DNA of 64,000 nt, from assembly GCA_045597805.1 (NCBI GenBank), contig JAZLKW010000062.1, positions 30,083 through 94,082 on the forward strand, in the 5' to 3' direction. Below the pieces are notes generated by a model. It saw only the letters and a list, made by a program, of their open reading frames with translations. It was not told the origin of the DNA and did not search any database. The position numbers were made by a program, and so were the translations under genes. Shown here one piece after another: positions 1 to 64,000 of this stretch. This stretch comes from Candidatus Avispirillum sp. Lineage in GTDB: Bacteria > Bacillota > Clostridia > Oscillospirales > CAG-272. How positions within the stretch are numbered: the first letter of the stretch is position 1; each line of letters begins with the position of its first letter.

Positions 1-35
1 GCATAGAATTAAACCGAATAATTGGGGGGACTCCT

Positions 36-1553
36 ATGGACCGGCAGAAAAAATATATTCTCAATTCAATACTGCTTTCAGCCGTATCGGTGGTGATCCG
101 GGCGGTGACGGTCAGCTTCAACGCTTACGTGACGAGAAAAATCGGCACGGAAGCGGTCGGGCTTTTCACGCTCGTCATGAGCGTCTATACTCTTGCCGTC
201 ACCCTTGCCGTTTCCGGTGTAAATCTCGCTGCGGTGCGGATAACGTCGAAAAGCCTTGCTTTATGCACAAAAAACGGATACTCTGCCTCCGAAACACGAA
301 AAGTTCTTCGGCGCGATATGGCAGGTTGCTGTCTGTACTCGCTTATTTTCGGCAGTGTTTCGGGCCTTATACTGTTTTCATTATCGGATGTCATCGGAAT
401 CCATATTCTGTGTGATATAAGAACGGTTTCCTCATTAAAAGTGCTGTCCGCCGCACTCGTACCGATAGCTGTTTCATCGGCTCTCGCCGGATATTTCACG
501 GGACTACGCAAAATATACAAAAACGCGGTAGTATCGGTGGCCGAACAGTTTATCAAAATCACGCTCACATCCGCTGCGCTGGTGATAATTGCACCAAAAG
601 GCGTAGAATATGCCTGTCTTGCGGTAGTGGGAGGCTCCGCGCTGGCGGAAGCAGGCTCGATGATAACGTCGTTTCTGCTCTATATCACGGACAGAGTAAA
701 AACAAACGGAAGCGGCAAATGCGAAGTAAGAGAAAGGACCCGTGACAGCATAAAAAACGTAGGCACGATCGCGCTCCCTGTGGCATTGGGCTCATACGTA
801 CGGCAGGGGCTCACCTGCGCCGAGCACATCGCAATTCCGCGAGGACTCAAAAAATTCGGAGCAGATACCGCCGCGGCCCTGTCATCATACGGAGTACTGC
901 AAGGCATGGCGCTGCCGCTGATACTGTTTCCTTCCTCGGTCACAAGTGCGTTTTCCTCCCTGCTGATCCCCGAGCTTTCGGAATACTCGGCGTTGGGTCA
1001 AAAGCGCGAAATCGCAAGGACCGCAGAGCGGGCTGTCAGATTCTGTATGGTCTTTTCTATCGGTGCCGCCGCGATTTTTATTACATTCGGTCACGGCTTG
1101 GGACTGTCGGTTTACGGAAATACAGATTCCGGAAAATATATAGTCGCGTTGGCGGCACTTGTTCCGATAATGTATCTTGATACAACTGTGGACTGCATTC
1201 TCAAAGGGCTGGGAGAGCAGTTATTCTGCATGAAAGTGAACATCCTCGACGCCACTCTCAGCCTCATCATTGTCATCCTGCTGGTCCCTAAAATGGGAAT
1301 CCTCGGTTACATCATATGCATATATATGTCCGAATGTATAAACGCCGCACTGAGCATAGGCAAAACCGTATCTGTGACCGGGCTCAGGTTCAGAATTTCT
1401 TGGTTTCTTGTACCCTCGGTCACAGCAGCGTTTCTCTGCCTTGCCGTAAAGTTCGTTTCGGCACACGTATATATCGGGTCAGTAGCTATGGAGATCGCCC
1501 TGTTTTGCGGTCTCTACGCCGCTATATCATTCACCCTTATCAAATCTAAGTAA
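36..1553 (+). CDS. spoVB: SpoVB-like polysaccharide/lipid II flippase (MATE/MurJ superfamily)
   Basis: 505 aa, many hydrophobic helices; motifs IGTEAVGLF, YFTGLRK, LPLILFPS, ILKGLG typical of SpoVB-like proteins. Confidence 0.7.
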   Translation: MDRQKKYILNSILLSAVSVVIRAVTVSFNAYVTRKIGTEAVGLFTLVMSVYTLAVTLAVSGVNLAAVRITSKSLALCTKNGYSASETRKVLRRDMAGCCLYSLIFGSVSGLILFSLSDVIGIHILCDIRTVSSLKVLSAALVPIAVSSALAGYFTGLRKIYKNAVVSVAEQFIKITLTSAALVIIAPKGVEYACLAVVGGSALAEAGSMITSFLLYITDRVKTNGSGKCEVRERTRDSIKNVGTIALPVALGSYVRQGLTCAEHIAIPRGLKKFGADTAAALSSYGVLQGMALPLILFPSSVTSAFSSLLIPELSEYSALGQKREIARTAERAVRFCMVFSIGAAAIFITFGHGLGLSVYGNTDSGKYIVALAALVPIMYLDTTVDCILKGLGEQLFCMKVNILDATLSLIIVILLVPKMGILGYIICIYMSECINAALSIGKTVSVTGLRFRISWFLVPSVTAAFLCLAVKFVSAHVYIGSVAMEIALFCGLYAAISFTLIKSK

Positions 1554-1624
1554 TTATACCACGTTCGACATTATTTTACAAGTAAGTTTTTCCGACAATA
1601 AATATCACAAATTCAAAAAACGTA

Positions 1625-1653
1625 TTGACAAACGGACGCAGATACTGTATACT
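1625..1653 (+). promoter_or_regulatory. sigma-A promoter of tRNA-Val
   Basis: TTGACA-17 bp-TATACT ending 9 bp before the tRNA. Confidence 0.85.
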
Positions 1654-1662
1654 AATGCCTGC

Positions 1663-1739
1663 GAGGGTGTAGCTCAGCTGGTTAGAGTGTCTGCTTGACA
1701 TGCAGAAGGTCGGTGGTTCGAGTCCACTCATCCTCACCA
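1663..1739 (+). tRNA. tRNA-Val (GAC)
   Basis: Acceptor GAGGGTG/CATCCTC, AGCTCAGCTGGTTAGAG D-arm, anticodon arm CTGC-TTGACAT-GCAG, GGTTCGAGTCC, encoded CCA. Confidence 0.97.
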
Positions 1740-1741
1740 CG

Positions 1742-1771
1742 AAAAAAGCACTGCATTTGCAGTGCTTTTTT
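1742..1771. terminator. bidirectional intrinsic terminator
   Basis: AAAAAAGCACTGCA-TT-TGCAGTGCTTTTTT. Confidence 0.85.
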
Positions 1772-1859
1772 CAACGAAATTTGCGCGTAAATATTTTGGC
1801 AAATAAAAAGCACCGATCGCCGGAGCATGGCATCGGTGCTTTTCATCTGTTGAATTCTC

Positions 1860-2123
1860 TTAAGCAAGCTTGTTGAGTGCCAGAGTGAACTGACTCTTCT
1901 TGTGAGCTGCAGCGTTCTTATGGATAACGTTGCGGGCTGCTGCCTTGTCGATAATAACAACTGCTGCTTTGTAAGCTTCTGCAGCTGCTGCCTTGTCGCC
2001 GCTTTCTACTGCTGCATAGAACTTTTTGATAGTAGTCTTCATCTGGCTCTTGAACATCTTGTTGCGAAGAGTCTTGGCTGCAGTAACTTTTACGCGCTTT
2101 TTTGCACTTTTAATGTTAGGCAT
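1860..2123 (-). CDS. rpsT: 30S ribosomal protein S20
   Basis: MPNIKSAKKR...IHKNAAAHKKS; start set 6 nt after the GGAGG RBS. Confidence 0.97.
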   Translation of the reverse strand: MPNIKSAKKRVKVTAAKTLRNKMFKSQMKTTIKKFYAAVESGDKAAAAEAYKAAVVIIDKAAARNVIHKNAAAHKKSQFTLALNKLA

Positions 2124-2391
2124 TTTCATCCTCCTGATTAAAATAAAAGCGTCGCGTCAGCCTGAGAGGGTGCCTCAGCGAACAATCTCATACAACGGGT
2201 ATGATATCACACTCGATCCGGTTTTGCAAGTCTTTTTTTCATTTTTTTGAAATTATTTTTCTTTTTCCCGTAAAAAAGCACCGTAACCGAAAAAAACATA
2301 TAGTAAAAAGGTTGTAAAAGTCACACGTATATGTTAGAATATAATGAAATATAATTTCAAAGCGAAAGTTCATCGAAATTAAGGTGATAAA

Positions 2392-3570
2392 ATGGATAAG
2401 AACGAAAACAAGCAGAATGATGACGTCTATTCCCTGCTCAAGGGTTATTTTCCCGACGAATACGATATGTCTCCCGAGGAGCTGGAAAAGGCGATAGAAA
2501 CCGAAACAAAGGAAAGAGGTATCGCATTGGGGATTACGGATCCTCGCCGCAGTAATTCCGCAAAGAACGTTTCCCGCCAGCCGGAGAATGCGGCGAGAGA
2601 AGACACCGTCAAGTCCGATTTCACACTCGTTCCCGACAGCGAAACAGCTGCAGAGCTTGCTCCTTCCCTTGACGATAACCTTAACGGAATAGCCGGAATG
2701 TACAAGGACATGATCTCCGAGGACTTCACGGAAAAGTCACAGGAAGAGGCAGAGGACTTCGAAACGGTCTCAGAGTCCGGGAGCTTCTATGAGCTGCCGG
2801 ATACAGCAGAAACAGATATTCCCGTTCCGGGCGGTGTTGATGACGTCACGGACAACGATCTCATCAACGGATATGACTCTCTGGACGAGTTGTTCGATCA
2901 GCTTGAGTTTGCCGGGTATGACGGTGCGGGTATTGTAGACACTCCAAGCGAAGAGTTTGAAAAGCTTAATGAGCAGCCGGAGAACAGCACCGACAATAAC
3001 GGAAAAGCAATATCGAGGATAGACTGGTTTTTCGATTTTCTCGAGGTATTTACTGTTTGCATGGCGTGTATAATGATGTTCTTCGCTTTCGGTGCAAGAC
3101 TCACAAGAGTCGACGGCGGATCCATGAACGATACGCTTCTGAACGGACAGTATCTGGTCGTTTCCGATCTTTTCTATAAGCCCACCACCGGCGATATCGT
3201 AGTGCTCCAGAACACATCACTTGAAACGGCACAGCTCCGTGACCCTCTGGTAAAGCGTATCATGGCAGTCGGCGGAGAGACCATCACCATAAAAAACGAC
3301 GGTACCGTCACCGTGACTGACAAATACGGCAACACAAAAAAGCTTGATCAGAGCTTCACAAAGAAAGAGCCCTACCTTAAGAGCGAAATGAGCTGTACCG
3401 TACCAGATGGTTACGTGTTTGTGATGGGAGACAACAGGAACAACTCCACCGACAGCCGCGACCACAGAGTGGGTCTGATAGACGAGCGCTGCATATTCGG
3501 GAAAGCATATCTGCGCATCCTGCCTTTCGGCGACTTCACCATATTTGAAAATCCGTATAACGAGAAATAA
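2392..3570 (+). CDS. lepB: signal peptidase I with long acidic N-terminal extension
   Basis: TM helix then VDGGSMNDTL (catalytic Ser), LVKRI (Lys), FVMGDNRNNSTDSR; usual position before rbgA-rnhB. Confidence 0.9.
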   Translation: MDKNENKQNDDVYSLLKGYFPDEYDMSPEELEKAIETETKERGIALGITDPRRSNSAKNVSRQPENAAREDTVKSDFTLVPDSETAAELAPSLDDNLNGIAGMYKDMISEDFTEKSQEEAEDFETVSESGSFYELPDTAETDIPVPGGVDDVTDNDLINGYDSLDELFDQLEFAGYDGAGIVDTPSEEFEKLNEQPENSTDNNGKAISRIDWFFDFLEVFTVCMACIMMFFAFGARLTRVDGGSMNDTLLNGQYLVVSDLFYKPTTGDIVVLQNTSLETAQLRDPLVKRIMAVGGETITIKNDGTVTVTDKYGNTKKLDQSFTKKEPYLKSEMSCTVPDGYVFVMGDNRNNSTDSRDHRVGLIDERCIFGKAYLRILPFGDFTIFENPYNEK

Positions 3571-3571
3571 T

Positions 3572-4441
3572 ATGCCTTCACAACAGATACAGTGGTTTCC
3601 CGGGCACATGGCCAAGACCCGCCGCCTTATCTCGGAAAACCTGAAAAACGTAGATATAGTAATTGAGCTTCTGGACGCGAGAATACCGCAGAGCTCGAAA
3701 AATCCCGAGATCGCGGAGCTATGCGGGCAGAAGCCTACCCTGGTGCTTCTGAACAAATCGTCTCTCGCCGATCCCGCTGTCACCCGCAAATGGATAAGCT
3801 TATACGCCAAGGGCGGCATCACCGCTTTGAACGTAGACTGCATCACGGGCGAAAATCTGAACAAGATCGGCACCGCGGTACGGGAGATACTCAGCGACAA
3901 GCTTAAAAAGTACGAGGAAAAAGGAATGGCAGGCAAAAAGCTCCGTGCCATGATCGTAGGAATACCCAACGTGGGCAAATCCTCCCTCGTCAACAGACTT
4001 TCCGGGCAAAAGAAAGCAAAGGTGGAAAACCGCCCGGGCGTCACGCTGAACAAGCAGTGGGTCACAACAAATCAGGGCTTTGAACTTCTCGATATGCCCG
4101 GCGTGCTCTGGCCGAAATTCGAGGACAGGCTGACAGGTGAGAATCTTGCCGCCACAGGTGCTATAAAGGACGCCATACTTGACACGGAAGAACTGGGAAT
4201 GATACTGGCTAAAAGGCTTTTCGACCTGTATCCCGATCTTTTCTGTGAAAGATATAAGCTCTTGAAATCGGACGTTGAAGAGCTTGACTCATATGACCTG
4301 CTCTGCGCTGTCGGAAAGAAACGCGGCTTTCTGGTCTCAGGCGGGGAGATAAACACGGAACGTACGGCTATAATGCTTCTCGATGAGTTCAGAGGCTCGA
4401 AAATAGGAAGAATTACACTGGAGATTCCCGACAATGCTTGA
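3572..4441 (+). CDS. rbgA: ribosome biogenesis GTPase RbgA/YlqF
   Basis: IQWFPGHMAK, DARIP, GIPNVGKSS, LLDMPGVLWPKFED. Confidence 0.96.
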   Translation: MPSQQIQWFPGHMAKTRRLISENLKNVDIVIELLDARIPQSSKNPEIAELCGQKPTLVLLNKSSLADPAVTRKWISLYAKGGITALNVDCITGENLNKIGTAVREILSDKLKKYEEKGMAGKKLRAMIVGIPNVGKSSLVNRLSGQKKAKVENRPGVTLNKQWVTTNQGFELLDMPGVLWPKFEDRLTGENLAATGAIKDAILDTEELGMILAKRLFDLYPDLFCERYKLLKSDVEELDSYDLLCAVGKKRGFLVSGGEINTERTAIMLLDEFRGSKIGRITLEIPDNA

Positions 4442-5075
4442 CCTTTCATTTGAAGAACAGTTCCGCCTTGCGGGCTATAAGATTATCTGCGGCACAGATG
4501 AGGCGGGCCGCGGTCCTTTAGCCGGTCCCGTTGTAGCTGGTGCCTGCATACTGCCGGAGGGTCTTGTTATCGAGGGTCTGGATGACTCCAAAAAACTCAC
4601 GGAAAAGAAACGCGAAAAGCTGTATGACGTAATTACAGAAAAAGCCCTCGCTTGGAGCGTCGCTCTGTCAACCCCCGAAGAGATAGACGAGATAAACATT
4701 TTAAACGCTTCCCTCCAGGCCATGCGCCGTGCCATTGACGGACTTTCCGTAAAGCCGGACTTCGTTCTGGTAGACGGAAACATCGACCGTGGATTTCAGA
4801 TCCCCGCCAAGGCAGTCGTCAGCGGAGACGCCATCTCGCAGTCCATCGCCGCCGCGTCTATCCTTGCCAAGGTGACAAGAGACAGGATGTGTGCGGAGCT
4901 TGACGAATTATACCCTCAGTACGGTTTTTCAAAGCACAAGGGATACCCGACGAAAGACCATAAGCTCGCAGTATACGAGTACGGTCCCAGTCCATGCCAC
5001 AGAAAATCATTCCTATCGTTCCTCGAGCGCGACCGTGAGAAGCTGGAAGAGGCTCTGAAAAAGAAAAATGGATAA
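4434..5075 (+). CDS. rnhB: ribonuclease HII
   Basis: GTDEAGRGPLAGPV, DDSKKL, IAAASILAKVTRD, HKGYPT. Confidence 0.97.
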   Translation: MLDLSFEEQFRLAGYKIICGTDEAGRGPLAGPVVAGACILPEGLVIEGLDDSKKLTEKKREKLYDVITEKALAWSVALSTPEEIDEINILNASLQAMRRAIDGLSVKPDFVLVDGNIDRGFQIPAKAVVSGDAISQSIAAASILAKVTRDRMCAELDELYPQYGFSKHKGYPTKDHKLAVYEYGPSPCHRKSFLSFLERDREKLEEALKKKNG

Positions 5076-5460
5076 AAAAGAAACGGGCAGGCGCGGCGAG
5101 ACCAGTGCTGCCGCATTTCTTATGGGAAAAGGCTACAAGATCGTGGAGAGAAATGCCCGTGTGGGGCACCTCGAAACGGATATAATAGCAAAAAACGACA
5201 GGAATATCATTTTCGTCGAAGTAAAGACCCGGCGGGAATACCCGGACACCTACCACCGTTTCGGAAGACCCTCTGCGGCGGTAGACCGCAGGAAACAGAC
5301 AAAACTGATCGCGGCTGCGGAGGAATATATGCGACGCAACCGAGAAGCAGTATCAGGACTGATACCGAGACTTGACGTTGTTGAGGTCTACCTCAGCCCG
5401 AAGACAGAAGACTATAAAGTTATAAAAATTCTACATATGGAAAATGCCATTCATAGATGA
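5068..5460 (+). CDS. yraN: YraN family (UPF0102) predicted endonuclease
   Basis: G..GE..A..FL..KGY.I..RN, ETDII, FVEVKTR; follows rnhB. Confidence 0.9.
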   Translation: MDKKETGRRGETSAAAFLMGKGYKIVERNARVGHLETDIIAKNDRNIIFVEVKTRREYPDTYHRFGRPSAAVDRRKQTKLIAAAEEYMRRNREAVSGLIPRLDVVEVYLSPKTEDYKVIKILHMENAIHR

Positions 5461-5478
5461 TGGCATATCGGAATAATC

Positions 5479-6963
5479 ATGAAATATCAAAGCACAAGAA
5501 ACACATCGAACACTCCCGTAAAGGTTTGTGCGGCAGAAGCCATCAAAAAAGGACTGGCACCTGACCGCGGCCTTTACATGCCTGAGAGCATCCCTGCGCT
5601 TACCGCCTCCGATATCGAAAAGCTCCGCACTCTTCCCTATGAAAAAAGAGCGTGTGAGGTCCTTTCCGTGTTCCTGACGGATTATGACAAGGATAAGCTT
5701 CTCAACGACTGTACGGAAGCATATTCCGAAAAGCGCTTCCCGGGCGGCGCCGCACAGCTGAAAGATATAGGACACGGAAGATATTCTCTTGAGCTCTGGC
5801 ACGGTCCCACCTGTGCTTTCAAGGATATGGCATTACAGATCATGCCCCGTCTGCTCTCGTCAGCTCTCGAAATGACCGGTGAGAAAAGACGCGCTCACAT
5901 TCTCGTTGCCACCTCGGGAGACACCGGTAAAGCGGCTCTTGAAGGATACAGAGACGTCCCCGGTGTGGATATCACAGTATTCTTCCCCAACGACGGTGTC
6001 AGTCGTATGCAGAAGCTTCAGATGACCACCCAGCAGGGTGAAAACGTCAACGTTGCGGCGGTATTCGGCAATTTCGATGACGCGCAGAACGGCGTCAAAG
6101 CCATCTTTGCAGACACCGGTCTCGCCGATAGAGCCGGGGAAAACGGCTTCTTCTTCTCAAGCGCAAATTCCATAAACTGGGGCAGACTGGCTCCTCAGAT
6201 AGTATACTACATCTCCGCGTACTGCGATCTCGTGAACGAAGGCAGGATCAGTAACGGCGAGCCCATAAACGTCTGTGTACCCACAGGAAACTTCGGTAAT
6301 ATTTTCGCCGCATACATAGCGAGAAAAATGGGGCTCCCCGTAAAGCGTCTCATATGCGCTTCCAATGCGAACTGCGTTCTGACAGACTTCATCCGCACGG
6401 GAACGTATGACAGGAACAGAGAGTTCTACAAGACCACATCCCCCTCCATGGATATCCTCATATCCTCCAATCTCGAAAGACTTCTTTACCTCACTGCAGG
6501 TCCCGCAGAGACCGCGAAATATATGAATGAGCTCTCCGAGAACGGGAAATATACCGTTTCCGATGACGTGCTCCGTGAGATCTCTTCCTTATTCGCAGGC
6601 TTCTGCTGTCCCGAGGATAAGACCGCAGAGGTGATAAAGAAAACCTTTGAGAAGGACGGATATCTGGTGGATACACACACCGCCGTCGCCATCGGCTGTC
6701 TTGATGAATACAGAGAAGTCTCCGGCGATGCTACGGTGACCGTCATAGCCTCCACAGCGAGCCCATACAAATTCGCGGCAGACGTGTGCGCGGCACTCGG
6801 ATATCCCACCGATGCAGAAGATCCCGCAAAATTCCTTTCGAAGCTGGAGGAGATCAGCGGCACAAAGGCGCCCGCACCTCTGACAAATACTCTTACCATG
6901 CCTGTTCGCTTTAATACTACTATCGATCCCGCAGACATGGCAGATTACATTTTCAAAAACTGA
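5479..6963 (+). CDS. thrC: threonine synthase
   Basis: MKYQSTR, LELWHGPTCAFKDMAL, ATSGDTG, NSINWGR, VPTGNFGN. Confidence 0.96.
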   Translation: MKYQSTRNTSNTPVKVCAAEAIKKGLAPDRGLYMPESIPALTASDIEKLRTLPYEKRACEVLSVFLTDYDKDKLLNDCTEAYSEKRFPGGAAQLKDIGHGRYSLELWHGPTCAFKDMALQIMPRLLSSALEMTGEKRRAHILVATSGDTGKAALEGYRDVPGVDITVFFPNDGVSRMQKLQMTTQQGENVNVAAVFGNFDDAQNGVKAIFADTGLADRAGENGFFFSSANSINWGRLAPQIVYYISAYCDLVNEGRISNGEPINVCVPTGNFGNIFAAYIARKMGLPVKRLICASNANCVLTDFIRTGTYDRNREFYKTTSPSMDILISSNLERLLYLTAGPAETAKYMNELSENGKYTVSDDVLREISSLFAGFCCPEDKTAEVIKKTFEKDGYLVDTHTAVAIGCLDEYREVSGDATVTVIASTASPYKFAADVCAALGYPTDAEDPAKFLSKLEEISGTKAPAPLTNTLTMPVRFNTTIDPADMADYIFKN

Positions 6964-6964
6964 T

Positions 6965-7690
6965 ATGTCTTTATTTTCCATAGCAGACCTGCATCTGTCC
7001 CTCACATCCGGAAAGCCCATGGACAAATTCGGCGCCCGCTGGATAGACTATACCGAAAAAATCGAAAAGCGCTGGCGCGCTGTTGTCAGCGCAAACGACA
7101 CAGTGGTAGTCGCCGGAGATATTTCCTGGGGAATAGATCTTAAGGAAGCCGCGGAGGATTTCAGATTCATTGAAGCCCTGCCCGGCAGAAAGATCATAGG
7201 CAAGGGAAACCACGATTACTGGTGGCCAACCCAGGCAAAGCTGGACGCTTTCAAAGCGGAAAACGGATTTGAGACAATAGATTTTCTCTTCAACAACGCT
7301 TACGAAACCGAGGATTACGTAATCGCGGGCACAAGAGGCTGGTACGTGGAAGAGAAAATGCAGCAGAAAGAAAATACGGATTATGATAAGATCGTCGCCC
7401 GCGAAAACGGCAGGCTGAGACTGAGCCTCGAAGAAGCGGCAAAGCTTCGGGAAAGTTCCGGAAAGCCCATTTTAGTGTACTTCCACTTCCCTCCCGTTTT
7501 CGGAGATTTCAGCTGCGGAGAGTTCATCGAGACCATGAAAGAATACGGAGTTAAAAACTGTTATTTCGGACATATCCACGGTAATTACCACGTTCCCAGG
7601 ACCACCGAGACAGACGGTATTTCCATGACGCTCGTTTCCGCTGATTACCTGAATTTCATCCCAATGGTAACTATGCCGTTGGATTATTGA
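6965..7690 (+). CDS. calcineurin-like metallophosphoesterase
   Basis: ADLHL, AGDISW, GNHDYW, FGHIH motifs. Confidence 0.88.
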   Translation: MSLFSIADLHLSLTSGKPMDKFGARWIDYTEKIEKRWRAVVSANDTVVVAGDISWGIDLKEAAEDFRFIEALPGRKIIGKGNHDYWWPTQAKLDAFKAENGFETIDFLFNNAYETEDYVIAGTRGWYVEEKMQQKENTDYDKIVARENGRLRLSLEEAAKLRESSGKPILVYFHFPPVFGDFSCGEFIETMKEYGVKNCYFGHIHGNYHVPRTTETDGISMTLVSADYLNFIPMVTMPLDY

Positions 7691-7718
7691 AAACAACAAA
7701 GTTTTTCCCCGAAAATTG

Positions 7719-7747
7719 TTGACATTTTACAAAAAGTTTAGTATTAT
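7719..7747 (+). promoter_or_regulatory. sigma-A promoter of tig-clpP-clpX
   Basis: TTGACA-17 bp-TATTAT. Confidence 0.65.
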
Positions 7748-7808
7748 ATTGAAAGGCAATTTTTAAAAAAAGAAAAAGTACAAAAGTACAGGAGAAAGGC
7801 AAAACATT

Positions 7809-9380
7809 ATGAGCTTGAATTCATCCAAACTTATCGACAAAAATCTCTACGAGCTGAAGATCGGTATCGACGCTGAGACCTTCGGCGCCGCTGTAAACAA
7901 GGTTTACAGAAGGCAGGCGAAGAACATCACCGTTCCCGGCTTCAGAAAAGGCAAGGCTCCCCGTACCATCATCGAGAAGATGTACGGCAAGGGCGTATTC
8001 TATGAGGACGCCATCAACGACCTCATTCCCGAAGCATATGAGGACGCAGTCAAGGAAGCAGCGCTCGATGTAGTGGGTCAGCCCGAATTTGACGTTGAAA
8101 CCGTTGACGAGAACGGTGTCGTCCTCGTCGTTAAAGTATATGTAAAGCCCGAAGTCAAGATCGAGGGCTACAAGGGCATCGAGGTGGTAAGAAAGGTCGA
8201 GAAGACCACCGCCGCAGAGGTGAAAGCCGAAATCGACAGAGTACGTGACCGCAACGCGAGAATGGTTGACGTTGAGGATCGCGCGGCAAAGATCGCCGAC
8301 ACCGCTAACATCGACTACGAGGGATTTGTAGACGGCAAGGCATTTGACGGCGGCAAGGGCGAGGGTCATGACCTCATCCTCGGCTCCGGTCAGTTCATCC
8401 CCGGCTTCGAGGATCAGATCGTAGGTCACAATATCGGCGATGAGTTCGACGTTGTTGTCACCTTCCCTGAAGAGTACCACGCAGAAGAGCTGGCAGGCAA
8501 GGAAGCTACCTTCAAGACCAAGCTCAACGCTCTGAAGCTGAAAGAGCTCCCCGTGGCTGACGACGAGTTTGCACGCGACGTTTCCGATTTTGACACGTTT
8601 GCTGAATATGAGGCTGACGTTAAGGCAAAAATCACAAAGAGAAAAGAAGATGCTGCAGACTCCGATGTAGAGGGTCAGCTCATCGACGCTCTTATCGAAA
8701 AGCTTGACGCTGACATTCCCGAGGCAATGTTCAAGGCAGAGACCGAGAACTTCGTGCGTGATTACGACACAAGGCTCCGCATGCAGGGTCTCGACCTCAA
8801 GACATATTTCCAGTACACCGGAATGACTCTTGATCAGCTCCGTGAACAGCTCCGTCCTCAGGCAGAGAAGCAGGTGAAGACCCGCCTCGCACTTGAGAAG
8901 ATCGCAGAGCTTGAAAAAGTCACCGCCACCGACGATGAAATCGAGGCAGAATTCAACCGTCTGGCAGAGGCTTACGGCATGGAAGCAGACAAGATCAAGG
9001 AAACAATCGCTGCAGAAGATATCGCAGCTGACCTCAAGGTCAAAAAGGCAGTCGATCTCGTAAAGGAAGCGGCATCGATAAAGAAGCCCGCCGCAAAGAA
9101 AGCTGCAGCAAAGAAAGCTGACGCAGAATCTGAAGTTGAGTCCGCTGACGGAAAACCGGCTGCAAAGAAGGCTCCCGCAAAGAAAGCCCCTGCAAAGAAG
9201 GCTGAAGGCGAGACTGCTGAGAAGAAGCCCGCTGCAAAGAAGGCTCCTGCGAAGAAGGCTGAAGGCGAGACTGCTGAGAAGAAACCCGCAGCAAAGAAAG
9301 CTCCTGCGAAGAAGGCTGAAGGCGAGACCGCCGAAAAGAAGCCTGCTGCAAAAAAGGCTCCCGCAAAGAAAGCTGAATAA
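7809..9380 (+). CDS. tig: trigger factor with Lys/Ala/Pro-rich C-terminal tail
   Basis: [10 protein letters not shown] ribosome-binding motif, FKBP domain ([20 protein letters not shown]); upstream of clpP-clpX. Confidence 0.97.
9081..9377 (+). repeat. coding tandem repeat, 57-bp unit [19 protein letters not shown]
   Basis: About three near-complete copies plus partial copies, with synonymous differences between them. Confidence 0.9.
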
Positions 9381-9450
9381 TCACATAAATAAATTACCGC
9401 TGCCTCACGACGGCGGTAATTTTATCATAAAGAAGAAAGGAAACAGTATT

Positions 9451-10032
9451 ATGGCATTAGTACCGACCGTTATCGAACAGACCAGCAGAGGCGAAAGAGC
9501 ATATGACATATACTCAAGACTTCTCAACGACAGAATAGTATTTTTGGCAGATGAGGTCAACGACGTGACCGCTTCTCTCGTTGTAGCACAGCTTCTTTTC
9601 CTTGAAGCTCAGGATCCCGACAAGGATATTTGTCTCTACATCAACAGCCCCGGCGGAAGCGTTTCCGCAGGTCTCGCAATATACGACACCATGAATTTCA
9701 TTAAATGTGACGTTTCTACCACCTGTATCGGTATGGCGGCGTCCATGGGTGCGTTCCTGCTTTCCAGCGGCGCAAAGGGAAAGAGATTCGCGCTTCCCAA
9801 CAGCGAGATCATGATACACCAGCCTCTGGGCGGAATGCAGGGTCAGGCATCTGACATCAAGATCCACGCAGACCATATCCTCAAGACTAAGGCAAAGCTC
9901 AACGAGATTCTGGCAAAGAACACCGGACGTCCTTTGGACGAGATCATCCGTGATACCGACCGTGACAATTTCCTTACTGCGGAGGAAGCAATGCAGTACG
10001 GTCTCGTTGACAAAGTTATCGAAAAGAGATAA
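9451..10032 (+). CDS. clpP: ATP-dependent Clp protease proteolytic subunit
   Basis: [52 protein letters not shown] before ATG 9451. Confidence 0.97.
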
Positions 10033-10038
10033 ACCCGT

Positions 10039-11298
10039 ATGGCAGAGAATAAAGATATCCTAAGACGGTGCGCGTTCTGCGGCAGGGCTGAGGATCAGGT
10101 CATGTTCCTGATCCCCTCCCCTACCGGAGTATATATCTGCGACAACTGTATAGAGGTGTGCAACGAGCTGATATACGACAGCACGGATAATTCAGACACG
10201 TACCAGCTGAGTGCCGACAGTCTTCCCCGCCCGGCTGAGATCAAGGCTTCTCTTGACGAATATATCATCGGTCAGGATAGGGCCAAGATCAGCCTCAGTG
10301 TAGCCGTATACAACCACTACAAGCGGCTGCTGTACAAAGACAGCAAGCAGAAGTCAAAGGATCCGGAAGACGAGGTTGAGATACAGAAGAGCAATGTTCT
10401 GCTTATAGGTCCAACAGGTGTGGGAAAGACATTCCTCGCGCAGACCCTTGCGAAAACGCTTAAGGTCCCCTTCGCCATCGCAGACGCAACCACTCTCACC
10501 GAGGCGGGATACGTTGGTGAGGATGTGGAAAATATTCTCCTTCGCCTCATTCAGGCCGCAGACTACGACGTGGAAGCAGCTGAGCGCGGTATCATTTATA
10601 TCGACGAGATAGACAAGATATCGAGAAGAAGTGAAAACCGTTCCATCACCCGCGACGTTTCCGGAGAGGGCGTTCAGCAGGCACTTCTGAAGATCCTTGA
10701 GGGCACAGTTGCCAATGTTCCCCCGCAGGGCGGCAGAAAGCACCCCAACCAGGAGTTCATACAGATCAACACCGAGAATATCCTGTTCATCTGCGGCGGG
10801 GCTTTCGATACGCTCGACCAGATAATAGAGCAGCGCAAAGGAAACTCGGTCATGGGCTTCGGCGGCGAGGTGCAGACAAAGGAAGAAAAGCAGAAGAATG
10901 AAATATTCAAGGATGTGACCGCTCACGATATAGTGAAATTCGGTCTCATCCCCGAGCTTGTCGGCAGACTCCCCGTCATCGTAGGACTTGACAGTCTCGA
11001 CGAAAAAGCACTTGTAAGGATACTAAAAGAGCCCAAGAACTCTCTGACAAAGCAGTATAAGAAGCTGTTTGAGATGGACGGCGTGAAGCTTGAATTTGAA
11101 GAAAGTGCTCTCTCGGCCATCGCAAAACAGGCGATAGATCGCCGCACCGGAGCAAGAGGACTCCGTTCGATCCTCGAGGAGCATATGACCGACATAATGT
11201 TCGATATTCCCTCCAGAGACGATGTCGCCGAGGTGCATGTGACCACAAAATGCATAAACAGTAATACTGCACCCAAAATAATCAAAAAGCGAGCTTAA
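10039..11298 (+). CDS. clpX: Clp protease ATP-binding subunit ClpX
   Basis: C4 zinc finger, [31 protein letters not shown]. Confidence 0.98.
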
Positions 11299-12827
11299 TT
11301 CAAGCTCGCTTTTTCATATTCATCAAGTATATCTTCAAGTAATTCCGCAAATACCTGCGGATTGTATTCAGCGTCGTTGAAGCGTCGTAGGCCTCTTTTA
11401 CACAGATCGTCTGCAGATTTTTTGTTTTTCGCCGCGATGATCCTCAGCATCTCGTATTCCTCAGCACTCTCCCTTTGGTTTTCGAGCCGTATCGACATCC
11501 AGGGACCGTCGGTTCCGGGGTAAATAAGCTTATCGTCTCCCGGCGGGAGAATACTGACCGAATCAGCGTTCCTGTGTTCAGGACAGCTCGTCATGAAGGG
11601 ATCAGTATCATTCTGATAACTGTTGACCGTCCAGTGCAGATAGCCGTCCAGATCATACAGATAATTCCCCCAGTATATGTATCTCGTGGAAAGAAGAGGT
11701 ATATCCATGAATCTGTTGACGTATCCGCCTTCTCTGGGGAATAGGCATACGTACTGCCAGATTTCTCCGCCCTCGACACGCCGCTTTTCGAACACTTCCC
11801 TGTTATTCTCATACTCGTCACTTCTGGGGATCCAGATATCCAGAGCACCGTCGATGGGAGCGTTCGATATTGCGTCATATAACTTCAGCTCCGGTATTAT
11901 GCTTCGGACAGTCGCGGCAAGCTCCTTATATGCTTCAGCGTTCAGATCATTGGGCTCATCGGCAATACCAATTGAGAACATTTTCCCGGATAGCCAGCCC
12001 TTTTCCCTTAAGTGGTCTCTCAAGGATGAAAGCGTTTTCGTAAGGTATTCCTTCGCTTCTTCGCTTCTCGAGTCCATACCCTCAACAAGTATATCACCTG
12101 CTTGCCACGAGCGCCGGAATCCTACGCCTCCCAGGTGGAAAGAGGTAAATCCCATGGACAATGCTTTTTCGACGTACCTGTCAAATTCCGCATAGCCATC
12201 TCCGTGCAGGACGTGCCGTCTGCCGGACACGCAGGCATGAACGTACAGTCTGTTCTGATGCTGACGTCTCAGCATACTGAGATATTTAGTTTCAAGCTCC
12301 AAATACTCGTCTGCATTTTTCAGGCCATGGTATTTCCAGATATTCCACAGCCCTATATCCATTACGATCTGCAGAGTCTCCCGGGGAAGCTTTCCTTTTA
12401 CGATGATACTGTACGGTACGGACAGTTCGTCTTTGCCGTCTGCAAGCCTTACTGTACCCTCGACCTTATCAGCCGACACGGGGACGGGAATGGCAATATA
12501 TACCGCCGCTATCCCGTTCTCGGGCATTATCCTGCCGTCATAGTTTTTCAGGCAGTCGTAGACCCTGAACGGTGCAGTCCTCTCCGGAAAGTGCTCTGAA
12601 AGCGATTCAAAGCCCGGATTCGCCTCTACGGGAATCGCAACTTCCTCATACAGCTCCGCGCCCTCGCAGAAGACCTCGACACCGTCGCTCGAAACCTCCG
12701 AAAGAAATATCTGAAAAGCAGCGTATCCTCCGGCAAGCGCGGAAAAGGATGCCCCCTCCGACGCGGTCTTATATTCTGTTTTGTCCGGGTACAACCATTC
12801 AAAGTTGCGGCATACTATATATTTCAT
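11295..12827 (-). CDS. DUF4091-domain putative glycoside hydrolase
   Basis: [35 protein letters not shown] pattern; start set at MKYIV. Confidence 0.7.
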
Positions 12828-12828
12828 A

Positions 12829-13224
12829 TCACTCTCTGTATCTTTTCTTGATTTTATCAAGTATCTCTATATCGGCCGGACAAAACGGGTAAGCATCGAT
12901 CTCATCCGGCGTGATCCACTTTATATCATTATGTTCGAGAAGACGGGGCTCGCCGTTTTCTATTCTTGCAAGGTATACTGTCAGATGAACAGTTATGTCC
13001 GGATACTCATGCATCACATCGCAGAAAACGCCTTCTGCCGTGACCGTGACACCCAGTTCCTCCATGCATTCTCTTGCCAGCGCCTCTTCTCCGGTTTCGC
13101 CGGGCTCCAGCTTTCCGCCAACGAATTCCCACAAAAGCCCTCTCGCTTTGTTTTCCGGGCGCTGACATATTAAAAATCTGTCTTTGCGGAATATAAGCGC
13201 CGCCGCGACCTCAGTTATCTTCAT
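12829..13224 (-). CDS. NUDIX hydrolase, MutT-like
   Basis: WEFVGGKLEPGETGEEALARECMEELG Nudix box. Confidence 0.9.
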   Translation of the reverse strand: MKITEVAAALIFRKDRFLICQRPENKARGLLWEFVGGKLEPGETGEEALARECMEELGVTVTAEGVFCDVMHEYPDITVHLTVYLARIENGEPRLLEHNDIKWITPDEIDAYPFCPADIEILDKIKKRYRE

Positions 13225-16052
13225 ATTTTCTTTGTTGCGGTAAGAACATTTCTGCCGTCAAGTCTTTCATAGTCCACGGTATCCATAGTTTTCTTCACCA
13301 TAAAGATACCGAGTCCTCCGATGCTTCTGTCTTCAGCCGCCAGAGTAATGTCCGGGTCGCTCTTCGCGGTGGGATCGAAGGGGATACCTTCGTCGGCGAT
13401 TTTCATTGAAAAGATCCCGGTATCCTTATTATAGCCCAGTCCGAGGGTAAGGCTTCCCTCGGCTTCGGGATAGGCGTAGTGCGCCACGTTTACGAAAAGC
13501 TCCTCGAGAACGATGGAAAGCTGCATGGTTGTCTTTACGGAAGCACCGCAGGCGTCAAGCTTTTTCTCGAGAAAACCCATAGCATCGGCGAGCGCCGAAT
13601 CCTTTGCCGGGAATACCCTTTCCTCCATGTCACAGTCTCCCTCCGTATCCGTTCCGTTATAAGTAACCGTAAGCATCGTAATATCATCAAACTGCTCCGC
13701 ATCACCGACGAACCGATCAATGTCGTCCTTGACACGATCAAGACACTCCTCGGGAGTATCCCCCGTATTGGCACACAGCAGTTCCTGCAGTCTCTTTTCT
13801 CCGTACAGGGCATTATCTATATCCGTTGCCTCCGTAACCCCGTCGGTATACAGATATATTTTATCACCGGGGCAGAGATCCAATTCCTGCATTTTGTAGG
13901 TGATGCCGTCCATTCCGGCAAGCACGAATCCGGCACGGGATTTCAGATATTCGTAGCCCATGCCTTTCCTGTATATGAGCGGAGGATTATGCCCCGCGTT
14001 CGCATACGTAACGTGACCTGTTTTTAGGTCGATTATACCCATCCACGCTGTCACGAACATACCTGCATCATTACCTTCGCAGAGAGCGGCGTTCGCTCTT
14101 GTGAAGACCTCGTCAACGCCAAGTCCTGATTCCGCGAAGTTTTTCAGCATGGTCTTCGCCGTCATCATGAACATAGCAGCGGGTATACCCTTTCCGGACA
14201 CATCCGCTATAAGGATCGCCAGTCTGTCCTCACCTATCATGTAGAAATCGTAGAAATCTCCGCCCACCACTTTTGCGGTATCCATGGTGGCGTATATGTC
14301 AAATTCCTTCACGTTGGGATAAGCGGGGAAAACAGACGGAAGCGCCGAATGCTGGATACTCCTTGCAAACTCCAGCTCCTTGTCTATTCTGGTCGCTGCT
14401 TCATCGATATAATGCTTCAGCGTATTTACCGTACTGTTGATATCATCGGAAAGAGATGCAAACTCGTCGCTGGTATGAACGTCGACCGTAACGTCAAGAT
14501 TTCCGTCAATGATCTTTGACAGGCTGCGGTTAACCGTTCTTATGTTATCGACCACAAGCTTTTTTATGAGCATGTAAATAAAGAAAAACAGAACGGCGAA
14601 TACCAGGACCTCCATAAACGAGTTGATATATACCATGATATCGCGGGTATTATACACCTCGTCAGTCGGGATGACCCCGATGAGCGTATAGCCCTCGGAT
14701 CTTGTGAACATACAGTATGAATCCACCCGATTTACGGTCTGTCTGAAATAGTCGGAGGATTCCCTTCCATCAAGTTCTATTCCGGCATCCGCAACAGTTT
14801 TTCCTATAAGTTTTGAGGGACCGCTGACAATAGTATCATCCTCGTTTGAGATCAGCATGTAACCGTCGTTGCCGACGTGTCTGTTTTTCGTTTTACCCTT
14901 TATCTGTACTGTAAGTTCATCCTGGAACTTATCCGCGTCATAGCCTACCTGAACATATCCTTTTCCGGGGATGGAAATACCGGCATACTTCATGGAAACG
15001 TTCTTGTCGTACGCAGTGGGCAAATAGCTTTGCACCCATTCCTGTTCCGTCTTATTTAAGACAACGAACTCGGCGGACTGTCTGCCGGACATCATCTCGA
15101 AGCCGATATAATCGGGATTGGTGGACTTCGTGATGATATTGGAAATGTCAACGATATTGATCTCCGACACGTCGTACTTAACGCATAACGAATTCAGATC
15201 GATATCGGGAACAGTGTTTATCTCCGCCGTGATCTTGCGGCTAATCCTCAATAAGTTATCGTCTGATGCGGAATTGACTTCTGCACGCACGTCTGTCAGG
15301 TTCAGTACTAAAGTCTTTTTCATATCGGAAAGTGCCGTCTGCGTCTGAAGAGTGTACACGAACATGGTCGTAAGAATATACGCACACACCACGCATACGA
15401 GAAGCCATGCCTGCACCAGCTGTGAGATCTTTTTATACTGTTTTTCTCCTCTGTGCGTTGTGGCACTGCACAGAGACACGAAGATTATGGCGAGCATTAC
15501 TGAGACGGCGTTACCCAGTACCATGGGGAGCGTGCATATTTTCACTATCTCGAATGCTTTGGAAACGTCTGATATATGGGTCAGCACCAGTATGGTCAGG
15601 TGTATTATCTCCATGACCACTGCCGTAGCCGCCCCGAATCCCCAAGTGGGGCGCTTGCCGTCGAGCATGAAATGACGTAGAAATGCGGCGTACAGACCGG
15701 AGAGAATGGTCGATACCGTGCAGGCGATCTGCGTATACGCGCCGGCGCCCCAGTAGGCCGCGAACCAGCGTTCAACTCCGCCGATGACGCCGGCAATGAT
15801 TCCTGCGGGGCCTCCGAAGATAAGGCCCGCGCACAAGGGTGCCGCGTCTCTTGCATTTGCGGTGGCACCTCCCACGTCAACACCATATTCTGTGCTGAGC
15901 ACAGCGATACCGCCGAATATTATTCCGATGACCACCTGCTGTACGATATTCGGTAGTTTACCGAAAAAGGTATACTTTTTCAGATAGTAAAAAGCTACGG
16001 AAAAGATGACCGGTACCATCGCCAGCATCAGAAGGTGAGTATATACAGCCAT
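13221..16052 (-). CDS. membrane sensor: LytS-like TM domain, HAMP, SpoIIE/PP2C phosphatase, C-terminal RsbW-like HATPase domain
   Basis: N-terminal ANARD..GLIFGG..GIIAG; VGGDFYDF, DVSGKG, NAGHNPP, YTDGVTEA, DDIT; EELFVNVAHYAY, GGLGIFMV. Confidence 0.88.
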   Translation of the reverse strand: MAVYTHLLMLAMVPVIFSVAFYYLKKYTFFGKLPNIVQQVVIGIIFGGIAVLSTEYGVDVGGATANARDAAPLCAGLIFGGPAGIIAGVIGGVERWFAAYWGAGAYTQIACTVSTILSGLYAAFLRHFMLDGKRPTWGFGAATAVVMEIIHLTILVLTHISDVSKAFEIVKICTLPMVLGNAVSVMLAIIFVSLCSATTHRGEKQYKKISQLVQAWLLVCVVCAYILTTMFVYTLQTQTALSDMKKTLVLNLTDVRAEVNSASDDNLLRISRKITAEINTVPDIDLNSLCVKYDVSEINIVDISNIITKSTNPDYIGFEMMSGRQSAEFVVLNKTEQEWVQSYLPTAYDKNVSMKYAGISIPGKGYVQVGYDADKFQDELTVQIKGKTKNRHVGNDGYMLISNEDDTIVSGPSKLIGKTVADAGIELDGRESSDYFRQTVNRVDSYCMFTRSEGYTLIGVIPTDEVYNTRDIMVYINSFMEVLVFAVLFFFIYMLIKKLVVDNIRTVNRSLSKIIDGNLDVTVDVHTSDEFASLSDDINSTVNTLKHYIDEAATRIDKELEFARSIQHSALPSVFPAYPNVKEFDIYATMDTAKVVGGDFYDFYMIGEDRLAILIADVSGKGIPAAMFMMTAKTMLKNFAESGLGVDEVFTRANAALCEGNDAGMFVTAWMGIIDLKTGHVTYANAGHNPPLIYRKGMGYEYLKSRAGFVLAGMDGITYKMQELDLCPGDKIYLYTDGVTEATDIDNALYGEKRLQELLCANTGDTPEECLDRVKDDIDRFVGDAEQFDDITMLTVTYNGTDTEGDCDMEERVFPAKDSALADAMGFLEKKLDACGASVKTTMQLSIVLEELFVNVAHYAYPEAEGSLTLGLGYNKDTGIFSMKIADEGIPFDPTAKSDPDITLAAEDRSIGGLGIFMVKKTMDTVDYERLDGRNVLTATKKI

Positions 16053-16230
16053 ATATGCTCCTCTGTACGTTTAAATTCTCTCTTCATTTTACTACTTTCG
16101 TTTCCTAAAATCAACAATAAATCGGAATTTGGGAAATACTTACCCCGATTCTATCGGAAATGACGGTTTATTCTTTACAAGCGGGCAGCTTTGTGGTAGT
16201 ATGATATCAGGAAAGCGAGGTATTATCATC

Positions 16231-16992
16231 ATGAGTAAATGGGAAAACAAAAATGTTCTCGTCATGGGCGACAGCATCACCTCCGACGGACGATGGCAAA
16301 AGGAATTTGCACGCCTGACAGGTGCAAACATAAAGACACACGCTTACGGCGGCATCGGACTTATCGACATGATAGACGGTCTGGGCGCATACGATGCCAT
16401 CATCGGCGGAGATATGCAGTACGATCCCTTTACGGGATGCACCGGTCCCTTCAAGCCCCTGTCCTACGAAGAGGTAAAATGGGCGGATCTTATCATAATC
16501 CTCGGCGCTTACAACGAGCGTCATATGGAATACGGTGAGCGCGGCGACATGTTCCCTCATCAGAATACACTTCGCGGCAAATATGCGTACGTTATCGAGC
16601 ATCTCTTTGCCATGCTCGACAAGGTGGACAACCTCGACTGCCGCGTCATGATAGCAGCTCCCCACTGCCCCGGAAAATATGACTGGATAGATTCTGACGG
16701 CTATGAGGATTTTCCAAAAGGCTCAGGCAGAAGTCTTGAGACCATGGCAAATCTCATAAAGGCCATCGCAGGAGAATACAATCTTCCCTGCTGTGATCTG
16801 TGGCACACCAGCGGGATCGGCAAGTTCACGTGGAAGATATATGCTAATTCTCCCGTTGCGATAAATCCGGATTACGATCCCTCAAAGGAATACTTCGCGC
16901 CCTATCCTCAGTATGCGGACCAGGCACACATGAACGATAAGGGCTATGCCCGTCTCGGCTCATGTATCGCCGCATTTGCGGAAACGATATGA
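16231..16992 (+). CDS. SGNH/GDSL hydrolase
   Basis: VMGDSIT block I, GAYNE block III, DQAHMN block V. Confidence 0.8.
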   Translation: MSKWENKNVLVMGDSITSDGRWQKEFARLTGANIKTHAYGGIGLIDMIDGLGAYDAIIGGDMQYDPFTGCTGPFKPLSYEEVKWADLIIILGAYNERHMEYGERGDMFPHQNTLRGKYAYVIEHLFAMLDKVDNLDCRVMIAAPHCPGKYDWIDSDGYEDFPKGSGRSLETMANLIKAIAGEYNLPCCDLWHTSGIGKFTWKIYANSPVAINPDYDPSKEYFAPYPQYADQAHMNDKGYARLGSCIAAFAETI

Positions 16993-17048
16993 AGAGGTCT
17001 GCTGAGCTGGAGCTGGACGTCTCCCGCCAGCCGCTGGCCACAGCACTG

Positions 17049-17075
17049 AAAAAGCACCCCAACGGGGTGCTTTTT
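17049..17075. terminator. bidirectional terminator between convergent genes
   Basis: AAAAAGCACCCC-AAC-GGGGTGCTTTTT. Confidence 0.85.
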
Positions 17076-17077
17076 TC

Positions 17078-18037
17078 TTATCTGTCTTCCCTGAAATAAG
17101 GAAGTCCGAGAGATGCCGGAGGCTGATTGTCTTTCAGCTTCAGCATGCTTACCACGATAAGCACTATGACCGTAATAAGGAACGGTACGAGTGCGAACAG
17201 CTTCTGCTGCGCCAGAGACAGAGTGGTGAGCTGTGCGTCCAGTATGGAAAGTCCGCCGAAGATAAACGAACCGACTATCGCAAACAGAGGCTTCCACACG
17301 GAGGCGATGACAAGTGCGACTGCAAGCCAGCCGAAGGAATCGATAGCCGCTTCCGCAAACTGTGTGCCGGAGCTTCTGTCCATTACGTAGTAAAGTCCGC
17401 CGAGACCGGCAATTGCAGAGCCCAGGGTTATGAACAGATACTTATACTTTTTAACGTTGATGCCATCAGCGTCCGCCGTTGCGGGGCTCTCGCCCACGGC
17501 ACGGAGGTACAGTCCGAATCTCGATTTGTTGAGGAAAAGACCCGTGCAGATCGCAAGGAAGATTGAAAGGTACACCAGAACTCCATGGCTGAGGAATATC
17601 TGTGCAAAGGGATTGGTATTGTCGGCCATCCCGAACAGGTCCTTAAAGCAATAGCTTACCGTCACGTACAGCTTCTGGTCGTATATTCTCTTGGAGAAGA
17701 ACTTCATGAAGCCAATGCCGAAGGTGGTCATGGTAAGGCCTGTAACGTTCTGGTTGGCGTTGAGGGAGACCGTAAGGAACGAATACAACAGCCCAGCAAG
17801 GCCAGCGAACACCATGGTAAGAAGTATGGACAGAATAATGAGGACCACCGCGCTGACATTTTCGTTGCCGCCGGCGTACAGCGTGACCGCAAGACCGCCG
17901 CCCGTAGCACCGATACACATGATACCGGGGATTCCAAGGTTCAGGTTGCCTGCTTTTTCAGTAAGGATCTCACCGATACATCCGAAAAGGAAGATCGTTC
18001 CCATGCGGATAGCATTTACAAGAATAGTTGTTATCAT
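17078..18037 (-). CDS. nucleoside/sugar ABC transporter permease
   Basis: GEILTEKAGNLNLGIPG, LRAVGESP..AD..GINV, PPASLGLPY. Confidence 0.9.
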   Translation of the reverse strand: MITTILVNAIRMGTIFLFGCIGEILTEKAGNLNLGIPGIMCIGATGGGLAVTLYAGGNENVSAVVLIILSILLTMVFAGLAGLLYSFLTVSLNANQNVTGLTMTTFGIGFMKFFSKRIYDQKLYVTVSYCFKDLFGMADNTNPFAQIFLSHGVLVYLSIFLAICTGLFLNKSRFGLYLRAVGESPATADADGINVKKYKYLFITLGSAIAGLGGLYYVMDRSSGTQFAEAAIDSFGWLAVALVIASVWKPLFAIVGSFIFGGLSILDAQLTTLSLAQQKLFALVPFLITVIVLIVVSMLKLKDNQPPASLGLPYFREDR

Positions 18038-18051
18038 CAGAAACGCTCCTT

Positions 18052-19155
18052 TCAGTTTTCGGTTTTTTTGCTTTTATTGAACTGTATACGGTAACGTATG
18101 AAGAACTCACAGCCGATGACGCAGAAGAAGATGATGCCGACGACTATATTCGCGTAGTCGTTGCTGTTGAGCTGGAACACCACTGACACGTTCTCTGCAC
18201 CGGAGTTGAGAAACACCACAAAGAACGAGGTAAAGAGCATCACAAGAGGATCGAATCCCGCAAGCCATGCAACCAGGATCGCCGTGAATCCGAGGCCGCC
18301 CACTGCAGTGTTGACGGTATGAGAAATGCTTCCGGCATAAAGTGCACCGAGGATACCGCAAATGATACCGCTGAACATCAGAGTACGCACAATGACTTTC
18401 TTTACGTTGATACCGACGTATTTGGCGGTATTGATGCTCTCGCCCACAAGCGCGCACTCGAAACCGTGCTTCGTAAAGCGCATATAGATGAACATTATCA
18501 GCGTAAGCACTACTGCAACGATTATGGACAGCACGTATTTATTGCCCAGATCCGGGAACCACGCTTTTCTCGAAATAAGATTTACCAGTCCGATATTGCC
18601 GGAGCCGCTCTTGTCCCAGTTGAACACGAAGCAATCTACCACGGCGATAGCAATATAGTTCATCATAAGTGTGAACAGCGTTTCATTTGCGTTGAAATAC
18701 GCTTTGAACAACGCGGGGATCACCGCCCAGATGACTGATGCAATAAGGCTCGACAGAATCATGAGGGCTATGATGGCTGCATCGGGCATATCGGGAAAGC
18801 TGAGCGGCAGGAACTTCATGCAGGCAACAGCCGCAAGGCATCCTACCAGCACCTGTCCGTTGGCGCCCATGTTCCAGTATTTCATTTTGAACGGAGGGAT
18901 AACGGCAAGTCCGAAGATAAGTAGCAGAGCTATATTCTGCATCAGTGTCCATATGTCGATGAAAGCACCGGTGAACAATGCCTCATATATCTCGATAGGG
19001 TTTTTCTTGATAAGTATAACGCTGAGGACACCGACGATAAGAAGCGCTATAATTACGGCAGCCACTCTTATCAGGAGCGATTTGCCCATAGGCATCGCGT
19101 CGTTTTTGGAAACGTGGAAAAGGGGCTCATGAGTTTTCTGCTTCGTTTTCATCAT
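18052..19155 (-). CDS. nucleoside/sugar ABC transporter permease
   Basis: WNMGANGQ, NETLFTLMMNYIA, GFTAILVAWL. Confidence 0.9.
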   Translation of the reverse strand: MMKTKQKTHEPLFHVSKNDAMPMGKSLLIRVAAVIIALLIVGVLSVILIKKNPIEIYEALFTGAFIDIWTLMQNIALLLIFGLAVIPPFKMKYWNMGANGQVLVGCLAAVACMKFLPLSFPDMPDAAIIALMILSSLIASVIWAVIPALFKAYFNANETLFTLMMNYIAIAVVDCFVFNWDKSGSGNIGLVNLISRKAWFPDLGNKYVLSIIVAVVLTLIMFIYMRFTKHGFECALVGESINTAKYVGINVKKVIVRTLMFSGIICGILGALYAGSISHTVNTAVGGLGFTAILVAWLAGFDPLVMLFTSFFVVFLNSGAENVSVVFQLNSNDYANIVVGIIFFCVIGCEFFIRYRIQFNKSKKTEN

Positions 19156-20756
19156 TCGTCCTCCTTTTCTGCTTCTGCAGCAAGATCAACTTCATTCCAC
19201 TGTTCTTCCGTCAGGTTGGAGTCCTTTGCCTTACCGTACTCCTTTTCCTGCTTCAGGTCCAGGGAGCCTGTCATCATAAGGCCAAGTTCTTCTTTGGTAG
19301 TCTTGCTGGCATGTACGACACCCATGACCTCGCCGTGGCATAGCACGAGGATCTTATCGCAGAGCGCCAGCATGACGTCCAGATCCTCGCCGACAAAGAG
19401 AATACCGACACCTTTCTTTTTCTGCTCGTTGAGAATGTCGTATATGGTGTACGAGGAGTTGATGTCAAGGCCTCGCACGGGATATGCGGTAACTATCACG
19501 TTGGGTCCGGACTCTATCTCACGGCCGACCAGTATCTTCTGTACGTTACCGCCCGAGAGACGGCGAACGGGAGTTTCAGTAGAAGGAGTAACGATACCCA
19601 GCTTTTCGATAAGAGCCTGCGCTCTCTGGCGTGCGTTCTTTCTGTTCACAAAAGGAGTTACGCCGTCGTTATATGTTTTGAGCATCATATTGTCCGTCAT
19701 AGAGAAGGACGGAGCAAGTCCCATGCCAAGACGGTCCTCGGGAATGAAGCTCATGGATATTCCCTTTTTGATTATCTCTCTTGCCGGGAGACCAATAATG
19801 GATTCTCCCTTGTGCATGATGTGTCCGATTTCGGGCGTTCTCAGTCCGGCAATAGCTTCACAGAGCTCCTTCTGTCCGCATCCTGCGATACCTGCGACGC
19901 CCAGTATCTCGCCGCCTCTGATATAAAAGCTGACGTTGTTGATAGCGACGTTTCCGGCATCGGACTTAACGGTCAGATCACGGATCTCGAGCAGGGGCTT
20001 TTTCTTTTCTATCTCCACGCGCTCGATCTTCAGGTCCACCTTCTTGCCGACCATCATTTCCGTGAGCTCTTTTTCATCGGTCTCGGCGGTCAGCACGGTA
20101 CCGATGTACTCACCTTTACGGAGAATGGTGACTCTGTCGGATATTTCAAGCACCTCGTTGAGCTTGTGAGTGATTATAATGACAGATTTGCCATCGTCTC
20201 TCATTCTGCGGAGCACGGCGAAGAGCTTTTCTATTTCCTGAGGTGTAAGGACTGCGGTGGGCTCGTCCAGAATGAGGATGTCAGCGCCGCGGTAAAGAGC
20301 CTTGATGATCTCAACAGTCTGCTTTTCGGAAACAGACATTTCGTGGATCTTTTTCTGAGGGTCTATATCAAAACCGTATTTTGCCGCAATTTCGGAAACA
20401 CGGGTATTCACGTTTTTCAGATTATATCTTTCGCCGTTTCCGAGAATGATGTTCTCGGCGGCGGTAAAGGTCTCCACCAGCTTAAAGTGCTGGTGGATCA
20501 TCCCGATCCTATATTTGTATGCGTCCGCAGGGGATGCAATTACTGCGGGTTCTCCGTTTACCAGTATTTCTCCTTCATCGGGGAAATAAATACCGGAGAT
20601 CATATTCATCAGTGTGGTTTTTCCGGAACCGTTTTCTCCCAGCAGAGACAGTATCTCGTTTTTGTATACAGTAAGGTTGACGTTTTTGTTCGCCACGACC
20701 TTCGTACCGAAACGCTTTGTGATATTACGGAGTTCGAGAGCTATTTCCTTTTCCAT
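19152..20756 (-). CDS. ABC transporter ATP-binding protein (tandem NBDs, CUT2 type)
   Basis: GENGSGKT, LILDEPTAVLT, FIPEDR, LSGGNVQK. Confidence 0.93.
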   Translation of the reverse strand: MEKEIALELRNITKRFGTKVVANKNVNLTVYKNEILSLLGENGSGKTTLMNMISGIYFPDEGEILVNGEPAVIASPADAYKYRIGMIHQHFKLVETFTAAENIILGNGERYNLKNVNTRVSEIAAKYGFDIDPQKKIHEMSVSEKQTVEIIKALYRGADILILDEPTAVLTPQEIEKLFAVLRRMRDDGKSVIIITHKLNEVLEISDRVTILRKGEYIGTVLTAETDEKELTEMMVGKKVDLKIERVEIEKKKPLLEIRDLTVKSDAGNVAINNVSFYIRGGEILGVAGIAGCGQKELCEAIAGLRTPEIGHIMHKGESIIGLPAREIIKKGISMSFIPEDRLGMGLAPSFSMTDNMMLKTYNDGVTPFVNRKNARQRAQALIEKLGIVTPSTETPVRRLSGGNVQKILVGREIESGPNVIVTAYPVRGLDINSSYTIYDILNEQKKKGVGILFVGEDLDVMLALCDKILVLCHGEVMGVVHASKTTKEELGLMMTGSLDLKQEKEYGKAKDSNLTEEQWNEVDLAAEAEKEDE

Positions 20757-20846
20757 CTTGACTCCTCAAATAAGTTTTTATTATTTTTGAAAAAGAGAAG
20801 ATAGCAAAGCGGGCAGCCCCGCTTTGCTATCAGTTCGGTTGGGTAA

Positions 20847-22103
20847 TCAGCCGTAGTTACGGTCAAGAAGTACGATACCGTCGATCTCTACATCAAAGTA
20901 AGGAGCGGAACGGAACTCGGACTCGTGGAAGTAACCGTCGGAAACGACTTCGGTATCCTTTTCGAATTTCTCGTCAGAATCAACGTCTGCCATGTAGGAT
21001 TCAAGCTTCTTGCCGTTTTCAACAGTGAATTTTTCGGTATCGAATACGTGGAGGGTGCCTGCCTTGAACTGAGCGATTGCTTCGTCAATAGCTTCCTGTG
21101 TGCCCTCAGCTGCAACAGTCTCATTAACCTCAAGAAGCTTAACGGAGCCGGTTGCGATCGTACCTGTATAATCCTTATCGATGACCTTGCCCTCGAGAGT
21201 GCAATTGATCATATATTCGAAATAAGGAGCCCAGTCGATCTTAGAGGATACGATATAGGTGTTGGGGCCAGTCTCAGCAGTAGAACCGTTGTAAGAAACA
21301 TTGGGAACTCCTGCAGCCTCGCAAGCCTCGGGTGCGCCGTAAGAGTCAGCGTGCTGAGAGATCAGAACACAGCCTTCGCTGATAAGAGCCTCTGCAGCTG
21401 CCTTTTCCTTGTCATAGTCATACCAAGAGCCTGTGAACTTTACCTTCATGGTAACAGTAGGACATACGGACTTAGCACCAAGGTAGAAGGATGTATAGCC
21501 GGACATAACCTCAGCGTATGTGTAAGCGCCGACGTAACCCATAACAGCCTGATCTGCTGTGATCTTGCCCGCAGCGATCATCTCATTCAGCTTCATGCCG
21601 GCAGCGATACCAGCAGCATATCTGCCCTCGTAGATGGATGCGAATGCGTTGGAGAAGTTATCAAGCTTTACGCTGTGCGCTTTTGTTCCCGTTCCGTGGG
21701 AGAAATGAACTTCGGGGTATTCCGTTGCTGCCTGGATGATATAATCCTCGTGACCGAACGAATCTGCGAATACTACATTACATCCCTGATTCACACAGTC
21801 CTTAGCTTTGTTGTAGCAGTCTTCTGTTTCTGCAACACCGGTGTAAAGAACGAGCTGGCTCTTATCAAGACCAAGGTTCTCGATTGCACGGTACATTGCA
21901 TCAATGAAGTTTGCATCGTATGTGGAAGAGTCATCGTGGAGTGTGATCAGACCAATCTTGAGGTCAGCCTTTTCAACAGTCTTAAAAGGTGTTTCTGCAG
22001 CAGGATCTTTTTCTCCGCCTTCGGAATTACCGCAGGAAACAAATGCAAATACGGAAAGCATCATGGCAAGCGCGAGAAGAACTGAAAGAATTCTTCTGTT
22101 CAT
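20847..22103 (-). CDS. BMP family lipoprotein (nucleoside-binding)
   Basis: Lipobox FVSCG, IYEGRYAAG..AG, FTGSWYD, ISQHAD. Confidence 0.9.
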   Translation of the reverse strand: MNRRILSVLLALAMMLSVFAFVSCGNSEGGEKDPAAETPFKTVEKADLKIGLITLHDDSSTYDANFIDAMYRAIENLGLDKSQLVLYTGVAETEDCYNKAKDCVNQGCNVVFADSFGHEDYIIQAATEYPEVHFSHGTGTKAHSVKLDNFSNAFASIYEGRYAAGIAAGMKLNEMIAAGKITADQAVMGYVGAYTYAEVMSGYTSFYLGAKSVCPTVTMKVKFTGSWYDYDKEKAAAEALISEGCVLISQHADSYGAPEACEAAGVPNVSYNGSTAETGPNTYIVSSKIDWAPYFEYMINCTLEGKVIDKDYTGTIATGSVKLLEVNETVAAEGTQEAIDEAIAQFKAGTLHVFDTEKFTVENGKKLESYMADVDSDEKFEKDTEVVSDGYFHESEFRSAPYFDVEIDGIVLLDRNYG

Positions 22104-22181
22104 AGGATTATACCTCCGAAAAAATGAAAATTTATTCTCACAGGGAGATTTCCCCGCAAAAACCGAAAAAGAAAAGAAGCG

Positions 22182-22754
22182 TCAGCAGAATTCCACACCG
22201 TTTTCCACGCTCATACCGCTGATGCGTGCAAGAGACTCCACTCTCAGGCCGAGATTTTCAAGCATTTCTCTGCCCTTCTGATATGTTTTCTCTACAACGA
22301 TTCCGACTCCGACTACCTCGCACCCTGCCGCCTTACATAAATCAGTAAGAGCCACAACCGCATTTCCGGTTGCAAGGAAATCGTCAATGATAAGGACCCG
22401 GTCCTCTTCATTCAGGAATTCTTTTGACACTACTACGCCGTATTCCTTCTTATGGGTATATGAATACACCTTTGACGAATACACATTAGAATCTATATTA
22501 TCCGTTCTTCCTTTTTTGGCGAACAGCACCGGCACATTGAAATACTGCGCTGCAAGGCAGGCTATGCCGATCCCGGATGCTTCTATGGTAATAATCTTTG
22601 TGACTTTATCATTATGGAAAAGTCTTTCGAACTCTTTTCCCAGCTCACAAAGGAAACTGACATCCATCTGGTGATTAAGAAAGCTGCTCACGCTGAGGAC
22701 ATCACCTTCGCGGACAATACCGTCTTTACGAATGCGATCTTCAAGAAGCTTCAT
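22182..22754 (-). CDS. xpt: xanthine phosphoribosyltransferase
   Basis: MKLLEDRI, SFLNHQMD, TIEASGI, VLIIDDFLATG. Confidence 0.95.
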   Translation of the reverse strand: MKLLEDRIRKDGIVREGDVLSVSSFLNHQMDVSFLCELGKEFERLFHNDKVTKIITIEASGIGIACLAAQYFNVPVLFAKKGRTDNIDSNVYSSKVYSYTHKKEYGVVVSKEFLNEEDRVLIIDDFLATGNAVVALTDLCKAAGCEVVGVGIVVEKTYQKGREMLENLGLRVESLARISGMSVENGVEFC

Positions 22755-22913
22755 TATTACCTCGTCAAAAAAAAGAAGATAATTTATTGTACTACATTTC
22801 ATTCGATATTTCAACACATTTAATGACAAAATTTGATTTTTTCTTTATTTTTTTCTGTTAAATGTAAACATATGAGATATTGATGATCAGAACATAAAAG
22901 TTCCTAAATCAGT

Positions 22914-22942
22914 TTGACATTCCCTCTTCCTTATGGTATAAT
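22914..22942 (+). promoter_or_regulatory. sigma-A promoter of asnA
   Basis: TTGACA-17 bp-TATAAT with TGn extension. Confidence 0.8.
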
Positions 22943-22970
22943 CTCTGTATTATTGTTCGGGAGGTTTACT

Positions 22971-23978
22971 ATGAACAAGACTTATATACCCGCCGGTTAC
23001 CGTGCCGTTCTTGATGAATATGACACCCAGAGAGCCATAGCTTACATAAAAAACACATTCCAGCAGGAGTTTTCCGAGGCGCTCAATTTGAAGCGTGTGT
23101 CCGCGCCGCTTTTCGTTACGGAGTCCTCCGGCCTTAATGATAATCTGAACGGATACGAACGTCCCGTGTCCTTCGACGTGCCTGCGATCGGTGCAGATGC
23201 ACAGGTTGTTCATTCTCTCGCAAAATGGAAGCGTCTTGCGCTGAAGCGCTACAACTTCAGCGTCGGCAAGGGGCTCTACACTGACATGAATGCGATCAGA
23301 CGTGATGAGGAGCTTGATAATATTCACTCCATATACGTTGACCAGTGGGACTGGGAAAAAATCATTACCCGTGAAAACCGTAATCTTGATTTCTTAAAGC
23401 TCATAGTGCGTGCAATAGTAAACTCCATCTGTGCTACAAACGATCGTCTGCATGTGCGCTTTCCCCAGCTTTCCGCAGATCTTTCCCCAGAGGTTTCATT
23501 TATTACGACTCAGGAGCTGGAGGATATGTATCCCGATCTCTCTTCCTCAGAGAGAGAGAACGAGTATCTCAAAGAACACAAAACTGCCTGTATCATGCAG
23601 ATCGGTAAGGTCCTCCGCTCCGGCAAGCCTCATGACGGACGCGCTCCCGACTACGACGACTGGGATCTGAACTGTGACATTTTTTTCTGGAACAAAACGC
23701 TCAACCGTGCTTTTGAAGTATCATCAATGGGCATCCGCGTGGATGCGGAATCTCTCGACCGCCAGCTTACTGCCGCAGGATGTGATGACCGCAGGTCACT
23801 TCCCTTCCACAAAATGCTTCTGAATGATGAGCTGCCCCTCACCATAGGCGGCGGTATCGGACAGTCCAGGCTCTGTATGCTCATGATGGGCTGTGCTCAC
23901 ATCGGCGAGGTCCAATCAAGCATCTGGGACAAGGATACCGTTGAAAAATGTGCCGAAGCCGGCATCAGACTTCTCTGA
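22971..23978 (+). CDS. asnA: aspartate-ammonia ligase
   Basis: VVHSLAKWKR, YVDQWDWE, HDGRAPDYDDW, TIGGGIGQSR. Confidence 0.97.
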   Translation: MNKTYIPAGYRAVLDEYDTQRAIAYIKNTFQQEFSEALNLKRVSAPLFVTESSGLNDNLNGYERPVSFDVPAIGADAQVVHSLAKWKRLALKRYNFSVGKGLYTDMNAIRRDEELDNIHSIYVDQWDWEKIITRENRNLDFLKLIVRAIVNSICATNDRLHVRFPQLSADLSPEVSFITTQELEDMYPDLSSSERENEYLKEHKTACIMQIGKVLRSGKPHDGRAPDYDDWDLNCDIFFWNKTLNRAFEVSSMGIRVDAESLDRQLTAAGCDDRRSLPFHKMLLNDELPLTIGGGIGQSRLCMLMMGCAHIGEVQSSIWDKDTVEKCAEAGIRLL

Positions 23979-23987
23979 TCATATATC

Positions 23988-24025
23988 AAAGAAACGCCCG
24001 ATGAAACATCATCGGGCGTTTCTTT
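23988..24025. terminator. bidirectional terminator
   Basis: AAAGAAACGCCCGATGA-AACA-TCATCGGGCGTTTCTTT. Confidence 0.85.
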
Positions 24026-24037
24026 ATCTGCGTACGT

Positions 24038-24610
24038 TCAAACACTGAGGTCAAAAGTAAAACCGCAGGCAATTCCTATTATAGCACAAAGGCAGATAAT
24101 AAATATCGGGTGAACCTTTCTGAACGCAAGAATGGCGCACAAGGCAGTTATGGCCGCAGATATATAAAAACCGGTATCTTGGAATACAGCAAGTGAATAT
24201 CCGTCTGGAAACAGCACTGTCGTCCCCACTGAGACGATCGCTGAGCCGATAAGACCGATAACGGCGGGCTTGAGCCCCGACATAACGCCCTTTACGGTGC
24301 TGTTTTCCTTGAATTTTTCGTAGCATTGGGCCACGATAAGGATAATGATAAAGGACGGCAGGACAACACCGAGGGTCGCGCAAACTGCGCCCGGCAAACC
24401 TGCGACAGTCCTTCCCACGTACGTGGATATGTTCACCGCAAACGGTCCGGGCGTGCTTTCGCTGACCGCGACGAAATTGATGAGCTCGGCTTTATCTATC
24501 CAGCCCATCCTCTCCACCTCGGACTGTATGAGGGGGAGCATGGCGTAACCTCCGCCGAAGGTAAAGGCGCCTATCTTGAAAAAGGTCCAGAACAGTACGA
24601 GATAGATCAT
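24038..24610 (-). CDS. short-chain chromate transporter (CHR family)
   Basis: FFKIGAFTFGGGYAM, ESTPGP. Confidence 0.92.
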   Translation of the reverse strand: MIYLVLFWTFFKIGAFTFGGGYAMLPLIQSEVERMGWIDKAELINFVAVSESTPGPFAVNISTYVGRTVAGLPGAVCATLGVVLPSFIIILIVAQCYEKFKENSTVKGVMSGLKPAVIGLIGSAIVSVGTTVLFPDGYSLAVFQDTGFYISAAITALCAILAFRKVHPIFIICLCAIIGIACGFTFDLSV

Positions 24611-25170
24611 CCGGCTTTCCTCCTTATCATCACGGAGGAAATAAGCCCTATGACGGCACAGCCAATTATTATCCAGAGAACGTTGATCTTAAGGAACGCC
24701 GCCGCGATGAAGCTCAGCGCCATCACGATATATGCGACAGCGCCCTTTTTACACTGCTTATACATGGACCACAGTGCTTTGAGAATAAGAGCAAGAACGC
24801 CTGCACGGATCCCGAAAAAAGCGTATTTCACCGCCTGCAGGCTCTCAAATCGACTCAGAACAAAAGATATGGTGAAGATTATAAGGAAAGACGGGAAAAC
24901 GACACCGAAGGTAGCTGCCGCAGCGCCGAAAAAGCCGCAGGTCTTATATCCCACGAAAGTTGCCGTATTTATCGCTAAAGGTCCGGGAGTTGATTCTGCA
25001 ATGGCGATAATATCGAGAATATCCTCGTTGCTGACCCACTTTTTCTTTTCTGACGTCTCTTTCTGAATGAGCGGTATCATTGCATATCCGCCGCCGAAGG
25101 TGAACGCTCCGATCTTCATAAAGGTCAGAAGAAGCTCAAATATCAGTTTCAGCCTGTTCTTTTTCTGCAT
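24607..25170 (-). CDS. short-chain chromate transporter (CHR family), partner subunit
   Basis: KIGAFTFGGGYAM, AESTPGP; overlaps the next gene. Confidence 0.92.
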   Translation of the reverse strand: MQKKNRLKLIFELLLTFMKIGAFTFGGGYAMIPLIQKETSEKKKWVSNEDILDIIAIAESTPGPLAINTATFVGYKTCGFFGAAAATFGVVFPSFLIIFTISFVLSRFESLQAVKYAFFGIRAGVLALILKALWSMYKQCKKGAVAYIVMALSFIAAAFLKINVLWIIIGCAVIGLISSVMIRRKAG

Positions 25171-25171
25171 T

Positions 25172-25849
25172 TCAGTCGTATCTTTTCCTGTATTCTGCCA
25201 TAGTCTTCGCAAACAGCTCGCCATTTGCGGGAGGGGTATAGGTTATGGAGTTTGCGCCGGCCTCTATGGTCCTGATAATAGATTCGTCAGTACTTCCGCC
25301 GGTAGCGATAATGGGGATATCCGGGTGCTTTTTTCTGATGCTTTCCACCACGGCGGGAGTTTTCTGTGCGGCGGAAATGTTCAGTATATCAGCTCCCGCG
25401 CTGATCCTTTCGTCTATATCCTGCTTTTCGGACACGACTGTCGCCAATACGGGAATATCGACAACCTTCTTTATCCTTTCGATGATCTCCGGAGGGATGG
25501 GAGCGTTTACGACAACGCCGAACGCGCCCTGATTTTCCGCTTCGACCGCGAGCCTTACCGATCTGTCGCCGGAGGTGAGCCCGCCGCCGACACCCACGAA
25601 CACCGGGGCGTCCGCTACGGATATAATTGCGCTCGCAATCGAGGGCTGAGGCGTGAACGGATAGACCGCGATGACCGCGTCAGTATTGATATTCTTGATT
25701 ATCGCAACGTCGGTGGAGAACACGAGAGATTTGATCCTTCTGCCGAAAATGCTGATACCGCTGCATTGATATATAGAGGAGGGTACGTCAAGCATATGGC
25801 TTCGCAGGGTACCTTTATATCTCGGGATTATTTTACTTTTCTGTTCCAT
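25172..25849 (-). CDS. conserved TIM-barrel protein (phosphate-binding barrel), function unknown
   Basis: VYPFTPQ, VGVGGGLT, PIIATGG, AGANSI. Confidence 0.6.
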   Translation of the reverse strand: MEQKSKIIPRYKGTLRSHMLDVPSSIYQCSGISIFGRRIKSLVFSTDVAIIKNINTDAVIAVYPFTPQPSIASAIISVADAPVFVGVGGGLTSGDRSVRLAVEAENQGAFGVVVNAPIPPEIIERIKKVVDIPVLATVVSEKQDIDERISAGADILNISAAQKTPAVVESIRKKHPDIPIIATGGSTDESIIRTIEAGANSITYTPPANGELFAKTMAEYRKRYD

Positions 25850-25855
25850 CGTCCG

Positions 25856-26182
25856 TTACATTTTTTCGAAGTGAGTCACGTCCGTGATGAAAACGGTGGC
25901 ACCTCCTACGGGTACTGTCACGGGAGACGGGGTGATAAAGGACACGGACTCGCCGTAAGGAGCGTCGGGAACGGCCTCAACCCTCTGTGCGGAGTTCTTT
26001 CTTATTATGCCCAGAGCTCCCTCCACTTTTTCATCTTCAATGCCGATCAGGAGCGTTACGTTTCCTGTACGGAGAAAGCCGCCGGAGGTGGCGATCTTCG
26101 TGAAATAGAATCCGGCTTCAGACAGAGAATGGCAAACCTCGCCGGAATCTCTTTTGTTGATTATGGCTGTGATCAGTTTCAT
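25856..26182 (-). CDS. darA: PII-like cyclic-di-AMP receptor (DarA/PstA/YaaQ)
   Basis: MKLITAII, TKIATSGGFLRTGNVTLLIG, VGGATVF. Confidence 0.9.
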   Translation of the reverse strand: MKLITAIINKRDSGEVCHSLSEAGFYFTKIATSGGFLRTGNVTLLIGIEDEKVEGALGIIRKNSAQRVEAVPDAPYGESVSFITPSPVTVPVGGATVFITDVTHFEKM

Positions 26183-26195
26183 CGTTTTCCTCCAA

Positions 26196-27368
26196 TCAAA
26201 AGTCAAGATTATCTATTCTGCCTACAAGCTCGCAGAGCTTCTGTCTGCAGTGTTCTACGGTGGCTTTTTCTTTATCGGTCATAGCGTCACCGCGGCGTGC
26301 GAAGTGTCGGAGCAGTCTGAGGTATGAAATAATCTTTGCCTTGTCCTCCACCTCGGCGATCCTTCTTTTGTCCTCCGTACCGAGGTACAGAGCTATCGAC
26401 CTTTCCCAAACGTATTTTGCCAAATCACCGGGCATTTTGAGAAATTTCTCCACCATGGCGGGATCGTGCTCGCCGAAGCCAACGAAGGTGATATACATAT
26501 TGGCAAGCTCGAATACGGGATGACCGTGACTGAGGGTATCCATATCGATGAGAAGCGTTTCACCGTTCTGATTCATAACATTGTTGGTATGGTAATCGCA
26601 ATGAAGCATATTCATGGTGTCGGGGGTCTCGTCGATAAGCTTTGTCAGCTTCTCTTTCACGGCGCTGTCAAGATACGGTGCCGCGGTATCGAGCCAGTCG
26701 CGCACGTATATCTTCATATCCGGCATATCCTCCGCGCGCACGACTGTGGAATGTATCTTTTTCAGAAGCCCGACGAAATCCTCTATGTACTCGTCCTTGT
26801 TCTCGGGGTGGTTGCACAGCAGCTCCGAATAGGATTTCGCCGAAAGAAGCTCGAAAACGGAGCCGTATTTGTCTCCGACCTTTACAACATCATAAGACAT
26901 GGCTGTAGGAATACCAAGCACGAAGGCACATCTGGCAAGCCGTCTCTCGTTATTTATATCCGGCAGGCAGTCAGCGCTTTTATACACCTTGACTATGGTA
27001 TCGGGGCTGTATCTGTATACTATTCCCTTCGCGCCCTCTCCGATGATCTCGCATCCATCTACGGAAAGCTCTCTGTACGCCTTTTCCACGGTCATCATTT
27101 CGGTGAACCCCGTCATCTCCAGAATATCGTATATGTCCGGGGTGACGTTCACAATCTTCAGCCCGGGCTCTTCCTTTTTGAGTCTCAGTATAACTCGCAG
27201 TCCGGCACTGGATAAGTATTCGATATCTCCTGCGTCGAGGACAAAGCCCTCATGGGGATTTTCGCCGCGTATTTTCTCAGCCTCAGCACATACCTCTTCG
27301 GAGTTGGACGAATCTATCCTGCCAGCGGGAAAAAGCGTTAGTATTCCGTTTTCTGTATGGAAAAACAT
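26196..27368 (-). CDS. STAS (anti-anti-sigma) domain fused to APH-like phosphotransferase
   Basis: GRIDSSN, YLSSAGLRV, EMTGF; then IGEGAKG, HCDYHTNN, LIDMD. Confidence 0.85.
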   Translation of the reverse strand: MFFHTENGILTLFPAGRIDSSNSEEVCAEAEKIRGENPHEGFVLDAGDIEYLSSAGLRVILRLKKEEPGLKIVNVTPDIYDILEMTGFTEMMTVEKAYRELSVDGCEIIGEGAKGIVYRYSPDTIVKVYKSADCLPDINNERRLARCAFVLGIPTAMSYDVVKVGDKYGSVFELLSAKSYSELLCNHPENKDEYIEDFVGLLKKIHSTVVRAEDMPDMKIYVRDWLDTAAPYLDSAVKEKLTKLIDETPDTMNMLHCDYHTNNVMNQNGETLLIDMDTLSHGHPVFELANMYITFVGFGEHDPAMVEKFLKMPGDLAKYVWERSIALYLGTEDKRRIAEVEDKAKIISYLRLLRHFARRGDAMTDKEKATVEHCRQKLCELVGRIDNLDF

Positions 27369-28133
27369 TTATATAGCCTCGTTCTTGTCCTTCTGAATAA
27401 GCGTTCTCACCGCTTCGACAGCGGTGGATATGGAGCGGCTGTTATCATGGATCTCAGGATTTGACAGTCCAAGTCTTGCTCTCTCCTGGTTCCACACCAC
27501 GGAAAATACGGACCCTGCCCTGGCGCGCAGCACGGAGCAAACCACGAACAGCGCGGCGCTCTCCATTTCCGATGCGAGACATCCGGCAGATATCCAGGCT
27601 CTCCATTTATCGTTAAGTTCGTACCCCACGGGCATTCGGTCCGGGTCGTGCTGCCCGTAAAATGAATCCTTGCATTGAACGACACCGGCATAACTTGTAT
27701 GACCCAGCTTTTTCGCCGCACCCACAAGAGCGTTAGTCACGTCAAGGTCCGGGACAGCCGGGAATTCTATGGGAACGTATTCCTTCGTGGTGCCCTCCAT
27801 GCGGATTGCACCCGTAGCGATGACTATATCTCCGCCCACGATATCCTTCTGCATGGCACCGCATGTGCCCACTCGAATAAAGGTATCAACGCCGGTCCGA
27901 AAGAGCTCTTCCACGCCGATGGCGGTAGAGGGGCCGCCCATACCGGTAGACATGACAAGGACCTTTTCGCCTTCTAGCTCGCCGAGCCATGTTGTATATT
28001 CTCTCTGTCTGCAGTGGAACCGGGGATTATCAAGATATCCTGCTATCTCCTCGACTCTGCCGGGATCCCCGGGAAGGATTGCATATCTGGCACCGTGGCC
28101 TTCGTCAAAGCCTATGTGATAGGATTTTTCCAT
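27369..28133 (-). CDS. udp: uridine phosphorylase
   Basis: [35 protein letters not shown]. Confidence 0.93.
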
Positions 28134-28205
28134 AGTTTCCTCCGTATCGGCACATATTTACAATATTATTATATCATAAATCCCTGTGGGAATCAAATAG
28201 ATTTT

Positions 28206-28976
28206 TTATTTTTTATACTGCTCTGCGTATTTTTCGCAGGATCTGGTCATTTCGCATGAAAAGTCTGAATTATATTTTCTGTCGCAGAATTTTTTCATCC
28301 ATTCATCATAGCTAAGCATGCCTCTGCGGTGGTCGAACATACTGCGGTAATCCTCTCCCGTTCTTTCCGGGTAGTGATTTTCAGCCACCAGATGACCCAT
28401 ATCGACACGTACCGGCTTTTTTCTCGTTTCCTGCCCCTTTGCGGGATAGCCGAACACTACCATTACCGCCGGAACCGTATAGTCGGGAAGCTTCAGTAAT
28501 TCTCTGTGCTTTTCGTAACGCTCGAGGATATCCCCAATGTAACATGAGCCCACGCCAAGGCTCCACGCGGCGGTGACTGCGTTCTGCGCGGCGATGGCGG
28601 CATCTGTCACGGCAAGGAGCAAGTCTCCCATACCGGGCTTCCTCGGATCGCACCCCGCCTCACGGAATGCATCGTACCACTTTCTGCAATCGGCACAGAA
28701 CACAAGCACCAGAGGTGCCTCAGCGATAAAAGGCTGATCATCGCAGGTAACGGCTAGTGTATCCTTTATGCTCTGGTCAGTCACATCAATGATCGTATAA
28801 AGCTGCTGGCACCCCGCTGACGGAGCCTCCGCTGCGGACAGAAGTATCGCGCGCTTCACGTCGTCCGGAACGGGCTTTTTCTCGAATACCCTCACGGATC
28901 TTCTTGAAAGCAGTTCTTTAACGGTATCGGATGAATCCCGAAGCAACTCTTCCCTGTCTTTTTCGTATACTGTCAT
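28206..28976 (-). CDS. nitroreductase family (NfsA-like)
   Basis: RRSVRVF, APSAGCQQ, DAAIAAQN, LGVGSCYIG. Confidence 0.9.
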   Translation of the reverse strand: MTVYEKDREELLRDSSDTVKELLSRRSVRVFEKKPVPDDVKRAILLSAAEAPSAGCQQLYTIIDVTDQSIKDTLAVTCDDQPFIAEAPLVLVFCADCRKWYDAFREAGCDPRKPGMGDLLLAVTDAAIAAQNAVTAAWSLGVGSCYIGDILERYEKHRELLKLPDYTVPAVMVVFGYPAKGQETRKKPVRVDMGHLVAENHYPERTGEDYRSMFDHRRGMLSYDEWMKKFCDRKYNSDFSCEMTRSCEKYAEQYKK

Positions 28977-29243
28977 GGTCTGTCTCCTTTTTATATTACT
29001 CTTTAATTGTATCACGTTTTGAAGAGATATTCAACATAACGTACATATTCGCAAACGCTCCCCCGGGGCTTCAATTCACTACCGCTTCCCTTCAAGTCCT
29101 TTCATCTCAACAAAATCAAAATATGGCAGGCACAAGCCTGCCATATTTTGATGTCTAAGAACGACTAAACATAGCGAAATCAAGCTAAAAAAGCGAAAAA
29201 GAACACTTGCTCTTCTGCTCGACAAACCGGGATTTGTCTAAAT

Positions 29244-29879
29244 CTATTTTAATATCCACGTTTCCCCAGTTGGTGAAATAAAGATTCCGCCTTGAATCGT
29301 TTTTGTGATTTCACCATTAATATTTCGTATAACAGTTTCTTCTCGATATTCTGGATCTTCAATCCATTTTGAGAATACCCATTCATTATCCTTCCTATAG
29401 ATAAACGACTCCGTTTCACCCATTTCGAATGATACCTTCTCTGGCCAAATGACTTCAAATTCATTCTCTGCCCCCTGTCTGGTTATCATTAAAGGTTCAC
29501 CTTTCAAAAGCAGGTTATAACAATCTTTTACTTCTAACAATGATAATTCCACATGAACAGAGATATTCTGAAAATTATCACCACAGTCAAATACCTGTAT
29601 GATTTGCTTATTGAAATCCACAAGCAGAATATATATGACGCCATCAATCTGGGTTGGTCTTCCGAAATACTGGTTTTCGTTTAAAATAATTGGTTCAAAC
29701 AATTTTCCATCAGGTTGATGAACAAATATCAACCTATTGCTTCTGAACGTTCCCCCACTATTGTAAACTTCCTCTGCTTCATACAAATCACCACATGAAT
29801 AATCTGTACCACAATACCAGTCGCTGTTTTCTGCCAAAAGTTCTATATATGCAATTCCTTTTGTTTCGATAACTTTCAT
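29244..29879 (-). CDS. hypothetical protein (AT-rich, cassette-like)
   Basis: 211-aa ORF with AGAGGTG RBS; visibly lower GC than its neighbours. Confidence 0.75.
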   Translation of the reverse strand: MKVIETKGIAYIELLAENSDWYCGTDYSCGDLYEAEEVYNSGGTFRSNRLIFVHQPDGKLFEPIILNENQYFGRPTQIDGVIYILLVDFNKQIIQVFDCGDNFQNISVHVELSLLEVKDCYNLLLKGEPLMITRQGAENEFEVIWPEKVSFEMGETESFIYRKDNEWVFSKWIEDPEYREETVIRNINGEITKTIQGGIFISPTGETWILK

Positions 29880-29940
29880 TTTACACCTCTACAAATTCTG
29901 ATTTGTTGAGGGTTATTATAACAGTTTCTTGGTAATAAAT

Positions 29941-30146
29941 CAAGGCGTAGCCTTGTATCTCATCAGCCCGCAAGGGCTGTATATCATCACGGCGAAGCCG
30001 TGCATATCATCAATCCCGCAGGGATTGTATATCATCAAGCCGCAGGAAATACACGCTGACGCGTGATGAGATGCACAGGCGGCGCACCCGCCTGCGATGA
30101 TATACCGCCTGACGGCGGATGATATACCAAGCCGACTGCGGCTTGG
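29941..30146. repeat. REP/BIME-like array of short hairpins joined by 8-nt linkers
   Basis: Hairpins separated by TATCTCAT/TATATCAT/CATATCAT on the left and the reverse-complement ATGAGATG/ATGATATA on the right. Confidence 0.8.
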
Positions 30147-30179
30147 ATAAAAAAACCACTTGCGCCGCAAGTGATTTTT

Positions 30180-30262
30180 TGGTGCGGGCGACAGGACTTG
30201 AACCTGCACGTGATAAACACCAGATCCTAAATCTGGCGCGTCTGCCATTCCGCCACGCCCGC
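30180..30262 (-). tRNA. tRNA-Leu (TAG)
   Basis: Reverse strand GCGGGCGTGGCGGAATGGCAGACGCG-CCAGA-TTTAGGA-TCTGG, long variable arm, GGTTCAAGTCC, CGCCCGC-A-CCA. Confidence 0.96.
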
Positions 30263-30338
30263 ATACCTTGCTATTCTATCATATCATTCTTTCTCTGTCA
30301 AGAAAAAACGGTGTCATATCACCGCTTTTTCTCATATT

Positions 30339-31061
30339 TCAGTGTGTTTTCAGTTCCCGACCCACGTAAGCGAAGCCTTCGACTTTGGTCCCGTCTTTAT
30401 TATAAAGGATCCCGTCCTCGGAATAGAAGTTCTTATTCTTTTCATCACAGATGACGTAGACACGCGGACAGTATGCCGCTTTTCTTCCGTCTTTCAGGTC
30501 AAACAGATATACGTCGTCAAAAGCGTCTATATTCTTGATGTTCTTCCCTATATGCAGAGTGAAATCGTCATAGATGACCTCATCGAATACGTCGTCGCCC
30601 TCCGCTGTTGACGCAAATGATCCGACACCGGTCCCGTAGAACTCGTCCGTTGACTTGTCGGTCAGCTCCCTTATTTTGGGATTGTATTCGTACTGTATAC
30701 GGAAAGGGGACGGTGAACCTCTGCCGATATAGCCGCCGAGCTCCTTTATTTTTATGCCGTCGTATTCGTCGGGGATATAGATATCACGTTCGGTACTGCC
30801 CCGTTCCACCGTGTATGACGTGACCGCCGCGTGATTCTGCCCGAGGATCTTATGTATTCCCCAGTAGTATCCGTATGCGACGGTACAGTTTTCGTACTCG
30901 GCACTATTACCGTAAGTATCGGCACAGAAAAATAGCATGAAAGCGCTGAAAATCGTAACGGGGATAAGCGCTATAATCAGCACGGTAATGCCTATGATCT
31001 TGCCCAGCTTGCTCTTTTTCGGAGTTTCCACAGCAACATTTTCGTCGGTTTTTTCGGTCAT
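30339..31061 (-). CDS. hypothetical membrane-anchored protein
   Basis: One N-terminal TM helix; C-terminal FYSEDGILYNKDGT resembles BspA-type LRR-associated motifs. Confidence 0.65.
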   Translation of the reverse strand: MTEKTDENVAVETPKKSKLGKIIGITVLIIALIPVTIFSAFMLFFCADTYGNSAEYENCTVAYGYYWGIHKILGQNHAAVTSYTVERGSTERDIYIPDEYDGIKIKELGGYIGRGSPSPFRIQYEYNPKIRELTDKSTDEFYGTGVGSFASTAEGDDVFDEVIYDDFTLHIGKNIKNIDAFDDVYLFDLKDGRKAAYCPRVYVICDEKNKNFYSEDGILYNKDGTKVEGFAYVGRELKTH

Positions 31062-31088
31062 TTCAAGCCCTCCGGTGCGTACCGTACT

Positions 31089-31607
31089 TTACAGTTTGAA
31101 CTTAAATCTCTTTCTGAGTCGGATTATATATACAGATATGAACGTTGTCAGCGCCACATCGAATACTACAAAAAACACGTTCGCAAAGACGTACACCGCC
31201 ATGCTGAGCGCCGCCCAGTCCTCGTCAATGACGAGCAGGTATTTCGCGGTAAGCAGGCACAGAGTAAGCATACCGTTGAAATACAAAAGCTTTATCACCC
31301 ATGCGGGAATTTTCGGTAATCTTTCGACGTACGACTTGATTATAGGATAAATACCTCCTAAAACTATATATTCCAGGGCGGGAAATTTATCCGGTAGAAG
31401 GAGCAGAGACAATACACCCGTCACCGCCGCCACCAGCCACGGCCATATGCCTCCCATCTCTATGACGGCAAAGGCGCAGCCCAGGGCACCGAGCGTTACG
31501 GCGCACAGGTCGAGCACGCCGGTCAGCGTTCCCAGGTACAAAAGGACAAAGCTGAGCGCCGCCAACATCGCGGACACGGCGATTTTTTTCGTGTTGTTCC
31601 CTTTCAT
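31089..31607 (-). CDS. conserved membrane protein
   Basis: 172 aa, about five hydrophobic helices, in an operon with the J-domain gene. Confidence 0.7.
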   Translation of the reverse strand: MKGNNTKKIAVSAMLAALSFVLLYLGTLTGVLDLCAVTLGALGCAFAVIEMGGIWPWLVAAVTGVLSLLLLPDKFPALEYIVLGGIYPIIKSYVERLPKIPAWVIKLLYFNGMLTLCLLTAKYLLVIDEDWAALSMAVYVFANVFFVVFDVALTTFISVYIIRLRKRFKFKL

Positions 31608-31608
31608 G

Positions 31609-32232
31609 TCAGCAGCAGCGGATCAGATCTCCGCCCATGCACTCACAGCAGCAGTCCATGCAGTACAGAGTCTGGCATATGGAGCAGATATCACAGTCGG
31701 AGGGATTATTGGTATTATACCCCGTGTTGTAACCCGTTCCGAAGCCGCCGGCTCTGGAGCTCATCTGGTCACGTACGTTTCTGTACTCCATATTGCCGGG
31801 ATCCATATAGCAGGCGGTCTCGATATACTTCTGCGCGTCGAAGAAATGCCCTCTCTGTACCAGCACGCACGCCTTCAGGAAATTCCATTCGGCGTTCCTG
31901 TCGGTAACGGACATGGAGTCAAGCCTCAGCTCCGCCTCGGAATATCTGCGCTGGTTTATAAGGTTTCTGATCTCGATGAATCTGGCGTCGGTGGTAGTGC
32001 CGCCGCCGTAGTTATACGAGGAGGACTGCCCCGAGCCCTTTCCCGATCTTTCGTTCTGTATCTGATCGTAGGCCTCGTTGATCTCCTTCATTTTCTCTTC
32101 AGCGAGATCGGCAAGGTTGGAATCGGTATAGTTATCGGGGTGGTATTTGCGGGCAAGCGTTCTGTACGCTTTCTTTATCTCCTCGTCAGAGGCATATCTC
32201 GTTACACCCAGGACCTTATAGGGATCGGTCAT
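31609..32232 (-). CDS. J-domain (DnaJ-like) protein with TPR-like segment and Cys-rich tail
   Basis: DPYKVLG..IKKAYR..YHPD..INEAY; C-terminal [25 protein letters not shown]. Confidence 0.9.
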
Positions 32233-33071
32233 TTTCTTTCCTTTCCGCCGAAGAGCGCGTCCGCGTTTTTCGGCAAGCCTTCATACACTATATTTGTTAT
32301 TATTCCCTCGAGCTCCGGTTTCCCGTAAAAATCCATGAGGTTTACGGCGGCCTCCATTTTTTCAAGCTCGAGCCGCACCGCACAGGACAGTGCTTCACTT
32401 TCGACAGGTTCTATGTTCAGCGGGTTATAGTTCCCAGTCTTTTTGTCTTTTTCCTTATCGTCCGCCGCGTCCATAACGTAAATGTATCTGCCGGCACTTT
32501 TGCCGATCACTGCGGCGATACGCGCTTCGTCCTCCGGCAGCCCGTACGAGAACACGGAGGAAAGCATTTCTCCGAACGCATCTGCGGGATCGTCGATGGA
32601 CGGGCATCCGGCCGCTTCGATATCGGAAAGCTTATCAAGAAATGCGTAAATTTTCTCTTTCGGCACACCGGTTTTCTTCAGCGCCCTTTTCTCAATGGAG
32701 CGGGCGATGGGCCTGAAGCACACCTGACCCAGCTTTTTCAGGCCCTTTGTGTCTTTTATGTCGTCTTCGTTCTTTGCCGCTATCAGCACGGCAGATGCCG
32801 CGGCGCAGTATTTCATCGAGGGACTGTCACATACGCAGGTCCTTTTTTTCAGCGGATGCAACATACACCGGTGCAGTTCGGGACAGACCGTGTCCTTTTC
32901 TAGGACCGCTCTCACCGCCGCGAGGAAAACGAAATCGTAGCTCAGGGTCATTCTCGAAAGAGCTCCCGTGTGTTTTCCCATGGAGCGGCAAAGACCGCAG
33001 TAAAGCCCGCGATACATCTCATGCTCGCGTACTCTCAGATCCGGTATATAGGGTTTTATATATCCGAACAT
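32229..33071 (-). CDS. DUF5685 family protein
   Basis: [30 protein letters not shown]...GNYNP; usual neighbour of this J-domain gene. Confidence 0.8.
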
Positions 33072-33228
33072 GTCTCATATCCCTCCATATTAGTACCAAA
33101 TTATAAACTTTATATATAAATCTGTGATAAATAAAATGTAAATATTTTTACATAACGGAAAATGTATACCATATTTACAAGTGTTCCGGGGTGTGATATA
33201 CTGTTATCATGAAATCGAGGTGACAGCA

Positions 33229-34266
33229 ATGATTTATTTCCGTTCCGATTACAGTCTCGGTGCTCACCCGGACGTGCTCCGCGCACTCTGTGAAACAAAC
33301 GAAGAGCATACAGACGGATACGGCATCGACCCTCACTGTGAAAATGCCGCGAACATGATCAAAGAGCTTATCGGGCGTACGGACGCCCGCGTCTACATGA
33401 TGATCGGCGGCACACCCTGCAACATCATCACCATTTCCTCTGCCCTGCGTCCTTACGAGGCAGTAGTTTCCGCCAGAAGCGGGCACATCTATGCCCATGA
33501 GACCGGAGGCGTTGAGGCGACAGGACATCGTGTGATATCCGTTGAGGGCATCGATGGAAAGCTCACACCCGCGCTGATAGACGAAGCACTTGCAGAATGT
33601 GACGATGAGCACACTCTCTCTGCGCGTATGGTATACATTTCCCAGCCCACTGAGACCGGCACCATCTATTCCAGAGCCGAAATGATCTCTCTTTCCGAGA
33701 AATGCCGTGAACGCGGACTTTTCCTGTACGTGGACGGTGCGAGACTCGGCTCGGCGCTGACCTGCCGTAACAACGACCTTGATATACGCACTCTCGCTTC
33801 CCTTTGCGATGCGTTCTACATCGGAGGCACAAAAAACGGCGCTATGATGGGTGAGGCGCTGGTCGTTCTCGACCCGCGCATCGACGACCATTTCCGATGG
33901 ATGATAAAGCAGCATTGCGGTATGCTTGCAAAAGGGCGGCTAATAGGCGTACAGTTCGAAGCACTGCTTTCGGGCGGTGAGAACAGTCTGTACTATAAAA
34001 TCGCCGCGTATGCGAATGAAATGGCGGAAAAGCTGAGGACGGGACTTTCGGAGCTGGGTATTGAATTTTTCGGCACGTCCCCCACGAATCAGGTATTCCC
34101 CATTCTCCCGGTCAGCACGGTCAACGAGCTTTCAAAGGATTTCTTTTTCACCCCGTGGGGACGGGAAAAGGACGGGACTATCCCGATCCGGCTCGTGACC
34201 TCTTTCGGCACGACGGAGGATGAGGTTTCCGCATTCATTGACAGAGTACGAAAACTTATACAGTAA
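33229..34266 (+). CDS. ltaE: low-specificity L-threonine aldolase
   Basis: FRSDY, GYGID, HETGG, VDGARLG, FYIGGTKNG. Confidence 0.88.
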   Translation: MIYFRSDYSLGAHPDVLRALCETNEEHTDGYGIDPHCENAANMIKELIGRTDARVYMMIGGTPCNIITISSALRPYEAVVSARSGHIYAHETGGVEATGHRVISVEGIDGKLTPALIDEALAECDDEHTLSARMVYISQPTETGTIYSRAEMISLSEKCRERGLFLYVDGARLGSALTCRNNDLDIRTLASLCDAFYIGGTKNGAMMGEALVVLDPRIDDHFRWMIKQHCGMLAKGRLIGVQFEALLSGGENSLYYKIAAYANEMAEKLRTGLSELGIEFFGTSPTNQVFPILPVSTVNELSKDFFFTPWGREKDGTIPIRLVTSFGTTEDEVSAFIDRVRKLIQ

Positions 34267-34548
34267 AAAAGAGGGATAACGGAGCGCTCACATAGGGATT
34301 TTTTCACCACCGACCGGCAAGAAATACTGATTAAAAACATCAAGTACGGCGGGAATTCCCGAATATCTAATGTAAAAATGACCGAAACGAAAGTTTCGGT
34401 CATTTTATTTCTATCCTGCCTTTGCCCGTTCTGGACACCTGCCGTACAGTTGTGCGGCGACGGTGTTCCAAAACGAACAATCAGCGGCGCCTCTCTCCAT
34501 ATGTGAGGGTTCCTAAATAATCCCTCTTTTTTATTGTTTTGTGTCTTA

Positions 34549-37284
34549 TCAGCTCAGTACCATGACCTTCAGTTTTGCCACGTCAGTAACGGATACTTTA
34601 CCGTCGCCGTCTATGTCAGCAGCGGGGACCTTATCGAGAGTACCCAGCACTATCTGCTTCAGAAGGTTGATATCCTTTGCGTTGATCTTGCCGTCGCCGT
34701 CGATATCGCCGACCACGAACGTGGGAACATCGGGATCGGACTCGCCGCAGACCGTGCAGACGCCGTCCACGAAGTTGTGTCCCGTTGCGGGATCGCCTTC
34801 AACAACGTTTGTCTCATATTCGCATACGCGGCAATAATCTCTTTCAATGCCTGCTTCCGTACAGGTAGGAGCCTTGTTCTCATGACGCATATCATGAAGC
34901 TCGGAGGAAACGAGAGTCGTACCGCACACGGAGCATTTAACAACGTGAGCGCTGTCGCTCTTCATTTCATATGTCCATGAATACTCGTCGTTATGGAATG
35001 CGATAATATCAATTGACTTTTCATAGTCACAGAAATTACATCTGTAAACGATGTTGCCGTTAGTGGTACAGGTCGCGGCAGTTCCGCCGATTTCGGTGAA
35101 GTTCTCCTGAACGGAATGTCTTGCGGGGATATACTCGGTCTTAACGGCGCCGCACTCGGTACAGGTATAGGTGGTCTCGCCCATGACCTTACAGGTTGCA
35201 GCCTTTGTTACAACGCCGTCATCCCAGTCATGCTCGCAAACATCGGCTGATGCTTCTTCAACTGCGTCGCCAAGGCTGCGGCGTACAGTTTCCATAATGT
35301 CGTAATCGTCCATATTGCCCCATGCAGAGGTGGAGAAATTGTTGAGAGACAGATATCTCACGACGTTTGTGGAAACATTTGCAACGACATCCTTTGCTGC
35401 CTTGTTGCCCTTCAGGTCGGACAGCATTTTGAGCATCTGATATTCCTCAACACCGTCGCGGAGGATCTCAACACGGAGTGTTCCCACAACGTCAACGGCA
35501 GATACTCTTGCCATGTTCTTTCCGTAGAACAGAGTTCCGTTACCGAAGATGGAATATCCGGTACCGTAGTCGTGACGGTTTACAAACCACGTGCAGGTAG
35601 ACTTTGCACCGGTTGTGGTGGAATCGTGACCTGTCTTGTATTCATCCCAGTTATTCGTGCCGTAGTAGAGATAACCGGTAACGTCGTTCTGGAAGAGCTG
35701 CCAGAACAGAAGCTTTGTCTGGAGGCCGGTGTTCTCGATAAGGTGGTTACAATAAGTATAGCCCTTATTCCAGCCTGCGGAGTATGACCACAGCTTGTAG
35801 TTGCCGCCATTGGCGTTCTCAACTATCTGATGAGACATGACTCTGTCGTGGAATTCACCGAACTGTTCGGTCCAGTCGACGTAGATCGAGCCGAACGTAT
35901 TCGTGCCTCTGTCTCCGGTGCAGTAAATACCGGAAATCGAGCAGCCCAGTTCACGGATATAAGTGTCTTCAAGTCCGTGATAGCCGACGGCGTTAAGCTC
36001 TGACTTGGGAGTGAACGCGTAGATCTGAGGGCACCACGTGGTAACGGAACCGGTGATCAGCATTTCCTCAGTACCGTCACGTCTTTCGCCGTAGGAGTAA
36101 TTATTGAGATTTTCGTGATAGGTATAGTAAGGATAGGGGTGATCCTCATGATAAGGAACTACCGTATTGGCATCGGGCCAGAAACGGCTGAGATATGCGC
36201 TGGCGCTTTTGACTTCGTCAACCGTCACACCGCCGTTATAGGGGTTCGACAGTCTGATGGCATCCTGCTGTTCCAGAGCCATGGGTTCGTCTTCAGTATA
36301 GAAATACAGCTTATCCTTGTAAGTTTCCCAGTTTGGAGATGCAGACAGCTCTTCGTACATAGGAAGATACTGACCGTACTGATTTATGCCATCCATATAC
36401 GTGGTGCCTGTTACAGAACCAAGGCCGGTCGTGGACACGCGGACTGCCGTGACCCGAGGATTGGTCAGATACGGGTTGGAAGAAGTGATCTTTCCGCCGG
36501 GAACGTCCATGGCGTTAAGTCTGTTCTCAAGAAAATAATCATAGAACGCCTGATAAGATCCGCCGTATGACGTGTTATTCCCCATGAAGAACGCCGTCTG
36601 CAGCTCGGTTTCGTCAGAAATTACGAAATCCCAGACGTGGAGGTAAACCGTTGCGGTCTTTATCTGGTTGCCGTTTGAATCATACACGTTGAGCTGTGCG
36701 GAATACCATCCTGCAGGTGTATCCTCAGCGGAGGCTGCACGGATAAGGAATGCCTGAGACTTGCCTGCGTTCAGCTTGAAAGTCGCGGGTTTGGCTTTCG
36801 TTCCGAGAGCTGAATAAGGGATCACGGGGTCGGGAGTTTCACCCGCACGGATGATAGTATCATTTGCCGTAGCACCCAGTACATAGGCGGTATTCAGCCG
36901 TGACGTGGTGACGTACATTTCATAGTACAGTTCAGCGGGAACGGTATTGCCGCTGCCGTCAGTAAAATCGGTCACCTCAATGTTCATTCCGGTTTTATCG
37001 GTCGCGGAATAGAGCACTACCTGTGCCGATTCTATCTCGTTCTTTGCCATGTAGATCGAGTAAGTTTCCTTACCCGTGGAGGTAGTGTCGGACGTAAACG
37101 TCTTGCGGAATGAATGGTCGAACCACATGGAGAGGCTTGAATCCTCATTCGCGGCAGTCTGCTTGACGTAGTTGTCCGCAGGATCGTCCGACGTCGCAGA
37201 CGCAGAGAACACGCCGAGCACGATAACGGACAGAAGAATTGCGGTCACTATGACTTCAAGAAATCTTTTCGTTGTCTTTTTCAC
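34549..37284 (-). CDS. secreted DUF4091-type putative glycoside hydrolase with Cys-rich repeats and C-terminal dockerin
   Basis: Signal peptide; AKNEIESAQ, EDEP, GYLYY, RVEILRDGVEEY; ATC..G...Y.C..CG repeats; duplicated GDIDGDGKINAKD / ADIDGDGKVSVTD. Confidence 0.8.
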   Translation of the reverse strand: MKKTTKRFLEVIVTAILLSVIVLGVFSASATSDDPADNYVKQTAANEDSSLSMWFDHSFRKTFTSDTTSTGKETYSIYMAKNEIESAQVVLYSATDKTGMNIEVTDFTDGSGNTVPAELYYEMYVTTSRLNTAYVLGATANDTIIRAGETPDPVIPYSALGTKAKPATFKLNAGKSQAFLIRAASAEDTPAGWYSAQLNVYDSNGNQIKTATVYLHVWDFVISDETELQTAFFMGNNTSYGGSYQAFYDYFLENRLNAMDVPGGKITSSNPYLTNPRVTAVRVSTTGLGSVTGTTYMDGINQYGQYLPMYEELSASPNWETYKDKLYFYTEDEPMALEQQDAIRLSNPYNGGVTVDEVKSASAYLSRFWPDANTVVPYHEDHPYPYYTYHENLNNYSYGERRDGTEEMLITGSVTTWCPQIYAFTPKSELNAVGYHGLEDTYIRELGCSISGIYCTGDRGTNTFGSIYVDWTEQFGEFHDRVMSHQIVENANGGNYKLWSYSAGWNKGYTYCNHLIENTGLQTKLLFWQLFQNDVTGYLYYGTNNWDEYKTGHDSTTTGAKSTCTWFVNRHDYGTGYSIFGNGTLFYGKNMARVSAVDVVGTLRVEILRDGVEEYQMLKMLSDLKGNKAAKDVVANVSTNVVRYLSLNNFSTSAWGNMDDYDIMETVRRSLGDAVEEASADVCEHDWDDGVVTKAATCKVMGETTYTCTECGAVKTEYIPARHSVQENFTEIGGTAATCTTNGNIVYRCNFCDYEKSIDIIAFHNDEYSWTYEMKSDSAHVVKCSVCGTTLVSSELHDMRHENKAPTCTEAGIERDYCRVCEYETNVVEGDPATGHNFVDGVCTVCGESDPDVPTFVVGDIDGDGKINAKDINLLKQIVLGTLDKVPAADIDGDGKVSVTDVAKLKVMVLS

Positions 37285-37467
37285 AGGAAAACCTCCTTGT
37301 TTCGCACACCGAATCTTCGGTTTATTTATAATTTATGATAACATCTCTTTATCTTTTTGTCAATAAATTATTCAAATTAATAGTATTAATTGTTTATTTG
37401 CTCCAATATTGATTTTTTATACCTTTTGTGATAGAATGTAGAATAGGTATTTATTTTTGAGGTCTGA

Positions 37468-38166
37468 ATGATGAAAGAAGAATTTGAAAGGACGGCTCTC
37501 ATGTTCGGAGAGGATGCCGTCGCAAAACTGCAAAGCTCACACGTGGCGGTTTTCGGACTCGGCGGCGTAGGAGGGCATGCAGTTGAAGCGCTCGCACGCG
37601 CAGGCATCGGAGAGCTTACTCTGTGCGACGGAGACGTGGTATCAAAATCAAATATCAACCGGCAGCTGATAGCGACACTCGACACCGTCGGAGAATACAA
37701 GGCCGAAGCTTTCAGGGACAGGATATCGCATATAAATCCTGATTGCAGGGTGGTCACAGTAAACAGCTTCTTCACTGGAGAGAATGCCGACAGCTTCGAC
37801 TTTTCCCGATTCGATTACGTAGTGGACGCCATCGACTCCGTAAACGACAAGATCGGGATAATATGTAAGGCAAAGGCTTCGGACGTTCCCGTCATATCTG
37901 CTATGGGAGCAGGCAACAAGACAGATCCCTCCCGCTTCGAGGTCACGGACATATCAAAGACCTCCGTGTGTCCGCTGGCAAAAGCGGTGCGGACCCGGCT
38001 GAGAAAGCTCGGCATCGAACATCATAAGGTAGTGTACTCAAAAGAAGAGCCCCATCACACCGGAAGCGTGGTCGGGTCAAACTCATTCACCCCCGGTGTC
38101 ATGGGAATGATAATCGCCGGAGAAGTGATAAAGGATATCATAGGTGAAAACGATGAAAATAACTGA
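37468..38166 (+). CDS. tcdA: tRNA threonylcarbamoyladenosine dehydratase (ThiF family)
   Basis: GLGGVG, SNINRQ, VVDAID, SAMGAGNK, CPLAK, VVYSKE. Confidence 0.9.
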   Translation: MMKEEFERTALMFGEDAVAKLQSSHVAVFGLGGVGGHAVEALARAGIGELTLCDGDVVSKSNINRQLIATLDTVGEYKAEAFRDRISHINPDCRVVTVNSFFTGENADSFDFSRFDYVVDAIDSVNDKIGIICKAKASDVPVISAMGAGNKTDPSRFEVTDISKTSVCPLAKAVRTRLRKLGIEHHKVVYSKEEPHHTGSVVGSNSFTPGVMGMIIAGEVIKDIIGENDENN

Positions 38167-39031
38167 TATCATCAGTGCTGCGTCCCCTGCCCTTTCCTTT
38201 GAGGTTTTCCCTCCGAAGACCGATTCATCTTTCGACACGGTAAAAGAGGCGACGGAGAAGATCGCGGAGCTTCGTCCCGCATTCATGAGTGTGACTTACG
38301 GCGCTGGCGGCGGTACCAGCAAATACACGCTTGATATCGCAGATAACATAAAAAAACTCTATTCCGTCCCCACGCTGGCGCACCTTACCTGCGTTTCCTC
38401 CACCCGTCAAACGGTGAAAGAGCGCATAGATGATATGAAAGCCCGCGGGATCGAAAACGTCATGGCACTTCGCGGAGACCTCACACCTGAGCTGGAAAAG
38501 GGGGACAGCAGTCTGTGGGCATACAAGCACGCCCTTGACCTCATCACAGAGCTTAAAGACAGCGGTGCGGATTTCTGCATCGGCGGTGCCTGCTATCCCG
38601 AGATACATCCGGAAAGTGCGAACCAGGCAGACGATATAAGGCATCTGAAGGAAAAGGTAGACGCCGGATGCGATTTTCTCACCACCCAGATGTTTTTCGA
38701 CAATAATCTTCTTTACAATTTCCTCTATAAAATCAGAGAAGCCGGTATAACGGTACCGGTCATTCCCGGGATTATGCCGATCACCAACGCAAATCAGCTG
38801 GAACGTGCCATAAAGCTCTCAGGCTCCTTCGTGCCTCAGCGCTTCAAGAGTCTCGTTGACCGCTTCGGCTCCGATCCCGCCGCCATGAAGCAGGCAGGTA
38901 TCGTTTATGCCACCGATCAGATCATCGACCTCTTTGCCAACGGTCTGCCGCTGGTTCACGTTTATTCCATGAACAAGCCGGACGTTGCCGAAAAAATACA
39001 GTCAAACCTCTCCGCCATACTTAAAAAATGA
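38153..39031 (+). CDS. metF: methylenetetrahydrofolate reductase
   Basis: SFEVFPPK, SVTYGAGG, AHLTC, ALRGD, TQMFFD. Confidence 0.95.
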   Translation: MKITDIISAASPALSFEVFPPKTDSSFDTVKEATEKIAELRPAFMSVTYGAGGGTSKYTLDIADNIKKLYSVPTLAHLTCVSSTRQTVKERIDDMKARGIENVMALRGDLTPELEKGDSSLWAYKHALDLITELKDSGADFCIGGACYPEIHPESANQADDIRHLKEKVDAGCDFLTTQMFFDNNLLYNFLYKIREAGITVPVIPGIMPITNANQLERAIKLSGSFVPQRFKSLVDRFGSDPAAMKQAGIVYATDQIIDLFANGLPLVHVYSMNKPDVAEKIQSNLSAILKK

Positions 39032-39594
39032 TTTTTGTCACAACGAATACTTACCCCGCTCCGCCGGTCTCGGAAAAAGAGATACTGCGGTACGCCGGAG
39101 GCGGAGGAGAAGAGGTCTCGGTGCTTCTGCGGGAATGTCTTTCAGAGATCGCGGACAAGCTCACGTATAAGGTCTGCCGTGCGGTCGTGCCTGTCTGCGT
39201 GGAGAACGGCACCGTCGGTCTGGGGTTCGCCGAAGTGCGCACATCCGACCTTGCAAAAAATCTCGACGGTTGCAAAAACGCTCTGGTATTTGCCGCCACG
39301 GTCGGTGTAGCACCGGATCGCGCTGTCGCGAAATACGGTGTCACCTCCCCCGCAAAGGCACTTATGTTTCAGGCAATAGGTGCGGAGCGCATCGAAGCTC
39401 TGTGCGACGCGGTCAGTGCAGAATACGATGGAGCTCGTCCACGCTTCAGCCCGGGATACGGCGATCTGCCGATTGAATTTCAGAAAGATATTTTCCGTCT
39501 TTTGGATTGTCCCCGGAAAATAGGTTTAACACTTAACGAAAGTCTTATCATGTCGCCATCCAAATCGGTGACGGCTATAATGGGTATAAAATGA
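39028..39594 (+). CDS. B12-dependent methionine synthase activation domain (stand-alone)
   Basis: FAATVG, RFSPGYGDLP, MSPSKSVTA; lies between metF and metH. Confidence 0.88.
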   Translation: MIFVTTNTYPAPPVSEKEILRYAGGGGEEVSVLLRECLSEIADKLTYKVCRAVVPVCVENGTVGLGFAEVRTSDLAKNLDGCKNALVFAATVGVAPDRAVAKYGVTSPAKALMFQAIGAERIEALCDAVSAEYDGARPRFSPGYGDLPIEFQKDIFRLLDCPRKIGLTLNESLIMSPSKSVTAIMGIK

Positions 39595-41954
39595 ACGTAC
39601 TTGAATACTCGGAAAACAGAATACTTATTCTTGACGGCGGCTCCGGCACTCTTCTGCAGGATGCGGGACTTCCCGCAGGTGAGTATCCCGAGCGATGGAA
39701 CGTTACCCACCCCGACGTGGTGACAAAGATCCACCGGGACTATTTTAACGCGGGCTCGGACGTGGTATACACCAATACCTTCGGAGCAAATATATTGAAA
39801 TTCTCCGAAAATGAGCTGGAAGAAATCGTCCGCAGTGCAGTGTCATGCGCACGCCGTGCGGCAGAGGAAAGCAGCTCGGACGGTGAAAAATTCGTGGCGC
39901 TGGACATAGGTCCCACCGGAAAACTCCTGAAACCTCTCGGTGACCTCGGCTTTGAGGACGCAGTCGGAATATTCGCAAAGACTGTAAGACTGGGAGTTGA
40001 CGCCGGAGTGGATCTCATCGTCATCGAGACCATGAACGACGCATACGAAACCAAAGCGGCGCTTCTCGCCGCAAAGGAAAACTCCGCGCTTCCGGTATTC
40101 GTGACCAACGCATACGGAGAGGACGGAAAACTTATGACCGGCGCCGATCCTGCCGCCTGTGCAGCTCTTCTCGAGGGCATGGGCGCCGACTGTATCGGCG
40201 TGAACTGCTCATTCGGGCCGGAAATGCTTTCGCCTGTTGTTGAAAAGTATCTTGAGCGATCCTCTGTTCCGGTAATTTTCAAGCCCAACGCGGGTCTTCC
40301 CTCTGTTGTCGTCGGTGAGACCGTTTACGATGTTTCCCCCGACGATTTCGCCGATTCCGTCTTCGGACTGGTCAAAAAGGGTGTAAGGATCGTCGGCGGT
40401 TGCTGCGGCACCACACCCGAATACATAAAAGCTCTGAAAAAGCGGTGCGGAGGTTTTGTACCCTCTCCCGTCAAGGAAAAGAATAACTGCACCGTTTCCT
40501 CATACACTCACTGTGTAGATCTCGGCGCCTCACCGGTGCTTATAGGCGAAAGGCTGAATCCCACGGGCAAGAAGCTGATGAAAGAGGCTCTCCGCTCCGG
40601 AAACAGAGACTATATTTTGTCCGAAGCTATCGGTCAAAGCGACAGAGGTGCACACATTCTCGACGTGAATGTGGGGCTGCCCGACATTGACGAGATCGCA
40701 GTTCTTAAGGATTCGGTCGAAAGCATACAGGCAGTATGCGATCTGCCCCTGCAGATAGATACCTCCGATCCCGCGGCGATGGAAAACGCACTGCGCGTTT
40801 ATAACGGAAAAGCTCTTATCAACTCCGTCAACGGCAAAGAGGAAAGCATGGAAAAGCTCTTCCCTCTCGCAAAAAAATACGGGGGCGTTCTTATTGCCCT
40901 GACCCTTGACGAAAGCGGTATACCCGACACGGCAGAGGGCAGGCTCAATATTGCAGGAAAAATCATCTCCCGTGCCGCAGAGTACGGAATAAGCAAAAAA
41001 GATATAGTATTCGACCCCCTGTGTATGGCAGTAAGCGCCGATAAAAATGCCGCAGAGGTCACTCTCAGGTCTCTCAGACTTATAGAGGAAGCTACGGGCT
41101 GCCGTACCTCTCTGGGTGTTTCCAACGTTTCTTTCGGTCTTCCCGACAGAGACCCTGTCAACTGTGCGTTCTTCGCGGCAGCGCTGGAAAACGGCTTGTC
41201 CGCCGCAATAATGAATCCTTATTCCGACGGGATGATGCGTACGTATCTTTCCTATCGCGTACTTCACGGGCTTGACGAAAACTGCGCGGATTACATCGCC
41301 TTTTCCGAAAGCTCTGACAAAGATAAAACCGCTGTCTCCGGTGAGTGTACCCTGCGTGACGCCGTAATAAAGGGCATGAAGGAACGTGCCGCAGAGATAA
41401 CAGCGAAAATGCTCTCCGACACTGATCCTATGGAAATCATCAACGGTCAGGTCATCCCCGCTCTTGACGAGGTGGGACGCGGATTTGAAAAGAAGACCAT
41501 CTATCTGCCGCAGCTGCTTATGGCGGCAGAGGCTGCAAAATCCGCTTTTGACAAAGTAAAATCCGCCGTGTCGAGATCCGGCGCAGTAAAATATCCCGTA
41601 GTGCTCGCAACAGTAAGGGGAGATATCCATGACATAGGCAAGAATATAGTACGCCTGCTTCTGGAGAACTACGGATATCAGGTAACCGATCTGGGGCGTG
41701 ACGTTCCCCCGGAAAAGGTGCTTGAAGCAGTAGAAGCCACGGGTGCTCCCGTTGTAGGGCTCAGTGCGCTGATGACCACCACAGTCCCCTCCATGAAGGA
41801 GACCGTGGAGCTTCTGCACCGGGAGGTGCCGGGCGTGAAGATCGTCGTGGGAGGCGCCGTACTGACGGAGGAATATGCCCGTCTGATCGGTGCTGACAAG
41901 TACGCTGCAGACGCTATGGAGACCGTTAGATACTGTGACGGTATAGCCTTATGA
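39591..41954 (+). CDS. metH: cobalamin-dependent methionine synthase (Hcy-binding, pterin-binding and B12-binding domains)
   Basis: LDGGSGT, GVNCS, GGCCGTTP, IGERLNPTG, GDIHDIGKNIV. Confidence 0.93.
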   Translation: MNVLEYSENRILILDGGSGTLLQDAGLPAGEYPERWNVTHPDVVTKIHRDYFNAGSDVVYTNTFGANILKFSENELEEIVRSAVSCARRAAEESSSDGEKFVALDIGPTGKLLKPLGDLGFEDAVGIFAKTVRLGVDAGVDLIVIETMNDAYETKAALLAAKENSALPVFVTNAYGEDGKLMTGADPAACAALLEGMGADCIGVNCSFGPEMLSPVVEKYLERSSVPVIFKPNAGLPSVVVGETVYDVSPDDFADSVFGLVKKGVRIVGGCCGTTPEYIKALKKRCGGFVPSPVKEKNNCTVSSYTHCVDLGASPVLIGERLNPTGKKLMKEALRSGNRDYILSEAIGQSDRGAHILDVNVGLPDIDEIAVLKDSVESIQAVCDLPLQIDTSDPAAMENALRVYNGKALINSVNGKEESMEKLFPLAKKYGGVLIALTLDESGIPDTAEGRLNIAGKIISRAAEYGISKKDIVFDPLCMAVSADKNAAEVTLRSLRLIEEATGCRTSLGVSNVSFGLPDRDPVNCAFFAAALENGLSAAIMNPYSDGMMRTYLSYRVLHGLDENCADYIAFSESSDKDKTAVSGECTLRDAVIKGMKERAAEITAKMLSDTDPMEIINGQVIPALDEVGRGFEKKTIYLPQLLMAAEAAKSAFDKVKSAVSRSGAVKYPVVLATVRGDIHDIGKNIVRLLLENYGYQVTDLGRDVPPEKVLEAVEATGAPVVGLSALMTTTVPSMKETVELLHREVPGVKIVVGGAVLTEEYARLIGADKYAADAMETVRYCDGIAL

Positions 41955-42649
41955 CTGAATTCAGACAAGAATACAAATATCTCTGTACCTTTTCTCAGGC
42001 GGCAGTATTGAAATCGAGGCTGAACGTGATTATGAAGCCCGACTCACACACGGTGGGAGACGGCTCGTACCTTATAAGGAGCGTTTATTTCGACGATCCG
42101 GATGATTCTTCATTTTATGATACCGAGGACGGTACGGATCCGCGCGCCAAATACAGACTGAGAGCATACAACTGTGACGACAGCTTCATCGTACTCGAAA
42201 GGAAAGCAAAGAAGCGCACCATGACCCACAAGGACTCGGAACGTTTGACCAGAGATCAGGCTGAAATGCTTCTCCGGGGAAAAATCCCCGCACCGGACGA
42301 TACCATGACACTCACGCTCCGCCGGATGCTTTCCGAGATGACCGAGAAAGCAATGAAGCCCTCCGTGATAGTTCAGTACAAAAGACTGCCTTACATAGAG
42401 CGCATAGGGAACGTGAGAGTTACCCTCGACACGGAAATCGCCTCCTCCTTTGCTTTTGACCGTTTTTTCAAAAAGGACATCCCTCTGAGAAAGATCATGC
42501 CGACAAACGGGTGCCTGCTTGAGGTCAAATGGGATCAGCTGCTGCCCGATCACATATACGACACACTCGGGCTCGGTCAGCTTCAGTGGAGCACATTTTC
42601 AAAATATTACCTTTGCAGAAAATACAATATCGGAGGATTATCCGTATGA
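41951..42649 (+). CDS. VTC / polyphosphate polymerase domain protein
   Basis: RQEYKY, YLIRSVYFD, KYRLRAY, VRVTLD, LEVKW, FSKY. Confidence 0.85.
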   Translation: MTEFRQEYKYLCTFSQAAVLKSRLNVIMKPDSHTVGDGSYLIRSVYFDDPDDSSFYDTEDGTDPRAKYRLRAYNCDDSFIVLERKAKKRTMTHKDSERLTRDQAEMLLRGKIPAPDDTMTLTLRRMLSEMTEKAMKPSVIVQYKRLPYIERIGNVRVTLDTEIASSFAFDRFFKKDIPLRKIMPTNGCLLEVKWDQLLPDHIYDTLGLGQLQWSTFSKYYLCRKYNIGGLSV

Positions 42650-43320
42650 CATTCAAGGATATTTTCAAAAAATCGTTTATCGAAGGCTATTCCGCCTCCG
42701 AGCTTGATCTGCCCAGCATCGCTTCCTGTCTGCTGATCGCCTGCCTTATAGGTATATTCATTTTCGCGATATACCGCGTAATATGCAGAAAAGCGTTTTT
42801 CAATAAGAATTTCAGTATCTCACTGATCGCCTTATCCGTCATCACGGCGGCGATCATTCTCACGGTGCAGTCCAGCGTGGTGATTTCTCTCGGAATGGTG
42901 GGAGCTCTGTCCATCGTCCGTTTCAGAACGGCAATAAAGGATCCTCTCGATCTCATATTTCTGTTCTGGTCCATCAGCTGCGGTATCATCGCCGGCGCCG
43001 GACTTGCCGTCATCGCGGTGACTCTCAGCGTGATCATCGCGCTGATACTGATAATATTCAATGCCATTCCCGCCGGAAAGGGGCAGAAGCTTCTTTTGGT
43101 CAGCACCGCCGATACAGATTCCGAAAAAGCACTGGTCGAAACGGCGAAAAAGCTCTGCCGCAGAGCAACAGTGAGATCACGCTCCGTGAGCGCCGGTCAG
43201 CTGGACCTGATAATGGAGGTCACCGGTGCCGATGAAGCAGCCCTTGCCCGTGAAATGATGAATATTTCCGGCGTTATATCCTCTTCCCTCATCGCTCACG
43301 ACGGCGAGGTAACGTTCTGA
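42646..43320 (+). CDS. DUF4956 membrane protein
   Basis: SLGMVGALSIVRFRTAIKDP; usual partner of VTC genes. Confidence 0.88.
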   Translation: MTFKDIFKKSFIEGYSASELDLPSIASCLLIACLIGIFIFAIYRVICRKAFFNKNFSISLIALSVITAAIILTVQSSVVISLGMVGALSIVRFRTAIKDPLDLIFLFWSISCGIIAGAGLAVIAVTLSVIIALILIIFNAIPAGKGQKLLLVSTADTDSEKALVETAKKLCRRATVRSRSVSAGQLDLIMEVTGADEAALAREMMNISGVISSSLIAHDGEVTF

Positions 43321-43468
43321 AGCAAATGTGACCTGCGTATACTCGCAGGTCTTTTTTTATTTCAAATAATCGGTGGGAAAATGCAGAAGGTAAGTTAAAC
43401 CATTTGAATATATCCTTGTATTTGGCTAATATTATATAATAAATATTCACGCAGATGCAGAAAATGTC

Positions 43469-43516
43469 TTGACAAGCGGGGGATCAGGCTGTATAATTGT
43501 TGCATATTTATACGGC
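43469..43516 (+). promoter_or_regulatory. argF promoter with candidate ARG box
   Basis: TTGACA-17 bp-TATAAT followed by TGCATATTTATAC, similar to ArgR operators. Confidence 0.65.
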
Positions 43517-43652
43517 TGATTAATACGAATGATTATCGACCGAAACGCCTGTACTACACTGCGGATATTCGAACGGCGGAAAACCGCGGACATCTGAAAA
43601 AACTGCGCGGCGTGATAAAGGAAGAACGGGCAAAAGAGAGACGAGGTAAAAA

Positions 43653-44636
43653 ATGAACTTAAAAGGTAAAAGTTTCCTGAAGCTTCTGGACTTTACTCCC
43701 GAAGAAATAATGGGATTTCTCGATCTGGCTGCCGATCTCAAGGCAAAGAAAAAAGCGGGGATTCCCCACAGGATGTGCGAAGGCAAAAATGTAGCCCTCA
43801 TATTCGAAAAGACCAGTACACGTACACGCTGTTCCTTTGAGGTGGCGGCAATCGACCTGGGTATGCATCCCACATATCTGGAGCCCTCCGGCTCGCAGAT
43901 AGGCAAAAAGGAAAGCATCGCCGACACGGCGAGAGTACTTGGCAGGATGTTCGACGGCATCGAATACCGCGGATACGGGCAGGAGATCGTGGAGGAGCTT
44001 GCAAAATACGCAGGAGTTCCCGTCTGGAACGGACTCACCAATGAATTTCACCCCACACAGATCTTAGCTGATTTTCTCACCATACGCGAGCATTTCGGTT
44101 CCCTTGCCGGAAAGAAGCTCGTATATATGGGCGACGCCCGCTACAATATGGGCAATTCCCTTATGGTGGGCTGTGCCAAGATGGGTATGCATTTCGTCGC
44201 CTGCGCGCCGGAAAAATATTTTCCCGACAAAGCCCTTATCGCCGAATGTGAAAAAATCGCCGATGATACCGGGGCAACTCTCGAATTCATTAAGGGCCCC
44301 ATGGCTGCCACAAAGGGGGCTGATGTGATTTACACAGACGTTTGGGTATCTATGGGAGAGCCCGACAGTGTATGGGAAGAACGTATAAAAGAGCTGTCTC
44401 CCTATCAGGTAAACTCTGCACTGATGGAAAACGCAGGGCCCCAGTGCCGTTTCATGCACTGTCTGCCCGCCTTCCACGACCTCAACACCAAGGTCGGTAA
44501 AGAAATATACGACAAGTTCGGGATCACCTGCATGGAGGTAACTCACGAGGTATTCGAGAGCGAGCAGTCGATCGTATTCGATGAGGCGGAAAACCGTATG
44601 CACACCATAAAGGCAGTCATGGCGGCAACGCTATAA
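43653..44636 (+). CDS. argF: ornithine carbamoyltransferase
   Basis: [27 protein letters not shown]. Confidence 0.96.
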
Positions 44637-44672
44637 TAACAGAAAACAGCGGAGATAAATCTCCGCTGTTTT

Positions 44673-45002
44673 TTATTGTGCACATTTTTTGCAGGGACGG
44701 TACCCCTGCTCTTTTGCTTTGTCAAGTTCGGTGGGCGTGGAATTCTTGCCTCCGCAATCCGGGTCGAAATGGTAACACTTACCGGTTGGAGTAATATACA
44801 CCGTATTCCCGTCGGGAACGCTGCGGGAAACGTATGAAGTATCATATTCTGCTTTGTCCGCGGATTCTTCCATCTGTTCCGCCTTTTCCCGAAGTTCTCG
44901 GAGAAAGGACGCATCATCCTGCACCTGCTCCGCAGTGCCGCAGGATATGAGCGAGAACACAAGCAGGAACGCCGGCAGCGCTGCAAGCAGTTTCCTTTTC
45001 AT
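44673..45002 (-). CDS. small lipoprotein with C-terminal metal-binding motif
   Basis: Lipobox LISCG; VYITPTGKCYH...C...GYRPCKKC; TGATG overlap with the upstream gene. Confidence 0.75.
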   Translation of the reverse strand: MKRKLLAALPAFLLVFSLISCGTAEQVQDDASFLRELREKAEQMEESADKAEYDTSYVSRSVPDGNTVYITPTGKCYHFDPDCGGKNSTPTELDKAKEQGYRPCKKCAQ

Positions 45003-45256
45003 CAGCCTTTCCACCTTTTGAGGGTCGGAAACAGCCTCAGGCAAAATTCTTTCATCTCTTCATTGGTCATACCTGCCTGCGCTCCGAACTTTGAGCACAT
45101 TTCGACATACTCCTCCATCGTGACCTTGTCGATAAATTCACCGTTCTGATAGCAATACCTGCAATAATCTGTGTTAGTTGTTCCGTCGCGGTCGCAACCC
45201 AGAACGTCATCCGATTCCATAGGCATACCGCAGCTCTGACATATCCTTTTTTCCAT
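45002..45256 (-). CDS. putative zinc ribbon protein
   Basis: CQSCGMP, YCRYCYQNGEF, FPTLKRW. Confidence 0.85.
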   Translation of the reverse strand: MEKRICQSCGMPMESDDVLGCDRDGTTNTDYCRYCYQNGEFIDKVTMEEYVEMCSKFGAQAGMTNEEMKEFCLRLFPTLKRWKG

Positions 45257-45457
45257 AGATACTCCCCTTTCCCTCATTGTCTCAATTATAACCGCGGCGG
45301 GGCGATTTGTCAACAAAGACGTGCAGCAAAACAAAATGGAAAGGGGGCAGGGATTTCTCCCTGCCGCCACATTGTTTTGAAATAAGCAAATCGTTTTTTG
45401 TGATTATTGCGTTAAAGTTATGCGTTTGTTCTGAATCTGCATAAGTTCAACGGACTT

Positions 45458-46534
45458 TTATTCAATTTTGAATTTTTCCGCATATACTGTACGCCAAAAT
45501 CCTGGCGATACTTCTTTTTCAGCATCATCATAGACCACAAGAAGTTCATTCGGCGCTGTCTCGAAAATTGAGCAATAGCCCGACGGACCACGTTCCCACT
45601 GCCCTTTATTCTCCTTAAAGACATAAGGCTCAGACCATGTTTTTCCTTTATCCTCGGAGAAGAGCAGGAAAGAGTCCCATTTTCCCGAGGCACAGACCAA
45701 AGTGCCGTCGGACAGCTTCAGAAGTCTGGGATATACACCGTAATCACAAATTTTCTGCGGTGCATCCCACGTTTTACCGTAGTCGTATGAGCGGCAGATA
45801 TACATGGGTGTATATACCTCGTGACCCTGTGTGCGCATTACGCAAATGACCTCACCGCCGCCGAGATCGAGAATATCCGGCTCGCAGAAGCCCTCGCCTT
45901 CACCTGCCAGTCCCGGATAGGTCATGCAGTCGGCGACCGTTGAAAGATAACTGAAAGTATGTCCGTTATCGTGAGAGACGATCATCCACGTACGGTACTG
46001 GTACATATCGTAGTAATCCTTGAAATAGTCAAGCTTTGACTTATCTGCCTTGAACTGCCCGTACATTGCTCCTAATATGTCGCCGTTATCCAGCTGGTTG
46101 AAAAGGCTTACATAGCCAAGCTGATACTCCTTCGGGTCCAGTCCGTCACCATATCCGTAATTCAGGTCAGGAATGTCGATGCAGAAAAAGTCTGTCTGAA
46201 TATCCTCATTGAGAATGGCGTCAAAGCTCTCTGCGTATTTCATTTGAAGCACGTGCGGAAATTTCTTTTGCTTCTTAATGTTCACATGATATTTTATCGG
46301 CGTGTCAACACCCATACCGAAATACGTACCGTCCTGCAGTCTTATCATACGCGGGGTATCGAAACGCCCGTCTATTCGCTTCCAGCTTTCGCCGCCGTCT
46401 TCGGAATATATCGCGTATTTTGAACCGACTTCCTGAACTCCTACAAGAAGCCTTCCGTCGCCCCCGTCGGTATTGTCCACCGCGAACATACCGGCATCAA
46501 GGTGAACTGATGAGATTTTCTTAATTTGCTTCAT
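45458..46534 (-). CDS. BNR/Asp-box sialidase-like protein
   Basis: Four Asp boxes: SEDGGESW, SHDNGHTF, SYDYGKTW, SEDKGKTW. Confidence 0.8.
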   Translation of the reverse strand: MKQIKKISSVHLDAGMFAVDNTDGGDGRLLVGVQEVGSKYAIYSEDGGESWKRIDGRFDTPRMIRLQDGTYFGMGVDTPIKYHVNIKKQKKFPHVLQMKYAESFDAILNEDIQTDFFCIDIPDLNYGYGDGLDPKEYQLGYVSLFNQLDNGDILGAMYGQFKADKSKLDYFKDYYDMYQYRTWMIVSHDNGHTFSYLSTVADCMTYPGLAGEGEGFCEPDILDLGGGEVICVMRTQGHEVYTPMYICRSYDYGKTWDAPQKICDYGVYPRLLKLSDGTLVCASGKWDSFLLFSEDKGKTWSEPYVFKENKGQWERGPSGYCSIFETAPNELLVVYDDAEKEVSPGFWRTVYAEKFKIE

Positions 46535-46883
46535 TGCTTTCCCTTTCAAGCGCTGCTTTATTTCAACCATGCAATAACACATGCATACAGTTATTTCAAT
46601 ATTATTATGAAATTTTCAGGTATCCCCTTTTTCTGCCTCAATTATAATCGTGAAAGAGCGGTTTGTCAACAAAAACGTTCGGTATAAGAAAATCTAAAGG
46701 AGGCAGGGATTTTGATATAATCCCTGCCGCCTTTCCATTTTGAAAATATGTGTTTATTTACATATCGTTCACATTGTGGTATAATTAATTTAGTTAGGTG
46801 GTACTATGCTGATTTTTTCAGAAATGCAGCGAGAGAAAAGTGACAATAATGGTACACGTCACAAAATATACTATACACAACAT

Positions 46884-46998
46884 AAAAAGCACTCCGAAGA
46901 GTGCATTTAGAGGTGGAACAATTCAGAGGATACCACCATACCCCACGGCAATTACGCCTTATCTTAGAACTTGTTGATGGATATTGATAAACTTATAC
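46884..46998 (-). ncRNA. type II CRISPR tracrRNA (orphan)
   Basis: Minus strand: 24-nt perfect anti-repeat, bulge, CTAAGAT lower stem pairing GTTTTAG, AAGGC-GTAATT-GCC nexus, GGTGG/CCACC stem, GCACTC-TTCG-GAGTGC-TTTTT terminator. Confidence 0.85.
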
Positions 46999-47008
46999 GA
47001 AAATCAAT

Positions 47009-47108
47009 ATTTTATCTCTGATGGATATTGATAAACTTATACTATGGCATAAGGGACAAATCATTTCTTGAAGTTTTAGTTCTCTGATGGATATTGATAA
47101 ACTTATAC
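47009..47108 (+). CRISPR. type II-like mini-array: degenerate repeat, one 30-nt spacer, full 36-nt repeat
   Basis: Repeat GTTTTAGTTCTCTGATGGATATTGATAAACTTATAC (47073-47108); spacer TATGGCATAAGGGACAAATCATTTCTTGAA (47043-47072); 28-nt identical copy at 47015-47042. Confidence 0.85.
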
Positions 47109-47152
47109 GAAGTAACTTACAATAGCAAACAGTATCTGAAAATCCGAACAAC

Positions 47153-47193
47153 AAAACTGCGCTGCCGACCATACGGTCGGCAGCGCAGTTTTT
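47153..47193. terminator. strong bidirectional terminator downstream of the mini-array
   Basis: AAAACTGCGCTGCCGACC-ATAC-GGTCGGCAGCGCAGTTTT, 18-bp perfect stem. Confidence 0.85.
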
Positions 47194-47263
47194 CTACGAT
47201 ACTTTTATTATCCGAATCTCAAAGAAGAGACGGATAACGCCAACAATTTCTTATTTCTTCTGC

Positions 47264-47276
47264 TTATTCCCACTCG
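47264..47276. repeat. att core, distal copy
   Basis: TTATTCCCACTCG, identical to the guaA 3' end. Confidence 0.88.
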
Positions 47277-47420
47277 CTCCCGAAAACTGTGACTTAAACA
47301 ATTTTGTATGGGTATTTTTACTCATATTATCGGGAGTGTTCAGATTATCCATAAAATATGGACTGTCAAGATTTCTGTTGTCACTGTGTTGTCAGAGACT
47401 ATTACTATTATATCAAATAA

Positions 47421-48434
47421 TTATCTGTTTTCAATAGTTTGAGAAAAGATTTCCGCTTCAATCTGATTTGTTAACTCAGTAAGGTAAAAGTACAACTTGT
47501 CTTTTGCATCCGAGTAATTCATATTAAATGCTTTGTTTGTCAAACCTTTTAATACGTCATCATAAATCAAATCGCTTTCAGAAAGATACTGCCCTAAACC
47601 ATAATGTGCAAGACAATTCCTAAAGTTCCTATCCTTCATGGAATCATTGATGTAAAAGGTTGTTCCGTTTGCGGCATTTAACTCTTTGATAAAATCGCAA
47701 AGATAGTAATACTGCAGATATGCAAACTTGAACTTTTGCGGAATCTCCTCAACAAAGTATTGCTCTATAAACTCGATAGCATAATTGATACTGCACAGAA
47801 TTGAAAAAAGCAAAAAACCAAGATCTGTTTTAACTTTTAAAGGGCAATTCTTGTAAAAATGATAATCCTCGTATTTTACCAAAATATTATCATCATAATT
47901 ATATGGTGGGAAGTTTTGGCAATCGAAAAAGCCTGCAAGTTTTCCTGACACCACGCTAATATCTCTAATCCACGGACCGATTTCTTTGTTATTCAATGTA
48001 TCTACAGGAGTATACAGTGCGCACAAAATCGTGTTCCCACAAAAATGACCATTACACAGATCAGTACCCACATTGTAGTATCCCAATAGTTTTTCACGCA
48101 GCCGACGGATCTTATAAAAATAGTCATCGCTTGCCCCCAACTTCGTCATCAAAGCTGACAAGTAATCCGAATATGACATCTCATACAGTTTATGACTTTG
48201 ACGCAAGGTAGTGTAGTATGTTTTCTCTGTATCAGTAAACTGGGGCGCACCTAATCCAAGCTTTTGGCACCATTGTTCTGCTCCATCTGTAAACAGTCCG
48301 ATATACGGTTGACTCATCATAATATAGTTGCTGCTGATATTCTTCGCATTTCTTTGAATAACGGTCAGTGTGTAAAGAAACCGAGCATCAGCTTGTATTA
48401 ATTCATAAGCAGCTTTCTGAATAGCATTTAACAT
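47421..48434 (-). CDS. hypothetical protein with C-terminal HEPN-like motif
   Basis: 337 aa, AT-rich, helical; FRNCLAHY fits RxxxxH. Confidence 0.6.
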   Translation of the reverse strand: MLNAIQKAAYELIQADARFLYTLTVIQRNAKNISSNYIMMSQPYIGLFTDGAEQWCQKLGLGAPQFTDTEKTYYTTLRQSHKLYEMSYSDYLSALMTKLGASDDYFYKIRRLREKLLGYYNVGTDLCNGHFCGNTILCALYTPVDTLNNKEIGPWIRDISVVSGKLAGFFDCQNFPPYNYDDNILVKYEDYHFYKNCPLKVKTDLGFLLFSILCSINYAIEFIEQYFVEEIPQKFKFAYLQYYYLCDFIKELNAANGTTFYINDSMKDRNFRNCLAHYGLGQYLSESDLIYDDVLKGLTNKAFNMNYSDAKDKLYFYLTELTNQIEAEIFSQTIENR

Positions 48435-48600
48435 GTATAAACACCTCTTTTACGTTGCAATCACTTACGCACAATTTAGTTTAAAACCATTATACCATAA
48501 AACGAGAGATTTTTCTATATTTCAACTAAAAGGCGCCGCATTCCTGCGACGCCTTCATGATTTTGCGTTGTGAGATAAGTGTAGTTGATCCTTACTGTAT

Positions 48601-50430
48601 TTATTGCAAAGAAATCTTTGCAACTCTACTGAGTTTATCCAATACATAAACTTCATCAGCAGTTGAGGCTTTATCAAGTTTGAATTTGTTTATAACGGAA
48701 TTTCTTTTAACTCCTATATCTTTTAAGAATTGCAAAATTATGCTCACTATTGAAGCTCCTGCCCCTACAACCGGTATAAGTCCTGCGCCTCCTAGTGTGT
48801 AGTTAACAAAACTCTCTCCACTGATTTTTTCCTTGCCTATTTCGGCAATTAAATTATTATATTCCGATATTTTATTTCTCTGCTGCTCATCATCAAGTTC
48901 AGATAGGGTTTGCAATATTTTCTTTAATGTTATCGCTGTATTGTATTTGTCAGCATAATCCAACACATTTTTCAAAGAAATTAGATTATCTGATTTTAAC
49001 AAGTATATGCTCTTTCTCTCTTTTTCGAGCATTTGGCTATATGCATTAATACTTTGTTGCTGCTCATCGTGAGAATACTGATAAGCATTTATAACACTTC
49101 CAAGAATATTAGAAGCAGCAACATCAGAGTATATACCTTTTTCTCCACTGTTAGCAAAAGGAAAATATGTGGCTTGCAATGCAGTAGCTAAATGTATAGC
49201 ATTGGAATTTACTGTTAATTCAAATCCTATATCCTTACCTTCTTTGAAATCCTGTTGCAAATACTCAAATAAATTATTTGCACCTATGGCAGGTAGTTTT
49301 ATGGGACTATAACTTGTTAATAGTTCGTAGCTCTCTCGTTTTGCTTTGATAGGCCAAATCAACCAATCATAAAGGATCTTCAACTTTGGATCAGAACTCT
49401 TAATGCATTGCTCACAGATTGCTTCTAAAACATTTTCATTACCTTCCCAAAAGGATAAATATTTCTTCTCTAATTCACAATAAAACATTGCCATTAGAGC
49501 GTTTATTCCTCTTTTAGAAACAACAGCGTTATTTTTAATTTGATACAGCCTATCTATTACTTTTTTATCGTATCTGCTCTCAGTGTTTGGTAATAAAAGA
49601 ACTAATTTGTTTCTTGCAACCATTTCCTCAAGATCTTTTATTTCAAGATGTTGCTGTCGCAAAAACTCATCTATATGGCCGCCCAAAGGAAAAGAAATGT
49701 AAATAGTATCATATAACAAAGCATTGCTTCGAATACTGATATTTTCATTATTCCAAACGCTAAAATCCATATAACACTTGGTTTTACTGCTATCGAAATA
49801 TCTTAAAGTGTCTTTGCAAACTTCTCCGGAATAAATCTTTTCTACATTATCAAACCAAAATTCAGAGTCAGCTCTTGAAAAAGCAAAGTTTTTGTCCGTA
49901 CACGCCAATTCTGCAGTCTTATTACACAAAAAAACTTTGGTTGTAGAGTCTTTTTCGACGGTTACTGTTACAAATGCATTTTTTAATTCTTGCACAAACG
50001 TCCTTATTGCTGTTATATCTGTATCTTTGGTATCTTCAGATACAGTTATTATAATATTTGGACCATTATGATGTTCAACTCGAATGCCAACAAAATCAAC
50101 ATGGGGAAACCTACTAACCATCAAACTTTGAAACATTTCATTGGTTAAAAAAATTCCTTCGTTGTTATGTGCTATATTGGTTAGAGGTTCTACTTCTTCA
50201 ATAACGGTATTGGGCTCTTTTGATGTAAGTTCTACCCAATCACCTACGCTACGAATGTTATAATTAAAATCTTCTTTTATTGCATCAAACATATCCAAAA
50301 AACTTAATAATTGAATAACATAGTGGTTTTTCTCAATAAGAAAGATTTTTGTTTTTATTCCATAATACTTTGTTCTTAATCGTAAATCTGCTCGTTTAAC
50401 GCCTCCACAATCGTACAAAACATCCACCAT
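48601..50430 (-). CDS. hypothetical protein (609 aa)
   Basis: Long AT-rich ORF with RBS-like GTGGTGA; no motif recognised; hydrophobic Gly-rich segment near the C-terminus. Confidence 0.75.
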   Translation of the reverse strand: MVDVLYDCGGVKRADLRLRTKYYGIKTKIFLIEKNHYVIQLLSFLDMFDAIKEDFNYNIRSVGDWVELTSKEPNTVIEEVEPLTNIAHNNEGIFLTNEMFQSLMVSRFPHVDFVGIRVEHHNGPNIIITVSEDTKDTDITAIRTFVQELKNAFVTVTVEKDSTTKVFLCNKTAELACTDKNFAFSRADSEFWFDNVEKIYSGEVCKDTLRYFDSSKTKCYMDFSVWNNENISIRSNALLYDTIYISFPLGGHIDEFLRQQHLEIKDLEEMVARNKLVLLLPNTESRYDKKVIDRLYQIKNNAVVSKRGINALMAMFYCELEKKYLSFWEGNENVLEAICEQCIKSSDPKLKILYDWLIWPIKAKRESYELLTSYSPIKLPAIGANNLFEYLQQDFKEGKDIGFELTVNSNAIHLATALQATYFPFANSGEKGIYSDVAASNILGSVINAYQYSHDEQQQSINAYSQMLEKERKSIYLLKSDNLISLKNVLDYADKYNTAITLKKILQTLSELDDEQQRNKISEYNNLIAEIGKEKISGESFVNYTLGGAGLIPVVGAGASIVSIILQFLKDIGVKRNSVINKFKLDKASTADEVYVLDKLSRVAKISLQ

Positions 50431-50633
50431 AATTCAATCACCACTTTCATCTTTGGATTTGTTTGATTAAGCTTTTGAGTTTCGGAGTATTGTATTTGAA
50501 AACATTCCAAATACTAAAAGAAGTTTTTTATAGACTTTATTATAAGCGGCCTTTTAAATAGGGTTCAACACAATTATACCTCTTCTCAAACCAAGAAGGT
50601 TTATTCTTCCTCGGTTTCCTCTACCTTCTTTTC

Positions 50634-51497
50634 TTACTCTTTACGCTTCTCAATGACTTTATTTATAAACTCATCTTCCCTTAGGTTAACACCCTCATCC
50701 AGAAATCTTTCGCCATCTTCATTATAGAAGTCTTCGGAAATACCCGCCGCAACAAACAATTGCTTGAATTTCTTCTTTCTTTTTTCTGGGGTGGTGTTCC
50801 TAAAACTAAAAACGCTCGTTTCCTTTTCGGATTTAAGCAGTTTAAATAGACTGGTTTCAAGAAATCGATACTGGTCTATATCACGTAAAAGAATACCGTC
50901 AAGTTCCTCTACAAAATGAATTGTCATACTGATTAATGTTGCCGCTTCCTTAAAGGTAGGACATTCTCCATTGTTGAATCGTTCCAACATTTGATTAACA
51001 TCTAAATGGTATGTATTTGTAACCACATCGTCTTCTGGAATGTTTCTAAAATAATCAATAGATTCAGTCATCAACTTATTTTCTGCATCAAAATGAACAG
51101 AATTGTTACGCCAGCAAATAAGCAGATCTACATAGGCAAACTTGCTCACAGCTAATTCTGAATGATTATGAATTACACAATCAAACTTGTTGTATACACT
51201 ATGTTTTGTCTTTGCAATTTTAAGGCTTTCCTCCTCGTCATAAAGCCTCGGTTCACGATTGCAAAGTCTTAAATACATATCAAGATTATCAACAGTCCAC
51301 GCCAACGCCGATTTTATAGCATATTTCTTGCTTCTTACAACGGAGTTTGTTCTGTTCTGTGGATTCCACGTTGTTTTAAATGACTCTCGTTTTTCGGCGC
51401 CATCTTCAACGGCATCTAGACCGATCATTATTGTAATAAGAAAATGGTTGGCTTGCCCCATTTCTGTTTTAAATTTTCTAAATGCTCGACTGTTCAT
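50634..51497 (-). CDS. putative HEPN-domain ribonuclease
   Basis: 287 aa, helical; LICWRNNSVH fits RxxxxH; RBS TAGGAAG; family assignment rests on the motif only. Confidence 0.6.
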   Translation of the reverse strand: MNSRAFRKFKTEMGQANHFLITIMIGLDAVEDGAEKRESFKTTWNPQNRTNSVVRSKKYAIKSALAWTVDNLDMYLRLCNREPRLYDEEESLKIAKTKHSVYNKFDCVIHNHSELAVSKFAYVDLLICWRNNSVHFDAENKLMTESIDYFRNIPEDDVVTNTYHLDVNQMLERFNNGECPTFKEAATLISMTIHFVEELDGILLRDIDQYRFLETSLFKLLKSEKETSVFSFRNTTPEKRKKKFKQLFVAAGISEDFYNEDGERFLDEGVNLREDEFINKVIEKRKE

Positions 51498-51519
51498 ACT
51501 TTCTTCCTAACAAATAATT

Positions 51520-51612
51520 TGGGGCCCAAGACAGGAATCGAACCCGTTCTTCCTACTTTAAGAGTGATAATATCACCATAAAGGTAGGCGTTTTACCAAT
51601 CACCACTTGGGC
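51520..51612 (-). ncRNA. tRNA-like RNA with extended anticodon arm
   Basis: Acceptor GCCCAAG/CTTGGGC + C + CCA; T-arm ACGGG-TTCGATT-CCTGT; anticodon stem CCTAC/GTAGG enclosing 27 nt; weak D-arm with TGG. Confidence 0.75.
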
Positions 51613-51640
51613 ATATTTTAGAAACGTTGTTAACACATAT

Positions 51641-51669
51641 ATTATACCGTATTTGATCTTCAAATTCAA
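51641..51669 (-). promoter_or_regulatory. sigma-A promoter of the tRNA-like RNA/HEPN unit
   Basis: Minus strand TTGAAT-17 bp-TATAAT. Confidence 0.7.
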
Positions 51670-51743
51670 CAAAACCCCACAAAATGAAACACAATTTCTT
51701 AAAACCTCTTTATTTTTCTGAATGTTTATGGTAAAATATTGGG

Positions 51744-51888
51744 GCGACACAGTTTAATATGGCTCAAAGCAGGCATACTTTTGGTAAAAACGTATGCCTT
51801 GATGTCATATCCTGCTTTGGAGTGAACTGTGTCGCAACAGAAGTCAAGCTGCGTTTTTCGGTGCGTAGCTCCGGCTACGCACTTTTTT
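51744..51888 (+). ncRNA. candidate structured leader RNA or sRNA ending in an intrinsic terminator
   Basis: GCGACACAGTT/AACTGTGTCGC outer stem, CAAAGCAGG/CCTGCTTTG and AGGCATAC/GTATGCCT inner stems, GTGCGTAGC-TCCG-GCTACGCAC-TTTTTT; TGGTAAAAT extended -10 just upstream. Confidence 0.55.
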
Positions 51889-51907
51889 ATTATGAGGAGA
51901 GACGAAA

Positions 51908-53610
51908 ATGACGACAGAAAAGAATTTAACAGGTTATCCGTCTATTGATAAACCTTGGTTAAATATTATACCGAGGAAGAAATTAATGCGGAAACTCCAA
52001 AGTGCAGTATCTATGAAAAGATTTATGAAAACAATTTGCATTTTACGAATCAAACTGCACTATTGTTTTTTGGCAAGAAGATTACATATAAAAAGTTATT
52101 TGCTCAAATAGAGCGCACAGTAACAGCACTTGCGTCCTATGGTGTTATGAACGGTGACAATGTTGCCATTTGTATGCCCGCATTACCTGAAACGGTATAT
52201 ACGATTTTGGCACTAAACAAAATCGGAGCTAATGCAGTATTGCTTAATCCTTTGTTTGACGAGCAGCAATTATTAAATCGCATTAATGAAACCGAGGCTA
52301 AACTACTGTTTGTTGCTAATGAACTTTATGGAAGAATTGAAAACATTCTGCCAAACAAAAAAATTGAAACAATCATTTCTTGCCCTGCGGTTAACTCATT
52401 AGGTGCAGTAGTCAAGACCATCAAAAAAGTTAAGACTATAGCCAGCACAATTACTTGGGATAATTTTATTAAAAACAATAACTGCGTAGGAGTTAAAGTT
52501 CCTTCTTATGAACCCAACAAGCCCGCCTTGATGGTTTATTCGTCGGGTACAACCGGTCAATCAAAAGGTATCCAGTTGACGAATGATGGTGTTTTAACAC
52601 TACTTGTAGATGCCAAAAGCGTGTTTGTAGAAATGAAGCGACAAGACAGATATTTTGTGCAAATCCCGTTATGGTTTTCCACCGGATTGGTTGCAACACT
52701 GTTAACATCGCTTTACTATGGTTTAGTTGCTATTTTAGAGCCTTTGTATGACTTGTCCTTATTCAGTAAACACATAGTCAAATACAAACCTAACTATATG
52801 ATTACAGCTACAGGACTTGTTGATTATTTATATTATCAACAATATAATCATCTGTCATATAAGCACTTTAAGTGTTTGGCAATCGGTGGTGAATATGTAA
52901 CACCGCAGGCAGAAAAAAGGTTTAACAAATGGTTGGCTGACAATGGTAATAACATACCTTTGCAAAAAGGATATGGAATGTGTGAACTGGGTAGCATTGT
53001 GACTGCTGCTAGTGTACGTTACAATACTATCGGCTCGGCGGGCATCCCCACGCCGCATGTTGTAGTTTCTGCATTTAATGCAGAAACAAACGAGGAGTTG
53101 CGTTATGGGGAATGTGGCGAGATTCGTGTTTGTTCTCCGTGCAAAATGTTAGGATATTATAAAAATGAACAAGCAACCAACGACTTTTTCTACACCGATA
53201 AGGACGGAAACGTATGGGCTTGCACCGGAGATATGGGGTATGTTGCAGAAGACGGCAATGTTTATGTAGATGGTCGTATCAGCTCGTCTTATAAAAACAC
53301 TGCCGGCGAAACTATTTACCTGTTCGACATTGAACGTGCTATCTTGGCAGTTGAACAGGTCAGACAATGCAAGGTAGTTGTATCTAATATAAACGGTGAA
53401 AAGACTCATGTTGCTCATATTGTATTGACTGCAGATGCCAACCAGAAAACAACATTTAAAAGCATTAAGAAATATTGCTCAACTGCTCTTCCAGCAAACC
53501 ACATACCCACGCTGATCAAAATGTATGAATCCGCACTTCCTGTTGCTCCCTCTGGAAAACTAAATGTGAATATGATGGAGAAGGATACAGATGGATTGAT
53601 TAAAACATAA
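51908..53610 (+). pseudogene. class I adenylate-forming (acyl-CoA synthetase-like) enzyme, frameshifted at about codon 19
   Basis: RBS GAGGAG + MTTEKNLTGYPSIDKPWL continues in another frame as KYYTEEE; YSSGTTGQSKG, GYGMCE, TGDMG, PSGK motifs intact. Confidence 0.7.
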
Positions 53611-53653
53611 AAGCAACTACGTTTAAACAAAGAAAATCCAGGAGTGACTTACA

Positions 53654-54721
53654 ATGAAAGGCGGCACTAAAAAAATACCACCCACAAAAAGAATATCAAA
53701 AAAGCCAGAATTAAAAATTAATATTGATAATTGTTTGCTGATAGGAAATGGCTTAAATCGTTGCCTTTCTGCAGGTAGTATTTCTTGGGGAAATTTATTG
53801 CAAATAATCGCACAAGACCTTAATGTAGATTATTTTGAAAATAATCCAATGCCATTAGAGTTTGAGCGGATTATTAATTCACATCTTTCTCAAAAAGAGC
53901 CAAATGAAAGTTTGTATAAGTCATATACAAATATTAAATACAAAATAGCTGAGATAATGCAAAAATCAACCTTACCCTACAACGCCATTCATCGAAGCAT
54001 TCCACAAATGAAAAATATTCAAATAGGTGCAATTATGACGACCAACTATGATTACCTATTAGAATATGCTTTTGACCCCAAATATCGTTTCGACAAAAAT
54101 CTTGATGCCCATATGTACATACCAGAAAGCACTTACCAGGTAGATGGGATCGAATTTTATCACATTCACGGAATTATGGGAGATCCAAAATCCATTTGCC
54201 TCGGTTACAATCAATACATGTCTATTGTTTCGTGCTTAAAAAATGCTATAAGCAGAAAGACTGACAATTTAGGACAATCATTATTAATTAGACAAATTCT
54301 TTCAGGCGCAAGACAACCTACCGGTGCTTGGCCAGAGCGGTTTTTCTATTCAAATATAGCAATAATTGGGTTTGGACTCGACCAATGTGAGGCAGATATT
54401 TGGTGGTTGCTCTCATACAGAGCTTATCTCTATTACACTAATTCTTGGAATATGAGAGAACTAATAAAAAACAAAATCGTGTATTATCGCATAATTGATT
54501 GCACGAGAACCGAATACAAACATCCTTTAACAGATAGTTGGCATGTGGAAACATACGAATTAACCGAAGAAGAAAAAAGATTTAATAGCCTTCTTCGTAG
54601 TGAACATGTGGAAGTTAATTTATATGCATTACGAAACGGGAAAACATATGAGGATGCATATCAGAAAATTTTGTCAGACATTGATAAAAAAGGGATAAAA
54701 GAGTATGGTCAAGATATATAG
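53654..54721 (+). CDS. SIR2-like (SIR2_2/AbiH-type) domain protein
   Basis: LLIGNGLN, SWGNLL, MTTNYDYLLE, YHIHG, IIGFGLD. Confidence 0.75.
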   Translation: MKGGTKKIPPTKRISKKPELKINIDNCLLIGNGLNRCLSAGSISWGNLLQIIAQDLNVDYFENNPMPLEFERIINSHLSQKEPNESLYKSYTNIKYKIAEIMQKSTLPYNAIHRSIPQMKNIQIGAIMTTNYDYLLEYAFDPKYRFDKNLDAHMYIPESTYQVDGIEFYHIHGIMGDPKSICLGYNQYMSIVSCLKNAISRKTDNLGQSLLIRQILSGARQPTGAWPERFFYSNIAIIGFGLDQCEADIWWLLSYRAYLYYTNSWNMRELIKNKIVYYRIIDCTRTEYKHPLTDSWHVETYELTEEEKRFNSLLRSEHVEVNLYALRNGKTYEDAYQKILSDIDKKGIKEYGQDI

Positions 54722-54751
54722 AAGACCTGAATTATTACATCATACAAGCAT

Positions 54752-54788
54752 AAAAATCGAGGGCACATAAAGAGTGCCCTCGATTTTT
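54752..54788. terminator. bidirectional terminator
   Basis: AAAAATCGAGGGCAC...GTGCCCTCGATTTTT. Confidence 0.8.
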
Positions 54789-54790
54789 TG

Positions 54791-55165
54791 TTAGTATATT
54801 ATATCGTGATTTACGATTTCTGTGACTCTGCTGCGTATGTTATTCATACGAGCAACCCACTCCATTTGGTTGTCTGCCTTGAGCTTTTCTGTCACACCCT
54901 CACGCTCTGCCATCTGTTTTACGAGCCGAAAAAACATATCCTCAGCCTGCTTGTTTACATCGGCAAGGTGTCTGTTCAGTTCGCATTTTGCAAGCAAGGT
55001 CGTTTAAAAACCTTTGCGGTGCGCCTTGATATACTGCAAGTGCCGCTGTCCCCAAATGCCGACTTCGACCTGCTCTTCGGCGGGTAATGCAAGGTCGGGC
55101 AGATAGTAATCTCCCTGCAAGGTGTAGCTGATACCCGTTCTTTCGTCTGTGAAATGCTGTTTCAT
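54791..55165 (-). pseudogene. tnpV: TnpV family protein with in-frame TAA at codon 54
   Basis: AAGGAGG RBS, MKQHF..GISYTLQGDYYLPDL..IWGQRH..KGF*TTLL..EGVTEKLKADNQMEWVARMNNIR. Confidence 0.8.
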
Positions 55166-55186
55166 TTTGTTGTCCTCCTTGTAATT

Positions 55187-56347
55187 TTATCTTGAGCGTT
55201 CATCACGCCGTTTACCTTTATTTGCTCTTGCTTGTTCAAGCAGATTGTCAATCTGTCTACTGCCGAATACCTTTCGGAGCAGTTTATAATCACGCAGATC
55301 TTCACGGAGATATTCGTTTTCATTTTCCAAAGCCGCCACCCGATTTTTCAATCTCTCGTTGCTACTCGCAAGCGAGTGGTTGGCAGTGCGCCACCGTTCA
55401 AAATCGGTTCTCGCTTCAAAATACCGACTCAGAGTTTTAATAACAAGTGCATTTAATCGCTTTATCAACGGATCGACAAACTTGGTTTTATAACTCCGTG
55501 CCGACATCATTGCTGTAGGTTCGGGCAACTGATATTCAGGTTCATTTTCAAAATTTTGTGAGATTGTCGTGATAACCTTTGCGCTCTCGGTGAGGTTTTC
55601 AATCTGCTTTTCAAGGATATTTGCTTCGTCGGTTTTCTCTTTGACAACCGCATCCAACTCCGCCAATTCTCGCTGACGTTCCTGCAATTTATAATCGAGA
55701 ACATCGAGGTGCGGGCGTTCCATTCCTTTGTGCTCCCACTCAATTCCGTGCCGTTCCATAATGGCGGCAAGTTGTTCTTTTTCGGCTTGTATCCACCTTG
55801 CCCACTCGCTATCCTTCTTGTGAACGCCGACAAATCCTTGCGCCTTTAACGCTTGCTTGAGGGAAACTCTTGTTTCAAGTCCACGCTTGCCATCGGTCTT
55901 GATAAAGGGTACAAAGTCAATGTGCAGGTGGGGTGTTGCTTCATCCAAATGCAGGTGTGCCGAGAACACTCTGAGGTTGGGATTACGCTCGGCAAAGCCT
56001 TTCATATACTCGTCAAGTATCTCGGTGGCGAGCTTTCCGGTGTTGCTATCGACGGCAGTATTCTCCCAATCACCAATCTGCATTATGATTTCGTGGAACG
56101 GTTTTTCCTGCTTTCCGAAGCGTATTTTTTCGTAATAATCATCTATCATACGGTCGCCTCTCGTTTGCTTGGCATTGTATTTTTCAAGCGCTTCATCAAA
56201 CAATTCGTGGTAAACATCACGGATATTTTCATCACAGTAGGCAATGTTTTGGTGCGACCTTCCGGGGTCAACGTTGCCTGCGTGAAAGGTGCGATTGTTG
56301 TGTCTGAGTGAACCTTTTCCGACCATTCCGCTTATCGCTCTTTTCAA
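55187..56347 (-). CDS. MobV (Mob/Pre) relaxase
   Basis: HNNR motif I, HLHLDEATPHLHIDFVP HUH motif III, coiled-coil C-terminus; TTG start after AAGGAAG. Confidence 0.88.
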   Translation of the reverse strand: MKRAISGMVGKGSLRHNNRTFHAGNVDPGRSHQNIAYCDENIRDVYHELFDEALEKYNAKQTRGDRMIDDYYEKIRFGKQEKPFHEIIMQIGDWENTAVDSNTGKLATEILDEYMKGFAERNPNLRVFSAHLHLDEATPHLHIDFVPFIKTDGKRGLETRVSLKQALKAQGFVGVHKKDSEWARWIQAEKEQLAAIMERHGIEWEHKGMERPHLDVLDYKLQERQRELAELDAVVKEKTDEANILEKQIENLTESAKVITTISQNFENEPEYQLPEPTAMMSARSYKTKFVDPLIKRLNALVIKTLSRYFEARTDFERWRTANHSLASSNERLKNRVAALENENEYLREDLRDYKLLRKVFGSRQIDNLLEQARANKGKRRDERSR

Positions 56348-56385
56348 ATAATCACTTCCTTTTTCCTTCGCCGCCGTGTGGCGGG

Positions 56386-56415
56386 TTTTGTTACTTTTGT
56401 CAAAAGTAACGCAAA
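56386..56415. other. candidate oriT inverted repeat
   Basis: GTTACTTTTG-T-CAAAAGTAAC just upstream of the relaxase, the usual position for a MOBV oriT; nick site not identified. Confidence 0.45.
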
Positions 56416-56627
56416 AGCACTTTCGACAGCCTTCGTCTATCAAAAGGTGCCATTGCGCTCTCCGAGGGGGTTATGGGGCGTTGCCCCGTTGTCTGCGGAC
56501 AACACCCCAGCAGAGCTGCCCTTTGAAAAGGGCACCCTGCACCCCGCCTAAACTTGGTATTGGCATACCTTCCGAAAAAGAACATTGCATGATTGCGAAA
56601 GTCTCACACCTTTGCAATGTTGCAACC

Positions 56628-57599
56628 TTACAGGTCGCCATACTCTTTTTCGGGTAACTGCCAATACCACTGACTGCCTTCCTTCACAGACCGCACGTTC
56701 AGTGTTTTCTTTGCTTCGTCAAGCACTCGTTTGGAAATCCCCAAACTCTTTGCTTTTTGTAGCAAAGTCTGTTGCAGATACTTTCCATCGGAAAGGCAGT
56801 CAACGATAAGGCTTTCAGCCATATCGGATTTTTTCTCACGGCTGACGCCGCTGAGAAGATCGTCGATAGAGATATCGTAGTGGCCTAGCCAACGGAAACC
56901 GTTGGCTTCGCTCAGCTCAAAGGCGATAGGCTTGCCCTCCGGTGCGAGAGAAGATTTTTGATGTGCCGCCACTCGTATCTCCGGCTTGTCCTTTACTCTG
57001 CCGACAACAAGAACACTTCTTGCCGTTGCTTGAAAGTCCACCGAGCCAAGACCTCTGTAATTGGATTTGTTACCCTGCGCCTTGTTCAAGTGTCCCACAA
57101 GGATAATCGCACAACTGTACTTCTCTGCAATTCTGCCGAGCTGAGAAAGAATGGCACGGACTTCGTTTGCTCGGTTCATATCCACTCTTGCGCCGATATA
57201 GGCTTGCATCGGATCTAAGATAATCACCCGTGCGCCCGTTTCCGCAATCGCCTTTTCCACTCTCTCATCAAGCATCGTCAGCGCCGCTTCCGATTCGTCA
57301 ATCACTTTGATTTGCGAACAGTCTGCATCACCGACAAGAAGACGGGGCTTGATGGTATCACCAAGTCCATCTTCTGCGGTCTGATAGATCACCTTAATCG
57401 GCTCACGCTCGGTATCGTCGCAGGGGAGTTTTGCTCCCCTTGACAATAGCGCCGCCAATCGCAGTATAAGCGTTGTTTTTCCTTCGCCGCCGTCGCCGTG
57501 AATAATTGTCAGTTTCCCGAACGGGATATAGGGATACCACAACCACTCCACTTCTTCGACGGCAACTTCATCCATACTGATGATTTTTAATTCAGCCAT
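56628..57599 (-). CDS. AAA_25 / RepA-like ATPase (putative replicative helicase)
   Basis: VEWLWYPYIPFGKLT, GDGGEGKT, AEDG, IILDP, GHLNK. Confidence 0.88.
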   Translation of the reverse strand: MAELKIISMDEVAVEEVEWLWYPYIPFGKLTIIHGDGGEGKTTLILRLAALLSRGAKLPCDDTEREPIKVIYQTAEDGLGDTIKPRLLVGDADCSQIKVIDESEAALTMLDERVEKAIAETGARVIILDPMQAYIGARVDMNRANEVRAILSQLGRIAEKYSCAIILVGHLNKAQGNKSNYRGLGSVDFQATARSVLVVGRVKDKPEIRVAAHQKSSLAPEGKPIAFELSEANGFRWLGHYDISIDDLLSGVSREKKSDMAESLIVDCLSDGKYLQQTLLQKAKSLGISKRVLDEAKKTLNVRSVKEGSQWYWQLPEKEYGDL

Positions 57600-57745
57600 A
57601 GGCGTTACCTCCTTTTTTCAAATTCCTTCAAAACTATTGAAATTGGAGGGTTCTTCGGTTATAATATTTGCAGTACATTTTTGAGAAGGCTGCTCCGTAT
57701 CTGCGCCAACAGATACATTCGGGGCAGTCTTTTCCGTTATATTGG

Positions 57746-58072
57746 TCATTCAGATCCCTCCTTTAATCCATACAAGGTTTTGTTGATTTGGTCGATGATT
57801 TCAAGCAAGTCACCGCTGACGTTGCCGCCGCTTTCGATACGCTTCAGTTCATCAAGCACGGCGGCGAGTTCCACTTTGAGTGCCTTATACACTCTTGGAT
57901 TACCCTCCACGATAATTTCACGGTCGACACACTTGCGGTAGCAGTATTCCTGCTTTGTAAGTCCCGACAGCGCCACAATACGGTTTATCGTTTCGTGTTC
58001 TTCGGGCGATACCCGAAACCCTACGGTGATACATCTAAAGCGGTCGTGTTTGTCTAAATTCTTAGCTGACAT
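57746..58072 (-). CDS. MobC-like ribbon-helix-helix mobilization protein
   Basis: VGFRVSPEE..SGLTKQEY..VEGNPRVYKAL. Confidence 0.7.
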   Translation of the reverse strand: MSAKNLDKHDRFRCITVGFRVSPEEHETINRIVALSGLTKQEYCYRKCVDREIIVEGNPRVYKALKVELAAVLDELKRIESGGNVSGDLLEIIDQINKTLYGLKEGSE

Positions 58073-59162
58073 TTTGTGTTGGCTCCTTTCGGAAATTATT
58101 GAGCTTGTCTGCCATATCCGTCTGTGTGGACGGGAATAGATGAGCGTAGTTATAAGTGATATTGATGCTTTCGTGTCCTACACGGTCAGCAATCGCCACC
58201 GCCGAATATCCCATTTCAATTAAGAGGGAAATGTGGCTGTGTCGCAGATCGTGGATACGGATACGTTTAACCCCTGCTTCGTCTGCGCCCCTTGTCATTT
58301 CACGGTGCAAATAATTCTTTGTGATATTAAACACTCGATCGCTCTTTTGCAGACCGTAGAGCTTAGAAAGGTATTCCTTGATTTCCTCTATAAGAAAATC
58401 GGGCATCTTTATCACACGGTTGCTTTTCGGCGTTTTCGGTTCGGTAATTACATCCCTGCCGTCAATGCGCTGATAGGACTTAGTGATTGTGACCGTACCA
58501 CGCTCAAAATCGAAGTCACCGGCGGTCAATGCTAACAGCTCGCCTTCACGGATACCGCACCAATACAGCATTTCAAATGCGTAATAGGATACGGGTTTGT
58601 CCATTACCGCAAAGGCAAATTTCTGATATTCTTCTTGTGTCCAAAAGAGCATTTCACGGCTTCTTGCCTTGCCCATATTACCGACCTTAGCGGCGGGATT
58701 TTCTTTCAAGCCATAGAACTTAACGGCGTGATTGAAAATGGCGCTGAGCTGATTGTGGAGAGTTTTAAGATACACGGGAGAGTATTTCTTGCCGTTCTTA
58801 TCACAGCCCTTAATCATTTCGTTTTGCCAAGCAATAACGTCTCTCGGCTTAATATCGCTGATTTTACGTTTGCCGAAGTACGGCAGGATCTTCGTGCGGA
58901 TAATATGCTCTTTGGTCTGCCAAGTGTTTTCTTTAATGCGATTCTTCATATCCACCGTATAGGTTTCAATAAAACTCGCAAAGGTCATACTGAGGTCTGC
59001 CTGAGTTTTGTTCAAAAACTCACGTTCCCAAGCAAGTGCTTCACGCTTGGTCGGGAAGCCTCGCTTTGTGCTTTGCTTTCGATCTCCTTTCCAATCGGTT
59101 ACTCGGTAGTAAACCATCCAAGTGTTTGTTTTTTCATCTTTATAAACAGCCATTTTCATCAC
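58062..59162 (-). CDS. int: tyrosine integrase with N-terminal arm-binding domain
   Basis: KRGFPTKREA, GIREGELLAL, PKT, HDLRHSH, RVGH, Y..HL. Confidence 0.95.
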   Translation of the reverse strand: MMKMAVYKDEKTNTWMVYYRVTDWKGDRKQSTKRGFPTKREALAWEREFLNKTQADLSMTFASFIETYTVDMKNRIKENTWQTKEHIIRTKILPYFGKRKISDIKPRDVIAWQNEMIKGCDKNGKKYSPVYLKTLHNQLSAIFNHAVKFYGLKENPAAKVGNMGKARSREMLFWTQEEYQKFAFAVMDKPVSYYAFEMLYWCGIREGELLALTAGDFDFERGTVTITKSYQRIDGRDVITEPKTPKSNRVIKMPDFLIEEIKEYLSKLYGLQKSDRVFNITKNYLHREMTRGADEAGVKRIRIHDLRHSHISLLIEMGYSAVAIADRVGHESINITYNYAHLFPSTQTDMADKLNNFRKEPTQNVS

Positions 59163-59359
59163 TTCCTTTCCTTAACTTTGGCTGCATCATAGCAAGTCTT
59201 ATCTAAAAAGAATTGTTTGTTGACTTTCCCCGCCATTGTAAAAAATCCTTGTTCTTGCAGTTCGGCGTTCATTTTCCGAATCACCTTATAGGCGAATGAT
59301 TTGGAAATCTTGAGTGCCTTTGCAACATCGTCTGCGGTCATATAATAATCTTCAAACAT
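59159..59359 (-). CDS. excisionase-like HTH protein
   Basis: 66 aa MFEDYYMTADDVAKALKISKSFAYKVIRKMN, directly upstream of int; GGAGG RBS. Confidence 0.75.
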   Translation of the reverse strand: MFEDYYMTADDVAKALKISKSFAYKVIRKMNAELQEQGFFTMAGKVNKQFFLDKTCYDAAKVKERK

Positions 59360-59520
59360 TGCAGTACCTCCTTTCTTAGTTTTTTTGCGCTGTGTTTGGT
59401 TTTGCCGTTTTCCCCAAGTGTCGTTCCTGCCCCTGCTTTTCAGCGGCGTTTTCTCGCTCGCTTCCTTGCGGAAGGTCTTGGCGGAGTATCCCACTTGGAC
59501 GGTCGTTTAGTTGTAGCAAC

Positions 59521-59648
59521 TTAACTGTATTTGTTTAAGTTATCCTCATTATACTAAACATATTCCGTTAAGTCAAGTGGTTTTCGAGAAAATATTAAAC
59601 TTTTTTGTTTATATTATCTTGACAGAACTTAAACATTTGTGTTATACT
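59521..59648. promoter_or_regulatory. divergent promoters with palindromic operator-like sites
   Basis: Leftward TTGACT-17-TATAAT (59576-59548), rightward TTGACA-18-TATACT (59619-59648); four T(A/T)AAC-N6/7-GTT sites overlap them. Confidence 0.6.
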
Positions 59649-59683
59649 CAATGCAAAGCACATAAGTAAGGAGTGAAATTACT

Positions 59684-60181
59684 ATGGCAATTGGTGAAAG
59701 AATTAGATTTTTTCGTAACCTAAAAGGTATGACACAAAAGTTTCTTGGTGTAAAAGTCGGTTTTCCGGAGAAAACTGCCGACATCCGCTTGGCTCAGTAT
59801 GAGTCCGGCACAAGAACACCCAAATCAGATTTAACCGAAGCACTTGCCGATGCTTTGGGCGTTTCTACTATGGCATTGAACGTTCCTGATATTGATACGG
59901 ATCTCGGCTTTATGCATACCCTCTTTGCATTAGAGGATATTTACGGTTTAAAGATTGACAAGCTCGATGACGAGGTTTGTATCCGTCTTGATAAAAACAG
60001 AGGAACATCCTACATTTCTTTGCTTGAGCGTTTTTCCGCTTGGCAGAAAGAAGCGGAGAAGTATCGCAACGGTGAAATCAGCAAAGAGGAATATGACAGT
60101 TGGCGTTATACATATCCCGAAGTAGAGGTACAGCGTACAAGGGATGCTCTTGACGCAATGCGCGAAAACAACAAAGGATAA
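59684..60181 (+). CDS. XRE-family HTH repressor
   Basis: IGERIRFFRNLKGMTQ..LAQYESGTRTPK..LADALGV. Confidence 0.9.
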   Translation: MAIGERIRFFRNLKGMTQKFLGVKVGFPEKTADIRLAQYESGTRTPKSDLTEALADALGVSTMALNVPDIDTDLGFMHTLFALEDIYGLKIDKLDDEVCIRLDKNRGTSYISLLERFSAWQKEAEKYRNGEISKEEYDSWRYTYPEVEVQRTRDALDAMRENNKG

Positions 60182-60187
60182 TTCAAA

Positions 60188-61036
60188 ATGAAGAAATTAC
60201 ATTTATATGTAGCAGAAACAGACCATCCTCAAGGTGCAAAAACTGAAATTGTAATTAAAGACGAAATCACGCAGGAAGAACTCACGCAGTTAAACGCAGC
60301 TTTTCGGATATGTAGCCTCTATCACAGCATCACACAGATCAAAGACATTGTTGTTGAAAATGGTGAAAGCTTTAAACGCTTTATGAGTCCTCAAAATTTG
60401 CAAGAAATTAGAAAGCGGAATGTACCTCCTGAAAGAGCAATTACACTTGCAAATAAAGCTGTTCTAAATTACGCATCTTCAATCAAAACATATATTGATA
60501 TGGAAAAGCGCCTTTTGACTAAGCGGGCCTCAGAAAGCGCCTTAAAGTTGTTTGAAGATATGCAACACGCTTTTTACGATAAAAATATGGAGTATAGGTT
60601 TTGGGCGAATTTTAGAAACTACATTGTACACTGTGAATTTCCATATTCCATTTATCAAGAATCCGTTGAGAATGGTTGTAAAATAATCTGCACTAAAGAA
60701 CACTTGCTTCAGTTTGATAACTGGAAACACTCGAAGGCGGATATACAACAAATGGGAGAGCAAATTGATTTACCGTCGCTTGTTGATAATATGAGCGCAA
60801 TGATATATGCTTTTTACATTGATTTCTTTAGCCACTTTGCAAAAGACATTACTGATGGCATAGCTACCTACGGCGAATTTTGCAGAAAATATGATGTAAG
60901 AGTGCCTGTTATTTTCAAAATGAAAAATAGAGAACAGGTCGCCGGAAGTCATTTTCAACCTTTGCCTGTTAAAGAGCTTAGAGCATCTTTTGACATACTT
61001 AGGAGTAATCCGCATATTAAAATTGACATAAAATAA
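60188..61036 (+). CDS. hypothetical protein with HEPN-like motif
   Basis: 282 aa; FRNYIVH fits RxxxxH, preceded by helix VLNYASSIKTYID. Confidence 0.6.
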   Translation: MKKLHLYVAETDHPQGAKTEIVIKDEITQEELTQLNAAFRICSLYHSITQIKDIVVENGESFKRFMSPQNLQEIRKRNVPPERAITLANKAVLNYASSIKTYIDMEKRLLTKRASESALKLFEDMQHAFYDKNMEYRFWANFRNYIVHCEFPYSIYQESVENGCKIICTKEHLLQFDNWKHSKADIQQMGEQIDLPSLVDNMSAMIYAFYIDFFSHFAKDITDGIATYGEFCRKYDVRVPVIFKMKNREQVAGSHFQPLPVKELRASFDILRSNPHIKIDIK

Positions 61037-61161
61037 ATCAAGCACTCTCAAATGAACTTTAATGGTGCAAGTGTAATTATCATTATTGTACCGAAGCAGC
61101 ACATCAAGAGAATGAAGAATATCCCAAATTAGTTAACAACTTTGTATTAGGAGGTGATATT

Positions 61162-62334
61162 ATGGCACGTACCATTTTTTACTCTTGGCAAAATGATTTA
61201 GATTGCAAAACACATCGATATTTTATTGAAAAATGCTTAAAAAATGCATTGGTTGATTTAGAAAAAGATGCCGCCATATATATGAACTATGATCGTGATA
61301 CGAAAGGCATCAATGGTAGTCCTGATATCACTGCAACAATATTTGATAAAATCGACAAATGCGTTTTATTTGTTTGCGATGTAAGTATTGTTAATTCGAA
61401 TGCTGAAGGTCGTAAAATGCCAAACCCTAATGTTTTAGTTGAATTAGGGTACGCTGCAAGTAAACTCGGTTGGGATAGAATTATTTGCCTATTTGACGGA
61501 AATACAGGCGATATTGAAGACTTACCGTTTGATTTGCGTCAAAAAAGAGTGACACCCTTTTATCCGGATCGAAAAAATGAACTATCACGGGTAAGCAAAA
61601 TTTTGGACGTAAATATTGCGGATTTATATGTAAAAGGTCAATTGTTCAATCCGTTAAATGATTACATTAAGGGTAAAATCGACAGATCTATTTTGGGTAT
61701 TGTAAAACCTATGGCTAATTTGGTTTATGGTACTATATCGATGAGTGAGGGATTAGAACACGTTTCGCCTTTATTAAAATCTTCGCCTGAAGAAATCGAA
61801 AAAAATATTACTGACATTCACTTTCCAGCATTTGTTGCGTTAAATGATTTTGGCAAAGAAAATGCAAATCTTCAGGAAATATTAAAAGACCTATTTTCAT
61901 CTTCATATTTTCCGAAAGAGTGGAGTTATACTGTTTTAGAGTTAATCGATTGGATAAGAGAGTATAATTGGTTTATTTCAAAAAGAAATGAAAACTTTCC
62001 CTTTGAAAAGATCAATTCATCTCAATATGATAATCTTGCTGCAATTAGTGCAAAAGCAGTAAATTCCAACAATTCAAATAATTCTTTTTTGATTTTAGAA
62101 ACTATCAATAAAGATGGAAAGCGTTATGTTGATACTGATGGAGGTAAGGTGATTAACACAACCCACTATGCAACGGATAATGCGCCTTCATTGAGACATT
62201 GTTTATCTATTAAATCAGATAGCATTAAAACTTTGACAGACAAAATATACAAACTAATCATCATTTGCCAAAATTGGCTCGATGTTACCGACAGCGAGTT
62301 TATCTTAGACCCTGATTACTATGTGATTACATAA
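61162..62334 (+). CDS. protein with N-terminal TIR-like / nucleoside deoxyribosyltransferase-fold domain
   Basis: IFYSWQND, GSPDI..IFDKI, FVCDVS, PNPNVLVELGYA, LPFDL. Confidence 0.75.
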   Translation: MARTIFYSWQNDLDCKTHRYFIEKCLKNALVDLEKDAAIYMNYDRDTKGINGSPDITATIFDKIDKCVLFVCDVSIVNSNAEGRKMPNPNVLVELGYAASKLGWDRIICLFDGNTGDIEDLPFDLRQKRVTPFYPDRKNELSRVSKILDVNIADLYVKGQLFNPLNDYIKGKIDRSILGIVKPMANLVYGTISMSEGLEHVSPLLKSSPEEIEKNITDIHFPAFVALNDFGKENANLQEILKDLFSSSYFPKEWSYTVLELIDWIREYNWFISKRNENFPFEKINSSQYDNLAAISAKAVNSNNSNNSFLILETINKDGKRYVDTDGGKVINTTHYATDNAPSLRHCLSIKSDSIKTLTDKIYKLIIICQNWLDVTDSEFILDPDYYVIT

Positions 62335-62342
62335 GCAAAACA

Positions 62343-62386
62343 AAAAGAGCTAACAGACTTTGTAACAAAAATCTGTTAGCTCTTTT
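62343..62386. terminator. bidirectional terminator
   Basis: AAAAGAGCTAACAGA...TCTGTTAGCTCTTTT. Confidence 0.8.
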
Positions 62387-62484
62387 ATTTATGAATAATC
62401 TAAAATTGTTGTCAAAACGTTGTCACGAGGCTTTTTGAAACCTCGAAAACCCAGTGTTTATGCGGGTTTTCAGCGTTTTTGACT

Positions 62485-63465
62485 TTATTCCCACTCGATG
62501 GTTGCTACCGGCTTGGGTGAGAGGTCGTAGAGGACGCGGTTGACGCCCTTTACCTCGGAGAGGATCCTGTTGGTGATCTTTCCGAGAAGTGCGTAGGGGA
62601 TCTCCTCGATCGTTGCCGCTGTTGCATCTACGGAATTTACCGCACGGAGCACTACCGGCCACTCATATGTTCTCTTATTATCCTTGATTCCCGTTGATTT
62701 GAAATCGGGCACTATTGTGAAATACTGCCATACCTTGCCCTGAAGGCCTGCTGCGGCAAACTCCTCACGGAGGATCGCATCGGACTCTCTTACGGCTTCA
62801 AGGCGGTCACGGGTGATGGCTCCTACGCATCTGACTCCCAGACCGGGACCGGGGAAAGGCTGACGGTATACCATATTATCGGGAAGTCCGAGCGTTTTTC
62901 CGACAACTCTTACTTCGTCCTTATAAAGGAACTTAACGGGCTCTACCAGCTCGAAATTAAGATCCTCGGGAAGTCCGCCCACGTTATGATGGGCTTTTAC
63001 GCCGTCAGACTCCAGAATATCGGGATAAATCGTTCCCTGGGCGAGGAACTCGATGCCCTCCTGCTTTCTTGCTTCCTCGGCAAATACTTCGATAAACTCT
63101 TTGCCGATGATCTTTCTCTTCTGCTCGGGCTCTGCGACGCCTGCCAACTTATCAAGGAAGCGATCTACCGCATCAACATAGATGAGGTTTGCACCCAGCT
63201 CCTCACGGAATACCTTGATAACCTGCTCGGGCTCGCCCTTACGGAGAAGTCCGTGGTTTACGTGAACACACACGAGATTCGTTCCGATTGCTTTGATAAG
63301 AAGTGCCGCAACGACGGATGAATCTACACCGCCGGAAAGTGCAAGAAGAACTTTCTTATCTCCCACCTGTTTTTTGATTGCCTCGATCTGCTCTGCAATG
63401 AATTTTTCCGCCATTTCGGCATTGGTGATTCTCGCAAGAGACTCGGGACGCAGCTGTTTTTCCAT
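62485..63465 (-). CDS. guaA: GMP synthase, ATP-pyrophosphatase/C-terminal subunit only
   Basis: ALSGGVDSSV, QGTIYPD, HHNVGGLP, PFPGPGL, KPVATIEWE; no glutamine amidotransferase domain. Confidence 0.92.
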   Translation of the reverse strand: MEKQLRPESLARITNAEMAEKFIAEQIEAIKKQVGDKKVLLALSGGVDSSVVAALLIKAIGTNLVCVHVNHGLLRKGEPEQVIKVFREELGANLIYVDAVDRFLDKLAGVAEPEQKRKIIGKEFIEVFAEEARKQEGIEFLAQGTIYPDILESDGVKAHHNVGGLPEDLNFELVEPVKFLYKDEVRVVGKTLGLPDNMVYRQPFPGPGLGVRCVGAITRDRLEAVRESDAILREEFAAAGLQGKVWQYFTIVPDFKSTGIKDNKRTYEWPVVLRAVNSVDATAATIEEIPYALLGKITNRILSEVKGVNRVLYDLSPKPVATIEWE

Positions 63466-63540
63466 AATTTCCTCCGTGGTAGTCATATATTTTACAACAA
63501 AATATTTTACAACTACGCCCCCTAAAATGCAATAGTTTTT

Positions 63541-64000
63541 TTAATTATTTTCTTCTTTTTCCGCCTTTTTTACAGCTTTGCGGCGGCGGGAACGTTTTAC
63601 GGGGATGAGCACGGCAAGAGCGACTGCGGCGATGAGAACGATATAGGGCAGCGCGCCTACCACGAACACGAACACGGCGACTATCCCGTCGATGACGTTT
63701 TCGAAGTTGTTTTTAAGGTTCGTTCCGATCTTCTGCCACGTTCCCTGCTCTTCCACCACGGCAGTCTTTTTCACCTCGCGGATACTCAGGTCTACCGTTG
63801 AAAAAACCACAAGGTCGTCGTACGTGCGCAGAGTGGACTGGTTCGATTCGATCTCGTATATGACATCGGTGAGCCTCGAGCGCACCGTTATCATTTCGTC
63901 AACGGTGCGGGCTTCGGCAAGGAGCTTTTCCAATGCTTCCTTTTCCGTTTTCAGCGCGGAAAGGCGGCTTTCCGTGTCCACGTAACGAAGCGTAACGTCG
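63541..64000 (-). CDS. DUF4349-domain protein, 3' part (start outside the window)
   Basis: DVT..YVDTESRL..L..E...L..LL..A..VDE..FSTVDLSI.E, C-terminal TM helix. Confidence 0.75.
   Translation of the reverse strand, partial: DVTLRYVDTESRLSALKTEKEALEKLLAEARTVDEMITVRSRLTDVIYEIESNQSTLRTYDDLVVFSTVDLSIREVKKTAVVEEQGTWQKIGTNLKNNFENVIDGIVAVFVFVVGALPYIVLIAAVALAVLIPVKRSRRRKAVKKAEKEENN

Follow-up and report, generated by a model that had tools for sequence, protein, structure and literature searches.

A tracrRNA and one-spacer array without cas genes in Candidatus Avispirillum: probable scar of a type II-C CRISPR-Cas9 locus whose intact relatives carry a second anti-repeat

Why does a bacterial chromosome carry a tracrRNA back-to-back with a one-spacer type II CRISPR array and no cas gene beside them? 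The locus lies in the window (the whole stretch of DNA analyzed, 64,000 nucleotides), which is part of a 196-kb contig (C62) of the Candidatus Avispirillum sp. genome G000 (1.74 Mb, 85 contigs, 78.5% complete). A preliminary description had offered two readings, either a clean deletion of the cas operon or a guide module made of RNA only, which would program or titrate some Cas9 encoded at another site. The features on which the analysis rests are as follows.

46757..46910, plus strand: promoter-like site (11/12), ribosome-binding site and 34-codon ORF that runs into the tracrRNA terminator (ORF read by eye)
46884..46998, minus strand: probable tracrRNA remnant with anti-repeat copy A, nexus, second stem and terminator, homologous to 46 distinct intact-type tracrRNA loci
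46961-46998, minus strand: anti-repeat copy A, which pairs with the 36-nt repeat
46999..47008, no strand: native 10-nt linker between copies A and B, with a similar linker in intact loci
47009..47042, plus strand: hybrid (degenerate) repeat of 34 nt, its left part native copy B and its right end running into the array spacer
47043..47072, plus strand: 30-nt spacer between the hybrid repeat and the 36-nt repeat
47073..47108, plus strand: terminal CRISPR repeat of 36 nt, the same as all 24 repeats of an intact locus in a relative (G039)
47153..47192, no strand: 18-bp hairpin with an A-tract before it and a T-tract after it (z -9.58)
47264..47276, other copy at 62485-62497, no strand: att-like direct repeat (13 nt) from the 3' end of guaA that forms the distal border of the neighboring island and is outside the putative scar

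Sequence and pairing confirmed the anatomy given by the preliminary description, that is, a minus-strand tracrRNA with its anti-repeat at 46961-46998, a 24-bp stem, nexus, second stem and UUCG terminator, and, 10 nt away, a degenerate repeat, 30-nt spacer, 36-nt repeat and terminator (47009-47192). In the computed repeat:anti-repeat duplex (-40.2 kcal/mol), an internal loop separates a lower stem of 7 bp from a perfect upper stem of 24 bp. Beyond the anti-repeat, the tracrRNA continues through an AAGGC nexus hairpin and a second stem to the UUCG terminator and its T-tract, down to 46884; folded in isolation, this strand is no more stable than its shuffles (z -0.87). The hybrid repeat on the plus strand still pairs with the tracrRNA on paper (-34.3 kcal/mol). 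None of 200 shuffles was as stable as the 18-bp hairpin, which is predicted to be a bidirectional terminator at the array end. A near-consensus promoter at 46757 on the plus strand could read antisense through the tracrRNA into the spacer and repeat, and each repeat contains an extended -10-like word. The three repeat-type copies of this locus are the only ones in G000 (search at up to 8 mismatches), and Rfam held no model matching the module. Two other regions of G000 (C49 at ~4150-4550 and C80 at ~4200-4450) were rejected as CRISPR arrays; they are 69-nt coding tandem repeats, presumably of the leucine-rich-repeat type.

The reported absence of cas genes also held for the assembly. Neither TIGR01865 nor PF01867 matched in G000, and profiles for Cas9, Cas1 and Cas2, each built from 25 close relatives, found no match in this 78.5%-complete genome. 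In addition, the 250 nt upstream of the nexus contained no sigma70 site of at least 9/12 on the tracrRNA strand, and the remnant is without the promoter and 5' extension seen in intact relatives.

The preliminary description had proposed searching relatives for cas9 and this repeat. One of 100 relatives, the same-family genome G039, matched both the tracrRNA and the repeat, and it carries an intact locus. Its order is a minus-strand tracrRNA, 11 nt, a repeat-like copy B, a divergent promoter, cas9 (1124 aa), cas1, cas2, leader and array. The array has a 39-nt leader and 24 repeats identical to that of the window, and it closes, as in the window, with a short trailer and hairpin; there is no csn2. 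The proteins match TIGR01865, TIGR03639 (cas1_NMENI) and TIGR01573, and gene content and family matches together identify the locus as type II-C. Since copy B stands beside the G039 tracrRNA, the degenerate repeat of the window is native to the tracrRNA locus.

The same arrangement recurs well beyond this family. The 18-nt core of the repeat was present in 6 of 400 family genomes. Scans with a tracrRNA motif made of copy A and the nexus only, with copy B not in the patterns, returned 21 metagenome loci and, in a species-level genome scan, 50 genome loci. Five chance matches (L087, L118, L121, L127 and L133) and a locus cut by a contig end (L107) were left out of the latter, as were two loci cut by contig ends (L074 and L078) of the former; one further contig (L085) held no tracrRNA. 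Together with the family loci, the scans gave 63 intact-type loci, of which 46 were distinct at 90% identity, and 36 of these had the array in view and were used for repeat comparisons. Named records among the scanned loci include Ruminococcus, Gemmiger, Acetobacterium, Anaerovibrio, Phascolarctobacterium and Synergistaceae, among others. The fetched stretches contained cas9 in 45 loci, cas1 in 35 and cas2 in 37, and the one locus without a visible cas9 stops at a contig edge. The best solved relatives of the intact relative's Cas9 are Cas9s of 1082-1095 aa such as 8jtj, 8uza and 6jdq (E 1e-66 to 1e-59), II-C enzymes from Geobacillus and Neisseria. In intact relatives the array comes after cas2 and is read in the sense of the crRNA, preceded by a short leader that contains a promoter-like site. 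Three loci (L063, L082 and L097) have cas9, cas2 and an array ~3.7-3.8 kb from the tracrRNA but lack cas1, a partial loss of the adaptation module.

Copy B was found between the tracrRNA and cas9 in all 46 distinct loci, in the same orientation as the array. The degenerate repeat is thus a conserved part of the tracrRNA locus instead of a decayed array end, as it had been described. Each locus has two anti-repeat copies, mostly 36-61 nt apart, joined by a linker that usually contains a CAAT-like motif. Their longest perfect matches to the array repeat are similar (medians of 21 nt for copy B and 22 nt for copy A, n = 36). A sigma70 site of at least 10/12 was present on the tracrRNA strand of 46/46 intact-type loci, versus 0/6 loci that have the form of the window.

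These six loci, the window and five others, are very probably inactive scars of type II-C loci whose own cas genes were deleted by recombination between two repeat copies; for the window, this is the conclusion that we hold with high confidence. The clean cas-operon deletion suggested earlier is supported by the existence of intact relatives with an identical repeat and of five further scars of the same form. The latter stand in differing gene contexts, and their tracrRNA segments are 72-84% identical to one another; three (L068, L124 and L134) went via copy B and two (L116 and L130) via copy A, the anti-repeat itself. They retain 1 to 5 spacers, unrelated among scars. In two of them (L134 and L068), the left side of the hybrid repeat matches the copy B of an intact relative of 93-94% identity, and the right end matches the array repeat. 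Scars made up 4 of 44 informative loci in the genome scan and 1 of 19 in the metagenome scan.

In the proposed mechanism, copy B would recombine with the penultimate array repeat, or with any other repeat if the array then collapsed, and ~4.7 kb with cas9-cas1-cas2, the leader and the tracrRNA promoter would be looped out. The event would leave the tracrRNA body, a hybrid repeat, the last spacer, the last repeat and the terminator, which is the arrangement of the window. The 30-nt spacer would then be the last (oldest) one of the lost array. Of the hybrid repeat, 28 nt are identical to the array repeat, and on the left it resembles the copy B found in intact loci; we infer a crossover point within 47015-47042, with a resolution no finer than 28 nt. 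The cas-loss junction therefore falls inside the degenerate repeat and not at 46999-47008, where it had been placed. A remnant of this kind, with neither Cas9 nor its own promoter, would do nothing.

A mis-assembly could produce the same form if copy B had been joined to an array repeat through the 28 common bases, with the piece carrying cas9-cas1-cas2 and the array left unbinned. The junction does lie inside a repeat, G000 is fragmented into 85 contigs, and no record among eight DNA sequencing runs spans the junction, with the nearest piece ending at 46990. We nonetheless regard an artefact as very improbable. The window is inside a 196-kb contig, and the same form occurs in an isolate assembly (L134, Faecalibacterium sp. 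An122), where no Cas9 was found in the whole assembly, an absence that a mis-join would leave unexplained. Another scar (L068) shows the decay expected after loss of function, in that, read by eye, its terminal tracrRNA hairpin is apparently missing and its last repeat degraded. Mis-binning of C62 was rejected, its tetranucleotide correlation (0.93) being the median of the other contigs. A read piece from another sample (X6) matched 46840-46990 without differences, which confirms the tracrRNA at this site; two other pieces (X4 and X8) diverge from the window at 46712 and may represent another strain or the paralogous hairpin. Stretches that these pieces leave uncovered count neither for nor against the junction.

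The other reading takes the locus for a working cassette of RNAs only, which would program or titrate a Cas9 from the unassembled part of the genome or from a visiting element; it found little support. In its favor, the intact tracrRNA body can still pair with the intact repeat, possible plus-strand promoters such as that at 46757 and the -10-like words of the repeats could transcribe the spacer-repeat, 21% of G000 is missing, and a Cas9 occurs in one of the 31 genomes from the same genus, although its repeat did not turn up in the stretch that was fetched. Against this, no Cas9 was found in any of five scar genomes searched, namely G000, three MAGs of unreported completeness and the isolate assembly, while a positive control (G149) matched. 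No compatible Cas9 with a tracrRNA for use in trans was found elsewhere in the 78.5%-complete G000. The tracrRNA promoter is gone in 6/6 scars, and the spacers differ between scars and vary in number, so that there is no conserved guide. Comparison of the window spacer with phage, plasmid and host sequences, as had been suggested, gave no target: it has no self-target in G000 at up to 6 mismatches, BLAST against phages and plasmids returned chance matches only (E 2-8), and its 3' 22 nt had no exact match in viral contigs. The module itself was absent from the phages and plasmids searched, and its single match in viral contigs was judged to be chance. Taken with these results, the idea of an RNA-only module is extremely improbable. 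A viral single-guide RNA or RNA anti-CRISPR was likewise rejected, with no copy in the phage and plasmid collections searched and a locus outside the att-bounded island.

The left neighbor of the locus is a BNR-repeat gene, and to the right the att-like repeat at 47264 is 71 nt beyond the 18-bp hairpin, in agreement with a placement ~70 bp from att and just outside the guaA island. A comparison of the syntenic site had also been proposed earlier. In the same-genus genome G008 the BNR gene is 95% identical, and only ~35 nt, free of CRISPR DNA, separate the upstream hairpin from the att site; no cas9-containing allele was seen in the window's own species. Because the G008 site is empty, the CRISPR DNA is part of a ~530-bp insert at this junction, and the promoter and 34-codon ORF at 46757..46910 belong to the same insert. 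An intergenic hairpin element is present twice here (45278-45368 and 46634-46731, 74% identical) and also twice in G008.

The adjoining island (47264-62497) is of low GC content, lies between the 13-nt guaA-end repeats and encodes a tyrosine integrase and excisionase-like, NikA-like, Mob_Pre, AAA_25 and HTH proteins. Two of its products look like defense cargo, one SIR2/ThsA-like (53654-54721) and the other weakly TIR-like (61162-62334). On the minus strand of the island, an odd tRNA-like gene (51523-51612, Rfam 39.3 bits) has ~20 extra bases in the anticodon arm and is divergent from a plus-strand pair (51955-54721), in which the gene for an AMP-binding ligase precedes the SIR2-like one. Three minus-strand ORFs of 337, 609 and 287 aa (47421-51497) had no Pfam, NCBIfam or PADLOC matches. 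The guaA gene itself (62485-63486, minus strand) consists of the C-terminal part of GMP synthase only (333 aa).

If copy B is a liability, why is it kept in every intact-type locus? The tracrRNA strand of these loci reads from a near-consensus -35/-10 through a mimic of the repeat 5' half, anti-repeat B (upper part only), the linker and anti-repeat A to the nexus. The gap between the -10 and the mimic is 8-10 nt in 40 of 45 measured loci. At the usual spacing between promoter and start site, the long tracrRNA is predicted to begin 0-3 nt before the equivalent of the first base of the repeat, and consequently to have no guide. A search of the upstream 10 nt in 46 loci for an ~11-nt guide against the cas9 promoter gave no perfect match, and one-mismatch 10-nt matches were scattered (6/46). 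In one locus (L110:5520-5627) the mimic is nearly identical to the first half of the actual repeat, which suggests that it arose from a sense-oriented repeat on the tracrRNA strand.

Folding of single sequences paired the mimic with the tracrRNA lower stem at a probability above 0.5 in 40/46 loci versus 16/460 shuffled controls. In the alignment, 89.5% of cells in the fold-back helix, which was named by the analyst, were paired, a value reached in 1 of 500 shuffles; 16 cells carried two-sided changes, mostly at one pair. For these statistics the loci are related, the controls keep that relatedness, and the 3' side of the lower stem is fixed by the search pattern. RNAalifold gave no consensus (0 pairs) from a gappy alignment of the 46 long tracrRNA sequences. 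Given this null result, the pattern-fixed 3' side and the related loci, the predicted folding of the 5' end onto the anti-repeat lower stem has support but not proof.

Copy B also varies along with the array repeat. Its departures from a perfect anti-repeat comprise 45 that give G-U pairs on the tracrRNA strand, 3 that do so on the plus strand and 8 others; 25 of the 45 are at one position, and counted as distinct position-change types the ratio is 10:3:7. The true copy A shows the same bias (20:4:19). Predicted net binding of the repeat has medians of -26.1 kcal/mol for copy B and -29.7 kcal/mol for copy A, and copy B was rejected as the thermodynamically preferred site, being stronger than the full copy A in only 7/36 loci. 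It is predicted to be bindable while the fold-back holds.

Copy B may be kept as part of the long tracrRNA, whose 5' end would fold back and in which both anti-repeats could bind pre-crRNA. The closed RNA could hold Cas9 without a target until it is opened or trimmed through pre-crRNA pairing and RNase III, and the level of active tracrRNA would then follow the supply of crRNA. The price would be a built-in hot spot for deletion. We propose tentatively, and at somewhat less than an even chance, that in a II-C clade of Clostridia, Negativicutes and others a strongly transcribed, guide-less natural single-guide RNA parks Cas9 without a target, that two anti-repeats in its loop sense pre-crRNA, and that the extra one leads the locus to excise itself in about one in ten lineages, with scars such as that of the window as the result. 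If so, pairing at the extra site and cleavage by RNase III would release the active tracrRNA, and both the activity of Cas9 and the acquisition of spacers would depend on how much crRNA is supplied.

Copy B might instead be kept as DNA, either as the cas9 promoter, through the extended -10-like word TGATAAACT on its plus strand, or because gene conversion with the array regenerates it as a by-product. The II-C arrays of Neisseria are known to have promoters embedded in their repeats, no other conserved plus-strand cas9 promoter was found in the intact loci, and the word GATAAACT is retained in four of them (L063, L066, L099 and L103) despite drift of the array repeat. The changes in copy B favor G-U pairs on the tracrRNA strand, with the bias of copy A, which argues against this explanation, and we consider it rather unlikely as the sole reason for retention; the two roles are not mutually exclusive.

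Compared with known systems, the window has the 36-nt repeat, ~30-nt spacer and pairing tracrRNA (lower stem, upper stem and nexus) of type II-C CRISPR-Cas9, the cas9-cas1-cas2 form without csn2 or cas4. It differs in having no cas gene, leader or tracrRNA promoter, and its locus is probably not a functional system of this kind, as cas9, cas1 and cas2 were found neither there nor elsewhere in the 78.5%-complete G000. Orphan arrays of the Enterococcus faecalis CRISPR2 type, which likewise lack adjoining cas genes, are conserved loci usable by a Cas9 from another locus. In contrast, the window locus is sporadic, keeps a promoterless tracrRNA body and has no compatible Cas9 in its assembly. The scar itself adds one more case of an event that recurs, and we found no description of a deletion route via copy B in the open-access literature. 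It provides one concrete, repeatable route to single-step loss of CRISPR-Cas9 in bacteria, and an orphan tracrRNA plus mini-array is not necessarily a trans-acting module.

Copy B can be likened to the standalone repeat units of type II loci, also extra repeat-like copies inside the locus, which one study says could contribute to recombination while judging most of them spurious and functionless (10.1101/2023.03.03.530964). Unlike these, copy B has a fixed place in 46/46 loci and changes in step with the array repeat. A further likeness is to scaRNAs and viral single-guide RNAs, in that repeat-like sequence lies near the 5' region of cas9 in intact relatives. According to a 2026 catalogue, which describes scaRNAs and extends tracr-L to II-C, viral single-guide RNAs inhibit mainly by sequestering Cas9 (10.64898/2026.06.01.729453); by analogy, this might be a role for a guide-less fold-back RNA. 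Copy B differs from both, because on the plus strand its lower-stem part is not conserved (by eye), its wobble bias points to the tracrRNA strand, and it is not on phages; a scaRNA reading was rejected on the first two grounds.

A further comparison is with tracr-L of Streptococcus pyogenes and its II-A and II-C relatives. The S. pyogenes form folds as a single guide that represses the cas promoter (10.1101/2023.10.22.562561) through an 11-bp guide duplex (10.1101/2023.03.03.530964). Our intact relatives share a 5' extension that mimics the repeat lower stem and a predicted single-guide-like fold-back; they differ in that tracr-L has a guide of ~11 nt against the cas9 promoter, whereas here none was found and a second anti-repeat is part of the loop. 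The long tracrRNA is therefore tracr-L-like in its predicted fold and not in its guide. The tracr-L filter of the 2026 catalogue demanded a target match of 11 nt and would have removed guide-less RNAs (10.64898/2026.06.01.729453), and any search demanding a promoter target would miss them; we found no description of a tandem guide-less tracrRNA in the open-access literature. RNA-free Cas9 is reported to stimulate acquisition in II-C systems (PMC12477760), and the proposed RNA would bear on how these systems set the RNA-free pool for spacer acquisition as well as on the choice of tracrRNA boundaries when Cas9s of this group (~1050-1200 aa) serve as tools. A guide-less RNA with two anti-repeats would control Cas9 in a different way from tracr-L, which acts through a short DNA-targeting guide, and this would matter more than the scar that led to it.
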